A stretch of DNA of 62,536 nucleotides from positions 1 to 62,536 of the forward strand of contig CAZRZO010000003.1 of assembly GCA_964604635.1 (NCBI GenBank). The letters run 5' to 3'. The notes under the pieces were generated by a model. That model saw only the letters and a list, made by a program, of their open reading frames with translations. It did no database searches and had not been told where the DNA came from. A program made the translations under genes and the position numbers. This document shows positions 1 to 62,536 of this stretch, piece by piece. This DNA comes from Candidatus Micrarchaeota archaeon. Its GTDB lineage: Archaea; Micrarchaeota; Micrarchaeia; Micrarchaeales; Micrarchaeaceae. Within the stretch, counting starts at the first letter, position 1, and every line of letters starts with the position of its first letter.

Positions 1-58
1 GTGCATCTTCAATATCATTTCTTGAGAAGATAATTATACTTAATTCTATTTTTTTCAT
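1..58 (-). CDS. partial CDS (N-terminus only, continues past window start); possibly glycosyltransferase-like
   Basis: Minus-strand ATG at 58-56 opens MKKIELSIIIFSRNDIEDA and stays open to the window edge. It starts 5 nt after the stop of the 63..1130 gene. Too short for a family call. Confidence 0.3.
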   Translation of the reverse strand, partial: MKKIELSIIIFSRNDIEDA

Positions 59-62
59 ATCA

Positions 63-1130
63 TCAGAAAACATAAAGTACTTCTAGTAAAACTTCTATTA
101 CTATTAATAATATAACTGTAAATTCTAAAATATCTCCATGGATTGTTGCAATTATGTCTGATATGAAAATCCGTCTTTTTTCTATTAAATCTAAGTTTTC
201 TTTTAGAGAATTTTTTAATAATTCTAGTTTAAATACATTTGAAAATAAGGAATATAATTTTGATAAATACCATTCTCCAAATCCAAATGGTGTTTCTACT
301 ATATTATTAAGTAAATCATTTGTTTTATCATAAAATTCTCCAAGCATTAATTCTGATTTTTTTAATCCCCTATTATATAGTCTTTGTAATGAATTAAGTT
401 CTGCGATTTCAGAAACAAGTTTATTCGTTGATTTTAACATATTTGTTATTGCTTTTTTATATATCCTCATCTCAAGAAATTGAATATTAGCAATTTCAGC
501 AACAATTAATTCATATTCATATGATTTTAATTTATCTATGATTATTGCACTTTCCCAACCAACAATAAATATATCATCAAAATTATAAGAAATATTTTTG
601 CTTAAAGCATCTTTCATATAATTTTCATCTAGTATTTTAACATCTTGCTCATCAATTAATAGGCCAGTAATAAATCTTTTATATTTTTTAATTATTTTAT
701 TTTTATCTCCATTTATATAATAAAATTTATATGATTCATTTATTTCATTTATTTTTATATTATTTATCATTAATTTTACATTATTAACAATATTTTTTAC
801 AATATCTTTAATTTTATTATCAAAACTTAGTTCGCGCAATTGTCTAATATTAATATTATTTAATATACATCTTAATCTTATTGAAAATGAACCAGTACTA
901 TAACTAGCTATTTGTACTTTTATTTTGTAAATTTTTTTATTAATATTTATTGCTTCGTCATTTAAATTAAATATTGAAGGTATATTAAATATTGAAATTT
1001 CTTCAGGAGTTGGTCTACTAAATGCGTATTTTGAAAAATCCTCTTTATCTTTAAGTAGTTTATTCAATTGTTCATCAATAAGCAGTGTACCAGTATTGTA
1101 TATAAATAAATAAATTATTTCTCCATTCAT
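63..1130 (-). CDS. DUF155/RMD1-like protein with a single C-terminal TM helix
   Basis: 355-aa ORF with a soluble body and a C-terminal hydrophobic helix (ILEFTVILLIVIEVLLEVLYVF). This layout is typical of DUF155. Assigned by recall only. Confidence 0.4.
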   Translation of the reverse strand: MNGEIIYLFIYNTGTLLIDEQLNKLLKDKEDFSKYAFSRPTPEEISIFNIPSIFNLNDEAININKKIYKIKVQIASYSTGSFSIRLRCILNNINIRQLRELSFDNKIKDIVKNIVNNVKLMINNIKINEINESYKFYYINGDKNKIIKKYKRFITGLLIDEQDVKILDENYMKDALSKNISYNFDDIFIVGWESAIIIDKLKSYEYELIVAEIANIQFLEMRIYKKAITNMLKSTNKLVSEIAELNSLQRLYNRGLKKSELMLGEFYDKTNDLLNNIVETPFGFGEWYLSKLYSLFSNVFKLELLKNSLKENLDLIEKRRIFISDIIATIHGDILEFTVILLIVIEVLLEVLYVF

Positions 1131-1233
1131 ACAATCACATCACTTAATTTATTTATAAATTAATTTATACATTTAATATTATAATTTTTATAATACAAGA
1201 AAAAGAACTAGCATAAAAAATTATTTTTATTAA

Positions 1234-1518
1234 TTAAATATTTTTTTCTAATTTTTCAATAATAACAAGAAATTGAGGTTTATTACCTTCATTTATTTTT
1301 TTTGTTTCTTGAATCCATTCTTTTGAATTTTCAAACCCACTTATTTTTTGATGTTTATTTATTTGTCCAAAATTTGGGTTGTTAATTATTTTCGTTATTA
1401 TTCCCTTATATTTATTATTTATTAAAATTTCTTTATGTATTTTGTATGGAAATTCTCTAAATGATGCCACTTTTCCTTCTTTTAAAAAATGATCTAGTTG
1501 TTTGTTTATAATAATCAT
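1234..1518 (-). CDS. hypothetical protein (94 aa)
   Basis: Clean ORF in an AT-rich background. No motif recognised; a small beta-barrel (ASCH/PUA-like) is only a guess. Confidence 0.35.
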   Translation of the reverse strand: MIIINKQLDHFLKEGKVASFREFPYKIHKEILINNKYKGIITKIINNPNFGQINKHQKISGFENSKEWIQETKKINEGNKPQFLVIIEKLEKNI

Positions 1519-1944
1519 ATTATCATTCTTTTAATACTTTATTATGATAAGATATATATATTTTTATCAATTTTAATTCAAATTATTTTTGTATTTAATT
1601 TGTTGCTAAATTAAATAAAATATTATTGTTTAAATTTACTATAAAATTAAAAGTGTAATTAAAAATTTAGAATATAAATTAATATATTTGATAGAGTAAA
1701 ATAAGTTCTAATTAATTTATTTAAAAGTTTATATTGAAATTATTATATTTTAATAATTCCTCTATTATTGTTTGATTTATTTCTAGGTAATGCAATTTTA
1801 CAAAATATACAAACATTTAAATATCTTCGTGTATATTATTTAACTATTTAATGTATAGAAAGGCTTAAAAATCTAATGTAATTATATTTCTGAAATATTT
1901 AATATATTATTTTTTATTGCTTATACTAATTAAAAGGTGAAATA

Positions 1945-3177
1945 ATGTCAAAATCAAAAATAGTAAAAAACAAAATCAAAAATCCAAAGAAAATAGTAAA
2001 AATCAAACAACCAATCAAAAAAGCAAAAGTAATTAATAAACAGAAAAATACAAGTAAAAATTTAACAATAAAAAATATTAATAAAGCTAATAAGATTAAT
2101 AAAGAAAAAGAACAACAAAAAAATAATAATAAACAAATTGTTATTGATCAAAATAAAATAAAATATATTGAACCACAACAAAATAATGTTCAAAAGAGAA
2201 AAAGAGGTAGACCAAGAAGTGCATTTAGTGAAGCTAATAAAATTGAATTAGAACAAAGTTTAAAAGCAACTAATATAAAAAGATGTCCAAGTTGTAGCAG
2301 TGCAAATATTATATTTGATAGTGAAAAAGGAGAAGAAGTTTGCAATAATTGTGGTTTAATTTTAGAAGAGAATGTTATTGATCCAAGACAAGAATGGCGT
2401 GCATTTGATTCTGATCAAATGAATTCAAGAGCAAGAACAGGTGGACCAATAAAATTTGCAAAACCAAATAGAGGTCTTGTTACTGAAATTGATTTATATA
2501 ATAAAGATATTAGAGGAGTTAGAATACCTTCAAAGAGACAAGCACAATTATATAGAATGAGAAAGTGGCATAAAAGAGCTAGTATTACTAATTCAAGTGA
2601 AAGAAATTATTTGATTGCTCTTCCAGAATTAAATAGGGTTTCAAGTTATTTAGGACTTCCAGATAATATTAGAGAAAGTACTGCTTTATTATATAGAAAA
2701 TGTGTACAAGGAAATTTAATAAGGGGAAGACCAATTGAAACAGTTGTAGAAGCAGTTATTTATGCATCATGCAGAATAGCAGGTATGCCTAGAACATTAA
2801 ATGAAATAGCAAGTATATCAGGAGTTTCTAAAAAAGAAATAGGTCGAGCATATAGATTAATAACAAATTCATTAGGTTTAAGAATTCCTTTAACAGACCC
2901 AATTGCATATGTTCCAAGATATGCTGCTGCATTGAAATTAAGTGGAGAATCCCAGGAAAGATCAATTGATTTATTAAAACAAGCAATGAAAAAAGGTCTT
3001 ATCTCTGGAAGAAGTCCAACAGGTGTAAGTGCTGCTGCAGTTTATATTGCAGGTGCAATGGAAGGCGAAAGAAGAACTCAAAAAGAAGTAGCTGATGTTG
3101 CAGGTGTAACAGAAGTAACAATAAGGAACAGATATAGAGAGTTAAAAGAACAATTGCATCTAGATGTAAATCTTTAA
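1945..3177 (+). CDS. tfb: transcription initiation factor IIB (TFB) with ~110-aa basic N-terminal extension
   Basis: Zn ribbon CPSCSS..CNNCG followed by two cyclin-like repeats (ALPELNRV.., RSPTGVSAAAVYIA..). SD AAGGTGA lies 4 nt upstream of the ATG. Confidence 0.93.
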   Translation: MSKSKIVKNKIKNPKKIVKIKQPIKKAKVINKQKNTSKNLTIKNINKANKINKEKEQQKNNNKQIVIDQNKIKYIEPQQNNVQKRKRGRPRSAFSEANKIELEQSLKATNIKRCPSCSSANIIFDSEKGEEVCNNCGLILEENVIDPRQEWRAFDSDQMNSRARTGGPIKFAKPNRGLVTEIDLYNKDIRGVRIPSKRQAQLYRMRKWHKRASITNSSERNYLIALPELNRVSSYLGLPDNIRESTALLYRKCVQGNLIRGRPIETVVEAVIYASCRIAGMPRTLNEIASISGVSKKEIGRAYRLITNSLGLRIPLTDPIAYVPRYAAALKLSGESQERSIDLLKQAMKKGLISGRSPTGVSAAAVYIAGAMEGERRTQKEVADVAGVTEVTIRNRYRELKEQLHLDVNL

Positions 3178-3193
3178 TTAATTAATTGATTTA

Positions 3194-3643
3194 ATGAGAT
3201 TTTTTTTATTGTTTTTTTTATTATTTTTATTTAGTATTTTCATTTATTTTTTACCTTTAAATTTTTTAAACACATTAAATAATACTAATTTACATTTAAT
3301 AAATTTAACAAATATTACAAATAATACAAATATAAAATTATTAATTAATCAAACAAATGCATATATTAAAAAAATCAATCAAAGTTCTTATATTTTATTT
3401 TATCCTAATTTATCAAATGCTTATGCTTATATGAATAAAACAAATAATTTAACATTAATTCATTCCATGAAAAATACTATAAATACAATTAAATTATTAA
3501 ATAAAGCAAGATTATTTGTTTTTTATCAACAACAGAGAATTTATTTATATAGACAAGTTTCATTCAAAATTATTAGTGTGTTAATTGGTTTTACATTAAT
3601 TCTATTCTATTTTTTTGTTAATAAACACGAATTGAATAAATAA
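3194..3643 (+). CDS. small Asn-rich membrane/secreted protein, dense in N-x-S/T sequons
   Basis: N-terminal hydrophobic segment (FFLLFFLLFLFSIFIYFL) and a C-terminal TM (ISVLIGFTLILFYFF). At least 9 NxS/T sequons between them. Confidence 0.45.
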   Translation: MRFFLLFFLLFLFSIFIYFLPLNFLNTLNNTNLHLINLTNITNNTNIKLLINQTNAYIKKINQSSYILFYPNLSNAYAYMNKTNNLTLIHSMKNTINTIKLLNKARLFVFYQQQRIYLYRQVSFKIISVLIGFTLILFYFFVNKHELNK

Positions 3644-3858
3644 ATATTTTATAATAAATTTTAAAATTGCGTATTATTACAATATAATTTATTATTGTAT
3701 TAATTTTATTTGTTTTTATTTATATTTACTCAAATATTTATTATTATTAATAATTATTATAAAAGTATTTTTATTTATTCTTTTGAAATATTGAACAGAA
3801 TCTTTTTAAATCCTTCTTTCTATTACCTAAATAATCAATTAAAAATTTGGGTGATGAT

Positions 3859-4092
3859 ATGGATAAAAAAATAATCAAAGGGAATGACTACATAATAAAG
3901 ATTTTTGCTAAATCATTGAATGGTGATGGTATTAGCAAAATGGGAAAATTTGTAATTTTTATTAAAAATTCCAAAACAAAAATAGGATCAACATATAAAA
4001 TAAAGATAACAAAAATCTATTCAACTTTTGCAAATGGAGAAATAATTTATAATGCAAAGCAATATATTGGAAATAGTTTAATTGAATTTTAA
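3859..4092 (+). CDS. TRAM domain protein
   Basis: Pattern GDGISKMGKFVIFIKNSK.GSTYKIKITKIYSTFANGEI is typical of stand-alone archaeal TRAM. The ATG at 3859 is preceded by GGTGAT plus 3 nt. The track start at 3847 is a TTG inside the SD. Confidence 0.7.
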   Translation: MDKKIIKGNDYIIKIFAKSLNGDGISKMGKFVIFIKNSKTKIGSTYKIKITKIYSTFANGEIIYNAKQYIGNSLIEF

Positions 4093-4261
4093 TAATAAAA
4101 AATACAAATTTTGTTTTTTATTTTTATTTTTTATTTATAAAACATAATTAATAAAAGAATTTAATAGAAGACTTTAAATACATATTTTTTAAATATAAAG
4201 TGATAAATCTTCTTGATTTTTAAATCTAAGTATATTTATTTTTCTAATTTTGGATGATAAT

Positions 4262-4891
4262 ATGAATGAAAATGGAATGAAAGGAACAACAATTGTTGGA
4301 CTTGTATGTCAAGATGGTATTATATTAGCAGCAGATTCAAGAGCAACTTATATGGGTGGATTTATTGCAAATAAAGAAGCAAGAAAAGTTTGGAAAATAG
4401 ATAATAATTTAGGTATGTTAATAGCAGGTTCTGTTGGGGATGCACAAGAAATAATTAGAATGTTAAAACTTCATAATGAATTATATAAAATGAATGAAGC
4501 AAAACCATTATCACCAAAAAGTGCAACATCTTTGGTTTCAATTATTTTAAATAGTAATAAAATGGTACCTTTTAATGTAGGACTTATTATTGGTGGTTTA
4601 GATAGTGATAAAATTCCTCAATTATATAATTTAGATGCATTAGGTGGATATACTATTGAATCAAAATTTACAAGCAGTGGAAGTGGAATGGAAATAGCAT
4701 TAGGATATTTAGAAGAATATTATAAAGAAGGATTAGTAGTAAAAGAAGGAATAAAAGTAGCTGCAAAAGCAATATCAATAGCAATGAAAAGAGATGCAAA
4801 TAGCGGAGATAATATTTTAGTTGCAACAATAACTAAATCAGGTTATACTGAATATTATAAAAAAGAAATTGAAAAAAGTCCAAGTAAATAA
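4262..4891 (+). CDS. psmB: proteasome subunit beta
   Basis: Short propeptide then G/TTIVG (catalytic Thr1), with GSVGDAQ and SGSG motifs. ATG at 4262 follows GGATGAT plus 3 nt. Confidence 0.92.
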   Translation: MNENGMKGTTIVGLVCQDGIILAADSRATYMGGFIANKEARKVWKIDNNLGMLIAGSVGDAQEIIRMLKLHNELYKMNEAKPLSPKSATSLVSIILNSNKMVPFNVGLIIGGLDSDKIPQLYNLDALGGYTIESKFTSSGSGMEIALGYLEEYYKEGLVVKEGIKVAAKAISIAMKRDANSGDNILVATITKSGYTEYYKKEIEKSPSK

Positions 4892-4929
4892 TTTATCTAT
4901 TTTTTCTTTTTATGTGTTTATATTTATAA

Positions 4930-6876
4930 GTGGTTGTATTGAAAGAAAATGAAAAAGAAATAAAAAAAGAAACAATATTTGATAAAATCGAAAATATGAT
5001 ACCAAGTAGTATTGGTTTTATCAAAGCTGAATTTGAAGGTCCTGATATTGTTATTTATTTAAAAAATGCAAAAAGTATTTATCAAGACGATACAATAATC
5101 AAGACAATTGCAATAGAAATAAAGAAAAAAATAATAGTTAGAAGTGATTCAGCATCATTAATGGATCCAGAAGATGCACTTAAAGAAATAAAAGAATTAA
5201 TACCAGAAGAAGCAAAAACAGGAACAATTAGATTTTTACCTGAATTTAGTTCAGTATATATAGAAGCATTAAAACCAGGTTTAGTAATAGGAAAAAAAGG
5301 AACAACATTAAGATCAATAATGTACAAAACTGGCTGGATTCCAAAAGTATTAAGAATTCCAACAATGGATAGTTCTACTATTGATGGTGTTAGAAATTTA
5401 ATGTATAATGAGAGAGATTTCAGAAAAAAATTTCTATTAAATACTGGAAAGCAGATAAATAAACCACTAGTAAAAAGTGAATGGCTTAAAATAACTGCAC
5501 TAGGTGGTTATAGAGAAGTTGGAAGATCTTCAACATTAGTAGAGACTAAAAATTCAAAAATATTAATTGATTGTGGTATAAGTCCAGAACCAGGATTAAG
5601 AGGAAGTAAAGCAAATGAAAATCCAGAAATTAATAAAGCATTTCCTTATCTAGATGCAGCAAACTTTTCAATAGAAGAACTAGATGCAGTTGTATTAACT
5701 CATGCGCACATGGATCATATTGGTTTTGTGCCTTATTTATATAAATATGGATATACTGGACCTGTTTATTGTACACCACCAACAAGAGACCTAGCAGCAC
5801 TTCTTTTAAATGATTATTTTAAATTAGTGCAGAAAAGTGGTGGTACTCCATTATATGATGAAAAAGACATCAGAACAATGCTTATGCACACAATAGTAAG
5901 AAATTTTGGTGAAGTAACAAATATTACAAATGAATTAAAATTAACTTATCATAATTCTGGACATATCCTAGGGAGTGCACTTGTTCATTTACATGTTGGT
6001 GAGGGTGATTATAACCTAGTTCATACTGGTGACATGAAATATGGGTTTACACGATTATTTGATCCTGCTGACACAAAATACCCTAGAATGGATGCATTAT
6101 TTATTGAAAGTACTTATGGTGGTAATACTAATATTTCAGTAAATAGAAAGCAATCAGAAATAGATTTAATGAATATAATAAAGAAAACAATAGATAATAA
6201 AGGAAAAGTATTAATTCCTTTATTTGCAGTTGGAAGATCTCAAGAAATTCAATTAGTTATTGATTCTTATTTAAAATCCTATAAAATAGATGCTCCTGTT
6301 TATTTAGATGGTATGATATTAGAAGCAAGTGCAATTCATACTGCATATCCAGAATATTTAAAAGAATCACTTAAAAACATGATTTTAAATAATAGATCTC
6401 CTTTTGAAAGTGATATATTTGAAATAATAAAAGGTGAAAGAGAACATATAACTGAAAAAGGACCTTCAATTATTCTTGCTAGTGGTGGAATGTTAAATGG
6501 TGGAACAAGTTTTGAATATTTCAAAAAACTTGCAGATGACCCAAAAAATGCATTAATTTTTGTTGGTTTTAATAGTGCAAGTTCATTAGGACGAAGATTA
6601 CAAAATAATTTAAAAGAAGTTCCAATACTTGATGAAAATAATAAAATAATTCCATTAAAAGTAAATATGCAAGTTTATACTGTTGATGGATTTTCAGGAC
6701 ATAGTACTAGAAGACAATTAATTGATTTTGTAAAAGATTTAAGGCCAAAACCAAGTGAAATATATACAATGCATGGTGAAGAACAAAAATGTGAAGATTT
6801 AGCAAATATTCTTCGAAGAATTACAAATGTAAATACAAGAGCACCAAGAAATCTTGATTCAATTCGATTAAAATAA
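4930..6876 (+). CDS. aCPSF1 (KH domains + metallo-beta-lactamase/beta-CASP ribonuclease)
   Basis: N-terminal KH-like region, HAHMDH motif, beta-CASP region, ~640 aa. Adjacency to a proteasome subunit gene is common in archaea. Confidence 0.9.
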   Translation: MVVLKENEKEIKKETIFDKIENMIPSSIGFIKAEFEGPDIVIYLKNAKSIYQDDTIIKTIAIEIKKKIIVRSDSASLMDPEDALKEIKELIPEEAKTGTIRFLPEFSSVYIEALKPGLVIGKKGTTLRSIMYKTGWIPKVLRIPTMDSSTIDGVRNLMYNERDFRKKFLLNTGKQINKPLVKSEWLKITALGGYREVGRSSTLVETKNSKILIDCGISPEPGLRGSKANENPEINKAFPYLDAANFSIEELDAVVLTHAHMDHIGFVPYLYKYGYTGPVYCTPPTRDLAALLLNDYFKLVQKSGGTPLYDEKDIRTMLMHTIVRNFGEVTNITNELKLTYHNSGHILGSALVHLHVGEGDYNLVHTGDMKYGFTRLFDPADTKYPRMDALFIESTYGGNTNISVNRKQSEIDLMNIIKKTIDNKGKVLIPLFAVGRSQEIQLVIDSYLKSYKIDAPVYLDGMILEASAIHTAYPEYLKESLKNMILNNRSPFESDIFEIIKGEREHITEKGPSIILASGGMLNGGTSFEYFKKLADDPKNALIFVGFNSASSLGRRLQNNLKEVPILDENNKIIPLKVNMQVYTVDGFSGHSTRRQLIDFVKDLRPKPSEIYTMHGEEQKCEDLANILRRITNVNTRAPRNLDSIRLK

Positions 6877-6883
6877 AAAAATA

Positions 6884-7078
6884 TTATTTTTTTAAGAATT
6901 TTTTAAAATCAATTTCAATGATAAAAGCATTTTCTTGTTCTTTTTTTACTTTTCCAATAATTTTATTTTTTACTTTTTCAACAATATGATTTACTTCAAA
7001 ACTAATAAATTTAGATTTATTTTCAATAATTTTATTAATCTCAATATCTCTTTCAATACCAATTTCCATATTTATCAA
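6884..7078 (-). CDS. hypothetical protein (64 aa)
   Basis: Short K/E/I-rich ORF convergent with aCPSF1. No motif recognised. Confidence 0.3.
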   Translation of the reverse strand: MINMEIGIERDIEINKIIENKSKFISFEVNHIVEKVKNKIIGKVKKEQENAFIIEIDFKKFLKK

Positions 7079-7259
7079 TATTTATTTATTGAATAATTCT
7101 ATATATGTTTTTAGTAAAATCAAAATCAATTTGAATTTATTTTAATATTAAAATAAAAAAACAAAAATAAATTAATCATTAATAATTAAATACTTTCTTT
7201 AACAAGTAAATAAATATTAATTATTTTTTAAATAAAAGTTTAATATATCTGGTTTTATT

Positions 7260-7667
7260 ATGAGTGAAGAAATTTCAATTGTCCCAATGAAAGAACTAAA
7301 ATTAGGACGTTATATTTTAATAGACGATGTTCCTTGTAAGGTTATGGAAATAAATGTGAGTTCTCCTGGAAAGCATGGGGCAGCAAAAATGAGAATAGTA
7401 GCAATTGGTATATTTGATAGTCAAAAGAAAACATTATTAAAACCAAGTGAAAGTGATGTTCATGTACCAATAATTACAAAATCCAAGTCTCAAGTAGTAT
7501 CAATAAGCAATAATACTGCACAATTAATGGATTTAATTACATATTCTGTTTATGAAATACAAATTCCAGCAGAACTCCTAAAGAAAATAAAACCAGGCAA
7601 TGATGTTGAAATTATTGAAACAATGAATAAAAAAATAATATCAAGAATAGTAGGTGAATCTAAATGA
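7260..7667 (+). CDS. eif5a: translation initiation factor 5A (aIF5A)
   Basis: Hypusination loop SSPGKHGAAK plus an OB-fold C-terminus; 135 aa. Confidence 0.93.
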   Translation: MSEEISIVPMKELKLGRYILIDDVPCKVMEINVSSPGKHGAAKMRIVAIGIFDSQKKTLLKPSESDVHVPIITKSKSQVVSISNNTAQLMDLITYSVYEIQIPAELLKKIKPGNDVEIIETMNKKIISRIVGESK

Positions 7668-7972
7668 ATATAAAAATAGTTTCTGAATTTGAAAATAAAT
7701 TATTTGATAGAAAAGAGATTAAGTTTACAATTGATAATGGCAGATTACAAACTCCAAAAAAAGTAGATGTCAAAAGAGAATTATGCAAAAAATTAAGTCT
7801 AAATTCTAATAATATGGTTATAATAAAAATTAACCAAGAATTTGGATCTGGATTTATTGATTGTTATGCTCATTTTTATAATAAAGAAGAATTTATTACT
7901 AAATTTGAACCTGCTTATATTTTAAAAAGAAAAAACAGAGTAGAAAAAGTTCAAAAAGAAAAAACAGAATAA
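7664..7972 (+). CDS. rps24e: 30S ribosomal protein S24e
   Basis: N-terminus IVSEFENKLFDRKEIKF..TPKK.DVKRELCKKL matches S24e. ATGA overlap with aIF5A. Confidence 0.85.
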   Translation: MNIKIVSEFENKLFDRKEIKFTIDNGRLQTPKKVDVKRELCKKLSLNSNNMVIIKINQEFGSGFIDCYAHFYNKEEFITKFEPAYILKRKNRVEKVQKEKTE

Positions 7973-8000
7973 TAATTTATTTTAAATAAAATGTGAATAT

Positions 8001-8165
8001 ATGGCAAATGACAATAAAAAAAATATAAAAGAAAAAAAACCAAAAGTAATAAAACCTTTTAAAGAAAAAAAACAATGTCCTAAATGTTCTTCACGTATGG
8101 CAGATCATAAAGATAGATTTTCCTGTGGAAAATGTGGTTATACTGAATTCAAAACTAAAAAATAG
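8001..8165 (+). CDS. rps27ae: 30S ribosomal protein S27ae (zinc ribbon)
   Basis: Not in the ORF track. A 54-aa [35 protein letters not shown] with CxxC..CxxC sits in the conserved position after rps24e. Confidence 0.8.
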
Positions 8166-8180
8166 CCAAATTTAGTAGTA

Positions 8181-8876
8181 ATGGCGTTTATTTTGATTAA
8201 TTTAGAGGATAAGTTAAAATCAAAAGACAAAAAAATTAAATATTTAGTATATTCTTTATTACTTATTTGTATTTTTTCTTTACTATATTTTATTTATATT
8301 TCTTATTCTACTTTTTCTCAACTTGCTTTATCTAATTATTTAAATCTTAATACTACTATTTTAATTTCATTACTTTTTCCATTAATTGTTTTTTCTTATT
8401 TATTACATAAAACAAATGATTTTAGTTATGTAATTAAAGAATTAGGACTTAGTAGAGATAAATTAACACTAAAAAATATTATATATGGTATTGTACTTTT
8501 TTTAATCATATTAATATTTGTAGAATTTGGTATTACAATATTTTCAAGATTAACTAATATTGCTTTGCCAACACATGTACAACAATTATTACAAGGCTTT
8601 CCACTTTATTTTTATTTATTTATATTTTTAGTTGCGCCAATAAATGAAGAAATAATGTTTAGGGGTTTTCTTGTTTCAAGAATAGGTATTATTCCAAGTG
8701 CAATAATCTTTGCATTATTACATTTTAGTTATGCATCAATAGCTGAATTTGTTGCAGCACTAATATTTGGTTTATTAGCAGGATATGCATTAAAGAGAAC
8801 AAAATCATTATATGTTTCAATAATAGCACATATGATACTAAATTTTTTAACTATTTTAGTATTATTTTTAATTTAA
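8181..8876 (+). CDS. CPBP family intramembrane glutamic endopeptidase (CAAX protease-like)
   Basis: Polytopic membrane protein with the EEIMFRGF motif, LLHF and AHMILNF histidines. Confidence 0.8.
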   Translation: MAFILINLEDKLKSKDKKIKYLVYSLLLICIFSLLYFIYISYSTFSQLALSNYLNLNTTILISLLFPLIVFSYLLHKTNDFSYVIKELGLSRDKLTLKNIIYGIVLFLIILIFVEFGITIFSRLTNIALPTHVQQLLQGFPLYFYLFIFLVAPINEEIMFRGFLVSRIGIIPSAIIFALLHFSYASIAEFVAALIFGLLAGYALKRTKSLYVSIIAHMILNFLTILVLFLI

Positions 8877-8886
8877 AAACTAATAA

Positions 8887-9588
8887 ATGATGATTATGAA
8901 TATTACTGTTGTTCTTGTTGAATCAAAATATCAAATTAATTTAGGCTATATTGCAAGAACAATGAAGAATTTTGGATTGTCAAAAATTTATTTATTAAAT
9001 CCAAAATGTAAATTTAATGGATCTAATGCAATTAAGTATTCAAAACATGCGCATGAATTATTAGAACACGCAATAATTATTAATGATTTAAAAAACATTA
9101 AAAGAAAAAACTTTGTAATAGGAACAACTGGTATTTGGACAAAAACAAGTCAATCTTTTTTTAATGTGAATAATTTAGATAAAGTTAATAAAAATATAAG
9201 AAAAAATAAAATAAAAAATATTTGCCTACTTATTGGGAGAGATAATACTGGTTTAACAAAAGAAGAATTAAGATCTTGTGATATAAGTATTTTTATTTCT
9301 ACAAATAAAAAATATCCTATTCTAAATATTTCACATGCATTAGCAATAATTTTATATGAATTAACAAAACAAGATATTGAAAAGGAATATAATTTTAAAG
9401 ATTTATATGCTAATCAAAAACAAGTATTAAATACAATTAATTTATTTTATAGTTTTATAAAAGATATAAAACATATTAGGGATAAAAAAACAATTGCAAT
9501 GGTTTTTGAGCATATTTTAGAAAGAGCTAATCCATCAAAAAATGAATTAAATGCTTTGAATATTGCGTTCCATAAAAATAAAAAATAA
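8887..9588 (+). CDS. SpoU/TrmH-family RNA 2'-O-methyltransferase (TrmJ-like)
   Basis: N-terminus VVLVESKYQINLGYIARTMKNFGL, later LLIGRDNTGL and SHALAIILYEL (SPOUT knot region). Confidence 0.7.
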   Translation: MMIMNITVVLVESKYQINLGYIARTMKNFGLSKIYLLNPKCKFNGSNAIKYSKHAHELLEHAIIINDLKNIKRKNFVIGTTGIWTKTSQSFFNVNNLDKVNKNIRKNKIKNICLLIGRDNTGLTKEELRSCDISIFISTNKKYPILNISHALAIILYELTKQDIEKEYNFKDLYANQKQVLNTINLFYSFIKDIKHIRDKKTIAMVFEHILERANPSKNELNALNIAFHKNKK

Positions 9589-9590
9589 AT

Positions 9591-10526
9591 TTATTTATTT
9601 TCCATTCTTTCCAACTTTCTTTTAATACTCATTAATAAATCAATTATAAGTCCTGTAATTATAAATAATACTCCAATTGTTAAAAAGAGAAAAGCTGTTA
9701 AAGCTCTTCCTGCTAATGTGAATTCATTTGTTGATATAAAAGAAATAATTACTTGAATACTAAAAAAGATTCCAATAACTATAAATATAATACCTGTTCC
9801 AGCGAATAATAGCAATGGATTGTAATCTCTTGCAAATCTTATAATATGAATTCCAACACCAATACCATATAAAAATTTTGATTTTGCTAATTTTGATTTT
9901 CCTGAATCTCTTTTATAATATTTTATTTGAACTTCTTTTATTTTATAGCCTTTTTTAGCAAGTTCAATTGCAAAGAATCCAATACCTGCTCTATAAGGAT
10001 TAATGTTTTTAATATTGTCAAATGCTTTTTTTCTTATAACAAATAAACCTGTTAATACATCATGTATTTTTATTCTAAATATTATACTATAAAGAAAAGA
10101 TAATGCAGTATTTCCAAACTTTAAATAAAAGTTCATTGATTCTTTCTGTAATCCATTGAGTCTATTTCCGAGTACAAAATCTGCATCATTATTTTTAATT
10201 AATTTAATCCCTTTTTTAATACCATCCAAATCATGAGTTCCATCAGCATCAATACTTGCTAAAATGTCTCCATGTGCATATCTTAAACCTTTTATTATTG
10301 CTGCTTCCACTCCTTTTTTTTCTTGTTCTAATATTGTAACTTTTGTTTTTATTAATTTTTTTAAATATTTTTTACTACTCATATTTACTATGATTATTTC
10401 AATATTATTTCCAAGAAGTTTTCTTAAATTAATTATTATTTTGAATAATGTTTCTTCTTCAATATTTGGAATTATAATACTTATTTTATATTTTTTATTG
10501 ATATTTTTTTTCTTTTTAATATTCAT
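9591..10526 (-). CDS. family 2 glycosyltransferase (dolichyl-phosphate glycosyltransferase-like) with C-terminal TM helices
   Basis: ISIIIPNIEEE start, DADGTHD motif, and two C-terminal TM helices as in Dpm1/AglD-type enzymes. Confidence 0.7.
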   Translation of the reverse strand: MNIKKKKNINKKYKISIIIPNIEEETLFKIIINLRKLLGNNIEIIIVNMSSKKYLKKLIKTKVTILEQEKKGVEAAIIKGLRYAHGDILASIDADGTHDLDGIKKGIKLIKNNDADFVLGNRLNGLQKESMNFYLKFGNTALSFLYSIIFRIKIHDVLTGLFVIRKKAFDNIKNINPYRAGIGFFAIELAKKGYKIKEVQIKYYKRDSGKSKLAKSKFLYGIGVGIHIIRFARDYNPLLLFAGTGIIFIVIGIFFSIQVIISFISTNEFTLAGRALTAFLFLTIGVLFIITGLIIDLLMSIKRKLERMENK

Positions 10527-10552
10527 TTTATCTATTTATAATTATTTAAACT

Positions 10553-10625
10553 TGCGAGAACCGGGATTCGAACCCGAGCTGCGGCCTTGGCAAGGCCGCG
10601 TCCTACCAGACTAGACTATACTCGC
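10553..10625 (-). tRNA. tRNA-Gly (GCC)
   Basis: Folded by hand into a cloverleaf. Anticodon loop TTGCCAA, T-loop TTCGAAT, one T:T mismatch in the acceptor stem. No encoded CCA. Confidence 0.85.
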
Positions 10626-10689
10626 ATTTATTATATCTCTATTAAATTATTTTATTAATTATTGCTTTATTTATTATTAAAATAAAAAT

Positions 10690-10801
10690 TGCCACAGGTC
10701 GGATTTGAACCGACGACATCCCGGTTTCTGTCTGAAACTTTATTAAGTTTTTGTCAAAATAATTACTTCAGCCGGACGCTCTCCCACTGAGCTACTGCAG
10801 C
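10690..10801 (-). tRNA. tRNA-Phe (GAA) with ~39-nt intron at canonical 37/38 position
   Basis: Acceptor GCTGCAG/CTGTGGC, D arm TAGCTCAGTGGGAGAGC, anticodon loop CTGAAG^A. The intron contains TTTCAG, complementary to the anticodon region. T arm GTCGGTTCAAATCCGAC. Confidence 0.88.
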
Positions 10802-10910
10802 AAATAAAATTAAAAATCAAATAAAAAAGATAAATAATTTAACTTATAAAAGTATTTAATTATTCTTATTTGAAAATCATTTTAAATTTTAACATTTATA
10901 AATAATAAAT

Positions 10911-12464
10911 ATGCTGAAAAATCAAAATTATTATTCTTTAATTAATATGGAACTTGTAGAGCAAAGAGATTATCAAACAAATATAATAAATAATATTTTA
11001 GATAAAAATTCTTTAGTTGTTCTTCCAACAGGTCTTGGTAAAACAATAATAGCATTATTTGCAATTTCTAATTGTTTATTTAATAATAAAAAAGCATTGT
11101 TTTTAGCTCCAACAAGACCATTGGCAGAGCAGCATTATAATTCAGCAATAAAATTTTTAAAACTTAATAAAGATAATAAATCTGAAATAGTTTTAATAAC
11201 TGGGATGTTAAATGCATTAAAAAGATCTGAAATAGAAAATAATGCAAAATTAATTGTTGCAACACCCCAAACAATTGCAAATGATTTGAAATCAAATAAA
11301 TTTTCTTTAGATGATTTTGGATTAATTATTTTTGATGAATGCCATAAAGCTATTGGTAAATATGCTTATATTTATATTGCAAATGAAGCAAAATTAAAAA
11401 ATATACATATAATTGGTTTAACTGCGTCTCCAGGAAGTGACAAAAAAAGATTACAAAAACTTATAAATTCTTTTGAAATAAAAACTATTGAAGTAAGAAT
11501 TTCAACTGATTATGATGTTTACAAATATGTAATGGATAAAAAAATTACAATTATAAAAGTTGAGAAAACTAAACCAATAAATGAAATAACATTATTATTA
11601 AAACCAATTATTGAAGAGCATTTGTTTAAATTAAGACGATATGGTTTTTGTTATTATAAAAAATTTGAAATAATTCCAAAAGCAAGATTATTAGAAATTG
11701 GTAAGTTGATTAGTAATATAGAAGCAGAAAATTATAAATTCATTGTTCTATTTGAATATATTTATATTTTAAATTTAATACATGCTTATGATCTAGTTTC
11801 AATAGAAGGTTTATTTGCATTTTATGCTTATTTTGAGAAACTAAAAAACAAAAAACAGAAAGGTAAAGCAGTATTAAATATTTTAAATAATAAAAATATT
11901 ATAATTGCAAAAAGTATTGCAAAAAAAGCTCTTGAAAGTGGATTAGAACATAAAAAAATGTTTAAAATTCTTGAATTATTAAAAACAAAGTTTCTTAATC
12001 AAACAATAATTATTTTTGCACAATATAGATCAACAATAGCAAAGCTTGTTGAAATTTTAAATAAAAGTAATATTCCATCAAAAGCATTTGTTGGAAAAAA
12101 AGAAGGTATTACACATATAATTCAAAAAAATACAATAGATGAATTTAGAAAAGGTTCTTTCAAAGTTCTTGTTGCAACATCAATTGGTGAAGAAGGATTA
12201 GATATTCCAAGTGTTGATACTGTTATATTTTATGAACCAGTTCCAAATGAAATAAGAAATATTCAAAGAAGAGGTAGAGCTGGAAGGATTAAATCAAGTG
12301 AAATAATAATATTAGTAACAAAAGACACAAAAGATGAAATATATTTGAATGTTTCTAAATTTAAAGAAATAAAAATGCAAAAAATATTATTAGAAATAAA
12401 AAATGAATTAATGCTGAAAAGCAACTTAAATGAAGAATTTGGTCAACAAAAATTATTCAAATAA
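10911..12464 (+). CDS. Hef/FANCM-like superfamily-2 helicase (helicase part only)
   Basis: DYQ..LVVLPTGLGKT (motif I), FDECH (II), TASP (III), ATSIGEEGLDIP (V), QRRGRAGR (VI). No ERCC4 nuclease domain follows. Confidence 0.75.
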   Translation: MLKNQNYYSLINMELVEQRDYQTNIINNILDKNSLVVLPTGLGKTIIALFAISNCLFNNKKALFLAPTRPLAEQHYNSAIKFLKLNKDNKSEIVLITGMLNALKRSEIENNAKLIVATPQTIANDLKSNKFSLDDFGLIIFDECHKAIGKYAYIYIANEAKLKNIHIIGLTASPGSDKKRLQKLINSFEIKTIEVRISTDYDVYKYVMDKKITIIKVEKTKPINEITLLLKPIIEEHLFKLRRYGFCYYKKFEIIPKARLLEIGKLISNIEAENYKFIVLFEYIYILNLIHAYDLVSIEGLFAFYAYFEKLKNKKQKGKAVLNILNNKNIIIAKSIAKKALESGLEHKKMFKILELLKTKFLNQTIIIFAQYRSTIAKLVEILNKSNIPSKAFVGKKEGITHIIQKNTIDEFRKGSFKVLVATSIGEEGLDIPSVDTVIFYEPVPNEIRNIQRRGRAGRIKSSEIIILVTKDTKDEIYLNVSKFKEIKMQKILLEIKNELMLKSNLNEEFGQQKLFK

Positions 12465-12552
12465 TTTTATTTATTATTTAATAATTAAACTATAGCCTTA
12501 TATTTATTTTTTTATTTTAATAATTATTTATTTAATTAATTAATAGATTATT

Positions 12553-13935
12553 ATGATTTCAATAAATATATTATTTATTTTCTTTTCTGGACTTGTTTTT
12601 CTAGGATTTATTTTAAATTCATTATTTAGCAAAATTAAAATTGCAGGAATTTTACCATTAATGATAATTGGTTTGTTAATAGGGCCTATTTTTAAAATTA
12701 TTCCAGTAAACAAAACTAGTATAATTATGGAATTAACTCCATTAATTACTGCATTAGCATTATCTTTTATTTTATTTGATGTTGGATTAAATCTAAATTT
12801 TGAAAAATTAAAGAATGTATTATTAAATGCAACAAAATTTACTTTTATAACAGTAATAATCACTGGTTTAGCTTGTTCTGTTGCTGGTATACTTATATCT
12901 TTTTTTGTTTTTCATTGGAGTCTTATTATTTCTTTTATGTTTGGATTTGCAATAGCAGGACCTGGTACAATAATTGTTCCTATTTTAGCAAGAATAAGTA
13001 AAATTACAGAAGATTTAAAAACAATATTAATTTATGAAGCAGTTGGAACATCTATTGTTACATTAATTATACCTTTAATTCTATCTAAATTTTTATGTGC
13101 ACCAGCAACTGTGTGTAATACTACTACGAGTTTAAGTGCAATTTCAATGCTTGTATTTAATACAATTATAACTTCATCTGCATTAGCAATTGTATTAGCA
13201 TTATTCTGGTTGTTTATTCTTAATAAATTTAAAGAATACAGTAAAGAATACATGTGGATGTTAACAATGACAATAGTACTTGCTACTTATGGTATTTCTC
13301 AATCATTAGGTTTTAATGGTGTAATAACTGTATTTATTTTTGGTTTAGTATTTGCAAATATAGGAACTGGATTAGATCCAAATTCACAATTTTTCAAGTA
13401 TTTTTCATTACCTCATGATATTGCACATATAAGGAGTTATCAAAAAGAAATAGTTTTTTTTGTAAGTACTTTCTTCTTCTTGTATCTTGGTATGTTATTT
13501 GAAATTCCAAGTTCATATTCTTTAATAGGTATAATGGCAATTATTGGTGTTATTGTTTCTCTTATAATTCTTGGTGTTAGATATTTATTTACTCCTTTGT
13601 TGAAAAATTATTTATCAATAGAAAAAGAACCAAATAAAGTAGAACATAATTTTATTAATTTTGATATTGCAAGAGGTTTATCACCAGCAATAATTGCAAC
13701 AATCCCACTTTCTTTAGGTCTAAATGTTCCAGGATTTGTTGATCAAATATTCTTTATTATATTAATAACTAATATAATTTCAACACTAGGTATATTTTTT
13801 ACTTATAAAGAGGATAAGTTAAAAATTAAATCAACAGTATCTATTAATACTGATAATAATATTAAAAATAATTCAATTTCTGATTCTACGAATACTGATA
13901 ATTCAAATAATAAGGAAATAGTTAAAAAAGAATAA
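12553..13935 (+). CDS. monovalent cation:proton antiporter (Na+/H+ exchanger family)
   Basis: Polytopic, about 12 TM, with an FILFDVGLNL-type motif. The C-terminal tail is Asn/Ser-rich. Confidence 0.7.
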   Translation: MISINILFIFFSGLVFLGFILNSLFSKIKIAGILPLMIIGLLIGPIFKIIPVNKTSIIMELTPLITALALSFILFDVGLNLNFEKLKNVLLNATKFTFITVIITGLACSVAGILISFFVFHWSLIISFMFGFAIAGPGTIIVPILARISKITEDLKTILIYEAVGTSIVTLIIPLILSKFLCAPATVCNTTTSLSAISMLVFNTIITSSALAIVLALFWLFILNKFKEYSKEYMWMLTMTIVLATYGISQSLGFNGVITVFIFGLVFANIGTGLDPNSQFFKYFSLPHDIAHIRSYQKEIVFFVSTFFFLYLGMLFEIPSSYSLIGIMAIIGVIVSLIILGVRYLFTPLLKNYLSIEKEPNKVEHNFINFDIARGLSPAIIATIPLSLGLNVPGFVDQIFFIILITNIISTLGIFFTYKEDKLKIKSTVSINTDNNIKNNSISDSTNTDNSNNKEIVKKE

Positions 13936-13953
13936 AAATAAAAAAATAAATTT

Positions 13954-14346
13954 TTATTTTTGCTGTTGTTTTTTTGATTTTATTATTTTTACTTTTTTAG
14001 GAGTTAATAATAATTTTTGTTCATCAATTCTTGCAATATCTCCATCAATCTTATTAACATATTCTTTTAATGAATTTATCATATTTTTTAATGTATTTGG
14101 TCTTTTGGATAATTCAAATATATTTAAAAGAATAATATTTTTCTTTTTCAATTCATTTTCAATAAGAGCAATATCAGATTCCTGCTGTAATGCAATTGGT
14201 TTTATGTAAAAATCAGCAGGTTCATTAAGCATATCTACATTACTCATTTCTGCGGATTGCATATATTCCTCAATATCTAATTCTTTATTAACACCTAATG
14301 CTTTTCCAAGCTTATCAAATACTCTCATCTTATCACTCGTCGTCAA
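13954..14346 (-). CDS. sepF: SepF-like cell division protein (DUF552)
   Basis: 130 aa. The core IKPIALQQESDIALIENELKKKNIILLNI...DGDIARIDEQKLLLTP matches the SepF fold pattern. Confidence 0.65.
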   Translation of the reverse strand: MTTSDKMRVFDKLGKALGVNKELDIEEYMQSAEMSNVDMLNEPADFYIKPIALQQESDIALIENELKKKNIILLNIFELSKRPNTLKNMINSLKEYVNKIDGDIARIDEQKLLLTPKKVKIIKSKKQQQK

Positions 14347-14462
14347 TTTAGTTTTTTTATTATTAATTTAAATATAATTTTTTAATATTTATATTTCTAT
14401 CTATTTATTTTAATTTTCTATACTTAATTATAAAAATCAATATTTTAATACTTTTTGTAAAA

Positions 14463-15266
14463 TTAATATTTGTGGAATTTAATATTTTCATCAATAAATT
14501 CTGCAATTTTTATTAATTGATCTGGACTAAGTTTGAAGGTTTTAATATCTTTATATTCTGAATTTTCTATTATTTCTTTTGCTTGTTCTTTTGTTATATT
14601 TAATTTTTTAATTGAATCAATAAATGCATTTCTTATTTTTTTATTTTTATGCATCATTAATAATGAAATTAATTTTAATTTATGTTCATTAATATTGTTT
14701 TTGAATTCTAAATATATAATTGTTGAGTTGATTTTTGGTCTTGGGTAGAAATTATTACGATTTATTTGCTTTAAAATCTTAATTTTAAATTGTAAATAAG
14801 AAAAAACACTTAATTTAGAATATTTTTTTGAATTAGGTTTTGCAGCCATATGTTCTACAAATTCTTTTTGTAAACAAAGTACTGCACTTATTTCTAATTT
14901 TGCTAGCAATGTTAATATTTTACTTGATAAACTATAAGGGATATTTGATATCAATATATTATAATTAATAAATTCTGATTCATCTACTTTAAATATGTCA
15001 TTGTTTATTAATTTTAATTTTTTGTCTTCATCATATTTATTTTTTAATAATTCATATAATTTTTTGTCTTTTTCAATTAATATTACTTTATTTGAAAATT
15101 TAACTAATTCTTCTGTAAGAATACCCAAACCAGGTCCAATTTCAATAACATTTTTATTTTTTCCAAAACTAGCTTCAAATTCAGCAATATGTTTATTTAT
15201 TAAGAAATTTTGTCCTAATTTTTTATTTATTCGTATTTTTTTTATTATTTCTCTATAATTCGTCAT
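14463..15266 (-). CDS. rsmA: 16S rRNA (adenine-N6,N6)-dimethyltransferase KsgA/Dim1
   Basis: KKLGQNFLIN, IEIGPGLGILT and SNIPYS motifs. Confidence 0.9.
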   Translation of the reverse strand: MTNYREIIKKIRINKKLGQNFLINKHIAEFEASFGKNKNVIEIGPGLGILTEELVKFSNKVILIEKDKKLYELLKNKYDEDKKLKLINNDIFKVDESEFINYNILISNIPYSLSSKILTLLAKLEISAVLCLQKEFVEHMAAKPNSKKYSKLSVFSYLQFKIKILKQINRNNFYPRPKINSTIIYLEFKNNINEHKLKLISLLMMHKNKKIRNAFIDSIKKLNITKEQAKEIIENSEYKDIKTFKLSPDQLIKIAEFIDENIKFHKY

Positions 15267-15333
15267 TAATTACCTTTATTTATATTTATTTACATTTGTT
15301 TTTTGTCAATATTAATAAATTACTAGTTTATGT

Positions 15334-16626
15334 TTAATCAATTAATTTTAAATCAATTAATGTTTGCTTAGGATTTTTATAATATTTTTTTACGATTGCA
15401 TTTATTTCAATTATATCTGTTTTTCCAAGCTGGTTCATTCTTTCTAGTATTTTTGCACGTATATTTTCTTCATTCATTATATATTTAGCTGGAATACCGA
15501 CTATTTTTGATAACAAATCTCTGTAAGTAATACTTGGACTAATGTCTGTTTCTTGCTGTGTTTTAAAGTCATAAGAATAAAGATCTGATAATAATACTTT
15601 ATTATTTTCTATTCCAGAAATTTCTGAGATTTGGCTAATTTTTCTTACTGGTTTTCCTTTTACATAAATTTGTGAAATTATTATTAATGCATCAATAATT
15701 GGGATAATATCAATAGGAACATCCATTGGTTTATGTACTAATCTATTTATCATATCTCTTGTTGTTGATGCATGGATTGTCCCCATAACAATTTTTCCAA
15801 CATTCATTGCAGTAATCATATCATTTGCTTCCTCTCCTCTTATTTCTCCAATTATCATTGTGTCTGGTCTCATTCTCAAACTATTTTTTACAAGATCTTC
15901 TAATTTTAAAGTGTTATTAGTTTCTAAATTAACACAATTTTCTTGTGTTTTTGTATTTAATTCATATGTTTCTTCCATTGTTATTACTCTTTGTTCAGGT
16001 CTAAAAAAAGAAAACATTGCATTTAAAAGAGTTGTTTTTCCAGCAGCAGGCATTCCACCAATTAAAATATTAGCTGGTCTTACTCTAAATCCATCAATAT
16101 AAAGCCATAATCTAGCAGCAATTTTATAAGATAATTCATTTAAATTAATAAGATCAATAATACTAAAAACATGTTTTTTAAAATTTCTTATTGTTATATT
16201 ATAACCCATAGGTGATGCAATAATATTTGCTCTGCTTCCATTTGGTATATGTACATCAAGAACATTACCTTTTGCTGTTTCATTTGTTTGATATAATTTT
16301 AATTTTGCTACAAATTTATTTAATTCTTCAATTGTATTTAATTTAACATCTATTTTTCTTTCACCAGTTTTTGAATCATATACAAAAATATTTTCAGTAT
16401 TATTAATCATTATATCTTCTATATTTTCATCATCTAGCAATTTAGAAACAGGATTTAGATTATCAATATCTTCTAAAATTTCTTGTATTGTTATTTCACT
16501 AATACTTGGATCAGTGTTTTTTGCTATTATTTTAATTAATTTTAATTTCTCTTTAGTATCAATATTAATGAATTTTCCTTCTAATTCTGAAAGAATTATA
16601 TTTTCAATATATTTTATTTCCCCCAT
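15334..16626 (-). CDS. type II/IV secretion system ATPase (archaeal PilB/FlaI/VirB11-like)
   Basis: Walker A GGMPAAGKTT, Walker B/Asp box MIIGEIRGEEA, His box GTIHAS. Confidence 0.85.
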   Translation of the reverse strand: MGEIKYIENIILSELEGKFINIDTKEKLKLIKIIAKNTDPSISEITIQEILEDIDNLNPVSKLLDDENIEDIMINNTENIFVYDSKTGERKIDVKLNTIEELNKFVAKLKLYQTNETAKGNVLDVHIPNGSRANIIASPMGYNITIRNFKKHVFSIIDLINLNELSYKIAARLWLYIDGFRVRPANILIGGMPAAGKTTLLNAMFSFFRPEQRVITMEETYELNTKTQENCVNLETNNTLKLEDLVKNSLRMRPDTMIIGEIRGEEANDMITAMNVGKIVMGTIHASTTRDMINRLVHKPMDVPIDIIPIIDALIIISQIYVKGKPVRKISQISEISGIENNKVLLSDLYSYDFKTQQETDISPSITYRDLLSKIVGIPAKYIMNEENIRAKILERMNQLGKTDIIEINAIVKKYYKNPKQTLIDLKLID

Positions 16627-16836
16627 TTTACCAATATTGATTTGTTTTTATTAATAATTTTATTAATAATAAATATTTATAAATTTATAAATAAATTGAA
16701 TATCAATAAAAATAGAAATAAACAAAGTTATAAAAATATTAATACTATAAATTATTATAATATTATACTAAATTAATGTTAATCCAATTTTTTATAATAT
16801 TTTTTATTTTGTTCAATAACATATTCTTGTGATCTC

Positions 16837-17403
16837 ATGAAAATAGAGCCAATTTTTAATAATGATAAAACTTTTAGTTTTATGTTAAAAGATGCAAATA
16901 ATAGTCTTGCTAATACATTAAGACGAATTGCAATAAATAGTGTGGATGTATTTGCAATAGATACAGTTACATTTTATAAAAATTCAAGTGCAATGTTCGA
17001 TGAATTTATTGCACATAGAATAGGACTTATACCTATAATTACACCAAAAAAAGGATATAATAGAAATGATGAAATTTTATTTACATTAGAAGCAATAGGT
17101 CCAAAAATAGTATATTCTTCAGAATTGAATTCAACAGACAAAAATGTAATAGTTGCAAATCAAAATATCCCAATAATAAAACTATCTGAAAATCAAGAAA
17201 TTAGATTAGATGGAAAAGCAATAATGCAATCAGCATTAAAACACGCAAAATACCAACCAGGAATTGTTACTTATGAAGAAATTAATGGATCAACATTTAA
17301 GTTTTATATAGAAGCATTTGGTCAAATACCACCAAAACAAATTATTGAAAATGCATGCAAAAAAATAACAGAAGAATTAAAAGAACTAAAAAGTAATGTA
17401 TAA
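16837..17403 (+). CDS. rpoD: DNA-directed RNA polymerase subunit D (Rpo3)
   Basis: NSLANTLRRIAI.., DEFIAHRIGLIP motifs. Heads the conserved rpoD-L18e-L13-S9-rpoN cluster. Short (188 aa) form. Confidence 0.85.
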   Translation: MKIEPIFNNDKTFSFMLKDANNSLANTLRRIAINSVDVFAIDTVTFYKNSSAMFDEFIAHRIGLIPIITPKKGYNRNDEILFTLEAIGPKIVYSSELNSTDKNVIVANQNIPIIKLSENQEIRLDGKAIMQSALKHAKYQPGIVTYEEINGSTFKFYIEAFGQIPPKQIIENACKKITEELKELKSNV

Positions 17404-17416
17404 TATTTAAAAATAT

Positions 17417-17521
17417 GCGGGAGTGGCAGAGTTTGGTCAAATGCGCAGGACTGAGGTGCTAAAATTTGCTTAGAACTTCTGTGTCTTAGAGACTGCGTGA
17501 GTTCGAATCTCACCTCCCGCA
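17417..17521 (+). tRNA. tRNA-Leu (GAG), class II, with ~19-nt intron at 37/38
   Basis: Acceptor GCGGGAG/CTCCCGC, anticodon stem CAGGA/TTCTG, loop CTGAGG^C. The intron contains CTTAG, which pairs with the anticodon region. Long variable arm GTCTtagAGAC, T arm GTGAGTTCGAATCTCAC. Confidence 0.85.
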
Positions 17522-17537
17522 AATAATAAATAATAAA

Positions 17538-17924
17538 TTGATTAATATGAAATTAAATATTAAAAAAAAAATAATGTCAATTGAAAATCCAACTGTAAAG
17601 GAATGGTATATCACTATTGAGAAATCTATTGATAAAAAAGATAAAGAAAAAGACAATAAAACTAATATTAATTTATTAAAGTTATTAAATAAAAGAAAAC
17701 ATATAAAAGTAAATTTGTGGAAATTAAATAAATATTCAAAACAAGATGATAATTTAATTGTACCTGGTAAAGTATTAAGTGTTGGAAATATTGATCATAA
17801 AATAACAATATGTGCTATTGATTTTTCAGAACTAGCATTACAACGATTAAAAAAATCAGATTCAAATATTATTAAAATTGATCAAGCAATTAATAAAACA
17901 GGAAATATTAAAATTATTATTTAG
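17538..17924 (+). CDS. rpl18e: 50S ribosomal protein L18e
   Basis: LIVPGKVLSVGNIDHKITICAIDFSELA motif and its cluster position. The exact start is uncertain (several in-frame ATGs). Confidence 0.8.
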   Translation: MINMKLNIKKKIMSIENPTVKEWYITIEKSIDKKDKEKDNKTNINLLKLLNKRKHIKVNLWKLNKYSKQDDNLIVPGKVLSVGNIDHKITICAIDFSELALQRLKKSDSNIIKIDQAINKTGNIKIII

Positions 17925-17941
17925 ATTATTAATGTGTTAAT

Positions 17942-18400
17942 ATGCAAATATCTCAAAAAAAAGATTATGAAGTTTATGATGCTCAAAAAGAAATACTTGG
18001 CAGATTTGCAAGTATTATTGCTAAGCAATTATTAAATGGAAAAGTAGTTACAGTAATAAATGCAGAAAAAGCATTAATTAGTGGAGATAAAAAATATTTA
18101 ATTAAAAGATACAGGACAAGATTAAATTTAGTAGAAAAAGCAAATCCAGAACATTCTGCTTATTGGTCAAGACGACCTGATTTACTAGTAAAGAGAATAA
18201 TAAGAGGTATGTTACCTTATAGAAAACCTTCTGGAAAAACAGCATATAGAAATTTAAATGTTTTTATGGGTATTCCAGAAAATTTAAATACATCAAATAT
18301 TATAAAATTAAATATTAAAGATCCAAGGAAAATCTTTGTTAATACATTATCAATAAGGGAATTATCTAATTTATTAGGTTATACTAATACAAAAAATTGA
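17942..18400 (+). CDS. rpl13: 50S ribosomal protein L13
   Basis: DAQKEILGRFASIIAKQLLNGKVVTVINAEKALISG matches uL13. Cluster position fits. Confidence 0.9.
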   Translation: MQISQKKDYEVYDAQKEILGRFASIIAKQLLNGKVVTVINAEKALISGDKKYLIKRYRTRLNLVEKANPEHSAYWSRRPDLLVKRIIRGMLPYRKPSGKTAYRNLNVFMGIPENLNTSNIIKLNIKDPRKIFVNTLSIRELSNLLGYTNTKN

Positions 18401-18406
18401 TGTTTT

Positions 18407-18964
18407 ATGTCAGAAATAAAAGAAGAAGCAAAAATTGAAGAAAAAGAAAATGAACAACAACTTAAGAAAACAAAACAAGTTAGAAGGGGAAGAAAACCAT
18501 CTTCAACTAAAGCAGTATTAAATAAGGAATTGAAAGAAAAACAAAATAACAAAAAACAAGCAATTTCAATTATTGGTGTAAGTAAAAGGAAAAGAGCAAT
18601 TGCAAGAGCATATGTTTCAAGGGGTAATGGATCAATATTTATAAATAATAAAAATATTGAATTAATTGAACCAAAAGAATTGAGAAGTATTATATTAGAA
18701 CCTTTTTATGTATCCCCATCAATGAATTCAGCATTAAAGCAAGTAAATATTAAAATAAATGTATTTGGAGGTGGATTAAGTTCTCAAGCTCAAGCATCAA
18801 GAAATTCAATTGCAAAAGCATTAATTAAATTTATTAATACTACTTCAATTAAAAGTGAATTTAATAATTATAGATATATGATAGTTGACGATCCAAGAAG
18901 AGTTGAATCAAAAAAATTCAAAGGACCAAAAGCAAGAGCAAGATTCCAAACTTCTTACAGATAA
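18407..18964 (+). CDS. rps9: 30S ribosomal protein S9 with Lys-rich N-terminal extension
   Basis: GKRKRAIARAYV..GNG.I.IN, and the C-terminal DPRRVESKKFKGPKARARFQTSYR is diagnostic for uS9. Confidence 0.92.
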   Translation: MSEIKEEAKIEEKENEQQLKKTKQVRRGRKPSSTKAVLNKELKEKQNNKKQAISIIGVSKRKRAIARAYVSRGNGSIFINNKNIELIEPKELRSIILEPFYVSPSMNSALKQVNIKINVFGGGLSSQAQASRNSIAKALIKFINTTSIKSEFNNYRYMIVDDPRRVESKKFKGPKARARFQTSYR

Positions 18965-18974
18965 TTACTATATA

Positions 18975-19002
18975 TTTTTGCAGTAAATACTGTAAAAATT
19001 TT
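18975..19002 (+). terminator. hairpin plus T-tract after rps9
   Basis: TTTTTGCAGT-aaat-ACTGTAAAAA forms a 10-bp stem (one G:T pair), followed by TTTT. It starts 11 nt after the rps9 stop. Confidence 0.3.
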
Positions 19003-19065
19003 ATAAGTTAATTGATTAATGAAAAATAATAAATAATAAAAAAATGAATATAAAATGTGATTTAA

Positions 19066-19266
19066 ATGATGATGCCTATTAGATGTTTTAGTTGCGGTCA
19101 AGTAATTGCAGATAAATGGGAAGAATATGATAAGAGAGTTAATAAAAACAAAGAAGAAGCATCAAAAGTTTTAGATGAATTAGGATTTAAAAGATATTGT
19201 TGCAGACGAATGTTTCTTGGAAATACAGATCTTATTGATGAATTTATAAATCTAGGTAGAAAATAA
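19066..19266 (+). CDS. rpoN: DNA-directed RNA polymerase subunit N (Rpo10)
   Basis: MPIRCFSCGQVI...YCCRRM zinc-binding signature; 66 aa. Confidence 0.92.
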   Translation: MMMPIRCFSCGQVIADKWEEYDKRVNKNKEEASKVLDELGFKRYCCRRMFLGNTDLIDEFINLGRK

Positions 19267-19358
19267 AATAATATTTAAATTGAGTTATATATAATTATAA
19301 ACTTTTTAAAAGAAGTTTAATTAATAAAAATATATTAACTCATTAAAGGTGTATTAAT

Positions 19359-20237
19359 ATGGAAGAAGAATTTCTTGCAAATCAAAATGAATATTTAGAA
19401 GCTGGTATTCACATAGCAACAAAAGTAAAAAGACCAGGAATGGAAAAATTTATATATAAAGTTAGAGAAGATGGATTATATTTACTTGATTTAAAAACAA
19501 TTAATTCTAGAATTAAAATTGCTAGTAAAATGATAGTAAAATATAATCCAAAAGATGTTCTAATAACTGCTTCAAGAATTTATGCAATAACAGCTGCAGA
19601 AAAGTTTGCAGAAATAATAAATGCAAAATTTGTAAAAAAGAGAGTAAGGCCAGGAATATTTACTGATCCTAATAAAGAAGATTTTATTGAACCAAAGCTT
19701 GTAATTATAAGTGATTCAAGAAATGAAAAGCAGGCAATAAAAGAAGCAAGTATTAAAAATATACCAATTATTGCATTATGTGATACTGATAATTCAACAA
19801 AATTTCTTGATTTAGTTATTCCTGTTAACAATAAAGGAAGAAAAGCATTAGCATTTACTTATTATTTACTTTCAAGAGAAGTTCTTAAATTAAGAGGAGA
19901 AATAAAAACAAATGAAGAATTTAAGTATTCTGTTAATGATTTTGAAGCACAGTTGCAAACAGATAAATTAAATTCAAAATTATTTCAAAGGCCAAATCAA
20001 TATCAAAGACCAAAACAAACATTTAATAGATATCAAGAAAATAAAAGCAAATTAATTGAATCAAGTAAAAATAATATTGAAAAACAACCAAAAATTGAAA
20101 TTAAAAAAGAAGAAGAAAAAAGCAACATAGAAAAATCAGATAATAAAGTATTAAAAGAACAAGACAAAAATAATACAAAAACAATAAAGTCAGAAGAAAA
20201 ATCAAATTCACAAGAAAAAGAAAATAAAAATCAATAG
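19359..20237 (+). CDS. rps2: 30S ribosomal protein S2 with ~95-aa K/E/Q/N-rich C-terminal tail
   Basis: YLEAGIHIATKVK.., ITASRIYA.., ALCDTDN.. motifs of uS2, followed by a low-complexity tail. Confidence 0.9.
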   Translation: MEEEFLANQNEYLEAGIHIATKVKRPGMEKFIYKVREDGLYLLDLKTINSRIKIASKMIVKYNPKDVLITASRIYAITAAEKFAEIINAKFVKKRVRPGIFTDPNKEDFIEPKLVIISDSRNEKQAIKEASIKNIPIIALCDTDNSTKFLDLVIPVNNKGRKALAFTYYLLSREVLKLRGEIKTNEEFKYSVNDFEAQLQTDKLNSKLFQRPNQYQRPKQTFNRYQENKSKLIESSKNNIEKQPKIEIKKEEEKSNIEKSDNKVLKEQDKNNTKTIKSEEKSNSQEKENKNQ

Positions 20238-20242
20238 ATTTT

Positions 20243-20719
20243 ATGAATAAAAACATAAAATTTATTCATTGTGCTCTTCCAAATATTGATTTTAATAAAA
20301 TTTTAATAAAAGAAAATATAAAAATTAAAGCTGAATGTAAACAAATAACTATTTCTTGTTTACCATTTATAATTGAAATTAATTCTACTTTTAATATAAA
20401 AAATCAAATATTGATTATAAATAAGTATAATTATATTAAATTATTTTTTATGAAACCAAATAAATTATTTATTATTTATAATAAAAAATTGATTGAAATA
20501 GAAGAGATAAATGGGATCAATAAAAAAACAATCAACAAAAATCTTATTTGTGTAAATAATGGACTTGATGCTGCAAAATATATTAGATTAAAAAAATATT
20601 TTATTGTATTAAAATTTAATAAAATAGATATAATAAAAAAACAATTAAAAGTTATTATGTTTCTTACAAATTCAATAAATATTGAACAATTAAAAAAAGC
20701 ACCAGTAGTATTTAATTGA
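20243..20719 (+). CDS. hypothetical protein (158 aa)
   Basis: Uninterrupted ORF between rps2 and fni, a position where many archaea encode mevalonate-pathway kinases. No kinase motif recognised. Confidence 0.4.
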   Translation: MNKNIKFIHCALPNIDFNKILIKENIKIKAECKQITISCLPFIIEINSTFNIKNQILIINKYNYIKLFFMKPNKLFIIYNKKLIEIEEINGINKKTINKNLICVNNGLDAAKYIRLKKYFIVLKFNKIDIIKKQLKVIMFLTNSINIEQLKKAPVVFN

Positions 20720-20767
20720 TATCCAAATAAATTATTTATTAAATATATTAATAATTAATTGATATAA

Positions 20768-21862
20768 ATGCAGAATAAAAAAATAGAAAATAACAATCAA
20801 ACTTCCTCAAGAAAATTAGAGCACATAAAAATCGCTCTTAAAAAAAATATGGAATTTAAAATAACAAATCAATTTGAAAATATTAAGCTAATTCCTAAAA
20901 TAGATAAAAAAATTTCATATAACAATATTGATATATCTACTTTATTTTTGAATAAAAAAATAAGTGCACCAATTTTTATTTCTGGAATGACTGGAGGGCA
21001 TGAAAAAACATTTAAAATTAATTTAGATTTTGCAAACGCAGCATATGAATTAAATATTCCAATGGGTTTAGGAAGTCAGAGAGCAATGATAGAACATAAA
21101 GATTTGATTTATACTTATAATGTTAAAAAAGATTATAATATTATTTTATTAGGCAATATAGGTGTTGCTCAGCTTAGTAAATATAATACAAATCAAATAA
21201 AAAAAATGCTTGAAGATGTTGATGCTGATGCTTTATGTATACATACAAATCCAGCACAAGAAATTGTTCAACCTGAAGGTAATCTAAATTTTAAAAATGC
21301 TTTTAACAATATAAAATCTATTGCTAATAATTTAAATTATAAAATAATAGTAAAAGAAGTTGGAAATGGAATTTCAAAAGAAGTTGCAAAAGAATTAGAT
21401 TCAACAAATATCTATGGTATTGATACTGGTGGTGCAGGAGGAACAAATTGGGTTGCAATTGAATTATTGCGAAGATCTGAATCTGATTTAAATTTTATTA
21501 AAGAATGGGGAATACCAACTGCACAATCATTAATAGAAACAAAATACGCATTTAATGGGTTTATAACTGCAACAGGTGGAATAAGATCTGGTTCTGATAT
21601 TGTTAAAGCTCTTGCGCTTGGTGCTGATGCATGTGGAATAGCAATGCCTATTTTAAAATCACAAAGAAAAGGCAAGAACGAAATTATTAAATATTTAAAT
21701 ACACTTATTATGCAAATAAAATATGAAATGAAGAAACTTAATTGTAGAAATATAGAGGATTTAAAACTTTTAAAATTTAATATAAATAATCCATTAAAAA
21801 CTGTTTTAAAACAGAGACATATAGATTTAAATACTTTTCAGAGTAAAAGGAATAAAATATAA
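20768..21862 (+). CDS. fni: isopentenyl-diphosphate delta-isomerase, type 2 (FMN-dependent)
   Basis: SGMTGG, GLGSQR, VKEVGNGIS, IDTGGAGGTNW, ATGGIRSGSDIVKALALGAD motifs. Confidence 0.92.
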   Translation: MQNKKIENNNQTSSRKLEHIKIALKKNMEFKITNQFENIKLIPKIDKKISYNNIDISTLFLNKKISAPIFISGMTGGHEKTFKINLDFANAAYELNIPMGLGSQRAMIEHKDLIYTYNVKKDYNIILLGNIGVAQLSKYNTNQIKKMLEDVDADALCIHTNPAQEIVQPEGNLNFKNAFNNIKSIANNLNYKIIVKEVGNGISKEVAKELDSTNIYGIDTGGAGGTNWVAIELLRRSESDLNFIKEWGIPTAQSLIETKYAFNGFITATGGIRSGSDIVKALALGADACGIAMPILKSQRKGKNEIIKYLNTLIMQIKYEMKKLNCRNIEDLKLLKFNINNPLKTVLKQRHIDLNTFQSKRNKI

Positions 21863-22036
21863 ATCTGATTAGGCTAAAAGTATTTATATCAAAAGCAATA
21901 CAAGATAAATTAAATAATAAACATATTTAAATAAATTTAAAATATAATAAAATCAAAATGAGCAATAAAAAATTCATAACAACATAAAAAAACATTAGTC
22001 AATTATAATTTATAATAAAATATAAAATATAGGGGT

Positions 22037-24757
22037 TTGAAGATGATTAATGAAAAATCATTAATAAATATTTTAGATGATGATTCAACATCTATCCTTT
22101 CCCACATAAATCTTTTAAATAATAAAAAAAATAAAAAAATACAAATTCTTTCTATTGGTTCTATATTTAGCGGAACAAATGCATTTAGTAAAGATGCATT
22201 AATTGGATTAAACGAACTTCTAATTGAAAGAAAAAATAGTAATAATAATATTGATGTACTTTTAATGAATGGAGGTGTATTACCTTATGGTGCTTTATTA
22301 CCTTATTTGTCTAAAATATCAGCACCTCGTAGGTGGGATAAAATTCTTTCATTATCTGATAATATAAAATACATAGCAGATGCTTCTGAAATAATTAAAG
22401 TTCATTTAAATAGGATTTTCAATACAATTAATAAAAATACTAATATTATTTATGTATTAGGAGATGAAGATAAATTGAATATAAAAGATATATCAAGAAG
22501 TTTAAATTCAAAATTTAATTATGATCCTGAAAGTTTAAATGAATTGTATCTTGAGTTTAGAGATATGATAGAATCAAGAAAAGAAATTATTGATATAACA
22601 AAGTCTGCAATTAAAAAAAATAATAAAGCACTTGAAATAATGCAAAATCAGAAAAAAACTGAAAATTTAAATAAAATAGAGGAATATAAAAATAAAAATA
22701 ATAAAAATCATCAAGAATTGGTAAAAATACAACAAGAAATAAAAGAACTTATTGCATTAAATAAGCAAGTATTAGACCTATACTTATTAACTTTTAATTC
22801 ATTAGATATTAAAAATTTAAAAAGACTTAAAATAGATGTAAAACTAAAACTTATAAATACTACTGAAAAGATAAAACAAATTAAAGATCCTTTTTCTCAA
22901 GATTATAAAGTTTTAGAATTGCTTGGAAAAAAATTATCTAATAAATTAAGAGCAATAGATATTGCAAAAAGCAAATTAAAAAATTCAATTGATTCACAAA
23001 AAACAGCAGAAAATTCTAAACGTATTAATACATTTACTGGGAATATTCCAATAGAGCCACAATCTGCTAAAAAAATACAAAAATTAAGTTATGATTTTTA
23101 TTATTATATTTTAGGTTCTGCATTTGGTAGAAAAAGAGAAATAAAAGTAATTGGAAAAAAGCATTTTAATTTATTAGCTATTTCAAAAAATAAATTAAAG
23201 TTAAATACATTAATTACAAATAATCCTACAAATATTTCAAATAATTTTAAGATCAATGCAAATTCATCTATAAACATAACAATTGGAAATTTAATAAAAA
23301 AATTGCCTTTAGAACCTAATTTAGCTATTTCTGGACATACAACTGCAAATTCATTTACAATAATACCTTCACAAAATAATTCTAATAAAAATATAGCAAT
23401 ATTATGTTCTGGTCCTTTAATAGATCCTAATAAAGTATTTGAATTATGGAATCAAAAAATAAAAACAGAATTAACTAGTGCTTTTGAGAAATCAAGACTG
23501 TTTTCTGGTGTAACTATTATAGGGTATGATGGAGTTAATTTTAATTTAGATATTATAAAATATGATTATTTAATAAATAAAGCAAATCAAAGATATGAAA
23601 GTAAAAATGAAAAACAAGCAATAGAAAATATAAAACAAAAATTAAGATCAAGTGAAAATAATACTAATAATTATAATGGAGAAAAACTAGAAAAGATTAC
23701 AACACCAAATAAATTACCTTCAGAGATTAAGGATAAAGATATTGAATATATTGATTTAAAAGATTTTAATAAATTAAATAAAATTGTAAATACAGAAAAA
23801 TTAACAATTGCAAGTATAAGTGATATACATTTTGGTAGTGGTGAAACAAATATCAAAATTTTAAAAACATGTATTAAAGATATTGTAAAAAATTCACCAG
23901 ATTTATTAATACTTAATGGTGATATCATTGAAGGAAATCTTAATAATTATATGAATGTTTTAAAAGAATATAAAAAACCAGAAATTATAAGCGAATATAA
24001 AAATTGGCTTAAAAATATCAAAAAATTAGATAAATCTAAAATTTTAATGCAAATGAATACTTTTTATACTGAATATATAAACACTATTCCAATACAGAAT
24101 ATAGACGCACAAGTTGAACCTTTATTAAAAATATTAACTCCTGCTATTGATAAAATTGTTGAAAATAATGGTTATATTATTATTACAAGTGGAAATCATT
24201 ATAATAAAACTTATAAAGATAATAAATTAGATGAAAGTGAAAAATTAGGAAGTGCACTAAAATTATATATTAGTGGAAAAGCAAGAAATTTTAATAATGT
24301 TAAGGTGATTCATGGGTCAAGTGAGGGAACAGGTGTATTTTCAATTAATAATAAAATAAAAATATTAGTGTCACATGATCTTGGAAAAGATATATCTTCT
24401 ATTACAAATAAATTAAGAAAAAAGAATTCTGAAACTCAAATTAATATAGGATCTCATAGACATCAAATATGGCAGGGGGATACTATTGATAATAGTATTG
24501 TTCTTACACCCTCTTTAACTTCTGTTAAAGAAAATTCATTTTTACAATCAACAAATCAACCAATTGGTAAAATAAATGGTTATATTTACTCAAAATATGA
24601 ATTTACTAAAGATAAAATAATAAGACATGAATTTTATCCAAAAATTAATAATTTTTTTAATAAATTAAAAACAAAAGACTTATTTGAAGAATTTTTATCA
24701 ACAAAATCAAATTTAGAAGTTGATAAAAAAACAAGAAAACAGAAAAATAAATCTTAG
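22037..24757 (+). CDS. large uncharacterised protein: degenerate metallophosphoesterase-like N-half with coiled-coil insert, plus intact calcineurin-like metallophosphoesterase C-half
   Basis: C-half motifs: ISDIHFGSG, LNGDIIEGN, TSGNHYN, VSHDLG, GSHRHQ. The N-half has the same motif order with metal ligands lost: LSIGSIFSG, LMNGGVLPYG, VLGDEDK, ISGHTTAN. Residues ~165-335 are K/E/N/Q-rich and heptad-like. The likely start is the ATG at 22043. Confidence 0.6.
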   Translation: MKMINEKSLINILDDDSTSILSHINLLNNKKNKKIQILSIGSIFSGTNAFSKDALIGLNELLIERKNSNNNIDVLLMNGGVLPYGALLPYLSKISAPRRWDKILSLSDNIKYIADASEIIKVHLNRIFNTINKNTNIIYVLGDEDKLNIKDISRSLNSKFNYDPESLNELYLEFRDMIESRKEIIDITKSAIKKNNKALEIMQNQKKTENLNKIEEYKNKNNKNHQELVKIQQEIKELIALNKQVLDLYLLTFNSLDIKNLKRLKIDVKLKLINTTEKIKQIKDPFSQDYKVLELLGKKLSNKLRAIDIAKSKLKNSIDSQKTAENSKRINTFTGNIPIEPQSAKKIQKLSYDFYYYILGSAFGRKREIKVIGKKHFNLLAISKNKLKLNTLITNNPTNISNNFKINANSSINITIGNLIKKLPLEPNLAISGHTTANSFTIIPSQNNSNKNIAILCSGPLIDPNKVFELWNQKIKTELTSAFEKSRLFSGVTIIGYDGVNFNLDIIKYDYLINKANQRYESKNEKQAIENIKQKLRSSENNTNNYNGEKLEKITTPNKLPSEIKDKDIEYIDLKDFNKLNKIVNTEKLTIASISDIHFGSGETNIKILKTCIKDIVKNSPDLLILNGDIIEGNLNNYMNVLKEYKKPEIISEYKNWLKNIKKLDKSKILMQMNTFYTEYINTIPIQNIDAQVEPLLKILTPAIDKIVENNGYIIITSGNHYNKTYKDNKLDESEKLGSALKLYISGKARNFNNVKVIHGSSEGTGVFSINNKIKILVSHDLGKDISSITNKLRKKNSETQINIGSHRHQIWQGDTIDNSIVLTPSLTSVKENSFLQSTNQPIGKINGYIYSKYEFTKDKIIRHEFYPKINNFFNKLKTKDLFEEFLSTKSNLEVDKKTRKQKNKS

Positions 24758-25345
24758 TTGATTTGGATGAGAAAAGAGATAAAAAAAACAGATGAAAATA
24801 TTCGAAATCTGTTAAGGACTCAATCAGATAAATATAACATTAGAAATTATAATCCTTCTTCTTTTGAAATTGATGTTGCAGGACTTTTGATAAAGAATAA
24901 TATAACTTTTGAATTCAATAAAAAATTAGTTTTCTACAATAATCCAAATAATTATAATATTTTTAAAAAATGGATTGATCTTAAAAATAATACTATTTCT
25001 ACAAATATAGATATAGAAAATAAATCTTCTGAAATTTTTAGACCTGATTTTATTATTAATGATTTAAAATCTAATAATAAACCAATTATACTTGAACCTC
25101 ATGGAAAGCAATATTTTCACAATAAAAAAATAAATAAATATAAATCATTCATGAACCTTTTTGGATCTTCTTATTATTTTATTATAATAACAGATTTAAC
25201 AAGAAAGATATTAGAAACAAAATTAAAAGAACTAGATTTAAAATTAAATGATATTTGTAATGAATTATGGTTTTCAAAAAAAAACAATTTAAATTCTCTT
25301 GACTCTAAAATCAATAAAATGAAAATTAAATACCAATTGAGATAA
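24758..25345 (+). CDS. small uncharacterised protein, PD-(D/E)xK (Vsr/DUF559-like) nuclease-fold candidate
   Basis: SFEIDVAGLL..ITFEF, then FRPDFII and IILEPHGKQYFH, follows the E...D...E-x-x-G-(K/H) order of restriction-endonuclease-like folds. It starts on the nucleotide after the TAG stop of the 906-aa gene (TTG at 24758, or ATG at 24767). Confidence 0.4.
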   Translation: MIWMRKEIKKTDENIRNLLRTQSDKYNIRNYNPSSFEIDVAGLLIKNNITFEFNKKLVFYNNPNNYNIFKKWIDLKNNTISTNIDIENKSSEIFRPDFIINDLKSNNKPIILEPHGKQYFHNKKINKYKSFMNLFGSSYYFIIITDLTRKILETKLKELDLKLNDICNELWFSKKNNLNSLDSKINKMKIKYQLR

Positions 25346-25367
25346 AAATATTTTCTAAATCAAATCT

Positions 25368-25937
25368 TTATTTCTGTCCAAATATTAAATAACCTGTGTG
25401 CCAAATTCCTTTTGTTGAAGGTCTTACTCCAACTTTTCTAACAAGTATATCTCGCATTATATTTTCAATACATATAATGTTTTTAAATTTATATTTTTCA
25501 AGTTTATTAAAAAATTTTTTTAATTGTTCCATATGTAAAACATAACCAACAATATATCCATTATCTTTTAATGCTTTATAAGCATGTCTAACCACTTTTT
25601 CAGAATTTGGTAAGTCTAATGTAATTACATCAACATTTTTTTCAAATATTTTTTTTGTGATATCATTATTTCTTATTATTAAATTTTCTAAATTTTCGAT
25701 TTTTTTGTTGTGCTCTGCAATTTTAATAAATTCTTCTTTAATTTCATAACTATATACTTGTTTACATATTTTTGCTAAACTTATTGAAAGCCATCCACTC
25801 CCAGTTCCTGCATCTATACAAATACTATTTTTATTAACATTTGCATATGTTATTATTATCCCAATATCTTTTGGTAATATTACTTGAGGTCCTCTTTTTA
25901 ATTTTTTATAGTGTGATGGAATAAACATATTTTTCAT
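25368..25937 (-). CDS. trmI: tRNA (adenine-N1)-methyltransferase TrmI/Gcd14 family
   Basis: PQVILPKDIG.., DAGTGSGWLS (SAM motif I), DVITLDLPN, C-terminal RPSTKGIWHTGYLIFGQK. Confidence 0.7.
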   Translation of the reverse strand: MKNMFIPSHYKKLKRGPQVILPKDIGIIITYANVNKNSICIDAGTGSGWLSISLAKICKQVYSYEIKEEFIKIAEHNKKIENLENLIIRNNDITKKIFEKNVDVITLDLPNSEKVVRHAYKALKDNGYIVGYVLHMEQLKKFFNKLEKYKFKNIICIENIMRDILVRKVGVRPSTKGIWHTGYLIFGQK

Positions 25938-25948
25938 CTTTTTTATTA

Positions 25949-28027
25949 TTATTTTTTATTTTCTACATTTTCTTGTTTATTATCATTATTTTGTTTATAA
26001 TTCTTAGTACTATACCAATCTTTTTTAGTTTGGCATTTTGGATCAAGATCCATTTCGAACATTTTCTTGTTTCTTATTACTTTAATTATTGGAGTATTGC
26101 AAAATTTACATACTTTGGTTGTAATTAATATCTTTGAATTTCCAGGTAATGGGTATGTATTTGTACAATTAGGATAATCATCACATCCAACAAATAATTT
26201 TCCTAGTCTTGATTTTTTAATTATTAAATTACCATTACTTTTTGGACATTTTCCAAGAATTTGAGATTGATTTAAACTAATTCTTAATTCTTGCGAAATT
26301 TTTTGTTTGTTATTTTCAAAGGCATTAAGTGCTTCTATTAATAGTTCTTTTCCTTCTTTTATTACATTAACTTCTTGTTCTTTTCCTTTTGATATTAAAT
26401 CCATATCTTTTTCAAGTTTTTTCGTAGTATTTTCATCAACAATCATTTCACAGTATTTTTTTAATGTATTATATATTACAATCCCAAATTTTGTAACGTT
26501 TATACTAGTTCCTTCAATATAATTTCTTTTGAATAATGTGTCAATAATTCCTGCTCTTGTTGCTTTTGTTCCAAGATCTCGTTTTTCTAGTTCAGCGATT
26601 AATGTTGCTTTTACATATCTTTTTGGAGGTTGAGTTTGTGATTTTACTACATTTATTTTTAATATATTTATTTTTTCATCTTTCTTGAATTTTTGTAGAA
26701 TTAATTCATTTGGCTTATAAAAATGATAAAATTCTGTCCATCCTTTTTTAATAATCTGATTTCCAGCAGCAGCATATTTTTCATTTCCAAAAATTGCTGT
26801 TATTCTAGTTCTATCAATTTCCATTGGTTCTGCAAAACATGCTAAAAATCTTCTTGTTATTAAATCAAATAATTTTTGTTCTTCGCCTGTTAAATTATTT
26901 GGCTTTATTCCTGTTGAATAAATTGCAGGGTGGGCATCATCTTTTTTATTACCTTCAATTGGTTTAAATCTATGTTCTTTTAATAATATATTTGCAAGAT
27001 TTTCATATTCTTTGATTTTTGATAATGATCTAATAATCTTTGATAAATTTAATAATATTGGTAATTTTTGAGAGGATGTTCTTGGGTATGATATAAATGA
27101 TCTTTCATATAATGATTGTGCAATATTTAATGTTCTTGAAGGATCAATATGTAAAATTTTACTTGCTTCTAGTTGTAATGATGTTAAATCAAATGCAGGA
27201 TTAGCTATTATTTGTTTTTTTGTTTTATCTATATTTTTTATTATTCCATTATTTTTGTTTTTTTCTGTTTCAGCATAACTTTGTTTCATTATTTCTTCAT
27301 CAAATATCTGTTCTTTTGAATTTATAAATTCAGTATTTTTTATTAAAATATTTATTTTCCAAAAATATTTTGGAATAAATTTAGATATTTCAATTTCTCT
27401 TTTTGTTAATATGCCAAGGCTAGGACCTTGGACACGACCAATACTTAATGCATTTTTACTAAAATTAGAATTATAAATAGATCGGGTTAATGCAATACTT
27501 AAATTAATACCCCATAACCAATCAAGCATATGTCTTACTTCACCAGCATAAAAATTATTAACATCTAAAGGTAATAAATGTTCATATGCCATTAAAATAT
27601 CTTCATCTGTTGTTGTAGAAAATTTCATTCTTTTTGAATTATTCAAATTTTCATTTATTAATTTTATTATATTAGTACCAATTACAGTTCCTTCAATATC
27701 AAAATCACATGCATTTATAAACATACTACATTTTTTAGCTATGTCTACTATTACATCTAGATAATTTTTTGTATATTCTCTAGATTTAATATAATATGCT
27801 GGTGACCATTTAACATCTAAAATTGGAAAATTTTTGTGTTTTCCAATTATTGTAAATAAATGTCCAACAGCTGCAACAACATAAATTTTTTTATTGATCT
27901 CATTTATTTCATAATAATTAATATTTTTATTCATTTTTCTTTCAAATCTCCCATTTCCAAGTGCTGTTGCTATTCTTAATGCAACACTCGGTTTTTCTGC
28001 AATTATTAATATATTCATGTTTTTCAC
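25949..28027 (-). CDS. topA: DNA topoisomerase, type IA (TopA/Topo III-like) with C-terminal zinc ribbons
   Basis: Toprim start ILIIAEKPSVA, DFDIEGT, catalytic-Tyr motif ISYPRTSS, and C-terminal CPKS..C and CKFC cysteine clusters. Confidence 0.9.
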   Translation of the reverse strand: MKNMNILIIAEKPSVALRIATALGNGRFERKMNKNINYYEINEINKKIYVVAAVGHLFTIIGKHKNFPILDVKWSPAYYIKSREYTKNYLDVIVDIAKKCSMFINACDFDIEGTVIGTNIIKLINENLNNSKRMKFSTTTDEDILMAYEHLLPLDVNNFYAGEVRHMLDWLWGINLSIALTRSIYNSNFSKNALSIGRVQGPSLGILTKREIEISKFIPKYFWKINILIKNTEFINSKEQIFDEEIMKQSYAETEKNKNNGIIKNIDKTKKQIIANPAFDLTSLQLEASKILHIDPSRTLNIAQSLYERSFISYPRTSSQKLPILLNLSKIIRSLSKIKEYENLANILLKEHRFKPIEGNKKDDAHPAIYSTGIKPNNLTGEEQKLFDLITRRFLACFAEPMEIDRTRITAIFGNEKYAAAGNQIIKKGWTEFYHFYKPNELILQKFKKDEKINILKINVVKSQTQPPKRYVKATLIAELEKRDLGTKATRAGIIDTLFKRNYIEGTSINVTKFGIVIYNTLKKYCEMIVDENTTKKLEKDMDLISKGKEQEVNVIKEGKELLIEALNAFENNKQKISQELRISLNQSQILGKCPKSNGNLIIKKSRLGKLFVGCDDYPNCTNTYPLPGNSKILITTKVCKFCNTPIIKVIRNKKMFEMDLDPKCQTKKDWYSTKNYKQNNDNKQENVENKK

Positions 28028-28121
28028 GTAATTTTATTAATTCAAATAAAATATTAAAATTTAGTATTAAATAAAAATAATATTTACAAAAATCTTTTAA
28101 TATAATTATTTAATTCTATCT

Positions 28122-29762
28122 ATGAATAATTTGCTGAATTTAATAATAATTCTTTTATTAAATACCTCTATATCTTGGATTAGAATGTTTATAGCATTAG
28201 CAATATCCATAATTTTTAGTTTATTTATTGGAATTATAGCAGCAAGATCAAAAGCAGCAGAAAAAATAATTCTTCCAATATTAGATATTTTTCAAACACT
28301 TCCAATACTTGCTTTTTTTCCATTTGTAATTATTATAATATTAGGTTTAATAAAAGGAGGTATTGGATTAAATATTGCTGTTATTTTTTTAATAATTACA
28401 AGTATGGTCTGGAATATTTCGTTTGCTGTTTATGAAGCAATAAAAGTATTGCCAAATGAATTTTTAGAACTTTCAAAAATTTATAATTTGAATTTTATTC
28501 AGAGATTTAAAAAAATTTATTTACCTTCTGCAATGCCAAGAGTTATTGAACAATCAATATTATCTTGGTCTATTGGATTATTTTATCTTATTACAAGTGA
28601 AATATTTTCAACAGGAACTGTGAATTATAAAGTTAAATATGGTATAGGTGTTGAATTAATGAAATTAGGTTATTCTAATAATTTTTTATATTATTTAATT
28701 GGGATCCTTGTTTTAATTATTTTTGTAGTTCTTACAAGATTATTATTTTTTATTCCTTTAGAAAATTATTTTAATAAATTTAATAAACAAAATAATCAAG
28801 AGCCAAAATTAGCAAGATTATATAATTTATTTAAAGCTCCTTTTTTTATTACCTCTAATACTATTAAATTTAGTTTGCATAAAATAAATAAAACCAAAAA
28901 ACAAAAGAATAAAACTTTAATTCATAAATTAAAAATTCAAAAGCAAATTTTAATTAAAAATTCACAATCTAATACTATTTTAAATAAATTTAATTTTAAA
29001 ATCGAATTAGAACCTAAAATATTAAAAGCAATTTTTGTAATATTTTTTATTTTGATTATTTTTGTACACATATTATATCCAAAATTTCTAAGTGAATTGT
29101 TTTATTATGAATATATTTCACTTATTTCCTTATTTTATACTTTTATTAGAGTATGGACTGTTTTTTTAATAATAATAGCAATCACAATACCTTTATCAAT
29201 CTATTTAATTTTTATATCAAAGAATAGTAATAAATTTTTGTTAGTTTTTCAAGTCTTAGCATCAATACCAGCAACAATTTTATTACCTATAATTGTTTTA
29301 TATTTTAAAAATAATGGAAATATGGTTGCTTTCTTCATATTTTTTATTAGTGGTATTTGGTATGTTCTTTTTAGTATAATTGCAAGTTCTAAAAATATAG
29401 AAAAACACATATCTGAGGTAAAATCTATTTTTCATGTAAGAGGATTTTTAGCATTTAAAAAAATTTATTTAAAAGCTATTATTCCAGGATTAATAACAGG
29501 TGCTGTAACTGGAATCGCAGCTGAATGGAATGCAAGTATTGTTGCAGAATATTTTACAAAAACAGGAATTAGTGGAGCACATGCAATAACACAAGTTAAT
29601 ATAGGTATTGGAAAGCTTTTAGATACTACATTGTCTTCTGGTCCGCATGGAAACTTATTATTAATGTTAATAGCATTAATAAATTTAACAGTAATGATAA
29701 TATTAATAAATACTTTTTTATGGAAAAAATATTATAAGAAAATTTCAGATATATATACATAA
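28122..29762 (+). CDS. ABC transporter permease, two fused permease domains (NitT/TauT-like)
   Basis: 546 aa. Two blocks of about 5-6 TM each are joined by a K/N-rich linker. EAA-like loops are present (YEAIKVLPNEFLELSKIYNL and EVKSIFHVRGFLAFKKIYL). Confidence 0.7.
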   Translation: MNNLLNLIIILLLNTSISWIRMFIALAISIIFSLFIGIIAARSKAAEKIILPILDIFQTLPILAFFPFVIIIILGLIKGGIGLNIAVIFLIITSMVWNISFAVYEAIKVLPNEFLELSKIYNLNFIQRFKKIYLPSAMPRVIEQSILSWSIGLFYLITSEIFSTGTVNYKVKYGIGVELMKLGYSNNFLYYLIGILVLIIFVVLTRLLFFIPLENYFNKFNKQNNQEPKLARLYNLFKAPFFITSNTIKFSLHKINKTKKQKNKTLIHKLKIQKQILIKNSQSNTILNKFNFKIELEPKILKAIFVIFFILIIFVHILYPKFLSELFYYEYISLISLFYTFIRVWTVFLIIIAITIPLSIYLIFISKNSNKFLLVFQVLASIPATILLPIIVLYFKNNGNMVAFFIFFISGIWYVLFSIIASSKNIEKHISEVKSIFHVRGFLAFKKIYLKAIIPGLITGAVTGIAAEWNASIVAEYFTKTGISGAHAITQVNIGIGKLLDTTLSSGPHGNLLLMLIALINLTVMIILINTFLWKKYYKKISDIYT

Positions 29763-29771
29763 GTGATTAAA

Positions 29772-30521
29772 ATGGACATTTTAAAAATAAATAATATTAG
29801 TTTAATTACACAGAAGTATAATATTTTAGATAATGTGTCATTTTCATGTAAGTCTAATGAATTTATTTCAATAATAGGCCCTTCTGGATGTGGTAAAAGT
29901 ACATTACTAAGAATTATTGCTGGTTTAATTAAACCAACAACAGGAACATGTGTGTATAAAAATAGAATAATTAAAAAGCCAATTAATAATATTTCATTTG
30001 TATTTCAAGATTTTGCATTACTACCCTGGCTTACAAATATTGAGAATATAAAATTAGGTCTATCAAGATTTAATTTGGATGAAAAGCAAAAAAACAAAAA
30101 ATCAATTGATTTATTAACAAAGTTGCAATTGGAACATTTTGCTGATGTGTACCCAAATATTTTAAGTGGAGGTATGAAACAAAGAATAAGTATTGCAAGA
30201 GCATTAATTTCAAAACCAAATGTTTTATTAATGGATGAACCTTTTAGTGCTTTAGATCAATTGACTGCAGATACTCTCAGAACAGATGTTCTACATATGC
30301 TTAAACAAAAAAATATTTCTGTAAATTTAGTGATTTTAGTATCTCATAATGTTGAAGAAGTAGTTGCTCTTTCAAATAAGGTTATTATTCTATCAGATAA
30401 ACCAACAAAAATTAAAGAAATTCTTAAGATAGATTTAGATTATCCTAGAAATAAAAGAGATACTGACTTTTTAGATTATGTTGATAAGATTTATTCAATA
30501 CTAATGAATAATACCATTTAA
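29772..30521 (+). CDS. ABC transporter ATP-binding protein (NitT/TauT family)
   Basis: Walker A GPSGCGKST, signature LSGGMKQR, Walker B LLMDEPFSALD, H-loop SHN. The ATG at 29772 follows GTGAT; the track start at 29763 is the GTG of the SD. Confidence 0.9.
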   Translation: MDILKINNISLITQKYNILDNVSFSCKSNEFISIIGPSGCGKSTLLRIIAGLIKPTTGTCVYKNRIIKKPINNISFVFQDFALLPWLTNIENIKLGLSRFNLDEKQKNKKSIDLLTKLQLEHFADVYPNILSGGMKQRISIARALISKPNVLLMDEPFSALDQLTADTLRTDVLHMLKQKNISVNLVILVSHNVEEVVALSNKVIILSDKPTKIKEILKIDLDYPRNKRDTDFLDYVDKIYSILMNNTI

Positions 30522-30660
30522 AGTTAAATTTAGTTTTTATTAAGCTATTTTTAATTTAATCATTACTTTCAGTTAATTTCTATTGCTAAAGATAAGTAAT
30601 ATCATTTTAATATTTTAATTTTTAAGTGTAATATTTTATAATATCTTAATAATTAATTTA

Positions 30661-31170
30661 TTACTCTTTGATAATTACTTTATTTATTTCTTTTTTTGCG
30701 TCCTCTTTATTACCAAAACCAGTTATTTTAACCCATTTATTTGGTTCAAGTTCTTTATAATGCATAAAAAAATGAACTATTTTATCTTTTACTATTTCTA
30801 AAACATCATCAATATCATTTATATTTGAAAATAATGGATCTACTTTATTCTTTGGAATTCCAATTATTTTTTCATCTATACCATTTTCATCTTCCATATG
30901 TGCAATTCCAATTGGTTTTACTTCAATAAGGGATCCAGGCATAAAAGGTTGATTACTTATTATAAGAACATCTATTGGATCTCCATCTTCACTTTTTGTG
31001 TTTGGAATAAATCCATAATTAAATGGATAAACCATTGAAGTATATAAAATTCTATCAACTTTTAATATTTCTTGTTCTTCATCAAATTCATATTTTATAT
31101 TTGAACCTAATGATATTTCTACAAAAACATTTACAATATCTGGTGCATCTTTTCCATAATTTATTTTCAT
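30661..31170 (-). CDS. ppa: inorganic pyrophosphatase (family I)
   Basis: [32 protein letters not shown] motifs; 169 aa. Confidence 0.92.
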
Positions 31171-31266
31171 AAAATCTCATTTTTTATATTTTTTAAATAA
31201 AAGTAATAATTTAATTATTGTACTAAATATTTATATTTAATTTGATTAAATAATATTAATTAAATT

Positions 31267-31378
31267 GCCAGGATGGCGGAGTCCGGTAACGCGCGCGCCT
31301 GGAAAAAATCCTGATAGCGCGTGACTATTGTAGTCGTTTGGGTTCAAATGTTTTATACTGAAAATCCCAATCCTGGCG
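31267..31378 (+). tRNA. tRNA-Ser (GGA), class II, with two introns (11 nt at 37/38 and 16 nt inside the T-loop)
   Basis: Acceptor GCCAGGA/TCCTGGC. Anticodon stem CGCGC/GCGCG encloses CTGGAA[AAAATCCTGAT]A, and the intron TCC pairs with anticodon GGA. Long variable arm GACTAttgTAGTC. The T stem TTGGG/CCCAA encloses 23 nt instead of 7. Confidence 0.75.
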
Positions 31379-31390
31379 CTTAAATATATT

Positions 31391-32062
31391 GTGATCTATT
31401 TGAATATTAAAGAAGATTTTATATTGGCTTTAAAAAATCCAAAAGAAGCAATAAAAGCTATAAAAGAAGTACGATATAGAGTAAAAATTTATTCACATTT
31501 TCAAGAAATCTTTTTTGATCAAAGTTATTTTTGGTTATATTCTCAAATAAAACCAAATACAATACTTTTAGATATTGGTGCTTTTATAGGTGATACAGTA
31601 GTATATTTTGCAATGCACCCAAATGTTAAAAAAATAATTGCTTTTGAGCCTCATGAAAAAACATTTAAAATTTTAAAAGAGAATATAGATAAATTACCAT
31701 TAGTTATTAAACAAAAAATAAAACTTGAAAATAAAGCAATTACAAATAAAAAAGGTTTTGTGGGATTAAGTAAAAAAGATATAACTGGATTTAATAAAGT
31801 TTGTATTGGTAATAAAATAATTACAACAAGTCTTAATAGTGAATTGAAAAAACTTTCTACTTTTAATTCTCATATAGTAATTAAATGTGATACAGAAGGT
31901 TCTGAATATAATATATTTCTTAATTCTAGTCTAAAAAATGTATATGCATTACAAATTGAATTTCATAAAGGCTATAAAAATTTAGTTAAAAAATTCAATA
32001 AATGTAAATTTAATGTTAAATTTATAGGAGAAGAATTAGGTTATTTGTATGTTAAAAAATAA
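31391..32062 (+). CDS. FkbM family methyltransferase
   Basis: LDIGAFIGDTVVYFA, AFEPHEKTFKIL, NKKG, IKCDTEGSEYNIF motifs. The start may be the TTG at 31400, after GTGAT. Confidence 0.7.
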   Translation: MIYLNIKEDFILALKNPKEAIKAIKEVRYRVKIYSHFQEIFFDQSYFWLYSQIKPNTILLDIGAFIGDTVVYFAMHPNVKKIIAFEPHEKTFKILKENIDKLPLVIKQKIKLENKAITNKKGFVGLSKKDITGFNKVCIGNKIITTSLNSELKKLSTFNSHIVIKCDTEGSEYNIFLNSSLKNVYALQIEFHKGYKNLVKKFNKCKFNVKFIGEELGYLYVKK

Positions 32063-32122
32063 TTTTATTAATTTAATATAAATAATAAATAATAATAAAT
32101 ATATTTAATTAATATTTTAAAT

Positions 32123-32920
32123 ATGGAAAAATTATTATTTAAAAAATCTGAATTAAAAAAATATAAAATAGAATTAGCTGATGCTCATTGCCATTTAAAT
32201 CTTTTAGAGAATAATAATTTTAAAGAATTTATTTCCTATGGTATTTTAACATTAATAACAAATGGTATTGATACTAAGTCAAATATTCAAACATTAGATT
32301 TAAGTGATAATAAACACATTTTTCCAGCATTAGGAATAGATCCATTAACTGCATTAACAATCAATAATACTGAATTAGATTTTAATATTAAATTAATAAA
32401 GGAAAATGCAAATAAAATAGTTAGTATTGGTGAAATAGGTTTAGATTTTAAAATAGCTGAAACAAATGAAGCAAAAAACAAACAAAAACAAGTATTTGAG
32501 AAAATGCTTAATCTGGCTAATAAATTAAATTTGCCTGTTTCAATTCATTCTCGAAATTCAATTGATGAAGTAATTAAAATATTAAAATATAAAAAACTTA
32601 AAAAAGTTCATTTCCATTTTTTTGAAGGTGATTTAAACCATTTAAATTATATAATTCAAAATAATTATTTAATTTCAATACCACCATTAATTTCAAGTAA
32701 AAAAATCAAAATTATAAAATCAATTCCAATACAAAACTTAATGGTTGAAAGTGATGCACCTGTAGCTGGTATTACACCAATAGATATAGAAAGAACAATA
32801 AAAAAGATAGCAGAGATAAAAATACTTGAATTTGAAAAAACAGCAGAAATAATTACAAATACTACAAAAATGTTTTTTAATATTAAAAATAAAATCAATT
32901 TAAATATTATGCGTAAATAA
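32123..32920 (+). CDS. tatD: TatD family metal-dependent hydrolase
   Basis: ADAHCHL, IGEIGLD, SIHSR, HFHFF, VESDAP motif series. Confidence 0.88.
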   Translation: MEKLLFKKSELKKYKIELADAHCHLNLLENNNFKEFISYGILTLITNGIDTKSNIQTLDLSDNKHIFPALGIDPLTALTINNTELDFNIKLIKENANKIVSIGEIGLDFKIAETNEAKNKQKQVFEKMLNLANKLNLPVSIHSRNSIDEVIKILKYKKLKKVHFHFFEGDLNHLNYIIQNNYLISIPPLISSKKIKIIKSIPIQNLMVESDAPVAGITPIDIERTIKKIAEIKILEFEKTAEIITNTTKMFFNIKNKINLNIMRK

Positions 32921-32934
32921 TAATATATTAATAA

Positions 32935-33058
32935 GGGCTCGTAGCTCAGCTTGGATAGAGCAATAGCCTTCTAAGCTAAAGGTCGCGGGTTCAAAATAAA
33001 TTTTTAAGAAATTCAATACCAATAACTTAAAAATTAAATGAAAATCCCGCCGAGCCCG
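32935..33058 (+). tRNA. tRNA-Arg (UCU) with 49-nt intron inside the T-loop
   Basis: Acceptor GGGCTCG/CGAGCCC, D arm GCTCAGCTTGGATAGAGC, anticodon loop CTTCTAA. The T stem GCGGG/CCCGC encloses 56 nt that begin TTCAAA and end TGAAAAT. Confidence 0.8.
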
Positions 33059-33120
33059 TTTATTTTTATATAAATTATTAATTAATATTAATATTAATAA
33101 TTTTTTCGTTCTATAATACT

Positions 33121-33180
33121 ATTTATATGATGAGATTTTTATTCTGATTTTAGTGATGATGATCTTGAGTGCTGATAAAT
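33121..33180 (+). ncRNA. candidate C/D-box sRNA overlapping the 5' end of the histone-fold gene
   Basis: ATTTA stem - ATGATGA (C, 33127-33133) - 10 nt - CTGA (D', 33144-33147) - 6 nt - TGATGA (C', 33154-33159) - 12 nt - CTGA (D, 33172-33175) - TAAAT stem. Confidence 0.3.
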
Positions 33181-33392
33181 TACAAATAATATCAAAAGTG
33201 TCAATAAAAAAACTATTGAAAAATAAAAAAGACATAGTCTTAAGTGATAAAGCAATAGATGAAATTATTAAGATACTAGAAAATAAAGCAAAAACTATTT
33301 CAAAATATGCTGTTAATAGGGCTAAAATAAAAAATAGAACAATGATATTGAAAGAGGATATTGAGTCTTATTTACTCGAAGTTGGTGATTAA
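33153..33392 (+). CDS. histone-fold protein (archaeal histone-like)
   Basis: About 75 aa. VLSDKAIDEIIKILENKAKTISKYAVNRAKIKNRTMILKEDIESY fits the helix-loop-helix-loop-helix pattern of archaeal histones. The start is ambiguous (GTG 33153, ATG 33156/33159, TTG 33165). Confidence 0.55.
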   Translation: MMMILSADKLQIISKVSIKKLLKNKKDIVLSDKAIDEIIKILENKAKTISKYAVNRAKIKNRTMILKEDIESYLLEVGD

Positions 33393-33914
33393 ATTAAATT
33401 AGCAATAGCTAAATTAGAAGATAAATTCAGAGTTGATTATATTGAAAACAATATTGAAAAAACCAAAATATTTAAAAAAGTAGATAACAATGGTCTTGAA
33501 ATAACATTTGACAATGAAGGTGGGGTTTTAGATATACATTTTTTTAGTAATCAAACAATTGAATCAATATTTAAAAGATTTTTAAATACTTTTGATACAG
33601 AAGAACTAGAACAAATTAAAAAAGATTATAAAGAATTAAAATTAGAAAAACACTGCCCTAAATGTAATTCAAGATCTCTAAAAATAAAAAAGAATCAAAT
33701 CAAAATAGTTCCAATTTATGAATGTAAAGAATGCAATGAAATAAGCTATTATTTAACTACTAATTATCTTAAATTTCTTGTTTACACAAATAAAAATTTA
33801 TTTGAAGATAATGAATTACAAGAGTTAGAATGCAATGAACAAAAATTTATTAATGAATTAAAAGAATATATATCAAGAATATTCGCTACTAAAAAAATAA
33901 GCAGAATAAAATAA
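33393..33914 (+). CDS. zinc-ribbon protein (173 codons) lacking any ATG/GTG/TTG start; proposed ATT start
   Basis: Absent from the ORF track. A 173-codon open frame in about 75 percent AT DNA, with CPKC..(17 aa)..CKEC. It is preceded by GGTGAT (33384-33389), then the TAA stop of the upstream gene as a 3-nt spacer, then ATT. Confidence 0.6.
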   Translation: MKLAIAKLEDKFRVDYIENNIEKTKIFKKVDNNGLEITFDNEGGVLDIHFFSNQTIESIFKRFLNTFDTEELEQIKKDYKELKLEKHCPKCNSRSLKIKKNQIKIVPIYECKECNEISYYLTTNYLKFLVYTNKNLFEDNELQELECNEQKFINELKEYISRIFATKKISRIK

Positions 33915-34017
33915 ATACAAATATATTAATTTAAAAGATAAAAATTATATTAAATTGATAAATATTTAAATTTAATTATTTAGATATTATATATAATTTA
34001 AATTTATAGGCGTTATT

Positions 34018-34260
34018 ATGACGATATTATTATCTAATTTATATGGAAAAGAAATTATAACAACAGCTGGTAAAAAATTAGGCAAAGTTGAAGATTTAAT
34101 TCTTGATTTTGAACAAGGAACAGTGCATAGTTTATTGTTAATAAAAATAGATAATATAATAAAAAGTACTAAAACTTCTAATATAATATCTAAAAATAGT
34201 GTACAATATACACGAGTAAAGAATATTTCAGAAACAATTATTGTGACTGCAAATAGATAA
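34018..34260 (+). CDS. PRC-barrel domain protein
   Basis: LYGKEIITTAGKKLGKVEDLILDFEQGTVHSLLL is a typical PRC-barrel start; 80 aa. Confidence 0.65.
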   Translation: MTILLSNLYGKEIITTAGKKLGKVEDLILDFEQGTVHSLLLIKIDNIIKSTKTSNIISKNSVQYTRVKNISETIIVTANR

Positions 34261-34303
34261 TTATTACTTTGTAATTTTATTTCTAAAACTCTATTGATTG
34301 TTG

Positions 34304-35719
34304 CTAATTTAGTGTTCTATCAATATATTTTAAAGTATCTGTTGTTCCAAATTTATTTGGTGTTCCTGATAAAATTATAAATTTATTTATTTTATTTTTA
34401 ATTGCAATTTCATTCACATTTTTTATCATTTGGTCTATTGTACTGTATTTTTTTATTGGGTATGATCTAATTCCATATACTATTGCCATTTTATTTCTTA
34501 TTTTTTTAGAATTTGTTAAAGCAATAATGTCTAAAGAAGGTTTTAAAGAAGCTACTATTTTTGCTGTTGTACTTGTTTGAGTTGGTATAAATACACAATC
34601 TGTTTTAAAATTATATGCGAGATTAATTGCTGCAAAACCAAGTGCTTGATTTATTTTATTAATTTTAAAATTATTTTCATTTATTCTATTAATCCTATTC
34701 TCAGTTTTAATGAAATTTTCAGTACTTTCAATTATCTCTGTTAATACTTTCAATGTTTCTATTGGATATTGTCCAACAGCTGTTTCATTGCTTAATAATA
34801 CACAATCTGATTTATCAAGAATATTATTTGCTATATCATTTGCTTCTGCTCTAGTTGGAAAAGAATTATTAACCATACTACTTAATAACTGTGTTGCAAT
34901 TATAATTGGTTTTTGATAGTCATGGCATTTTTTAATAAGATACTGTTGAACGATTGGTAATTTTGCAATACCAACATGTAATCCAAGGTCACCTCTTGCA
35001 ACCATTATTCCATCAGATTTATCTATAATTCCATCAATATTACTTACTGCTTTTTTTGTTTCTATTTTAGAAATAATTTCAATGTCTTTTGTTATTTTTC
35101 TAATTTTATCAATATTACCCCCTGATTTTACAAATGAAATTGCAATAAAATCAAAATTATTTTTAACAGCAAATTTTAAAAAGTCCAAATCTTTTTCAGT
35201 TGGTGGTTCTAAACTAACTTCAGAACCAAATACACTAATTCCTTTTCCTATTTTTATTTTATTATCTCCAAGTGATTCTGCAATTATTTTCTTATTAAAA
35301 ATATCTTTAACTAAAAATTTTAATTCGCCATCACCATAAAATATTATATCATTTTTTTTAATATCTTTAAAAAGATTATAATCTAAATAAATATTTTTTT
35401 CCTTCAAATTATTTCTTTCTTTTTGGTATCCTTTATAAACTATATTTATTAAGTCTCCTTTTTTTACATTATCTACATTTTCTAATTCTTTAATTCTTAT
35501 TTTTGGACCTGCCAAATCTCCTAAAATTGCAACTTCTTTTTTTAATTCTTTTGAAAATTTATTTATTTTATCAATAGTTTCAATTACTTCTGATTTAAGA
35601 GCATGCGAAAAATTAAATCTTATTACATCTGCGTATTTAATAGCATTTTTTAATACTGCGTTAGATTTTAGTGCTGGTCCATTTGTCACAATTATTTTTG
35701 TTTTAATCATTATTATCAC
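34304..35719 (-). CDS. pyk: pyruvate kinase
   Basis: KIIVTNGPA, NFSHA, GDLAGPKIR, MVARGDLG, ATQLLSSM, ANDIANNILDKSDCVLLSNETAVGQYP motifs. Confidence 0.92.
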   Translation of the reverse strand: MIIMIKTKIIVTNGPALKSNAVLKNAIKYADVIRFNFSHALKSEVIETIDKINKFSKELKKEVAILGDLAGPKIRIKELENVDNVKKGDLINIVYKGYQKERNNLKEKNIYLDYNLFKDIKKNDIIFYGDGELKFLVKDIFNKKIIAESLGDNKIKIGKGISVFGSEVSLEPPTEKDLDFLKFAVKNNFDFIAISFVKSGGNIDKIRKITKDIEIISKIETKKAVSNIDGIIDKSDGIMVARGDLGLHVGIAKLPIVQQYLIKKCHDYQKPIIIATQLLSSMVNNSFPTRAEANDIANNILDKSDCVLLSNETAVGQYPIETLKVLTEIIESTENFIKTENRINRINENNFKINKINQALGFAAINLAYNFKTDCVFIPTQTSTTAKIVASLKPSLDIIALTNSKKIRNKMAIVYGIRSYPIKKYSTIDQMIKNVNEIAIKNKINKFIILSGTPNKFGTTDTLKYIDRTLN

Positions 35720-35825
35720 ATTGTTTATTTTTTTATTGATTTAATAATAAAAAGTTTGTTAATATTAATTATTTTAAATAATAAATAAATTTAATATAAT
35801 ACTTAATAAAATAGCAGGTGTAAAT

Positions 35826-37061
35826 TTGAATAATAAATTATCTAATAAAATTAATGATTTAGATATTAAAAGATCTAATAGTATTTATAAAAATATGAAA
35901 AATCATAATCTTTTATCTTATTATTATAAATTAAAAATAATTAAAAATATCAAGAAATTAGAAATTTCTGGGTCTTCACCTACTGATATTTTTATTGGAA
36001 ATTTTGGATATCCAAAAGTATATATTGGTCCTTTAATACCCCTAGAATTTAATAATACTTCTATTCTTGGAAAGCCAGAATTATGGAAAAACATGTCTAT
36101 TGAAAAAATAATAAATATGCGTTCAAAACTTATAAGAGGAACATATATTTCAAATGTTCATGATGTTGAGAAAGGAAAAATTCAAGAACAAGTAAGGGAT
36201 TTAGCCCTTGCTGCAAAACCAATAATAACTGAAATGTCTTTTTTAAAAAAATTAACAATAAAAATGGAATTTGATGATCAAGTTCAACCTTTTGGACCTA
36301 CTACTGAAATAAAAAAGATTAATTTATCAAATTCAAGAGTTGAAAAGAGAATAGAAAATATGTATACTGATACTGATGCAAATGCAAATACTGCAATTAT
36401 TGAATTATATAAAAATCAAATTCTAGTTTCAAAAATTCAACAAGCATTATCTGCTGGTTTACTTGGATTAAGAAATAAAAGAAAATTTGTTCCAACTAAG
36501 TGGAGTATTATTGCTGTTGATGATATTATTTCAAAATATACTAGAGAAAAAATAAAAGAGAATGATGTAATTGATGCAATATATGCATATCATAGTATTG
36601 CACTTGATAATCATTGGTTAGTTTTTTTTATACCTGGAAATTGGCAGTATGAATCAATAGAATCATGGTATCCAGATACAACATGGAATAAAACCAATTC
36701 AATTTCAATATATTCATCATATGAAAGTTTTAAAGGGAGATCAACTTATGCAGAAATAAGTGGTGCTTATTATGCTGCTAGATTAGCAGTAGTAGAAAAA
36801 TTAAATAAGATTAAAAAGCAAGCAATTGTTCTAATTTTGAGAGAAGTGCATGAGGGTTATTCAGTACCTGTTGGTGTTTGGAATGTACGAGAGCATTTAA
36901 GGCAAGCACTAGAACAAGAACCAGTAGTATTGAATAATATTAATGAACTCCATTCTTTTATTACTAAATATTTCAATGTTCCTTTAAAAAATTGGATAGA
37001 AAATAGCAAGGTATTAAAAGACCTTACAACACAAAGGAGAATAAATGATTATATAACATAA
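35826..37061 (+). CDS. nreA: NreA-like archaeal DNA repair protein (DUF650/DUF651)
   Basis: SSPTDIFIGNFGYPKVYIGP (DUF650-like), WSIIAVDD and VPVGVWNVRE (DUF651-like). The C-terminal QRRINDYI resembles a PIP box. Assigned by recall. Confidence 0.5.
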   Translation: MNNKLSNKINDLDIKRSNSIYKNMKNHNLLSYYYKLKIIKNIKKLEISGSSPTDIFIGNFGYPKVYIGPLIPLEFNNTSILGKPELWKNMSIEKIINMRSKLIRGTYISNVHDVEKGKIQEQVRDLALAAKPIITEMSFLKKLTIKMEFDDQVQPFGPTTEIKKINLSNSRVEKRIENMYTDTDANANTAIIELYKNQILVSKIQQALSAGLLGLRNKRKFVPTKWSIIAVDDIISKYTREKIKENDVIDAIYAYHSIALDNHWLVFFIPGNWQYESIESWYPDTTWNKTNSISIYSSYESFKGRSTYAEISGAYYAARLAVVEKLNKIKKQAIVLILREVHEGYSVPVGVWNVREHLRQALEQEPVVLNNINELHSFITKYFNVPLKNWIENSKVLKDLTTQRRINDYIT

Positions 37062-37067
37062 AAAAAA

Positions 37068-37640
37068 TTAATGTTTAATATTTATTTTATTTACTGCGTA
37101 TTTTAATAAATTCATTGTTTCTTTTGGTGCACCATTCACATAAACTATTTTTCCATTTGTATTTATTAAATAATACAAATCAAGATATGCTTTAGCATCA
37201 TAAAGTTTAGTCATATTATAAGTAGCATAACCTCTTATTATTCTATTTCTTTCTGAAATATTATTTACATTTGTATTTATAAATTTATTTATATTAGGTC
37301 CATGATATCCAAGATCTTTGTAAAGTTCAAGTTCAATTATTGTTACATTGTTATTAGAAAAAAAATCAATATTTTTTGCTAAAGCTCGTGTACCAACAAT
37401 ACATGAACTACACCATGTTGCTACTAAGTATATTAATACTATATGGCCTCTATAATCCGAAATTTTTTGCATTGTTCCATTAATTAATAAAAAAGATGTA
37501 TTAGGTGCTGTAGTTCCTATTCTTAAAAGTTCTGGGGTGTTTTTTGAAGATTGACTTAAATTATTTAAATAGAAAGTAATGACTATTATTATTATTATTA
37601 TTATTATTGCAAGTCCAATATAATTATATTTTTTATTCAT
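37068..37640 (-). CDS. membrane-anchored thioredoxin-fold protein (TlpA/ResA-like, WCSSC)
   Basis: N-terminal TM (YIGLAIIIIIIIIVITFYL), then G.TAPNTSF..G....SDYRGHIVLIYLVATWCSSC. 4-nt overlap with the upstream gene. Confidence 0.6.
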   Translation of the reverse strand: MNKKYNYIGLAIIIIIIIIVITFYLNNLSQSSKNTPELLRIGTTAPNTSFLLINGTMQKISDYRGHIVLIYLVATWCSSCIVGTRALAKNIDFFSNNNVTIIELELYKDLGYHGPNINKFINTNVNNISERNRIIRGYATYNMTKLYDAKAYLDLYYLINTNGKIVYVNGAPKETMNLLKYAVNKINIKH

Positions 37641-38167
37641 TTACTCATTTTTTTGTTTTTACAATTTACTATTAAAACTTTTTTTGATATACTTGATAGA
37701 CTTATTCCAATTATAAATAAAGATATTAATATAAAAAATATCCAAGTATCAGAGAAGAAACCCTGAATTTTTCCAGTTAAATTAAATAATAAGCCTGTTG
37801 AAACACCAAGTGTTGATAATATAAATGGTATTATTGGCGTACAACAAAGTAATTGACTAGAAGTAGCAGTAAATAAACTAATAATACTAAGATTTTTATC
37901 TCTTTTTTTTAAACTAAAATTTCTTTTGGCTATGTAAATATACATTGAAGTACTTATTGAAAATAATATACTTAAACTAAATATACCTATTATTTCTACT
38001 GTTTCACCAAATTGAATAGATCCAAAAAGAATAAAACTTTGATTAGATATATACAAAATATAAAAATAAGAAATACTTATAATTAATATAAGACCTATTA
38101 AAAGTATTATATATTTTGGATTTTTAAATACAATTTTTAAAGATTTTAGGAATTTTGTTAAAAACAT
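37637..38167 (-). CDS. 4-TM membrane protein with vicinal-Cys motif LLCCTPIIPFILSTLG (MerT/MerF-like Hg(II) transporter candidate)
   Basis: The CC-TP motif at the start of a TM helix resembles the MerF/MerT CC(F)TP..LG motif. The ATG at 38167 lies 2 nt after the merA stop. The track start at 38185 is a TTG inside merA. Confidence 0.45.
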   Translation of the reverse strand: MFLTKFLKSLKIVFKNPKYIILLIGLILIISISYFYILYISNQSFILFGSIQFGETVEIIGIFSLSILFSISTSMYIYIAKRNFSLKKRDKNLSIISLFTATSSQLLCCTPIIPFILSTLGVSTGLLFNLTGKIQGFFSDTWIFFILISLFIIGISLSSISKKVLIVNCKNKKMSK

Positions 38168-38169
38168 GT

Positions 38170-39585
38170 TTACACTGTACAACAACTTAATTTTTCTATA
38201 TCTTGATAAAAGTTTTGTGCAGCAAGTTTCATTGCTTCACTCAATGTTGGAAATATATAAACAGTATCTATTATATCTTCTATAGTGAGTTTGAATTTGA
38301 TCGCTAAACTTGCTTCAGCTATAATATCTGCAGCATTTCTTGAAAGTATGCTAGTTCCTATTATTTTATGTGTTTTTTTATTGATAACTATTTTTATTAA
38401 ACCTCTTTTATCTCCAATTATGTCTGATTTTGCTACTAATGAAAGAGGAATAGTAGTACAATTACATTTAATATTATTTTTATTAGCTTCAATATCAGTA
38501 TAACCTACTTTTGCTGCTTCTGGCATTGTAAATATTGCACTTGGAATTTCTAATAAGTTTATTTTTTTATTTATTTTAGTAAATGCATTTTGTGTTGCAA
38601 TATTACCTTCTTTTGCAGCCAATGTTTCAAGCATTGGATTTCCAACAACATCACCAACAGCATAAATTTCTTTAATATTTGTCATTAATGATTTATTTAT
38701 TTTAATAAATCCCTTTTTGTTTAATTTTATTCCAATATTCTCAAGTTTAAGTTTTTCTATATTTGGTTTTCTCCCAGTTGCAAAAAGTATTTCATCAGCT
38801 TCAAATATTTTATTTATTCCATTGATTTTGGTTTTTACATATTTTTTTTCTTTATTTTCATTAACTTCTATTAATTCTACATTTGTATTTATACTAATTC
38901 CATCAGTTTTTAAATAATTTGATAAAAGATTTATTATTTCTGGTTCCCAATTAGGTATTATTGTTTTACTTCTTTGCAAAAGTATTATTTTTACACCAAA
39001 ATGTGCGAACATTTGCGCAAATTCTAAACCAATTGCTCTACCACCAATAATAATCATTGAATTAGGAAGATTTTTTATTGAAAGTGCTTCTTCATTAGTT
39101 AAATATTTAATATTTTCAATTCCCTTTAATTTTGGAATATTGGCTCTTGCTCCACTAGCTATAAGTACTTTTTTAGCATATATTTCTTCTTCTCCTGCAA
39201 TAAGTATATTTTTACTTTTGAATGATCCAAATTCATTTATATATGTTACATTTTTTAAATTTTTTAATACTTCAGAATATTTTTTATTACGGAATTCACT
39301 AACAAGTTGATTAGTTTGTTCTATAATTTTTTTAAAGTTTATATTTTCAATTTTTATTTTTATACCTTCATATCTATTTTTTTTGATTTCATCAATGAAC
39401 TCACCAATTGTTATAAGTCTTTTGCTTGGTACACAACCAACATTAACACATGTACCACCAATCAATGTACCTTTTGTTTCATTTTTTCCTATCATTACTG
39501 TTTTTATATTTAAAGAATTAGCTTTTATAGCAGCAGCAAATGCAGCAGCACCATGTCCAATTATTGCATATTCAAATTTATTCAT
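38170..39585 (-). CDS. merA: mercuric reductase core (MerA, no NmerA domain)
   Basis: FAD motif GHGAAAFAAA, redox-active GGTCVNVGCVPSK, NAD motif GGRAIGLE. The C-terminus EKLSCCTV carries the vicinal Cys pair that distinguishes MerA from other pyridine nucleotide-disulfide oxidoreductases. Confidence 0.8.
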   Translation of the reverse strand: MNKFEYAIIGHGAAAFAAAIKANSLNIKTVMIGKNETKGTLIGGTCVNVGCVPSKRLITIGEFIDEIKKNRYEGIKIKIENINFKKIIEQTNQLVSEFRNKKYSEVLKNLKNVTYINEFGSFKSKNILIAGEEEIYAKKVLIASGARANIPKLKGIENIKYLTNEEALSIKNLPNSMIIIGGRAIGLEFAQMFAHFGVKIILLQRSKTIIPNWEPEIINLLSNYLKTDGISINTNVELIEVNENKEKKYVKTKINGINKIFEADEILFATGRKPNIEKLKLENIGIKLNKKGFIKINKSLMTNIKEIYAVGDVVGNPMLETLAAKEGNIATQNAFTKINKKINLLEIPSAIFTMPEAAKVGYTDIEANKNNIKCNCTTIPLSLVAKSDIIGDKRGLIKIVINKKTHKIIGTSILSRNAADIIAEASLAIKFKLTIEDIIDTVYIFPTLSEAMKLAAQNFYQDIEKLSCCTV

Positions 39586-39934
39586 TTTTATTACCTAATT
39601 TATTATTGTTTATTATATTACAAGAAGCCATATAATTTCCATATTTATCAATGTGTTTGTATATTGAATTAATTATTGGTTTTGTTTCTTTATTTATGCT
39701 ATATATACGTTCTTTACCTCTTGTTTCTTTATCTACAAATCCACAATTAAGTAAACATTGGAGATTATGCGATAAATCAGATTGCTCACAATCCATTATC
39801 TGTTGTAAACTCAATACATTCATTGATTTGTCTTTAAGGATTAATAAAATTTTGAATCTTTTTGGATTGCTAAATGCATCAAAAAATAGTTTTGTTGTTT
39901 TATTATTTATAATATCATATGTTATTTTTTTCAT
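39578..39934 (-). CDS. ArsR/SmtB family metalloregulatory transcription factor
   Basis: FFDAFSNPKRFKILLIL...LSLQQIMDCEQSDLSHNLQCLLNCGFVDKETRGKERIYS wHTH pattern. 8-nt overlap with merA. Confidence 0.75.
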   Translation of the reverse strand: MKKITYDIINNKTTKLFFDAFSNPKRFKILLILKDKSMNVLSLQQIMDCEQSDLSHNLQCLLNCGFVDKETRGKERIYSINKETKPIINSIYKHIDKYGNYMASCNIINNNKLGNKNE

Positions 39935-39953
39935 ATGTGTATTTTTTCATATG
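39926..39953. repeat. 12-nt direct repeat TTTTTTCATATG x2 across the arsR start codon
   Basis: Copies at 39926-39937 and 39942-39953. Each contains the palindrome CATATG, and the first contains the arsR ATG. Possible operator or duplicated start region. Confidence 0.3.
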
Positions 39954-40224
39954 ATTATTTAATACTTATGAAAAATTCATTGAAAAACAAATAATATGTA
40001 TAATTTAAAAAAATTGTATACATTATAAACTTGTTTGTTATAGTTCTAATTATTTTAAAATTTATGGTTTTATTATTGATTATTATGATAATTTCAGTTT
40101 TGTACTTATATTTTTAAAATTAGTATTATTTATTCAATAAAGTTTTGAATATTATATTGACTTACAAAAACCTTGAAAATCTTTAAATTAAAATTAAGTT
40201 ATAAACATAATTTTTTGTTGAAAA

Positions 40225-40299
40225 TGGGCCTGGCGAGATTTGAACTCGCGACCTACGGCTTATAAGACCGGCGCTCTAACCAGGCTGAGCTACAAGCCC
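40225..40299 (-). tRNA. tRNA-Ile (UAU)
   Basis: Acceptor GGGCTTG/CAGGCCC, D arm GCTCAGCCTGGTTAGAGC, anticodon loop CTTATAA (anticodon TAT), T arm GCGAGTTCAAATCTCGC. No intron. Confidence 0.85.
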
Positions 40300-40361
40300 A
40301 TTATTTTTAATAAAAGCTTAAAATCATTAAATAAACAAAAAATTTACAAATATAAATTTAA

Positions 40362-43300
40362 TTAAGGCATTGTTAAATTATTATGGATCCAAAATGGTTT
40401 TGTTGGTGTATTTGGTAAAGTTCCTGTAAAGTTATTTAACTTAAGAATTCTTAATGGTAATGTATAATTTATTAAATTAATACCATTTGTATATGTATTT
40501 GAAATATTTGGCCAAACTTCTTTAAATCCATTTAATTTCCCATAAAAAAATCCTTTATAGAAATTAGAATTATAAAAGTATGATGGTGCATTTTCAACTG
40601 TATTATTTGGACCATTTGGTGTGTAAATTACTAATTCACTCACATAATCTTGGTTATTAATTGGAATTATGCCTTGATATGTTATTCTAGGATCATTAAA
40701 CGAAACAAATGCATTTAATTTTTGTTTTGTTGATGAATATAATCTTAATGCGTTATTTTTATTTGGTTTTGAATTAATACAAACAGTATGATTTTCTAAT
40801 GAATTATTTACTACTAAATATGATTTAATAAATAAATCAGTATTATTTGAAAAAGAACAATAATTATCAATATTTTGTTTGCTTGAATTTGGAATAATTG
40901 CTGATAATGGAATTAATGCATATTCTGGATCATGTGTTATTTCACATTGTGAATGACCTAAAGCATATGGAACTGGTGGATTTTGTGAATGTCCTTCTGC
41001 AATTGCAAATGCTTTTGATGTAGCATTTATATTAATACAAGCTAAGAAGTCTAATGCACCCCATTTTGGTATTAATCCCCCATCAAATATTATGTATTCT
41101 GTTTGATTTGTATTCATAAAATTAATTAATTTTGATTCATTATAACCATATATTGGTCCAAGTACATAATTTGCAGCAGCACTATAATCTTCTTTTGAAA
41201 CTGAGTTATCTCCTCTTAATACTGCATTACTATTTCCAAACCAGTTAATCCAGTCACCATAATCCCACCATGATAAAATTCTAGGTCCATAAGGTCCAAT
41301 ATTCTGTTTCATCCATTGTGTTGCACTTAACCAATAATAAGGTACTTGATTACAAAATGCGTCTGAACCAATAAGATTTCCAGAACTTCTAAATGTACTG
41401 CATTCCTGAGAAATATTAGAATTAGTATTATAATGTACAATTACTGCTTGAATTGATTGTATCATTGATTTACTTTCACCAAAAATAAAGGTTCCTATAC
41501 TAATAACAGAAGTAATTTCAATTAATATAATAATTATTATTAATACAATAAACACATTTCTTTGATTTTTAGTACTTATTATTTTTTTATTAAATACTAG
41601 ATAAAATAAGAATATTAATGCTAAAATTGAAGAAATAAAGAACAATGCAATTGCAAAAACTGAAAATGCAAATGTTTTATTATTTAAATAAACAGATTTT
41701 AATGCTGATTTTATATCTAAGTTTTTAAATTCAGTAAAATTTTTACTTTTTAATACTAATATTTCTCCTATTAAAATACCAATTATCATTACATATGCAA
41801 CGCTTAAATGGGGAATATATTTAACTTCTGATAATCCTGCAAATAATAAAGGAAATAAAATTACAAGATATAAAACTCCAACTTTATCTCTTCTAAATAT
41901 AATACTTATTAATATCAATAAGACTCCAATAATAATTACTGTAAAAAATAACAATGAAAAATTAAAAAGTCCAATAGCAATAATTCCAAATCCATTGCTA
42001 GCAAAATTAAATCTTAATCCTGTTGGAATGAATTCCTGAACAGTCATAAATAAAGGTGTTGAAGGTGTTGTAAATTTAGCACTTAAATTAAGATAATCAT
42101 GAATTGGCTTTCCAATTGGGGTAAATAATATAATTAAACTTAAAATAATTACAATAAATACAAAAAATAATAAATAAGATTTAAAGTCAAGTTTTTTAAA
42201 TAATATTTTATATTTATAAAGTATTTTTGGAAAATATTCTAATATTGCAATAATTAATAATGCAAATAAAGGTCCACTTAATGTTATTGGAATTCCTAAT
42301 ACATTTGGGATTCGGCCACTAAGAGTTGCATGATATTGATGATAAATTACTAGAAAAATTGCAATAATACTAATTACTATTGCATTCATTTTATAGAAAT
42401 TTATATCCCAATCTCTTCTTAAGATATTTATTATCCCTTGAATTAAAATATATAATGTAAGTACTCCTGCATCAACAGTATAATAATGTGCTCCTAAAAA
42501 TGTTGAAGCAAATGCAATACCAGCTAAAATAGCAAATCTATGATTTTTCATATTTTTTACTGCTAGCATATATGTTGCAAAGAAAAAGAATAAAGAAAAT
42601 ATACCCCATGGTTCTAATAATTGTTCTCCAGCAACAAATGTTGTAAATAAAACAGGAATTGTTGCGATTAATCCAGCACTTATTAATCCAACTTTCTCAT
42701 CATATTGTTTATATATTAATAAAAATATCACAAAAACTAATAATGCTGCAACTAAAGGTGGATATACACTACTCACTTTGCTCATTAATGCTGTATTAAA
42801 TGTTGAATAATGTGTAAATATATTCATTAAACTATACCAATATGCTTCTAAATAAGGTATTATTGGTTGTATTCTCAATACAGTTCCTTGTGCAACAACA
42901 GGCCATGCAGAGGGTGAATATAATAATTGATATCCATATGTTAAGATTGATTGAGTATTAATCATATCAAAATAAGGATCAAATTCAAAATAAGTGGATG
43001 AAGTACCTAATCCAATTATTCTTGTTATAAATACAATAAGCATTAATACAAATAAAATTCCAAATGCAATTTTTGTAATATCTCTTATTTTACTTTTCAA
43101 AGGTTTGTTATTTTTTAAATTATTCAATAATATTTCTTCTTCTTTTTTATGCATTTCTATTAATTGATTTTCTTCTTTTTTATGCATTTCAATAATTTTT
43201 TGTTTTTCTTCAATTGACAATTCTGAAATGTTCTGTAATTCATTTATTTGTTTTAATTTAAGATTCTTTTCTTCTTCAATATGGTCTTTTAGTATATTTT

Positions 43301-43712
43301 CTGCTTTTTGAAATTGTTTTAATTCTTGTCTTAATTCATTTATATCTAATTCATATTCATTTTTTAATTCTTGTCGTTCTTCTTTTTCTTTAATAATAAA
43401 GAAATCCGAGAACACTTTTTTTGTTATAATTCCTTGTTGTATACATAATATAAATCCAATTATTGAAAGAATAAGTGCATTTAGTTCAAATAACCCTAAT
43501 GAAAACGAAAAAAAATGAATATAATTAATAAAATAAGATTCAATCCAAGTTAAAGTTGCTGGTGCAATAAGTCCAAAAATAAAACCAATTACCCCAATTT
43601 CAAATAATCTTAAATCTGTTTTTTTTAAAAGTGCTAAAGCTAAAAGAAATCCTGGAATAAATAGTGATAAAAATGCAATAATACTTGCAATAATTGTTCC
43701 AATAATTATCAT
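40362..43712 (-). CDS. aglB: oligosaccharyltransferase AglB (STT3 family) with N-terminal 3-TM + coiled-coil extension
   Basis: WWDYGDW motif (SWWDYGDWINW), EFDPYFD first-loop motif, more than 13 TM, large C-terminal soluble domain. Confidence 0.9.
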   Translation of the reverse strand: MIIIGTIIASIIAFLSLFIPGFLLALALLKKTDLRLFEIGVIGFIFGLIAPATLTWIESYFINYIHFFSFSLGLFELNALILSIIGFILCIQQGIITKKVFSDFFIIKEKEERQELKNEYELDINELRQELKQFQKAENILKDHIEEEKNLKLKQINELQNISELSIEEKQKIIEMHKKEENQLIEMHKKEEEILLNNLKNNKPLKSKIRDITKIAFGILFVLMLIVFITRIIGLGTSSTYFEFDPYFDMINTQSILTYGYQLLYSPSAWPVVAQGTVLRIQPIIPYLEAYWYSLMNIFTHYSTFNTALMSKVSSVYPPLVAALLVFVIFLLIYKQYDEKVGLISAGLIATIPVLFTTFVAGEQLLEPWGIFSLFFFFATYMLAVKNMKNHRFAILAGIAFASTFLGAHYYTVDAGVLTLYILIQGIINILRRDWDINFYKMNAIVISIIAIFLVIYHQYHATLSGRIPNVLGIPITLSGPLFALLIIAILEYFPKILYKYKILFKKLDFKSYLLFFVFIVIILSLIILFTPIGKPIHDYLNLSAKFTTPSTPLFMTVQEFIPTGLRFNFASNGFGIIAIGLFNFSLLFFTVIIIGVLLILISIIFRRDKVGVLYLVILFPLLFAGLSEVKYIPHLSVAYVMIIGILIGEILVLKSKNFTEFKNLDIKSALKSVYLNNKTFAFSVFAIALFFISSILALIFLFYLVFNKKIISTKNQRNVFIVLIIIIILIEITSVISIGTFIFGESKSMIQSIQAVIVHYNTNSNISQECSTFRSSGNLIGSDAFCNQVPYYWLSATQWMKQNIGPYGPRILSWWDYGDWINWFGNSNAVLRGDNSVSKEDYSAAANYVLGPIYGYNESKLINFMNTNQTEYIIFDGGLIPKWGALDFLACININATSKAFAIAEGHSQNPPVPYALGHSQCEITHDPEYALIPLSAIIPNSSKQNIDNYCSFSNNTDLFIKSYLVVNNSLENHTVCINSKPNKNNALRLYSSTKQKLNAFVSFNDPRITYQGIIPINNQDYVSELVIYTPNGPNNTVENAPSYFYNSNFYKGFFYGKLNGFKEVWPNISNTYTNGINLINYTLPLRILKLNNFTGTLPNTPTKPFWIHNNLTMP
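43137..43190. repeat. tandem duplication inside aglB (21-nt exact core, 33-nt period)
   Basis: TTCTTCTTTTTTATGCATTTC occurs at 43137-43157 and 43170-43190. It encodes EMHKKEE twice, 11 aa apart, within the coiled-coil insert. Confidence 0.8.
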
Positions 43713-43834
43713 AATATCAATTAAATTAGTTTAAGTTTTTTAAGAAAAGGTATATTTATTAATTATATAATTAATACTATATGTTTTATGCGAAACTATT
43801 TAAATTTTGTTTAATTTTATTTTAATGTGATTTA

Positions 43835-44449
43835 ATGGTTGATTTTTCTAATGATTTTACTGATACACTTATATCAATTTTAGAACCAGAAGTACAAGAA
43901 AAATATAGTTTATCTTTAATTAAATTATTAACTAATCCAGGTTCAATAATAGATACTGTAAATATTAATGAAAAAATAACTAATATTAAAACAGATGTAA
44001 ATAATTATATTAGTAATTTACTTTCTAAAAGTAGTGAGAAACAATTAGAATTAGATAAAACAATGGATAATATAAATAATTTGTCTATACAACTAGAACA
44101 ATTAATTAATTTAGAATCAAATCAAAAACAATTACCTATTTTAACATCAATTTTTGAACATAATGAAAAGCAAGATCAAACAATATATCTTGAAAAATTT
44201 GGTGATAATGAACAATTATTAGTTAAAAAATTTATTGATTCATCTATATTTATTATAAATATGTCTGAAGTTTATAATCATTATAAAATTGGTCATTGGG
44301 TATTTTCTGGAAATAAAAACTATAAAATAAAAGTTCATGTACCTGAAAATGAACTTTTAATTATTGAATCAACAAAAATAGAAATAAATGACTTATTAAA
44401 TCAATCACTATCTTTTTTTTCTTTACAATTACCTAAAACAAGTTTTTGA
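43835..44449 (+). CDS. hypothetical protein (204 aa)
   Basis: Clean ORF whose stop abuts the next gene (TGAtATG). No motif recognised. Confidence 0.4.
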   Translation: MVDFSNDFTDTLISILEPEVQEKYSLSLIKLLTNPGSIIDTVNINEKITNIKTDVNNYISNLLSKSSEKQLELDKTMDNINNLSIQLEQLINLESNQKQLPILTSIFEHNEKQDQTIYLEKFGDNEQLLVKKFIDSSIFIINMSEVYNHYKIGHWVFSGNKNYKIKVHVPENELLIIESTKIEINDLLNQSLSFFSLQLPKTSF

Positions 44450-44450
44450 T

Positions 44451-45059
44451 ATGTTAATTATTGCAGTAACAGGATCTCCAGGAGCAGGAAAAACTTATTT
44501 TTCTCAAATAATTAAGCAAAATATAAAAAAACTAAAGATAATTGAATTAAATAATCTTGTTAATAAATATAAAATATTTACTGTTGATAAAGATAATGAA
44601 AAAATTGCAAATATTGGAAAATTAAATAATATTATTAAACAATATATAAAGAAAATGAAGCAAGCAGATAATAAGCAAGCATTAATTAAAGGATTAATTT
44701 TTGTTGGACATCTTGCACCTGAATTAAATATAATATTTGACTATTCTTTTATAATTAGAATAAATTTAAAAACAATGGAGCAAAGATTAAAGAAAAGAAA
44801 ATATAATAAAAATAAAATAAAAGAAAATATAATATCTGAAGCATTAGATTATTGCGGAATTAAAATAACTAATATATCTAATAAAACTTATGAATTAGAA
44901 ACAAACATAGAAAAGCAAAAAGCAATAAAATTTCTTGAAATTATTTTAAATAATAACAAAAAACAAACACTAACTCCTAATTTAAAATTTAGAGTTTATA
45001 TTAATAAAATGCCAGAACTTTTAAAAATGATTAAAAATCATAATACTTATAAATTTTAA
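44451..45059 (+). CDS. P-loop NTPase, Fap7/adenylate kinase 6-like
   Basis: IIAVTGSPGAGKTYFS Walker A at the extreme N-terminus. Size is about 200 aa, as in archaeal Fap7/AK6. Confidence 0.45.
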   Translation: MLIIAVTGSPGAGKTYFSQIIKQNIKKLKIIELNNLVNKYKIFTVDKDNEKIANIGKLNNIIKQYIKKMKQADNKQALIKGLIFVGHLAPELNIIFDYSFIIRINLKTMEQRLKKRKYNKNKIKENIISEALDYCGIKITNISNKTYELETNIEKQKAIKFLEIILNNNKKQTLTPNLKFRVYINKMPELLKMIKNHNTYKF

Positions 45060-45117
45060 ATTAATTATAGTTAATAAATTTAATTGTAAATTAAAAAATA
45101 ATATAATAGATGAAACC

Positions 45118-45468
45118 ATGACTAATAGTAAGTTGAATCAAGAAAATAATGATGATGTTAATACAATAAAACAAATACAAGAGCAGGAACAGAAAGCAAA
45201 CAATTTAATAGATGAAAGCAATGCAAAAAAACTTATTGCATTAAAACAAGCAAAAGATAAAGCAGATGAAATAATAAAAAAAACAATGAAAATAATCAAA
45301 GATTCTAGAACATATCAATTAGCTAAAATAAATAAAGAATTAAATTTAAAAAAACAAAAAGAGCTTAAAAATGTAGAAGAATATTTAATTAAATTAAAAT
45401 CAATGAAATTGAATTCAAAACAATTAATTCAAATATCTGATCAAATTATACAACAAATAATTAAATAG
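45118..45468 (+). CDS. atpH: A-type ATP synthase subunit H
   Basis: Small all-helical K/E/Q-rich protein directly upstream of atpI, in the conserved operon position. Confidence 0.6.
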   Translation: MTNSKLNQENNDDVNTIKQIQEQEQKANNLIDESNAKKLIALKQAKDKADEIIKKTMKIIKDSRTYQLAKINKELNLKKQKELKNVEEYLIKLKSMKLNSKQLIQISDQIIQQIIK

Positions 45469-45536
45469 TATATTTTGAATTAAATTATAAAATAATTGGA
45501 ATTAAAAGATAATAAAATAAACTTATTCTTTAGATA

Positions 45537-47435
45537 ATGATGTTTATGTTTAAAACAGAACCAATGAAAAAAATACGTATTATTTCAATAACTCAAAATA
45601 GAGAAAAATTAATACAAAATTTACATAAACAAGGTATATTAGAAATTAAAAAATCAGAGATTTCTATTGAAGATGATTCTGTTTCTCAATTTGAAAATCA
45701 AATTTCAGATTCTTTGATAAAAGTGAGTGGTGCATTACAAATTTTAGAAGATAAAATAAAAGATTTAAAAATAATACCTCAAAAAAATCAAGATAAAATA
45801 AAACACATAAATCTTAAAAATTTATTAAATTCAGTAATTGAATTAAAATCAATTGATAATGTTTATGAACTAAAACAGCAGCAAAATTCTATTAATGAGG
45901 ATTTAGCAAAATTGGAAAAAGCAGAAAATACTGCTAATATGTTTAAGGAAATAAATATTAATTTTAGTAATCTTAATAACAGTATTTTAAAATTTAATGC
46001 ATTTTTATGTGATTATAAAACTTCTCTTTTATTTGAACAGCACCTTAAAAAAATAAAAAATCAAGGAATAATAACTAAAAAAGTTTCTAAAGATTTATTT
46101 TTATTGTTTATATTTTATCATAAAAATAACGAGTTACAAGTAAATGAAATATTAAAAACAATCAAAATAAAAGAAATTGATCTTAAGCAAATTTATTTAG
46201 ATGGAACACCTAAGCAAATACTTAAAACAGTATCATTGAAAAAACATTTAAATCAAATTCAATTACTAAAATTTGATAATGATTTTAAAAAAATAATTTT
46301 AGACCAATATCTTAGGTATACTTCTATAAAAGAAATGCTTCAGATTGAACTACAAAGATCTACAATTAGTTCTAATTTCAAAAAAACACAGAAAACAATT
46401 ATTATAGAAGGTTGGGTTCCAAGTAAAAAGTTTAATGAATTCAATATTTCTCTGAATAAAATAACAAATAATGAAATAGTTATTGAAGAAATCAAAACAA
46501 CAGAACTAGCACCAACATTATTAAATAGACCTGGTATTTTAGGATCTTTTGATTATATAATGGAATTTTTATCAGTTCCAAGAAGTGATGAAATTGATCC
46601 TACTTGGATATTTATATTTTCTTTTTTAATTTTTTATGGGATAATGGTAAGTGATGTTGGTTATGGTGTATTGTCTCTTTTATTTGCAATAGGTATAACA
46701 AAAATAACAGACCGTGAAGGTCTTGTGTATAATGTTGCTAAAATATGGCAAATAAGTGCATTGTCAGCAATTGTTTTTGGATTTTTATCAAATCAATATT
46801 TTGGATTTAGTTTAAATAATTACTTTATAAATTATCAAGCATTTAGTTGGATTAAAGATATGCAGTTTCTTATATTACTAACAGTGTTTTTTGGTGTTGC
46901 GCAAGTAATAATTGGTCTTATGTTTAGTTTTATAAATAATTATAATAAACATAATATATCTTTAGCAATAAGTAAAATAACTTCAATATTAACAATAATT
47001 TTTGGGATTTTAGCAATTGCTGGTGGATTATTTTATTTATTAAATAGTTTTCAAACAATGATATGGTCAATTCTTGCAATTATATCTTTAATTATAACAG
47101 GGGTTTTAAGTGGTATTGAAGCAACAGAACTTACTAATTTAATAACACATCCATTAAGTTATGCGAGACTTTTTGGTTTTGGATTAGCAAGCATTATTAT
47201 TGCAATGCTAATTGATCAAGCATTTACTCCAACATTATCTCTTGGTATACCAATGTTTATTATTTTTTCAATAATATTTATATTACTCCATTTTTTAAAT
47301 ATGATAATGACTATTTTTGAAGGTTTAGTACAAGGAGTAAGATTAAATTATGTTGAATTTTTTTCAAAGTTTTATACTGGTGGTGGAAGTAAATTTAAAC
47401 CATTTTCATATAAAAGAAATTATACTAAAGACTAA
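45537..47435 (+). CDS. atpI: A-type ATP synthase subunit I (a-subunit)
   Basis: About 330-aa soluble coiled N-domain plus a C-terminal polytopic domain with LSYARLFGFGLAS (conserved Arg). Confidence 0.9.
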   Translation: MMFMFKTEPMKKIRIISITQNREKLIQNLHKQGILEIKKSEISIEDDSVSQFENQISDSLIKVSGALQILEDKIKDLKIIPQKNQDKIKHINLKNLLNSVIELKSIDNVYELKQQQNSINEDLAKLEKAENTANMFKEININFSNLNNSILKFNAFLCDYKTSLLFEQHLKKIKNQGIITKKVSKDLFLLFIFYHKNNELQVNEILKTIKIKEIDLKQIYLDGTPKQILKTVSLKKHLNQIQLLKFDNDFKKIILDQYLRYTSIKEMLQIELQRSTISSNFKKTQKTIIIEGWVPSKKFNEFNISLNKITNNEIVIEEIKTTELAPTLLNRPGILGSFDYIMEFLSVPRSDEIDPTWIFIFSFLIFYGIMVSDVGYGVLSLLFAIGITKITDREGLVYNVAKIWQISALSAIVFGFLSNQYFGFSLNNYFINYQAFSWIKDMQFLILLTVFFGVAQVIIGLMFSFINNYNKHNISLAISKITSILTIIFGILAIAGGLFYLLNSFQTMIWSILAIISLIITGVLSGIEATELTNLITHPLSYARLFGFGLASIIIAMLIDQAFTPTLSLGIPMFIIFSIIFILLHFLNMIMTIFEGLVQGVRLNYVEFFSKFYTGGGSKFKPFSYKRNYTKD

Positions 47436-47515
47436 ATAAAAAATTAATTAAACTAAAACTATTATAAATTGTAGTAAAAATAGAATATAATAAAAAATGA
47501 ATATAAGGTGATTTA

Positions 47516-47752
47516 TTGGTAATACAATTAGCAGCAGCAGTAGCATCAATTGGTGCAGGATTAGCTATTTTAGGCGGAGCAGTTGGAACAGGTATTGCAC
47601 AATCAGCAATTGGTAGTGCAGGTCTTGGATTAATTGCAGAGAAACCAGAAGAAATGGGAAGAGTTTTATTATTCTTAGTTCTTCCAGAAACATTACTAAT
47701 TTTTGGATTCGTAATTTCAATATTAATAATGTTAAATGCTGGTTTAATATAA
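47516..47752 (+). CDS. atpK: A-type ATP synthase subunit K (c-ring proteolipid, single hairpin)
   Basis: Gly-rich helix 1 (GAGLAILGGAVGTGIAQSAIG) and helix 2 with LPET carboxylate. TTG start follows GGTGAT plus 3 nt. Confidence 0.9.
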   Translation: MVIQLAAAVASIGAGLAILGGAVGTGIAQSAIGSAGLGLIAEKPEEMGRVLLFLVLPETLLIFGFVISILIMLNAGLI

Positions 47753-47780
47753 TAAAATTAGATAAAAATGAAAGGATTTA

Positions 47781-48383
47781 ATGACTCTAAATCAAATTAA
47801 AAAGCAAATAAGTATTGATTCAGAAGTAAAACTAGATGAAATTAAAAAGATTGTAAAGCAGGAAACAAATGAAATAATTAAACAAGCTAATGATCAAGCA
47901 AATCAAATTTTAGAAAAATCAAAAATAGATTTAAATCAAGAAATAAAGCAAGTAGAATTAGAATATAATTCACAGATTGAATTTGAAAAGAATCAAAGTA
48001 TTATTATTGAAAAAGAATCTATTTTAAATAAAATATCAAAAGATCTAAAACAAATTTTTATAAAACAAATTAATAATCAAACAAATAAATTACTTGATTC
48101 TGCTATACATCAAATTTCAGAAACATTAAGTGAAAACAATATTTTCATTGATTTAAATAAAAATGAAAAAAATATAAATTTTAGTAAACTTAAAAAATAT
48201 AAATTAAAGTATATAAATCAAGATAATATTATTATTCATAATAAAGAATATGATATACAAATTGAAATAAATTCTGAAAAATTATTTGAAGATAATATTG
48301 ATTTAGTAAAATATGAACTTTCAAAATACTTATTTAAAGAAGAAGCAGCAAGTAAAAAAAGCGCAAAATCAAGTAAAAAATAA
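47781..48383 (+). CDS. atpE: A-type ATP synthase subunit E
   Basis: 200-aa protein with a long N-terminal helix and a globular C-terminus. Operon position fits. Confidence 0.75.
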   Translation: MTLNQIKKQISIDSEVKLDEIKKIVKQETNEIIKQANDQANQILEKSKIDLNQEIKQVELEYNSQIEFEKNQSIIIEKESILNKISKDLKQIFIKQINNQTNKLLDSAIHQISETLSENNIFIDLNKNEKNINFSKLKKYKLKYINQDNIIIHNKEYDIQIEINSEKLFEDNIDLVKYELSKYLFKEEAASKKSAKSSKK

Positions 48384-48399
48384 AATATATTATTAATAT

Positions 48400-49464
48400 G
48401 TGGTTTATGTGGTCAGTGGTTATGGCAGCGCGGTTTTATATGGTTATTCAAATACATACATTAAAGCAGTTGAATCAAAATTGATTAATAAAACTACTAT
48501 GCAAAATATAATAAATGCAAAAGATATACCTTCTATATTACTTATTTTAATAAATACTGATTATAAAAAAAACCTTATTGATTTTGGTGGGTTAAATATA
48601 AAATTAGAATTAATTGACTTTGCACTAAGTAAAAATTTTGGTGAAAAAATAAATAAACTAATGAATGTTACACCACTTACAAAAAAATATATAATGCGTC
48701 AATTAATTGGGAAATGGGATTTATATAATATAAAGTTAGCATTAGAAGCAAGACATCAAAAAAAGGATTTTAGTTCAATCTCTAAATATTTAATAGATTA
48801 TGGTGCTTACAGTTCTCTAATGATAAAACAGACAATGCAGGAAACAATTGCAATAGAAGATCTTTTACAAAAATTTATAATAAATTCACCCTATAAAAAT
48901 ATTTTACAACAATCTCTACAATTATATAAAAAAAATCAAAATATTTTAGAAGTAAATATTGGTATTGATAAAAATTATTATGAAAATTTAAGTAAATTAT
49001 TATTTAAAATGAATAATATTGATCATAATACTTATTTTATTATTAAAAAAGAAATTGATATGAAAAATGTTATTAGTTTATTAAGAGCAAAAAAGCATAA
49101 TTTAAATTTTAATTATTTAGAAAAATTTATTATTGAAAATGGAAATCTTGATAAAGAAAAATTAAGAAGCATATTTGAAAAATCTTCAAATGTAGAAGAT
49201 TTAGTAACACAAATTAAAATTTTTGAAATAAAATCACAATTAAATAATTATTTGAAAACAAATGATTTATTATACTTCGAAATAAAAATGAAACATAATA
49301 TATTAGATACAAGTTCAAAAATTTTAAAGCACACAACTCTTTCATTTGGTTCAATATATTATTATTTATATTTAAAAGAAATTGAAATTTCAACAATAAG
49401 GCTTTTATTAAAAGCTAAACAATATAATTTAGATAAACAAGAATTATCTCAATTGATACAATGA
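48400..49464 (+). CDS. atpC: A-type ATP synthase subunit C
   Basis: YGYSNTYIKAVESKLI start typical of subunit C (V-type d); 354 aa, all-helical. Confidence 0.8.
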   Translation: MVYVVSGYGSAVLYGYSNTYIKAVESKLINKTTMQNIINAKDIPSILLILINTDYKKNLIDFGGLNIKLELIDFALSKNFGEKINKLMNVTPLTKKYIMRQLIGKWDLYNIKLALEARHQKKDFSSISKYLIDYGAYSSLMIKQTMQETIAIEDLLQKFIINSPYKNILQQSLQLYKKNQNILEVNIGIDKNYYENLSKLLFKMNNIDHNTYFIIKKEIDMKNVISLLRAKKHNLNFNYLEKFIIENGNLDKEKLRSIFEKSSNVEDLVTQIKIFEIKSQLNNYLKTNDLLYFEIKMKHNILDTSSKILKHTTLSFGSIYYYLYLKEIEISTIRLLLKAKQYNLDKQELSQLIQ

Positions 49465-49799
49465 TGACAACTGAAAATAATGTTAATTATAAAATAGCAG
49501 TTATTGGTAATGAGCTATTATGTTTAGGTTTTAAATTATTAGGAACAAAAAATACTTTTAATCCACAGGAAAATCTAGAAGAAATATTAAAAGAACTCAT
49601 TCAAAATGAAGAAATAGGATTAATAATTATAAATCAGAAAATGGTTGAAAAAATAACAAATAATAAATTATTAGAATCAATGAATAAATCCATAAAGCCT
49701 TTAATAATAGAAATTCAAGGTTATAATGAACAAGATAAACATCAAGATAATTTAAGAAAAATAATATTAAAAGCAATTGGTATGGACATAGTACTTTAA
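49461..49799 (+). CDS. atpF: A-type ATP synthase subunit F
   Basis: KIAVIGNELLCLGFKLLG start typical of subunit F. ATGA overlap with atpC. Confidence 0.85.
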   Translation: MMTTENNVNYKIAVIGNELLCLGFKLLGTKNTFNPQENLEEILKELIQNEEIGLIIINQKMVEKITNNKLLESMNKSIKPLIIEIQGYNEQDKHQDNLRKIILKAIGMDIVL

Positions 49800-49850
49800 T
49801 TGTTAAATTTAAAAAATATAAAATATAAAATTTTATTTATAAGTGATTTT

Positions 49851-51605
49851 TTGGGAATAATTGAAAAAGTTTCAGGACCTATTGTTATTGCAAATAATAT
49901 GTTAGGAGCAAAAATGTATGACGTAGTTAAAATTGGAGATGATCAATTAGTTGGTGAAATTATCCAATTAAATCAAGATAAAACAATTATCCAAGTTTAT
50001 GAAGACACATCAGGATTAAAACCTGGTGAAACTGTTATTTCAACACAATTGCCTTTATCTGTTAATCTAGGACCTGGATTAATTGCAAATATTTATGATG
50101 GTATTCAAAGACCTTTAGAAGAAATTAGAAAACAGTCAGGAGATTTTATTTCAAAAGGAGTTAATATTAATGCATTAGATGAAAAAAAGATGTGGGAATT
50201 TATTCCAAACAAAACAATAAAATTGAATTCACAGGTTAATGAAGGGGATATTATAGGTTATGTGCAAGAAACAGAAATTATCAAGCATTATATTTTAATT
50301 CCCCAAAATATTAATGGAAAATTAATTGAATTAAAATCAGGAAAATTTAATATAAAACAAACAATTGCAGTATTAAAAAATAATAACAAAGAAATTAAAA
50401 TTCAAATGATGCAAACAAGGTCTGTTAGAAAACCTTCTAAATACAAAAATAAAATAATATTAAATGAACCTTTAATAACAGGACAAAGAGTTATTGATAT
50501 GTTTTTTCCAATTGCAAAAGGAGGTACTGCAGCAATTCCAGGTGCATTTGGAACAGGAAAAACAGTTGTATCTCACCAATTAGCAAAATGGTCTAATGCT
50601 AGTATTATTGTTTATGTTGGATGTGGAGAAAGAGGAAATGAAATGACAGAAGTTTTAACAGAATTTCCAGAGTTAAAAGATCCAAAAACACAAAAACCAC
50701 TAATGCAAAGAACTATTTTAATTGCAAATACAAGTAATATGCCAGTTGCTGCTAGGGAAGCAAGTATTTATACTGGAATAACAATTGCTGAATATTTTAG
50801 AGATATGGGTTATGATATTGCTGTTATGGCTGATAGTACATCTAGGTGGGCAGAAGCAATGAGAGAAGTTTCAGCTAGATTAGAAGAAATGCCAGGTGAA
50901 GAAGGTTATCCAGCTTATTTAGGAAAAAGGCTTGCTGAATTTTATGAAAGAGGTGGAAAGGTTATAACATTAAATAATAAACAAGGATCAATAACAATAG
51001 TAGGAGCAGTGTCACCACCAGGAGGTGATATTTCTGAACCAGTTTCTCAAGGTACATTAAGATTAACAAAAACCTTTTGGGCATTAGATGCTGTTTTAGC
51101 AAGTTCAAGACATTTCCCAGCAATAAACTGGTTGAATAGTTATTCACTTTATCAGAATCAATTAAAACAATGGTATGTTGATAATGTTGGAGAAAACTTT
51201 ATTGATAATAAAATAATTGCAATGAAAATATTGCAACAAGAATCAGAATTAAGAAATATTGTTCAATTAGTTGGTGCTGATGCACTGCCAGACTATGAAC
51301 GTATTGTTTTAGATGTTGGAAAAATAATTAGAGAAAATTTCTTGTTTCAAAATGCTTATGATGATATTGATACTTTTTCAAGTTTAGATAGACAATTTAA
51401 AATGTTAGAAACAATTTTATATTTTAATGAATTAGCACAGAAATCAGTAAAAGAAATTAGTGCAGATAAAATAATAAATTTAAAAATTAAACAAGATATA
51501 TCAAGAATGCGGGAAATTAATAATAAAGAGTTTAATGATTATATTATTAATCTAAAGAAAAATATAAAAACTGCATTTGATGAATTAATTAAATTAAATT
51601 CCTAA
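49851..51605 (+). CDS. atpA: A-type ATP synthase catalytic subunit A
   Basis: [13 protein letters not shown] start, Walker [36 protein letters not shown]. The TTG at 49851 follows AGTGAT plus 3 nt; the track start at 49800 is probably too early. Confidence 0.93.
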
Positions 51606-52028
51606 ATATATTTTGTAAAAAGCATATGAATTTATTACTATTAAATATTTATTTATAATATTTGATATTATTTTGTAGTTAGAACTTTTATAATTATTTT
51701 TTAATATTGATTTTTTCTGTTTATTACTATTTTAAATCTAATTAATTATTTCTATTATTTTACATTGTTCAATATTATTTCTAAATAATGTATTGTATAA
51801 TAAAAATTATGAATTTATTTATTATGATCTATTGTAAAAATTAGTATTATTATTGCTAAATACAAATAAAAAGAGTTCTTATATTATTTTATAAACTTAT
51901 TGTAATTGTTAAAAAAATACATTATATTTATTAATAAATCTTTACTTTAAGTTATAAAAATATAATAAAATAAATATTCAAAGATTAAATTAAAATATCA
52001 TTTTCCTCTTTTTTTATAAATGTGAATA

Positions 52029-52553
52029 TTATTTATGTTGAAATTCAGCTAAATGATGCCACCATTTAACATGTTTTTCAATCCAATTATCAATAGAATA
52101 TTTACTTGTTCCATAAGTTGCATTTATTAACATAAGACATAAAAATACTAAAATGTAAATTATTGAAGTTCCTACATCAGTTGCACCTGCTACATATGGA
52201 CCACCAAAACCTTCAGGTATTGCATAAATCATAAAACTAAATCCAGCTCCAATTAAATAAATAAGTTTTCTTAATACTCCAAATATAAGTCCTAATCCTA
52301 ATAAAACTTCTGCTGTTCCTACTACATAAAATAATATAATTGGGTGAATTGCACTAAGATTACTCCATAAATTAAACCATTGCATAAGAAATGCTGGTTG
52401 GCCAGCACTAGCAGCTTGTATGTCTTGTAAAAAACCACTTGGTGTCATAAATAAAAATTTAAAACTACCATCAACAAGCCAAATGATTCCGAATATAATT
52501 CTTAAAAAGACTTTGAATTTAAATCTATTTCTGTATAAACATGATTTTTTCAT
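52029..52553 (-). CDS. DoxX family membrane protein
   Basis: 4-TM, 174-aa protein with LRIIFGIIWLVDGSFKF, as in DoxX. Confidence 0.5.
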   Translation of the reverse strand: MKKSCLYRNRFKFKVFLRIIFGIIWLVDGSFKFLFMTPSGFLQDIQAASAGQPAFLMQWFNLWSNLSAIHPIILFYVVGTAEVLLGLGLIFGVLRKLIYLIGAGFSFMIYAIPEGFGGPYVAGATDVGTSIIYILVFLCLMLINATYGTSKYSIDNWIEKHVKWWHHLAEFQHK

Positions 52554-52679
52554 ATTCTCATAACAATCTTATTTACTAAAATATTTAAATATATGTTTTT
52601 AGTTATCTGTTAATTTATATAAAATTATAAGTGAAAATAATATTTTATTAAATATTTATAATTATAAATTTTAATGTTT

Positions 52680-54395
52680 TTAAATTCTATTTGATAAATT
52701 AAATAATCCTTTAATAATTTTTGTTTTGTTTAAAACAGTATAGTTCATTATTAAATTATATGAATTAATTATACTTATTTGACTAGAAAGTCCATTACAT
52801 GAAATATTAAGTATTAAAGAATTATCAGATCCAATTGTTTTATTTATTGTTTGATTAGATTCAAAACCTGAATCATAGCAAGCAATTGTGTTTATTTTAA
52901 TACTATTATTCATTTTATTTGTAATATTTAATGAAGCAACTGAATTAAGATAATTAAAATTATAATAACTGCAATTTAATAAAGTGCTGTCTAATGAACA
53001 TTTATTAATTGTTTTCCAAGAAAAAGATGTTTGGTTAAAATTTAATCTATTAATTAAACTTTGTGCAATTCTAGAAGCATAAATTGATAAATTATTATTT
53101 ACAATTGAATAAAGACCAAGTTTATAATTTTTTGTAAATTCTGTTGAATTAACAATTGAAAAATTTAAAGTATTTAATGAAATAAAATCACTACAAACAT
53201 GTGTATTATTTTGATTAGATAAAATACCTTTGCATGTTTTATTAAAAGTAATTAATTGTTTGTTATTGTGTATTATATAATTGATGAATGTACCATATTT
53301 ACTATCAAATAATCTATAAAAACCAGAAGAATTATTATTATATGTACTAATTAAACCAATGTTTGAAACATTAGTGAATATAAATTTAGAACTATTTTTT
53401 ATAAAAACAGGATTACTAGTAAATATTGATTCAATTGAATTATAATTATTTGTTTGATAATTCTTTTTAATTATATTTAAACAAGAATTAGAATTATTTG
53501 AATTATTTTTATATGCAATAATTTTAGTCCACCCTTGCTGATAAAAATAACAAATACTTTTATTATTATCAATTTTTATAAAATTCACATTAATTTTTTT
53601 CTGATTATTTATTTCATTTTTATTATAATTTAAATTTATAGTATAATTTGTATTATAAATATTTGAAAATGTAGAAACAACAGTACTAATAAATTCAGGT
53701 TTTAAATTTCCTTGTATCCAAGTAGAATATGCTGATGTATTATTATTATATCTAATATAAAGTCCATTCAATATATTCATATGGTTTGATAAATCATAAA
53801 AAATTTTAGATAAAATAATTTGAGAAAAAACAATATTATTTAAAAAATCATTTTTATTGAAATTAATATCAATAAAAGGAATTGCAGTAATGCCTTGTTT
53901 ATATAATGAAAATGTTTCTAATGCTTGTATGTTATTATCAGGAATTGATGAGGGAATATCTAAAACGCTTTGAAGTTTTTTTACTTTAATATTAATATTA
54001 CTCTTTATTGTTGAAGTATTAGAAATAGTTCGTACTAATGAAGGATTTGCAATTATTTCAAAATTAAATATTCCTGATTTATTATAAGTATAATTTAAAG
54101 TTGTTGTAATATTTTTATAAGGTGGTAATGAAACAGTATATGATTTAATTAAACTATGATTTAAATAAAATCCCAAAACTAAATTTTTAATATAATTAGA
54201 TCCAGTATTGTTTATTTGTATTTTAAAATAAGATGTTTCAAAAGGATATAATATTGTATTTGATGAATTACTTGATAAAGATACATTTATTTTATAAACA
54301 TGGTTTGTTTTTATAATTAAGATACTACTAACAATACTAAGTATTACAATTGCTAAGATAATATAGATTATTATATTTAAATTAATTTTTTTTAT
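52680..54395 (-). CDS. Asn-rich, heavily sequon-laden surface protein with N-terminal TM/signal anchor; proposed ATA start
   Basis: The track gives a TTG start at 54176, but the frame stays open to 54419. It encodes KKINLNIIIYIILAIVILSIVSSILII, preceded by GGTGAT (54404-54399) plus AAT plus ATA (54395). More than 30 NxS/T sequons. Confidence 0.6.
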   Translation of the reverse strand: MKKINLNIIIYIILAIVILSIVSSILIIKTNHVYKINVSLSSNSSNTILYPFETSYFKIQINNTGSNYIKNLVLGFYLNHSLIKSYTVSLPPYKNITTTLNYTYNKSGIFNFEIIANPSLVRTISNTSTIKSNINIKVKKLQSVLDIPSSIPDNNIQALETFSLYKQGITAIPFIDINFNKNDFLNNIVFSQIILSKIFYDLSNHMNILNGLYIRYNNNTSAYSTWIQGNLKPEFISTVVSTFSNIYNTNYTINLNYNKNEINNQKKINVNFIKIDNNKSICYFYQQGWTKIIAYKNNSNNSNSCLNIIKKNYQTNNYNSIESIFTSNPVFIKNSSKFIFTNVSNIGLISTYNNNSSGFYRLFDSKYGTFINYIIHNNKQLITFNKTCKGILSNQNNTHVCSDFISLNTLNFSIVNSTEFTKNYKLGLYSIVNNNLSIYASRIAQSLINRLNFNQTSFSWKTINKCSLDSTLLNCSYYNFNYLNSVASLNITNKMNNSIKINTIACYDSGFESNQTINKTIGSDNSLILNISCNGLSSQISIINSYNLIMNYTVLNKTKIIKGLFNLSNRI

Positions 54396-54399
54396 ATTA

Positions 54400-54858
54400 T
54401 CACCTATTTTTAAGTTCTTTTATCATTCTTTTTATATTACTTTTTATTGGCTCTATAATTGAATTAAAATAATCATCAACCCATAAAGTTTCATCATTTT
54501 TATTAATTTCATCATTTTTAATTAAAAAATATTTTGATTTTGAATTTTTAATAATATTCATTTTTTTTAATTGCAATAAATGATATCTTAATGTTTTCTC
54601 ATTAATCTGACCCCATGTTTTATTAATATAATTCATTAATTCTACAACACTTGGATCTTTTTTTTGAGATATTTGAAAATATAATATTGAATCTAAAACT
54701 GAAAGAGCACTAAGTCTTGATTCTTTAGGATTAACAATACCTAATGATAAAGCAAGCCATCTTATTATTGAACGTCTAGTTTCTAAATTTTCTTTAGTTA
54801 ATCTTAATAATCTTAATGTTATTTCTTTTTCAATAAGTTTTGATTCATTAAGTTCCAT
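54400..54858 (-). CDS. winged-helix transcriptional regulator candidate
   Basis: 152 aa. The segment LRYHLLQLKKMNIIK.. resembles a wHTH recognition helix and wing. Its TGA stop lies inside the SD of the downstream surface-protein gene. Confidence 0.35.
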   Translation of the reverse strand: MELNESKLIEKEITLRLLRLTKENLETRRSIIRWLALSLGIVNPKESRLSALSVLDSILYFQISQKKDPSVVELMNYINKTWGQINEKTLRYHLLQLKKMNIIKNSKSKYFLIKNDEINKNDETLWVDDYFNSIIEPIKSNIKRMIKELKNR

Positions 54859-55015
54859 ATTATCTATTTTTTATTTATAATTTAATAAATATTTATTTAA
54901 TTTTAATAATTAATTGTTTTATAATATTAATTATTAATAATTTAATTTTTTATTTTAGTATTTATTATATTTTAATATTTAATTTAATAATATATTTAAT
55001 TAATAAAATGATTTT

Positions 55016-55411
55016 ATGACTAATTTATCTATTAAAACAATACTAGAACCAAGTGATTTGAAAGCTTATTCTAGAAACGAAGCTTTATTATTAATTGAAA
55101 TTTCAAATCAAAATGAGCAAGTATTATGGTGTGAATCAGAAATAAAGGTTACTTCTCCATTATCTTTAGCATTTGATTATGAATTGAATAGAGGTTTTGT
55201 AAGAATTGGTATGATGGAACCAAATAAAACTAAAAAAAAGAAAGTAAATTTATATACTAGACCAAATAATTTTCCAGATGATTACAAATTAAATATCCTT
55301 TTTTTTATTTATGATAAAGATGGAGTAATATTTGAACGAATTGAACATCAAGTAATAGTTCCTTGCAAAGAAAATAAAAAAGAAGAAGAAAAAAGAAATA
55401 AAGATATTTAA
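55016..55411 (+). CDS. hypothetical protein (131 aa), probably beta-rich
   Basis: Clean ORF upstream of orc1. No motif recognised. Confidence 0.4.
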   Translation: MTNLSIKTILEPSDLKAYSRNEALLLIEISNQNEQVLWCESEIKVTSPLSLAFDYELNRGFVRIGMMEPNKTKKKKVNLYTRPNNFPDDYKLNILFFIYDKDGVIFERIEHQVIVPCKENKKEEEKRNKDI

Positions 55412-55496
55412 ATTCTAAATATTTAATTTATATTAATTGTTTTTATTTTTATTTAGTTATATAATTAAAATATTAAATTATACACATTGTGATAAT

Positions 55497-56693
55497 ATGG
55501 GTCTTAATGAGTTGTTAGCAGAATCAAAAATATTTAAGGATAGAGAAGTATTTTCTCCCTATTTTATCCCAAAAAAATTACTTTTTAGAGAAAAAGAAAT
55601 ATTAAAGATTGAAAAATCAATTGCACCAGCATTAAAAGGTGAAAGAGGGCGCAATTTATTTGTTTATGGTAAAACAGGATCAGGTAAAACATCATGCGTA
55701 AAATATGTGATTGATGAAATTAGAAGCATTCCAAATATAAAAGTAGCTATTTCTTATGTGAATTGTAGAATATATAATTCCAGATTCCGTGTTTTAAATA
55801 GAATAATTAATGATCATATGCCAACATATGCTAAAAGAGGATATGGGGCAGCAGATTTATATGAAAAAGTTATAAGATGGATTGAAGAGGATGGAAAATT
55901 ATTCATAATTGTTTTAGATGAATTAGATATGGTTAAAGATTTAGATGATTTAATTTATACTTTAACAAGAGTAAATACTGATATTAAAACAGGTGGTGTT
56001 TCATTAGTTGGTATTGCAAATAAAATTTCTTTTAAAGAAAATTTAGATCCAAGAAGTTTATCTTCTTTATATGAAACTGAACTTGTTTTTTCACCTTATT
56101 ATTCTGATGAATTATATGCAATTATAAAAGATAGGTCTGATATGGGTTTTTTTAAAAATGATATAATTAAAGATGAAACATTGCGTTTTATTGCTGCTGC
56201 TGCTGCAAAAGCAGGTGGTGATGCACGTTTTTCTTTAAAAATATTGACAAAAGCAGGAGAATTAAGTGAAGAATTAAATTTAGATAAAATATCAATGGAA
56301 CAAGCTAGCCAAGCAATTAAAATTGCAGAAGAAGACATTGTTTATGAATTAATTTCAACATTACCAGAACATTTAAAACTAGTTTTATATTCAATTTCTT
56401 TATTAAGTTTAACTGGTGGAACTTACAAAAAACTTACAAATGGTATTGATACTTATTTATTTAGTGGAGAAGTTTATAGTAGGTATAAATCAATAACAGA
56501 AAGTATTCATAAAGAACCAAAAACAGAAAGATGGTATAGACAGTATCTAAGTGAATTAGAAATGCAAGGATTAATAATTTCTTATGAATCTGGAAAAGGT
56601 ATTAGAGGACATACTAAATTAATAAAAATAACATATCCTTCAAAAAAAGTATCAGATATATTAGAAAAAGAAATATTTGGTGTTTCAAAATAA
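55497..56693 (+). CDS. orc1: Orc1/Cdc6 replication initiator
   Basis: PKKLLFREKEI.., Walker A YGKTGSGKTS, Walker B IVLDELD, sensor and wH C-terminal domain. The ATG at 55497 follows TGTGAT plus 3 nt; the track start at 55437 is too early. Confidence 0.92.
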   Translation: MGLNELLAESKIFKDREVFSPYFIPKKLLFREKEILKIEKSIAPALKGERGRNLFVYGKTGSGKTSCVKYVIDEIRSIPNIKVAISYVNCRIYNSRFRVLNRIINDHMPTYAKRGYGAADLYEKVIRWIEEDGKLFIIVLDELDMVKDLDDLIYTLTRVNTDIKTGGVSLVGIANKISFKENLDPRSLSSLYETELVFSPYYSDELYAIIKDRSDMGFFKNDIIKDETLRFIAAAAAKAGGDARFSLKILTKAGELSEELNLDKISMEQASQAIKIAEEDIVYELISTLPEHLKLVLYSISLLSLTGGTYKKLTNGIDTYLFSGEVYSRYKSITESIHKEPKTERWYRQYLSELEMQGLIISYESGKGIRGHTKLIKITYPSKKVSDILEKEIFGVSK

Positions 56694-56701
56694 GTGATAT
56701 T

Positions 56702-57211
56702 CTGGATTATTACGATATAATATTAAAAACCTGTAATATTAATATTGAAATAGAAAAAAAATTAGGATTTACAAAAATATATCAAATTACAACTGATTTG
56801 AATTCTAAAATTGCATATCAAAATAATCCAAAAATAAAAAAACTAATTAGAAATAAAGTAATATGTGCTGTTATTTCTACTGATTATAGTATTGATAAAA
56901 ATTTATTTAATTTATTACTAAAAAATAATATAATTTTTATTATTAAGATTCCAAATACAGATCAAAGATTTAATTTATCTAGAAATTTATATAAAATATC
57001 TAATTTATTTACTTATTTGGTTAAGCACAAAATACTTACAACATTTATAACACTTTCACAATCAAATGCATATTTATGTTCTTATATTCAATTAATTGAA
57101 TTTGTAAAGTTTATTGGTGCTACTGAACAATATGCTAAATTTTGTTTAAGTAATTTAAATAAAATAGCAATACAAAAAATTTCAAATGAAACTTATGAAG
57201 AAAAAATATAG
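56702..57211 (+). CDS. rnp3: RNase P protein component 3 (Rpp30); proposed CTG start
   Basis: Conserved position immediately upstream of pop5. The frame is open from 56618 with no ATG/GTG/TTG before 56798. AGTGAT (56693-56698) plus ATT plus CTG (56702) gives DYYDIILKTCNINIEIEKKLGF.., an Rpp30-like N-terminus. Confidence 0.5.
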   Translation: MDYYDIILKTCNINIEIEKKLGFTKIYQITTDLNSKIAYQNNPKIKKLIRNKVICAVISTDYSIDKNLFNLLLKNNIIFIIKIPNTDQRFNLSRNLYKISNLFTYLVKHKILTTFITLSQSNAYLCSYIQLIEFVKFIGATEQYAKFCLSNLNKIAIQKISNETYEEKI

Positions 57212-57497
57212 ATATTTGTTAATTGAATCAAGTTTAGAAATAAGGGATAAAAGTCAATTTAATATTCAATTATTTAATGAGTTAATTAATATAATTGGAT
57301 TAAATTATTACAAAGTAAATCCTAGAATTGTCTCTTTTATAGATAAAAATACATTTATAATCAAGTGTTCCAATTCTTATATTTCTTTTTTAATTTTAGC
57401 ATTTACTTTTATTAAATTTTTAAATAAAAACCCAATCTATTTTTATACTTTAAAAAGTTCGGGAACAATTAAATCAATAAAAGAACAATTAACTTAA
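57186..57497 (+). CDS. rnp2: RNase P protein component 2 (Pop5)
   Basis: KKKYRYLLIES.. matches the Pop5 RYxxFE-type N-terminal strand. About 100 aa; overlaps the rpp30 3' end. Confidence 0.65.
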   Translation: MKLMKKKYRYLLIESSLEIRDKSQFNIQLFNELINIIGLNYYKVNPRIVSFIDKNTFIIKCSNSYISFLILAFTFIKFLNKNPIYFYTLKSSGTIKSIKEQLT

Positions 57498-57733
57498 TTA
57501 TTATTCTCATCTAAAATTTTAATAACAGCATCTAATAAACCATGAGCATAGGATATGCAAGAAAAAGATGTATAAAGATCTTTTTTTTCAAGAAAAAAAT
57601 TAGCATCAGTAGCATACATAATTGATAATTCAATAACATTTCTAATTTGTTTATTTACATTAGATTTATCAATTTTTAGTATATTTTGATTAAATATTCC
57701 AATATCTTTTTTTATTCTATCTTTAATATCCAT
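57494..57733 (-). CDS. DUF357 family protein
   Basis: 79-aa helical protein. YATDANFFLEKKDLYTSFSCISYAHGLLDA matches the DUF357 pattern as recalled. Confidence 0.5.
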   Translation of the reverse strand: MDIKDRIKKDIGIFNQNILKIDKSNVNKQIRNVIELSIMYATDANFFLEKKDLYTSFSCISYAHGLLDAVIKILDENNN

Positions 57734-57838
57734 AGTATCTATCTATAACTAACTTATAAATTTAATATAATTATATATTTATTTAATATTTTATATATTA
57801 AAAATAATAAAATATTATTTATTTTACAATTGATAAAA

Positions 57839-59170
57839 ATGCTAAATTCAAAATATATAAGAGAACATTACCAAGAATTTAAATTATCTTTAAATAAAAG
57901 GAAGTCAGATTATCCTTTAGATGAAATAATTAAATTAGATGAAGAAAATAGAAATTTAAAAACACAGATGCAACGATTTCAGGAAGAAAAAAATCAATTA
58001 AGTAAAAATATTTCAAATTTAAAAAAAGAAAATAATTCAGAAGGTTTGAACCAATTACTTGATAAAGCCACACAAATTAAAGATCAAATAGATCTAGTTG
58101 ATAAAAAATTAATAAATACTGAAACTAGGATTAATGATCTTATTTGGAATATCCCCAATATATTACATAACTCAGTTCCTTATGGTGTGTCTTCAGATAA
58201 TAATATTGAAATAAAAACATGGTTTCCAAATAATAAAAATATTAATGATTTTAATAAATTAAATATTGATAAAACCCATGAAGATATATTAATTGATTTA
58301 GATTTATTAGATACAAAAAGAGCTGCAAAAGTAGCTGGATCTAGATTTTATTATATAAAAAATGATCTTGTATTATTAGAATTATCATTAATTAGATTTG
58401 TAATTGATGAATTAAGTAAAAAAGGATTTATTCCTATTTCTCCTCCAAATATGATGCGAAAAGAATATTATAAAAGTGTTACTTCATTAGCTGATTTTGA
58501 AGAAGCACTTTATAAAATAACAGATCCTAAAGAATCTCAATCTAATCCGAATTTAGAGCAAATTAATGAAGAATTATTTTTAATATCAACATCAGAGCAT
58601 CCTATTGCAGCAATGCATAGTAATGAAGTATTTTCAGGGAATCAATTACCATTAAAATATGCTGGTATAAGTCCTTGTTTTAGAAGAGAAGCAGGATCTC
58701 ATGGAAAAGATACAAAAGGAATTTTTCGAGTTCACCAATTTTATAAAATAGAACAGTTTATTTTTTCAAGAGAAGAAGATTCAGAAATTTATTTTAATGA
58801 ATTATTAAATAATTCAGAACAGATTTTTAAAAAATTACAAATTCCTTACAGAGTTGTTAATATATGTACTGGTGATATTGGTATTGTTGCTGCTAAGAAA
58901 AATGATATAGAAGCATATATGCCAATACAAAAAGAATATAGAGAAGTTGTATCTTGTTCTAATTGTACTGATTGGCAAAGTTTAAGATTAAATATAAAAT
59001 ATGATGAAAAAAATGAAAGAAAATATGTACATACATTAAATTCAACTGGACTTGCAACAACAAGAACAATTGTTGCAATAGTTGAAAATTATTTAAATGA
59101 TGATGGATCAATATCAATTCCAGATGTCCTGATTCCTTACTTTGGAAAATCAAAAATAACAAAAAATTAA
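57839..59170 (+). CDS. serS: seryl-tRNA synthetase
   Basis: MLNSKYIRE start, N-terminal coiled-coil arm, class II motifs (FRREAGSHGKDTKGIFRVHQF, GLATTRTIVAIVEN). Confidence 0.93.
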   Translation: MLNSKYIREHYQEFKLSLNKRKSDYPLDEIIKLDEENRNLKTQMQRFQEEKNQLSKNISNLKKENNSEGLNQLLDKATQIKDQIDLVDKKLINTETRINDLIWNIPNILHNSVPYGVSSDNNIEIKTWFPNNKNINDFNKLNIDKTHEDILIDLDLLDTKRAAKVAGSRFYYIKNDLVLLELSLIRFVIDELSKKGFIPISPPNMMRKEYYKSVTSLADFEEALYKITDPKESQSNPNLEQINEELFLISTSEHPIAAMHSNEVFSGNQLPLKYAGISPCFRREAGSHGKDTKGIFRVHQFYKIEQFIFSREEDSEIYFNELLNNSEQIFKKLQIPYRVVNICTGDIGIVAAKKNDIEAYMPIQKEYREVVSCSNCTDWQSLRLNIKYDEKNERKYVHTLNSTGLATTRTIVAIVENYLNDDGSISIPDVLIPYFGKSKITKN

Positions 59171-59178
59171 ATGATAAA

Positions 59179-60384
59179 ATGAGTTTTATAAAAGATTATG
59201 AATTAAAGAAACAATTAAAGAAATTATCAGCAATACATGGTAGTGGAACAGAACTTATTAGCGTTTATATTCCAACTTATTTTGTAATTTCAAATGAAAT
59301 TAGTAAATTAAAAGATGAGCAAAATCAGTCATCAAATATTAAATCAAAATCAACTAGATCAAATGTTCAAAGCGCAATTGAAAAAATGATCCAATATATT
59401 AAATTATATAGAAATCCGCCCAAAAATGGAATAGCTGTTTTTTGTGGGAATACATCTTCAGCGCAAGCAAAATCAGACATTCAATTATTTTCAGTAGAAC
59501 CACCACAACAAATTAAAGTAAATATTTATAGATGTGATTCAGCATTTTTGCTTGGTCCTTTATATGCAATGATGGAAGCAAAAGATAGTTTTGTTTTAGT
59601 TGTACTTGATGGGCGAGAAGCAACTATTGCATTATTAAATGGAACTACTATTGAAATAGAAAAAAAATTAAGATCTTTTGCGCATGCAAAAGTAAGAAAA
59701 GGAGGTGCATCAGCAGGTAGATATGAAAGAGCAATATCTGAAAGTATAAATGATTTTTATAAAAGTGTTGCAGATAGCATAAATACTGTATTTCTAAAAC
59801 ATAATTTTAAAATTAATGGATTAGTTGTTGGAGGTCCAGGTCCAACAAAAGATAATTTTGTAAAATCTAAAAATTTAAATTATCAAATAAAAGTAATTGG
59901 TATTTTTGATACTGGTTATACTGATGAACATACTGGAATAAATGAATTACTTGAAAAAGCAAAAGACGTACTTTCTGAGCAAGAAGTTGTAAAAGAAAAA
60001 AAGATTATGGATAGATTTTTAAATGAAGTTTCAAATAATGGATTAACTGTTTTTGGTTATGAAAAAGTAAAAAATATGCTATTAAATAATAATATTATTA
60101 AACTAATTATTAGTGAAGATTTAGAACTAAATAATATAAAATATAAATGCAGTTCATGTAATGAAGAAATTAATGTAATTGAAGAAGGTAATACAAGACA
60201 AACAAGACATTCTTGTGGTGGTAGTTTAAGTATTGAATCACAAACAGATTCTATTAAAGAAATGATAGAAACTGCTGATAAAATGAATATTGAAATTGTT
60301 TTTATATCTGCTCAAACATCTTATGGCCGTGAATTTTTATTAGGTTTTCATGGAATTGCTGCAATGATAAAATACAAAGCATAA
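59179..60384 (+). CDS. prf1: peptide chain release factor aRF1 with GGA in place of GGQ
   Basis: GTELISVYIP, NIKS (SSNIKSKSTR), YRCDSAF (YxCxxxF), then KGGASAGRYER where aRF1/eRF1 have GGQSxxRFxR. The C-terminal domain has a CSSC..C insert. Confidence 0.88.
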   Translation: MSFIKDYELKKQLKKLSAIHGSGTELISVYIPTYFVISNEISKLKDEQNQSSNIKSKSTRSNVQSAIEKMIQYIKLYRNPPKNGIAVFCGNTSSAQAKSDIQLFSVEPPQQIKVNIYRCDSAFLLGPLYAMMEAKDSFVLVVLDGREATIALLNGTTIEIEKKLRSFAHAKVRKGGASAGRYERAISESINDFYKSVADSINTVFLKHNFKINGLVVGGPGPTKDNFVKSKNLNYQIKVIGIFDTGYTDEHTGINELLEKAKDVLSEQEVVKEKKIMDRFLNEVSNNGLTVFGYEKVKNMLLNNNIIKLIISEDLELNNIKYKCSSCNEEINVIEEGNTRQTRHSCGGSLSIESQTDSIKEMIETADKMNIEIVFISAQTSYGREFLLGFHGIAAMIKYKA

Positions 60385-60404
60385 TATTTAAATTTATAAA
60401 TTCA

Positions 60405-61157
60405 ATGAAACTGATAAAAATGAAATTAAGTTTAAATAATTTTAAAGAAAGATTTACTAAGCAAGAAATAATAGATATTTTAATTGCAGATACAGTACTA
60501 ATTCTAGCTTTTACATTAATATTGTCAACAAAGTTTGGTGGTATTTTTTCAATATCTAGTATTATATCTAATACTAGTCTTTCTAGTTTTTTGAATAATT
60601 TCTTTATTTATTTATCTATTTCTGCATTTGTTGTTAGTATAAGTTTTATTATTCATGAATTAATGCATAAATTTGTTGCACAATATTATGGCGCAATTGC
60701 TGGTTTTAGAACATCAATAAATGGATTAATGATTACAATTGTATCTTCTTTATTTGGATTTTTAATTGGAATCCCAGGAGCAACAATGATATATGCACAG
60801 AATTTTAGCAAGAAACAAGAAGGAATTGTGTCATTAGCAGGTCCATTAACTAATTTTGCAATGTTTGGTATTTTTTTGTTTTTAAATTTTATTATTCATC
60901 CAAATCCAGAATCCTATTTAGGGCAATTAATTTATTTAACATTTTTTATAAATATTCTTCTTGCACTATATAATATGCTTCCAATTTTCCCGTTAGATGG
61001 GAGCAAAATATTTATGTGGAATAAACCTCTTTATATTTCTATGATGGCACTAATTTTTATTTTAACATGGTTCTTTATACCTAGTATATTGTATTTGATT
61101 GTTTTTATGGTAATTATTGCATTAATATTTTCATTATTATATAAACAAATTCTTTAA
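60405..61157 (+). CDS. M50 family (site-2 protease-like) membrane metalloprotease
   Basis: HELMH zinc motif in a TM helix and NMLPIFPLDGSKIF (LDG motif). Confidence 0.85.
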   Translation: MKLIKMKLSLNNFKERFTKQEIIDILIADTVLILAFTLILSTKFGGIFSISSIISNTSLSSFLNNFFIYLSISAFVVSISFIIHELMHKFVAQYYGAIAGFRTSINGLMITIVSSLFGFLIGIPGATMIYAQNFSKKQEGIVSLAGPLTNFAMFGIFLFLNFIIHPNPESYLGQLIYLTFFINILLALYNMLPIFPLDGSKIFMWNKPLYISMMALIFILTWFFIPSILYLIVFMVIIALIFSLLYKQIL

Positions 61158-61245
61158 ACAAATTAATTAATAGAATATCAGAATATTTTTATAATTAGAA
61201 ATAACAAGTGTTTTATATTTTTATGATAAATTTAAATTGATATTA

Positions 61246-62536
61246 ATGGAAAATCAACAATATGCAAAAACATCTATAGATGCTTTAATAGAATTATTAA
61301 ATGCAAAAGGCAAATCAGAGCTTAATGATATTGCAATTACTTTAGGTATAGCCCCAAATATTGTAGAAGATTGGGCTAAAGTATTAGATAAAAGTAAAAT
61401 AGTAAAAATAACTAATGAATTTGGAAAAATGTATTTAAGTTTAGTTACTTCTTCAAAGGAAAATGGAAAAACAATACAAGAAAAAATGAATGCTCAAACT
61501 TTTACAACAGAATCAAAAATTTCAATACAACTTTTATCATTACAAAAATTTATGACAGTGCTTGATAATTTAAAAAATTATACGCAAGCAGCAGAAAAAA
61601 TTTATAGAGATAAACTACCAAATCTTCAAAAGAGTATTTCTGAAATTAATAAAATTTATTTTTTATTGGAAAATGAAACTAAAGGAGTAGAAAAAATAAA
61701 AAACAATACTCAAAAGTCTTATGATAAAATAAATAAAGAAATTTCAGAGATACAGTTTAAATTAGATAATTTTAAAAATCAAGAATCTATTAAAGTATTA
61801 GATCAACATACACAATCAATAACTAAGATTTTAGACAAAATTCATGAAGTTGAAAATACCATGGATTTAATTAATAAAAATAAAACAGAACAAATTCATC
61901 AATTAAAAAGATCAATGAGTGAGCAATTAAAGCAAATTAATGAGGATATAAATAAAAAAAATAATGATTTGTCATCATCAATAAATATGCTTCATAAAGA
62001 TTTAAAAAATCAAATAAATGAAATTAATAAAGAATATGCTTCATCAAAAAATGTCATTACTTCATTAAATAAACAAAAATCGAAAAATCAACAAATTCAA
62101 AATCTTCTTGCAGATATAAAAGTAAGTTTTAATGATAAATATTATAAAATAGAGCAAAATATCAATAAAAATATTGATACTTTATCTAATAAAACAACAA
62201 TAGTACAAAATGAGATAAAAGGATTAAATGAAAATATTGGAAATGCATCTAAAATAGGTAATCAAATAGAAATTACTAAAAATAATATAGATCAAATATT
62301 AAATCAATCCATTCAAATAAAAGATCAAATACAAAATTTATATAATGAATTAAAATCATTAAATAAAATAACTGAACTAGATAAAAAATTTAGAATAATG
62401 GAGGATATAAATAAAAAAGCAAATGAAACAAAAACCAAAGTATCTACAATTTCACAAAGTATAAAAGATACTGCTGATGCATTGAATTCTGTTATAGAAC
62501 AAGATCAAACTTCTCCACAATCAGATTCATCATCAC
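61246..62536 (+). CDS. long coiled-coil protein with N-terminal wHTH-like domain (partial, runs off window end)
   Basis: Not in the ORF track because no stop is reached. The ATG at 61246 opens at least 430 codons. The first ~65 aa look like a wHTH (LNDIAITLGIAPNIVEDWAKVLDKSKIVKI); the rest is K/N/E/Q/I heptad-rich. Confidence 0.6.
   Translation, partial: MENQQYAKTSIDALIELLNAKGKSELNDIAITLGIAPNIVEDWAKVLDKSKIVKITNEFGKMYLSLVTSSKENGKTIQEKMNAQTFTTESKISIQLLSLQKFMTVLDNLKNYTQAAEKIYRDKLPNLQKSISEINKIYFLLENETKGVEKIKNNTQKSYDKINKEISEIQFKLDNFKNQESIKVLDQHTQSITKILDKIHEVENTMDLINKNKTEQIHQLKRSMSEQLKQINEDINKKNNDLSSSINMLHKDLKNQINEINKEYASSKNVITSLNKQKSKNQQIQNLLADIKVSFNDKYYKIEQNINKNIDTLSNKTTIVQNEIKGLNENIGNASKIGNQIEITKNNIDQILNQSIQIKDQIQNLYNELKSLNKITELDKKFRIMEDINKKANETKTKVSTISQSIKDTADALNSVIEQDQTSPQSDSSS

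Follow-up and report, generated by a model that had tools for sequence, protein, structure and literature searches.

The window, i.e., the whole stretch of 62,536 nucleotides from a Candidatus Micrarchaeota archaeon that was analysed, carries two neighbouring genes on the forward strand, which are described here together with their products. The large gene (BIG) is located at positions 22043..24757 and, according to the ORF list and the database gene call, encodes a protein of 904 amino acids; the small gene, at 24767..25345, encodes 192 amino acids in the database gene call. The mechanical ORFs are slightly longer and start with TTG at 22037 (22037-24757, 906 codons) and 24758 (195 amino acids), and all residue numbers given below refer to these 906-aa and 195-aa frames. 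The database gene call and the N-termini of homologues indicate ATG 22043 as the probable start of the large gene, with a GGGG motif lying 8 nt 5' of it, and ATG 24767 is the probable start of the small gene. As both TTG codons are mechanical limits only and the ATGs are favoured, the gap between the genes is 9 nt, and they do not abut as the original prediction had it. Every peptide quoted in that prediction for the two ORFs was found in its place. The large gene is preceded on the same strand by an AT-rich intergenic region (21863..22042), which, judging from the sequence, is presumed to be the promoter region of a two-gene transcription unit. Both flanking genes are housekeeping genes, as had been noted earlier: one encodes an FMN_dh-type protein, the type-2 IPP isomerase named previously, and the other GCD14/TrmI, with a gap of 22 nt to the convergent trmI gene.

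Domain organisation of the large protein

The full-length homologues of the large protein have 840-1130 amino acids. The complete series of calcineurin-like metallophosphoesterase (MPE) motifs predicted in the C-terminal ~300 residues was recovered, and all five motifs are kept across 48 homologues. This intact domain spans 23792..24661 on the forward strand (aa 586-875) and was recognised by the Pfam family PF00149, family invariants and motif spacing. The motifs, all on the forward strand, are D596-x-H598 in motif I (ISDIHFGSG, aa 594-602, 23816-23842), G628-D629 in motif II (LNGDIIEGN, aa 626-634, 23912-23938), G719-N720-H721-Y in motif III (TSGNHYN, aa 717-723, 24185-24205), H780 in motif IV (VSHDLG, aa 778-783, 24368-24385) and G-x-H807-x-H809 in motif V (GSHRHQ, aa 805-810, 24449-24466). 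Residues D596, H598, G628-D629, G719, H721, H780 and H809 are either fully invariant or conserved to at least 90% among the 48 homologues, which share 19-28% identity. Motif III ends in Tyr where the superfamily motif G-N-H-[DE] has Asp or Glu, and its Asn is replaced by Gln in about eight members; in some members the first His of motif V is replaced by Asp. Motifs II and III are separated by a length-invariant insert of 87-89 aa that contains PIQNIDAQ (24089-24112), and the protein ends only about 95 residues after motif V. The Pfam Metallophos (PF00149) match of the large protein scored 27.3 bits (E 5.8e-6), above the cut-off of 21.5, with an alignment that spans motifs I-II only. Among the 48 family members, PF00149 was matched in 17 and PF12850 in 12.

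The N-terminal half consists of a second, degenerate MPE-like domain interrupted by a helical insert. Its first part (22133..22531, forward strand, aa 33-165) contains the degenerate motifs I, II and III. The second part (23042..23596, forward strand, aa 336-520, delimited by alignment columns) aligns to motifs IV-V of the C-domain and carries the motif FTGNIP, a degenerate form of motif V (ISGHTT) and a further conserved block, GP-x-x-D...WN...KT-x-x-T. The peptides corresponding to the lost motifs are LSIGSIFSG (aa 38-46), LMNGGVLPYG (76-85), VLGDEDK (140-146) and ISGHTTAN (431-438). When the helical insert was removed and the N-half was compared with the C-half by hhalign using 48-sequence profiles, the two aligned with a probability of 88.7% (E 2.5e-6) over 205 columns, colinearly across all five motif positions. 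The ligand positions of the N-domain are replaced in 48 of 48 members (IGE-x-GGGT, NGG-x-LP and YV-x-G-x-x-D-x-x-N). The HMM of the C-domain gave weak secondary matches on motifs I-II of N-domains, and one homologue (P0004) has retained GDIHSG as motif I of its N-domain; a Pfam search of the N-terminal domain gave no match. These comparisons support its identification as a derived pseudo-MPE homologous to the C-domain of the same protein. The original proposal of two MPE copies in tandem, one dead and one live, is supported by the alignment of the two halves, by the loss of ligands in every N-domain and by their retention in the C-domain.

The helical insert (22532..23041, forward strand, aa 166-335) follows the degenerate motif III and was delimited from the AlphaFold2 model, composition and the family alignment. 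It is present in the dead copy of all 48 members, with a length of 102-314 aa and a median of about 200. AlphaFold2 gave a poor model for the large protein (pLDDT 46 overall), also across the N-terminal domain, and the insert is its most confident part, with helices at residues 164-204, 209-255, 258-281 and 288-326 and block-mean pLDDT values mostly between 63 and 82. Only three of the 171 residues at positions 165-335 are Pro or Gly, and coiled-coil chains from the PDB are among the matches of the family profile. A coiled coil of about 170 aa had been expected here; the long helical insert is indeed present, and the heptad periodicity is only moderate (z = 2.2, equalled by 12 of 500 shuffles). 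The insert is probably an antiparallel coiled coil or a helical bundle. The two MPE copies are joined by an inter-domain linker (23597..23791, forward strand, aa 521-585) that varies from 39 to 164 aa across the family and carries the motif K-[LR]-P-S-E-[LIM] (aa 559-563, 23711-23725, forward strand), conserved in nearly all 48 members.

The small protein

The analysis of the small protein was based on its AlphaFold2 model, Foldseek searches and invariant alignment columns. The model reached a pLDDT of 80.7 and a pTM of 0.77. Its matches in the PDB were Can2, VC1899, Cas4, McrC, NucS and Mus81, the best being Can2 and Card1-like CRISPR-ancillary nucleases, and those in BFVD were DUF2726, DUF559, Vsr, TnsA and restriction enzymes. 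Both lists consist mostly of PD-(D/E)xK nucleases, with E-values from 4e-3 (probability 0.99) in the PDB and from 2.4e-5 in BFVD and with modest TM-scores of 0.3-0.45. The confident model and its matches, DUF559, DUF2726 and Vsr-type proteins among them, argue for the PD-(D/E)xK fold predicted for this protein.

The peptides carrying the putative active site are SFEIDVAG (aa 35-42), RPDFII (95-100) and LEPHGKQYFH (112-121). Residues E37, P96-D97 and E113-P-H115 are invariant in nine homologues, distant ones included. The Lys of EPHGK is replaced in distant homologues, which have EPHGH or EPHGN, and the invariant core is E...PD...E-P-H-G. Of the order E, D and E-x-x-G-K/H read originally from this ORF, the E, PD and EPHG elements hold in distant homologues and the Lys does not. 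Similarly, the assignment to the Vsr/DUF559 type stands at the level of fold, through the matches to DUF559, DUF2726 and Vsr-like proteins of viruses, and fails as sequence-profile membership, as Pfam searches at E up to 1 gave no match, Vsr/DUF559 (PF03852, PF04480) included, for any of eight homologues of the small protein. The protein carries the precomputed Pfam label PF27151.1.

Distribution and genomic setting

The large protein belongs to an unnamed family that is almost confined to DPANN archaea. It comprises 94 clusters at 50% identity, mostly from Micrarchaeota and some from Woesearchaeota, and its members are labelled in databases only as 'hypothetical' or 'predicted phosphodiesterase' (the latter in JGI). 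The family is not mentioned in the literature as far as it could be searched. The earlier statement that neither protein could be assigned to a named family agrees with the profile searches, in which the large protein had only the partial Metallophos match. Both proteins evolve faster than their surroundings, with identities of 51% for the large and 43% for the small protein, compared with 65-81% for the housekeeping neighbours.

In the close clade, the large gene lies in a stable core synteny with genes for ribosomal proteins, rpoN, rps2, fni, trmI and topA. In other clades the contexts are variable but also housekeeping (ABC transporter, DUF929, SecY, AdoMet decarboxylase, SufBD, PAC2 and DeoC). 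The gene apparently occurs in one copy per locus, its neighbourhoods show no DNA-repair theme and no mobile-element genes flank it. Its surroundings drift by ordinary rearrangement in a chromosomal, non-mobile setting.

The large and small genes were found on the same strand, with gaps of 9-110 nt, in five species-level lineages. This adjacency is limited to the window's own sub-clade (at least 49% identity). In one other clade, with large proteins only 28% identical, a homologue of the small gene follows on the same strand at a distance of 2.4 kb, and in 17 of 32 loci none was found within ~7 kb of the large gene (less on short contigs). The small protein also occurs beside unrelated genes at a locus without the large gene (L008). 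Since adjacency is restricted to one sub-clade and the small gene is 2.4 kb away or undetected elsewhere, the original view of the pair as a two-gene module and an undescribed system is unsupported: the large protein is widespread in DPANN archaea, usually without an adjacent small gene, and the pair is not conserved across their genomes. The absence of the small gene from beside the large gene in those 17 loci and its occurrence without the large gene argue against functional dependence, and we regard it as an accessory, lineage-specific neighbour rather than an obligate second component.

Proposed function and comparison with known systems

The best PDB sequence-profile matches of the large protein were Mre11A, PolD DP1 and SbcD, with marginal E-values of 0.0016-0.008 (0.003-0.03 for DP1); only motifs I-II and V contribute to the similarity to Mre11, SbcD and DP1, at E 1e-3 to 1e-2. 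The PHROG family 'DNA repair exonuclease' was matched with E 4e-8 to 8e-11, likewise a marginal indication. Foldseek placed E. coli SbcD first (E 4e-4), followed by Mre11 and polymerase B-subunits, in a ranking that is unreliable because it rests on the model with pLDDT 46. NCBIfam matches were generic, YaeI, LpxG, YfcE and PdeM being as good as SbcD. The sbcd profile TIGR00619 gave 13.9 bits (E 0.035), far below its cut-off of 77.65, and the mre11 profile TIGR00583 was not among the matches listed. PRK04036 was matched in one of 19 C-domains (E 0.017), also far below cut-off, and PF04042 (DNA_pol_E_B) in none of 48 members. These searches place the large protein in no well-characterised family such as Mre11 or the PolD small subunit.

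The reading that we favour, still tentatively, is that the large protein is a single-chain, pseudo-dimeric phosphodiesterase of the nuclease type, for which the nuclease-fold partner is optional. The family arose by internal duplication of a calcineurin-like MPE, and its product is presumably cytoplasmic. The C-terminal copy, keeping all metal ligands, would form the single catalytic centre, and the dead N-terminal copy most likely serves as a structural partner, like the second subunit in Mre11/SbcD, resulting in an intramolecular pseudo-dimer; this putative geometry is unreliable for the same reason as the Foldseek ranking. Oligomerisation, or the tethering of a partner or substrate, is the most likely role of the helical arm of ~170-200 aa and of the K(L/R)PSE linker motif. 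The activity would most probably be Mn2+/Fe-dependent hydrolysis of phosphodiester bonds on nucleic-acid ends or structures, and the protein would act as a nuclease of the Mre11/SbcD/DP1 kind that needs no ABC ATPase. A role in DNA-end processing would be a reasonable reading of the marginal similarity to SbcD, Mre11 and DP1. In the window's sub-clade the small gene is probably co-transcribed and its product may cooperate in DNA processing. A bolder version, which seems improbable to us, sees in the large protein a functional counterpart of Mre11-Rad50 (SbcCD) that is specific to DPANN archaea and has no ATPase. It would combine a live and a dead MPE with an arm in one polypeptide, process DNA ends or hairpins and in some lineages recruit the adjacently encoded PD-(D/E)xK endonuclease.

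As the match to Mre11, SbcD and DP1 is no better than that to YaeI, LpxG and YfcE, a small-molecule substrate is conceivable. We consider it rather unlikely, but worth serious attention, that the large protein acts on substrates other than nucleic acids (nucleotides, cyclic or oligo-nucleotide signals, polyphosphate or phosphoprotein) or is mainly a structural, scaffolding coiled-coil protein, with a functionally unrelated nuclease-fold neighbour brought next to it by genome compaction. The spread of the NCBIfam matches, PdeM included, the bare JGI label, the neighbourhoods devoid of a DNA-repair theme and the non-conserved pairing would all fit this explanation. However, nucleases or polymerase subunits come out as the best solved relatives in both profile and Foldseek searches, and the PHROG match is of the same kind. 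Small-molecule hydrolases are not usually two-domain proteins of 900 aa with a long arm, and in five lineages the small gene is closely linked to the large one, with a distant lineage also having it nearby.

Orthology with Mre11 or DP1, in which case the large protein would have diverged strongly and taken the place of the canonical gene in reduced genomes, is very unlikely in our opinion. Motif II of DP1 has the form G-D-x-V-D-G, and the G-D-x-x-E-G of the large protein resembles it, a likeness visible in the profile alignment; Mre11A, DP1 and SbcD are the top solved relatives of the large protein, which has been kept throughout a phylum whose genomes are small. Yet the E-values are marginal and limited to shared superfamily motifs, Pfam and NCBIfam yielded no DNA_pol_E_B or Mre11-specific match, with sbcd and PRK04036 below cut-off as given above, neither an OB fold nor a capping domain is evident, and no gene for Rad50/SbcC or DP2 was found within ~7 kb of the large gene in any of 32 loci. 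Least probable of all is that the two genes form a system of defence against viruses or plasmids, made of a phosphodiesterase effector or sensor and a restriction-like nuclease. The combination of a nuclease fold with a phosphoesterase, the fast evolution relative to neighbours, the resemblance of the small protein to Can2 and Card1-like nucleases and a weak match of one distant small-protein homologue to NsnC (Menshen; E 0.0014) recall defence genes. On the other hand, neither the large protein nor the window's small protein has a match in PADLOC-DB v2, 2.9 million viral contigs yielded no relatives, the large gene lies, apparently as one copy per locus, in core-genome synteny or housekeeping contexts free of flanking mobile-element genes, and most lineages lack the small gene beside it. 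These results make the defence role suggested originally unlikely.

At present the architecture and the distribution of the large protein are established and its function is inferred, so that the finding does not yet amount to a new system. A protein of ~900 residues has been retained across Micrarchaeota, reaching Woesearchaeota, despite the ~1-Mb genomes of DPANN archaea. If the pseudo-dimer is real, a normally homodimeric enzyme family has been rebuilt as a fused live and dead tandem with an in-built arm. If the protein acts on DNA ends, it bears on end-processing and repair in ultra-small archaea and on the question of whether an ABC ATPase is dispensable for a coiled-coil/MPE machine.

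Compared with known systems, the model of the small protein matches the PD-(D/E)xK superfamily (nuclease domains of Can2/Card1, Cas4, NucS, Mus81 and DUF2726/DUF559/Vsr) with probabilities of 0.93-1.0 and shares its canonical order, i.e., a Glu in an alpha-helix, PD at the start of a strand and E-x-H ending the next strand. It differs in having His (E-P-H-G) in place of the canonical Lys, the next Lys not being conserved, and in that 25-35 aa of variable, disordered sequence are inserted between its first two core elements; unlike the named families, it has no sequence-level family match in Pfam, NCBIfam or PADLOC.

The C-domain of the large protein has the five-motif di-metal active site of Mre11/SbcD in common. 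Mre11/SbcD is an MPE homodimer combined with the Rad50/SbcC coiled coil, whereas in the large protein, a presumed pseudo-dimer with its own helical arm, a single chain holds both MPE copies, of which one is catalytically dead. In contrast to that of Rad50/SbcC, the arm has ~170-200 aa, lies inside the dead MPE and is devoid of ABC ATPase heads and of the CxxC zinc hook. The large protein also has GNHY instead of the GNHD of Mre11/SbcD nucleases in motif III, an extra insert of 88 aa between motifs II and III, and a tail (~95 residues after motif V) too short for the Mre11-type capping domain and Rad50-binding helices. PolD DP1 and the eukaryotic polymerase B-subunits are likewise built on MPE domains. 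The large protein differs from DP1, as no OB-fold domain was detected in it, PF04042 does not match and no DP2 partner is encoded nearby. The B-subunits of Pol alpha and Pol epsilon provide a precedent for dead MPE copies as structural modules, and Dpb2 and the Pol alpha B-subunit are among the Foldseek matches of the model. In contrast to these polymerase subunits, which are not so arranged, the large protein carries a live and a dead MPE fused in one polypeptide.

Organisation of the locus

The window has a G + C content of about 21% and carries archaeal housekeeping genes, namely those for aCPSF1/FttA, A-type ATPase subunits, SerRS, pyruvate kinase and topoisomerase I. The intact ORF of the large protein occupies positions 22037–24757 of the forward strand (906 codons), and the ORF of the small protein (24758–25345, forward strand, 195 codons) lies directly 3' of it. 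The database gene calls are 904 residues (P0001) and 192 residues (P0007) long, respectively. Moreover, reading of the sequence showed an ATG at 22043 with GGGG 5' of it and a candidate start of the small gene at ATG 24767. Based on these calls and start codons, the true genes are most likely 22043–24757 and 24767–25345, with 9 nt between them. The statement in the original prediction that the small ORF begins right after the TAG stop therefore holds for the mechanical ORFs but not for the probable genes, while all peptides that it quoted were found at the residues assigned to them.

The 5' neighbour of the large gene encodes an FMN_dh-type protein, previously named type-2 IPP isomerase (fni), and the convergent 3' neighbour encodes a GCD14/TrmI methyltransferase. 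A 158-aa ORF (20243–20719, forward strand) between rps2 and fni keeps its position in all close relatives with 39–55% identity. Its sole database signal covers the final 32 residues, which match the C-terminal end of type-2 IPP isomerase (TIGR02151, E 4.7e-6). The ORF may derive from fni, as a remnant or partial duplicate, or encode a small protein unrelated to it. On the reverse strand, two ORFs, 40362–43712 (1116 aa, adjoining tRNA-Ile) and 52680–54176 (498 aa), had no Pfam match at E up to 1e-5. Three Rfam tRNA matches without an ARAGORN call, at 10690–10801 (reverse strand, 112 nt), 17417–17521 (forward, 105 nt) and 32935–32993 (forward, 59 nt), probably represent archaeal tRNA genes with introns or other atypical features.

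Architecture and family of the large protein

The large protein had been described as a tandem of a dead and a live metallophosphoesterase (MPE), and our analyses bear this out. Its Pfam match is limited to residues 590–652 (Metallophos, 27.3 bits against a cut-off of 21.5). A profile of six close homologues, used in a HMMER search of 1.84 billion representative proteins, retrieved 94 clusters at E < 1e-3, about 55 of which are full-length proteins of 840–1130 aa. Among 48 aligned full-length members, which are 19–28% identical to the protein from the window, conservation of the C-terminal motifs D-x-H, G-D, G-N-H, H and G-x-H-x-H is complete or at least 90%, and such conservation at this level of identity indicates that the active site is under selection. 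The counterpart positions of the N-terminal half are degenerate in all 48 members (I-G-E-x-G-G-G-T, N-G-G-x-L-P and Y-V-x-G-x-x-D-x-x-N). The hhalign comparison of the N-terminal half without its helical insert with the C-terminal half, based on the 48-sequence profiles, gave a probability of 88.7% (E 2.5e-6) over 205 columns, colinear across all five motif positions; with six sequences only, the probability was 30%. The HMM of the C-domain also gave weak secondary matches at motifs I–II of the N-domains. An internal MPE duplication in the origin of the protein is well supported by these profile comparisons. The AlphaFold2 model built from a 6-sequence alignment was poor (mean pLDDT 46), and the MPE fold of the N-domain is accordingly a putative one.

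The coiled coil of about 170 aa proposed within the dead copy is retained as a helical insert, although its heptad signal is only moderate (z = 2.2). Residues 165–335 contain 3 Pro/Gly in 171 residues and were modelled as four long helices, the best-scored part of the AlphaFold2 model, and an insert of 102–314 aa is present at the same position in all family members. The full-length family profile searched against the PDB was dominated by coiled-coil chains, i.e., designed antiparallel coiled coils, keratins and syntaxin. Within the live domain, the insert between motifs II and III (23939–24184, forward strand) is nearly constant in length (87–89 aa) and carries the motif P-I-x-N-[IV]-D-x-Q (24089–24112, forward strand, aa 685–692), which is specific to this family and whose Gln is invariant. 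The inter-domain linker is variable (39–164 aa) except for K-[LR]-P-S-E-[LIM] (23711–23725, forward strand, aa 559–563), which is kept in nearly all 48 members and resembles a short linear motif for interaction or modification. Reading of the sequence by eye revealed no obvious signal peptide or hydrophobic stretch at the N-terminus. Each chain thus has one intact di-metal site, a homologous copy devoid of ligands, a conserved helical insert and a conserved linker motif, and we regard this architecture as highly probable.

The family to which the large protein belongs is without a name. Searches of both proteins and their homologues with Pfam, NCBIfam, PADLOC and PHROGs returned generic Metallophos and weak matches only, which agrees with the earlier view that neither protein is assignable to a named family, and the fused dead-plus-live MPE has no name in Pfam, NCBIfam or the searchable literature. 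Source annotations read “hypothetical protein” or “predicted phosphodiesterase”. The hosts are Micrarchaeota/Micrarchaeia (some labelled Marsarchaeota), with one subgroup in Woesearchaeota. An 855-aa member with the full architecture (5330–7897 in locus L029) was binned as Methanosarcinales; given its resemblance to the Woesearchaeota protein P0066, it may have been mis-binned. In the same locus, a gene for a 294-aa AAA+ ATPase (7961–8845) directly follows.

The small protein and its association with the large gene

The small protein had no match in Pfam, NCBIfam or PADLOC, and neither its sequence nor its profile retrieved anything meaningful from the PDB sequences. A precomputed Pfam accession, PF27151.1, is attached to P0007 (24767–25345); this model was absent from our Pfam scan, and a literature search for PF27151 gave no relevant result. 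The AlphaFold2 model based on an 8-sequence alignment was confident (pLDDT 80.7, pTM 0.77), its sole low-confidence stretch being a variable loop at residues 62–86. Foldseek matches in the PDB comprised Can2 nuclease domains, VC1899, Cas4 SSO0001, McrC, NucS/EndoMS, Mus81-Eme1, Bax1 and type II restriction enzymes (E from 4e-3, probability up to 0.99), and those in BFVD comprised DUF2726, DUF559, Vsr-like proteins, TnsA, endonuclease I and restriction enzymes (E from 2.4e-5). Invariant residues, i.e., a Glu of the helix that precedes the sheet (FE), P-D at a strand start (RPDFII) and E-P-H-G ending the next strand, sit where a PD-(D/E)xK site is expected. The structural matches together with this placement support the PD-(D/E)xK assignment of the neighbour of the large gene at the fold level, but not specific membership in the Vsr/DUF559 type. 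The Lys of EPHGK, which the original prediction counted, is replaced by His or Asn in distant homologues.

For the analysis of the conservation of the pair, 20 genome and 3 metagenome loci were retrieved via the exact motif SGNHYNKT of an 8-member alignment, which biases these loci towards carriers of the motif and samples only about a third of the family. In the close clade, which comprises five species-level lineages with large proteins 49–89% identical, the order rpl13-rps9-rpoN-rps2-(158-aa ORF)-fni-large gene-small gene-...-trmI is conserved, and the small gene follows the large one after 8 to about 110 nt. Large proteins of 28% identity occur in L017 and L018, where the same strand carries a small-protein homologue 2.4 kb downstream, with genes for DUF981 and DUF929 proteins and, in L018, the c17 ORF in between. 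An iterated profile (E up to 10) detected no homologue within about 7 kb in 17 loci (L014–16 and L019–32), a span that is smaller on short contigs (e.g., 1.7 kb downstream in L032). The most distant homologue (P0014, L008) adjoins an unrelated 351-aa protein; the gene 5' of this homologue was tested as a split large-protein C-domain and is not one. The metagenome scan with the small protein gave no match. The two-gene module of the original prediction is therefore upheld as adjacency within its own sub-clade but not beyond it.

A different pair, c17 (an ORF of about 168 aa without a Pfam match) and c12 (a DUF929 protein), is a recurrent neighbour of the large gene, convergent to it and directly downstream in L019–L020, L023–L025, L030 and L031. 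In L018 it is separated from the large gene by the DUF981 gene (pair at 8567–10140), in L021 and L028 it is rearranged and not adjacent, and L017 has the DUF929 gene only (10281–11321). The c17 ORF succeeds the large gene in many loci, and its product has no detectable relationship to the small protein.

Possible function and relation to known systems

Elsewhere, the large gene is surrounded by heterogeneous housekeeping genes (among them ABC transporter, SecY, TatD, AdoMet decarboxylase, SufBD, PAC2, DeoC and DHH phosphoesterase), and the viral contig collection holds no relatives of either protein. Together with the locus comparison, this identifies the large gene as a chromosomal gene of the whole lineage whose neighbour is optional, and which is part neither of a mobile defence island nor of an obligate pair. 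The original inference of a defence system is highly improbable for the same reasons. The large protein diverges faster than the proteins encoded around it, at 51% identity compared with 65–81% for fni, TrmI, S2 and TopA, and at 24–28% compared with 48–58% for the ABC transporter. A link to isoprenoid metabolism, suggested by fni here and a weak HMG-CoA-synthase-like match 5' of the gene in another clade, was dropped, as the latter is below the cut-off and the other neighbours in that clade are DHH phosphoesterase and DUF2666, with no mevalonate genes.

In the mechanism that we consider, the dead copy would pair with the live one as the two subunits do in Mre11/SbcD, the helical arm may mediate oligomerisation or tethering, and the substrate would be a nucleic-acid phosphodiester. 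In the close clade, the small nuclease-fold protein may be co-transcribed and cooperate with the large one. The overall reading, a single-chain, pseudo-dimeric phosphodiesterase of the nuclease type with an optional nuclease-fold partner, is tentative and falls a little short of an even chance; a nucleic acid as the substrate is possible, and functional coupling of the two proteins is unlikely. A PHROG match to the “DNA repair exonuclease” family covers motifs I–II (E 4e-8 to 8e-11). The NCBIfam matches of the C-domains are all sub-threshold and generic to the MPE superfamily, with YaeI, LpxG, YfcE and PdeM listed beside SbcD and DP1. That the large protein is instead a non-nucleic-acid phosphoesterase or a scaffold, with an unrelated neighbour, seems somewhat doubtful.

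The large protein is very unlikely to be a diverged orthologue of Mre11 or DP1. The single protein gave no match in phmmer/hmmsearch against PDB sequences, and the top ranks of the C-domain-only profile, human MRE11A (E 0.0016), the PolD small subunit (0.003) and SbcD (0.008), are marginal, with alignments confined to superfamily motifs. Foldseek of the low-confidence model gave E. coli SbcD as the top match (E 4e-4), with Mre11 and polymerase B-subunits next, a ranking that serves as a lead only. Membership in either family was rejected on the criteria applied, as the protein reached no family-level profile score, has neither Rad50/SbcC nor DP2 encoded next to it, shows no OB fold and ends in a short C-terminal tail. 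A literature search on Micrarchaeota with Mre11/Rad50, metallophosphoesterase or RadA found nothing relevant.

The sequence description in the original prediction thus holds, while its “undescribed two-gene system” is only partly upheld. The large-protein family is a clean, testable orphan in an under-studied group, with a putative function read from sequence. That it is an ATPase-free, single-chain analogue of Mre11-Rad50 is an improbable reading, with marginal similarities in its favour. Both folds, MPE and PD-(D/E)xK, are already well known; what is new is the fusion of a dead and a live MPE that carries an internal helical arm and is maintained throughout a phylum of DPANN, the group of small-genome archaea.

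What the first reader, a model, noticed from the sequence alone, without database searches (positions are those of the whole stretch)
59179..60384. aRF1 with intact stop-codon-reading motifs but GGA instead of the universally conserved catalytic GGQ
The protein is unmistakably aRF1. It has TELISVYIP, the NIKS loop (SSNIKSKS) and YxCxxxF (YRCDSAF). The middle domain aligns as AKVRKGGASAGRYER against the aRF1/eRF1 consensus GGQSxxR[FY]xR. The DNA reads GGA GGT GCA TCA GCA at 59701-59715, so the Gln codon position is GCA (Ala, 59707-59709). That is two substitutions away from CAA or CAG, so it is not a single-base error. The GGQ glutamine positions the hydrolytic water in the peptidyl-transferase centre, and its substitution severely impairs peptide release in characterised class-I release factors. 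All three stop codons are used in this window. Possible explanations are that this factor has lost or changed its release chemistry, that it is a paralogue with a rescue or regulatory role alongside a canonical copy elsewhere, or that this lineage tolerates GGA.
Basis: partly seen in the sequence, partly recalled or inferred. Interest (0 to 1): 0.7.

Follow-up and report, generated by a model that had tools for sequence, protein, structure and literature searches.

The report
Release factor lacking its catalytic glutamine
In this tiny, very AT-rich archaeon the protein that reads stop codons and frees finished proteins carries alanine where a glutamine long called universal should be; related species inherit the change and selection keeps it, so they probably finish proteins without that residue.

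Summary
ORF 59179-60384 (+) is a full-length aRF1 (TIGR03676, 410 bits against a cut-off of 235). NIKS and YxCxxxF are intact, and the motif reads G175-G176-A177, with codon GCA at 59707-59709.

It is not an artefact. Eleven distinct protein sequences on more than 25 contigs from NCBI, ENA, Logan and JGI carry GGA. They form one clade of four species-level lineages within Micrarchaeota. The Ala codon varies synonymously (GCA/GCT).

The gene sits in the same SerRS-aRF1-M50 locus as the GGQ genes of the sister clade, so it is the orthologue, not an extra paralogue. It is under purifying selection (dN/dS 0.07-0.2), strongest around the motif (0.02-0.04), and shows no rate acceleration.

My best reading (about 0.6) is that this is the working termination factor and the lineage tolerates loss of the Gln side chain.

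The case is not isolated. Of 137 diverse aRF1 representatives, 23 lack the Gln (W, M, F, S, E). Among Aenigmatarchaeota-type aRF1s, 114 of 119 read GGW.

Many relatives carry an intein inserted exactly at GGQ|S.

I could not test for a second aRF1 elsewhere in the genome. I found no paper in the held library that reports these natural variants.

The parts
59179..60384 (+). aRF1 coding sequence, 401 aa plus TAA stop. It starts 8 nt after the SerRS stop codon.
   Evidence: ORF list; Pfam eRF1_1/2/3; TIGR03676 at 409.8 bits against a cut-off of 234.7; full-length alignment to PDB 4af1.
59701..59709 (+). [quoted passage not shown]
   Evidence: DNA reads GGA GGT GCA. It aligns to GGQ of 4af1, 4crn and 3j5y. 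The column is Q in 116 of 117 other close homologues.
59707..59709 (+). Ala177 codon GCA, two transversions away from CAA or CAG.
   Evidence: The orthologous codon is GCA in L003 and L010 and GCT in L001 and L002. It is CAA or CAG in the sisters L009, L005 and L007.
59656..59778 (+). GGQ minidomain (residues 160-200, EIEKKLRSFAHAKVRKGGASAGRYERAISESINDFYKSVAD). It is almost invariant within the GGA clade.
   Evidence: dN/dS is 0.02-0.04 here (0.13 for the closest pair, window-L001), against 0.07-0.09 (0.2 for that pair) for the whole gene within the GGA clade, at dS 0.6-0.9.
59335..59346 (+). NIKS stop-codon recognition motif (residues 53-56).
   Evidence: Read. It aligns to NIKS of 4af1 and eRF1.
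59527..59547 (+). YxCxxxF motif (YRCDSAF, residues 117-123).
   Evidence: Read. It aligns to YHCDSAF of 4af1.
57830..59170 (+). Seryl-tRNA synthetase, the conserved upstream neighbour used as a synteny marker.
   Evidence: Pfam Seryl_tRNA_N and tRNA-synt_2b. It is the upstream neighbour in the GGA loci L001 and L003 (L002 carries an unannotated 299-aa ORF in that position) and in the GGQ sister loci L005 and L009.
60405..61157 (+). M50-family membrane peptidase, the conserved downstream neighbour used as a synteny marker.
   Evidence: Pfam Peptidase_M50. It is the downstream neighbour in L003 (GGA) and in L005, L006 and L009 (GGQ).

Best explanation
This is the orthologous, functional aRF1 of a small clade of very AT-rich Micrarchaeota. 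I found four species-level lineages so far. On the stem of this clade the glutamine of GGQ was replaced by alanine.

Inferred mechanism:
- The factor still reads all three stop codons through its NIKS and YxCxxxF N domain.
- It is delivered by aEF1-alpha and inserts the unchanged Gly-Gly loop into the peptidyl-transferase centre.
- Hydrolysis still occurs because the catalytic contribution comes from the loop backbone (the amide of the third residue, which Ala retains) and from the ribosome and the A76 2'-OH.
- What is lost is the side chain that packs around the water and excludes other nucleophiles, together with its N5-methylation by Mtq2.
- The expected cost is slower and perhaps less uniform release. 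A slow-growing, genome-reduced symbiont can bear that cost.
- The likely mutational path is CAA to GAA (Glu, still active) to GCA, not through CCA (Pro, dead).

Shown here: reality of the substitution, orthology, clade-wide retention, purifying selection, and parallel losses of the Gln in other DPANN aRF1s. Inferred: retained catalysis, its rate, and the absence of another release factor.
For: **Real and inherited**
- The closest homologues P0001 (91% identity), P0002 (87%) and P0003 (83%) all carry GGA. The next 116 listed carry GGQ, plus one GGM.
- The GTDB representative MAG MAS3.bin46 also carries GGA.
- Every cluster member that covers the motif has GGA. That makes 11 distinct sequences in all on more than 25 contigs from NCBI, ENA, Logan and JGI. 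They include GenBank MCL4383013.1, MCL5094940.1 and MEM3875630.1.
- The Ala codon is GCA in some lineages and GCT in others.

**Orthologue**
- The GGA sequences form one clade, sister to a GGQ clade.
- Both clades share the Cdc6 / Rpp14 / DUF357 / SerRS / aRF1 / M50 gene order.

**Still constrained**
- dN/dS is 0.07-0.09 at dS 0.8-1.25, and 0.2 for the closest pair.
- dN/dS is 0.02-0.04 in residues 160-200, and both glycines and all flanking residues are identical.
- dN to the outgroup L007 is 0.256-0.269 for GGA genes against 0.285-0.288 for the GGQ sisters, so there is no acceleration.
- Only six clade-wide departures occur at columns that are at least 90% conserved, and none introduces a new Gln.

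**All three stops are needed**
- TAA, TGA and TAG all end ORFs in the window.

**Chemistry is plausible**
- The main-chain amide is the catalytic element. Q-to-P abolishes release and Q-to-E keeps reasonable activity. The side chain packs and selects water (PMC4691834; PMC6742477).
- RF2 Q252A lowers the hydrolysis rate without affecting stop recognition (PMC8429421).
- One title reports that mutating the Gln of human eRF1 does not abolish activity (reference list of PMC2613156).

**Parallel natural cases**
- 23 of 137 diverse representatives lack the Gln.
- 114 of 119 relatives of P0139 carry GGW, including sequences on contigs of 555 and 665 kb.
- GGS followed by SA occurs in P0131 and P0254, and GGE occurs in P0246.
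Against: - No biochemical test was possible, and I saw only 62.5 kb of a genome that is probably several hundred kb or more (my estimate). A second, divergent aRF1 cannot be excluded.
- The same substitution fails in vivo elsewhere. Drosophila eRF1 Q185A does not rescue and is dominant-negative.
- From memory, unverified here: yeast and E. coli Gln mutants are not viable.
- Loss of Gln methylation alone doubles the generation time of Haloferax volcanii (PMC6144793). Complete loss of the side chain should therefore be costly unless something compensates.
- I found no compensating change in aRF1 itself.
- The substitution runs against the AT mutational bias of a 22% GC genome. That fits drift poorly and hints at selection that I cannot explain.
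Confidence: 0.6

Rival explanations
1. The GGA protein has become a specialised factor, for example a stop-codon-dependent stalling, rescue or recycling factor. A second, canonical GGQ aRF1 elsewhere in the genome performs peptide release.
For: - Only 62.5 kb of the genome is visible, and no Pelota or second aRF1 lies in it. The rest of the genome is therefore unknown.
- eRF1 Q185A is non-functional and dominant-negative in flies.
- The aeRF1 superfamily has produced non-releasing paralogues such as Pelota (PMC2613156).
Against: - The GGA gene sits in the ancestral syntenic locus and is sister to GGQ orthologues.
- It shows no rate acceleration and very few clade-specific changes.
- The Gly-Gly loop is under the strongest constraint in the protein, unlike Pelota, which lost the loop.
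- The genome scan found only one aRF1 locus in the GTDB MAG MAS3.bin46. One of its search peptides, ESINDFYK, is shared with the GGQ sisters, so this is weak evidence.
- No second aRF1-like ORF occurs in any fetched locus.
- A dominant-negative GGA factor alongside a GGQ factor would be harmful.
- From general knowledge: archaea, and reduced DPANN genomes in particular, normally carry one aRF1.
Confidence: 0.15
2. Release chemistry has been outsourced. aRF1(GGA) recognises the stop codon and recruits ABCE1 to split the ribosome. The peptidyl-tRNA is then hydrolysed by another enzyme, such as Pth2 or a VLRF1-like factor.
For: - The Gln is missing, and no nearby Gln replaces it.
- Archaeal VLRF1-type hydrolases with variant GGxSQ motifs exist (PMC6514570).
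- Many DPANN aRF1s lack the Gln, which could mean a shared alternative pathway.
Against: - Both glycines and the whole loop are retained under very strong purifying selection. That argues the loop still has to dock in the peptidyl-transferase centre.
- No candidate hydrolase was identified in the window.
- The pathway would be slow and wasteful for every protein made.
Confidence: 0.08
3. The Q-to-A change was driven or helped by intein pressure. The two changed bases lie at positions -3 and -2 of an intein homing site, so the allele may be immune to invasion. This would be a cause of fixation, compatible with the best explanation.
For: - 58 of 137 diverse aRF1 representatives carry an intein inserted exactly between the Q and the S of GGQS, with junctions GGQ|C...HN|S.
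- Pfam confirms Intein_splicing, LAGLIDADG_3 and HTH domains in these inserts.
- Many intein-bearing alleles fall in the same large branch as the window protein.
- The change runs against the AT bias, which suggests selection.
Against: - Inteins are usually close to neutral. Synonymous changes could also alter the site.
- Intein-bearing alleles occur with W, M, F and S at position -1, so a non-Q residue does not prevent intein residence.
- The specificity of the endonuclease is unknown.
Confidence: 0.06
4. The finding is an assembly or consensus artefact, or the gene is a decaying pseudogene.
For: None found.
Against: - Eleven distinct GGA sequences come from independent assemblies in four databases.
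- The Ala codon varies synonymously.
- All reading frames are intact, and dN/dS is well below 1.
Confidence: 0.01

Closest known systems
Canonical archaeal aRF1 / eukaryotic eRF1 (TIGR03676; e.g. Halobacterium salinarum aRF1 PDB 4af1, Aeropyrum pernix aRF1 3agk/3vmf, human eRF1 1dt9)
   Same: - Full-length collinear homology, with E = 1.9e-76 to 4af1.
- Three domains, NIKS and YxCxxxF.
- A Gly-Gly loop followed by SxxR[YF]xR.
- A C-terminal ...IKYK tail at the position of the GILRY motif.
   Different: The third residue of GGQ is Ala. It therefore cannot be N5-methylated by Mtq2-Trm112, as the Haloferax aRF1 Gln187 is (PMC6144793).
Laboratory GGQ-to-GGA mutants: E. coli RF2 Q252A, Drosophila eRF1 Q185A, Haloferax volcanii aRF1 Q187A
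   Same: Identical substitution at the identical position.
   Different: - Those are engineered. RF2 Q252A hydrolyses more slowly but binds and decodes normally (PMC8429421).
- Fly Q185A does not rescue and is dominant-negative.
- Hvo Q187A is not methylated.
- Here the allele is natural, fixed in a clade and maintained by selection.
Pelota / Dom34 (aeRF1-superfamily paralogue)
   Same: Same superfamily and overall fold. It also lacks the catalytic Gln.
   Different: Pelota lacks the whole GGQ loop, NIKS and YxCxxxF (PMC2613156). The window protein keeps all of these except the Gln side chain, and Pelota matches it only weakly (2qi2, E = 1.2e-4).
VLRF1 / Vms1-type release-factor homologues with shifted motifs (GGxSQ, GxuQ; Burroughs and Aravind 2019, PMC6514570)
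   Same: They show that the catalytic loop of the aeRF1 fold tolerates variation around the Gln. The GG[W/M/F]SQ aRF1 variants found here match the GGxSQ pattern.
   Different: The window protein reads GGASAG, with no Gln at +2 or anywhere near, so a shifted Gln cannot explain it.
Other natural non-Gln aRF1s found here (Aenigmatarchaeota-type GGW; scattered GGM, GGF, GGS, GGE)
   Same: They are orthologue-like aRF1s with NIKS and YxCxxxF intact, they sit among housekeeping genes, and they lack the Gln. The GGS-SA variants (P0131, P0254) resemble GGA-SA most closely.
   Different: Most have a bulky hydrophobic residue followed by SQ. GGA is an independent, younger event within Micrarchaeota.

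Membership tests
aRF1/eRF1 (class-I release factor of archaea and eukaryotes) | Three-domain architecture eRF1_1 / eRF1_2 / eRF1_3 over the full length. | tested here: met
   Pfam hits at 53.5, 102.5 and 65.2 bits, all above their cut-offs. The alignment to 4af1 covers residues 5-400.
aRF1/eRF1 (class-I release factor of archaea and eukaryotes) | Score above the curated equivalog threshold of NCBIfam TIGR03676. | tested here: met
   409.8 bits against a cut-off of 234.7.
aRF1/eRF1 (class-I release factor of archaea and eukaryotes) | NIKS and YxCxxxF stop-codon recognition motifs in the N domain. | tested here: met
   NIKS at residues 53-56 and YRCDSAF at residues 117-123.
aRF1/eRF1 (class-I release factor of archaea and eukaryotes) | [quoted passage not shown] | tested here: not met
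   The motif reads GGA. I therefore file the gene as the evolutionary orthologue of aRF1 but as a variant. Its catalytic competence is inferred, not shown.
aRF1/eRF1 (class-I release factor of archaea and eukaryotes) | Orthology: position in the phylogeny and a conserved genomic locus. | tested here: met
   It is monophyletic with, and sister to, GGQ Micrarchaeota aRF1s. It shares the SerRS-aRF1-M50 synteny.
aRF1/eRF1 (class-I release factor of archaea and eukaryotes) | Stop-codon-dependent peptidyl-tRNA hydrolysis on the ribosome. | not testable with these tools
   This needs an in vitro release assay.
aRF1/eRF1 (class-I release factor of archaea and eukaryotes) | It is the single class-I factor of the genome. 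| tested here: inconclusive
   No second aRF1 or Pelota lies in the 62.5-kb window or in the fetched relatives' loci. Only one locus was found in MAG MAS3.bin46, using window-derived peptides. The rest of the genome was not seen.
Pelota/Dom34 | Absence of NIKS, YxCxxxF and the GGQ loop, with a truncated M-domain tip. | tested here: not met
   All three elements are present apart from the Gln side chain. The Pelota structure 2qi2 matches only residues 209-315, at E = 1.2e-4.
VLRF1-type hydrolases (GGxSQ / GxuQ) | A catalytic Gln displaced by two residues, preceded by a tiny residue. | tested here: not met
   The sequence is GGASAGRY, with no Gln. The Pfam acVLRF1 hit (30 bits) is only overlap with the shared eRF1_2 fold, and NCBIfam acVLRF1 scores 20 bits against a cut-off of 125.

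The most novel reading that the evidence does not exclude
In this clade, and perhaps in the many DPANN lineages whose aRF1 reads GGW, GGM, GGF or GGS, termination no longer uses a factor-borne glutamine at all. There are two possibilities. Either the ribosome and the Gly-Gly backbone suffice in vivo, which would settle the long debate on what the Gln side chain and its universal methylation are for. Or, more radically, aRF1 only recognises the stop codon and triggers ribosome splitting, and a separate hydrolase frees the peptide. The probability given here is for the radical second version.
Probability: 0.1. Interest if true: 0.9.

Novelty: new variant of a known kind. Interest (0 to 1): 0.72.

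Why it matters
GGQ is the textbook example of a motif shared by all class-I release factors, and it arose convergently in bacteria and in archaea plus eukaryotes. Its glutamine is methylated by dedicated enzymes in all three domains. Papers still call it universally conserved (PMC2613156, PMC6144793).

A naturally fixed, selectively maintained GGA in the orthologous aRF1 matters for three reasons, especially with whole DPANN lineages carrying GGW, GGM or GGF:
- It gives natural test material for what the Gln side chain and its methylation actually contribute. The candidates are rate, nucleophile exclusion and uniformity across C-terminal residues.
- Annotation and completeness pipelines should not treat a non-GGQ aRF1 as broken.
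- It may reveal a relaxation or rewiring of termination in genome-reduced symbiotic archaea.

The intein hot spot at the same peptide bond is a separate, useful observation for intein biology.

Tried and rejected
**Searches that led nowhere**
- A 71-residue peptide around the motif was used to fish for further GGA proteins. It returned only one fragment, so one capped search was wasted.
- The primary papers on Gln mutants (Shaw and Green 2007, PMC2175178; Seit-Nebi 2001, PMC60236; a Korostelev review) are not held. I therefore give no fold-change numbers and relied on secondary descriptions.
- Literature searches found nothing relevant on natural GGQ variants in DPANN or on an aRF1 intein.

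**Second aRF1 or Pelota**
- An HMM search of the six-frame window and of all fetched loci found none.

**Ideas considered and rejected**
- Mtq2 candidate: the methyltransferase at 25371-25937 (-) best matches GCD14/TrmI and has no NPPY motif.
- Recoding of GCA as Gln: the very next GCA (59713-59715) encodes the conserved Ala of the SA pair.
- A relocated Gln as in GGxSQ: there is no Gln near the motif, and no clade-specific gain of Gln.
- Compensatory changes in aRF1: of the six clade-wide differences, several are shared with the sisters or match the eRF1 state, so none is convincing.

**Not attempted**
- Structure prediction was not run. The full-length alignment to solved aRF1 and eRF1 structures already fixes the position of the residue.
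Full report
**1. The observation**

The window holds a single 401-codon ORF at 59179..60384 on the + strand. The DNA at 59701-59715 reads GGA GGT GCA TCA GCA, giving G175 G176 A177 S178 A179.

The protein is an aRF1 by every sequence test:
- Pfam finds eRF1_1, eRF1_2 and eRF1_3.
- The NCBIfam equivalog TIGR03676 scores 409.8 bits against a cut-off of 234.7.
- It aligns end to end with solved aRF1 and eRF1 structures (4af1, E = 1.9e-76).
- That alignment places 'RKGGASAGRY' on 'RKGGQSAQRF'.

NIKS (residues 53-56) and YRCDSAF (residues 117-123) are intact.

The window is 22% G+C. Its 57 long ORFs end in TAA (43), TGA (8) and TAG (6). These include conserved ribosomal-protein and glycolytic genes, so the standard three stop codons are in use.

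**2. It is not an artefact, and it is inherited**

In a search of 5.8 billion proteins, the three closest clusters (91, 87 and 83% identity) all read GGA. The next 117 listed read GGQ, except for one GGM. A GTDB representative MAG (MAS3.bin46, JAJZMY01) also reads GGA.

The cluster members give eleven distinct GGA sequences in all, on more than 25 contigs from NCBI, ENA, Logan and JGI. They include GenBank MCL4383013.1, MCL5094940.1 and MEM3875630.1. The window's exact protein occurs on five contigs.

At the DNA level the Ala codon is GCA in the window, L003 and L010. It is GCT in L001 and L002. The sister genes have CAA or CAG. Synonymous divergence within the GGA group reaches dS of about 1.25. 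The Ala has therefore been kept through species- to genus-level divergence. L003 and L010 are the same population, which leaves four lineages.

**3. It is the orthologue, not an extra copy**

A neighbour-joining tree places the GGA sequences in one clade. That clade is sister to a GGQ clade (P0004, P0005, L011-L013) inside Micrarchaeota.

Both clades share a common gene order: Cdc6/Orc1, a small ORF, RNase P Rpp14, DUF357, SerRS, aRF1, then an M50 peptidase. The sister loci differ strongly in G+C (31-45% against 22-34%), so they belong to different organisms.

**4. It is under selection as a working protein**

- Pairwise dN/dS within the GGA clade is 0.07-0.09, and 0.2 for the closest pair.
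- In the GGQ minidomain (residues 160-200) dN/dS is 0.02-0.04. Both glycines and every flanking residue from R165 to F193 are identical.
- dN to an outgroup is 0.256-0.269 for GGA genes and 0.285-0.288 for the GGQ sisters, so there is no acceleration.
- Only six clade-wide departures occur at columns that are at least 90% conserved. None creates a new Gln.

A factor that no longer needed to reach the peptidyl-transferase centre would be expected to lose this loop, as Pelota did (PMC2613156).

**5. What the literature I could read says**

- GGQ is described as universal in a/eRF1 (PMC2613156; PMC6144793).
- The Gln backbone amide is regarded as the catalytic element. Q-to-P kills release, and Q-to-E keeps reasonable activity.
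- The side chain is thought to pack around, and select, water as the nucleophile (PMC4691834; PMC6742477).
- RF2 Q252A lowers the hydrolysis rate without affecting stop-codon recognition (PMC8429421).
- In Haloferax volcanii the aRF1 Gln is N5-methylated by Mtq2-Trm112. A GGA mutant is not methylated, and deleting mtq2 doubles the generation time.
- In Drosophila, eRF1 Q185A neither rescues nor is harmless; it is dominant-negative.

The substitution is therefore chemically survivable, but it is costly in the model organisms tested.

The two-step path from CAA to GCA must pass through GAA (Glu) or CCA (Pro). Given the data above, Glu is the likely intermediate. A natural GGE aRF1 exists (P0246).

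**6. Wider context found on the way**

An exhaustive search of 1.84 billion cluster representatives returned 150 diverse aRF1s. Two results stand out.

Natural variation at the Gln position:
- Of the 137 representatives I could classify, 23 lack the Gln: W 12, M 5, F 3, S 2, E 1. All full-length ones keep NIKS and YxCxxxF.
- Twelve of them form one deep clade that is entirely W, M or F. The others are scattered single events.
- A follow-up search with one GGW protein found GGW in 114 of its 119 nearest relatives. These are annotated as aRF-1 of Aenigmatarchaeota, Aenigmarchaeota or 'Nanoarchaeota', and some lie on contigs of 555 and 665 kb.
- The codons are plain TGG and ATG, and the genes sit among housekeeping genes.
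- The bulky variants are nearly always followed by SQ (GGxSQ). This recalls the VLRF1 motif (PMC6514570) and suggests a shifted Gln.
- The small-residue variants (GGA here, GGS in P0131 and P0254) are followed by SA and have no such candidate Gln.

Inteins:
- 58 of the 137 carry an intein inserted precisely between the Q and the S, with junctions GGQ|C...HN|S.
- Pfam confirms Intein_splicing, LAGLIDADG_3 and HTH domains in these inserts.

I found no paper in the held library that reports either phenomenon. The library is incomplete, so this is not proof of novelty.

**7. Explanation and rivals**

Best explanation (about 0.6): this is the functional termination factor of the clade, and the lineage tolerates loss of the Gln side chain and its methylation. 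Catalysis then rests on the retained Gly-Gly backbone geometry and on the ribosome.

Rivals:
- A canonical second aRF1 elsewhere, with this one specialised (about 0.15). Orthology, lack of acceleration and loop constraint all disfavour it. It remains untestable here because only 62.5 kb of the genome is visible. No second copy lies in the window or in any fetched locus, and only one locus was found in MAS3.bin46.
- Release chemistry outsourced to another hydrolase after ribosome splitting (about 0.08). The loop constraint disfavours it.
- Intein-homing immunity as the selective driver (about 0.06). This is compatible with the best explanation. It is prompted by the insertion hot spot and by the fact that Q-to-A runs against the AT bias.
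- An artefact or pseudogene (about 0.01). This is refuted.

**8. Verdict**

The gene is a new natural variant of a known kind. It is the aRF1 orthologue, but it fails the family's hallmark GGQ test. It is one instance of a broader, apparently undescribed pattern in which DPANN archaea have repeatedly replaced the 'universal' glutamine.

The decisive missing pieces are a whole-genome check for a second aRF1 and for Mtq2, and a release assay comparing GGA with its A177Q revertant.

Noticed in passing
Related proteins P0124-P0131, P0133-P0135, P0145, P0159-P0162 and others; the insertion point corresponds to window 59709|59710: 58 of 137 diverse aRF1 representatives carry an intein inserted exactly between the Q and the S of GGQS, with junctions GGQ|C...HN|S. 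Pfam finds Intein_splicing, LAGLIDADG_3 and HTH domains. Mini-inteins of about 134 aa also occur, and one protein of 1452 aa shows two matched Intein_splicing stretches. I found no paper on an aRF1 intein in the held library.
   Followed up: partly
P0139 and its relatives; loci L018 10001-11197 and L019 10001-11215: Aenigmatarchaeota-type aRF1s read GGW instead of GGQ in 114 of 119 nearest relatives (84 GGWSQ, 30 GGWSA). Some lie on contigs of 555 and 665 kb. A deep clade of 12 cluster representatives is entirely W, M or F, mostly followed by SQ. This matches the GGxSQ pattern of VLRF1-type factors and may mean a shifted catalytic Gln.
   Followed up: partly
L017 172-1371 (P0102); also P0246, P0131 and P0254: Further isolated natural variants were seen. 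GGM occurs in a Micrarchaeota aRF1 (codon ATG, a single JGI contig). GGE occurs in an NCBI protein, WP_455278356.1, labelled [Eubacterium] cellulosolvens, which is probably a mislabelled archaeal contig. GGS followed by SA occurs in two representatives, one of them with an intein.
   Followed up: partly
window 40224-40300 (-): A tRNA-Ile with anticodon UAU is predicted (ARAGORN; Rfam 69.6 bits). It would read AUA directly rather than through a modified CAU anticodon, which fits a 22% G+C genome.
   Followed up: no
window 10690-10801 (-), 17417-17521 (+), 32935-32993 (+): Rfam finds three more tRNAs that ARAGORN misses. Two are 105-112 nt long and probably contain introns. One is only 59 nt long yet matches the whole model (33 bits), so it may be an unusual or partial tRNA.
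   Followed up: no
window 32920-34304: This 1.4-kb stretch holds no long ORF from my ORF call. A weak C/D-box sRNA-like match lies at 33123-33178 (27 bits, below the gathering score, E = 0.004).
   Followed up: partly
window 40362-43712 (-), 52680-54176 (-), 63-1130 (-): Three large ORFs (1116, 498 and 355 aa) have no Pfam match at E <= 0.001.
   Followed up: no
window 59554-59556 (residue 126): The Glu that follows YxCxxxF (consensus FxxEPL, 93% E in relatives) is G, S, D and D in the four GGA-clade sequences compared. It is the only conserved column, besides the Gln, that has become variable in the GGA clade. Its significance is unknown.
   Followed up: no
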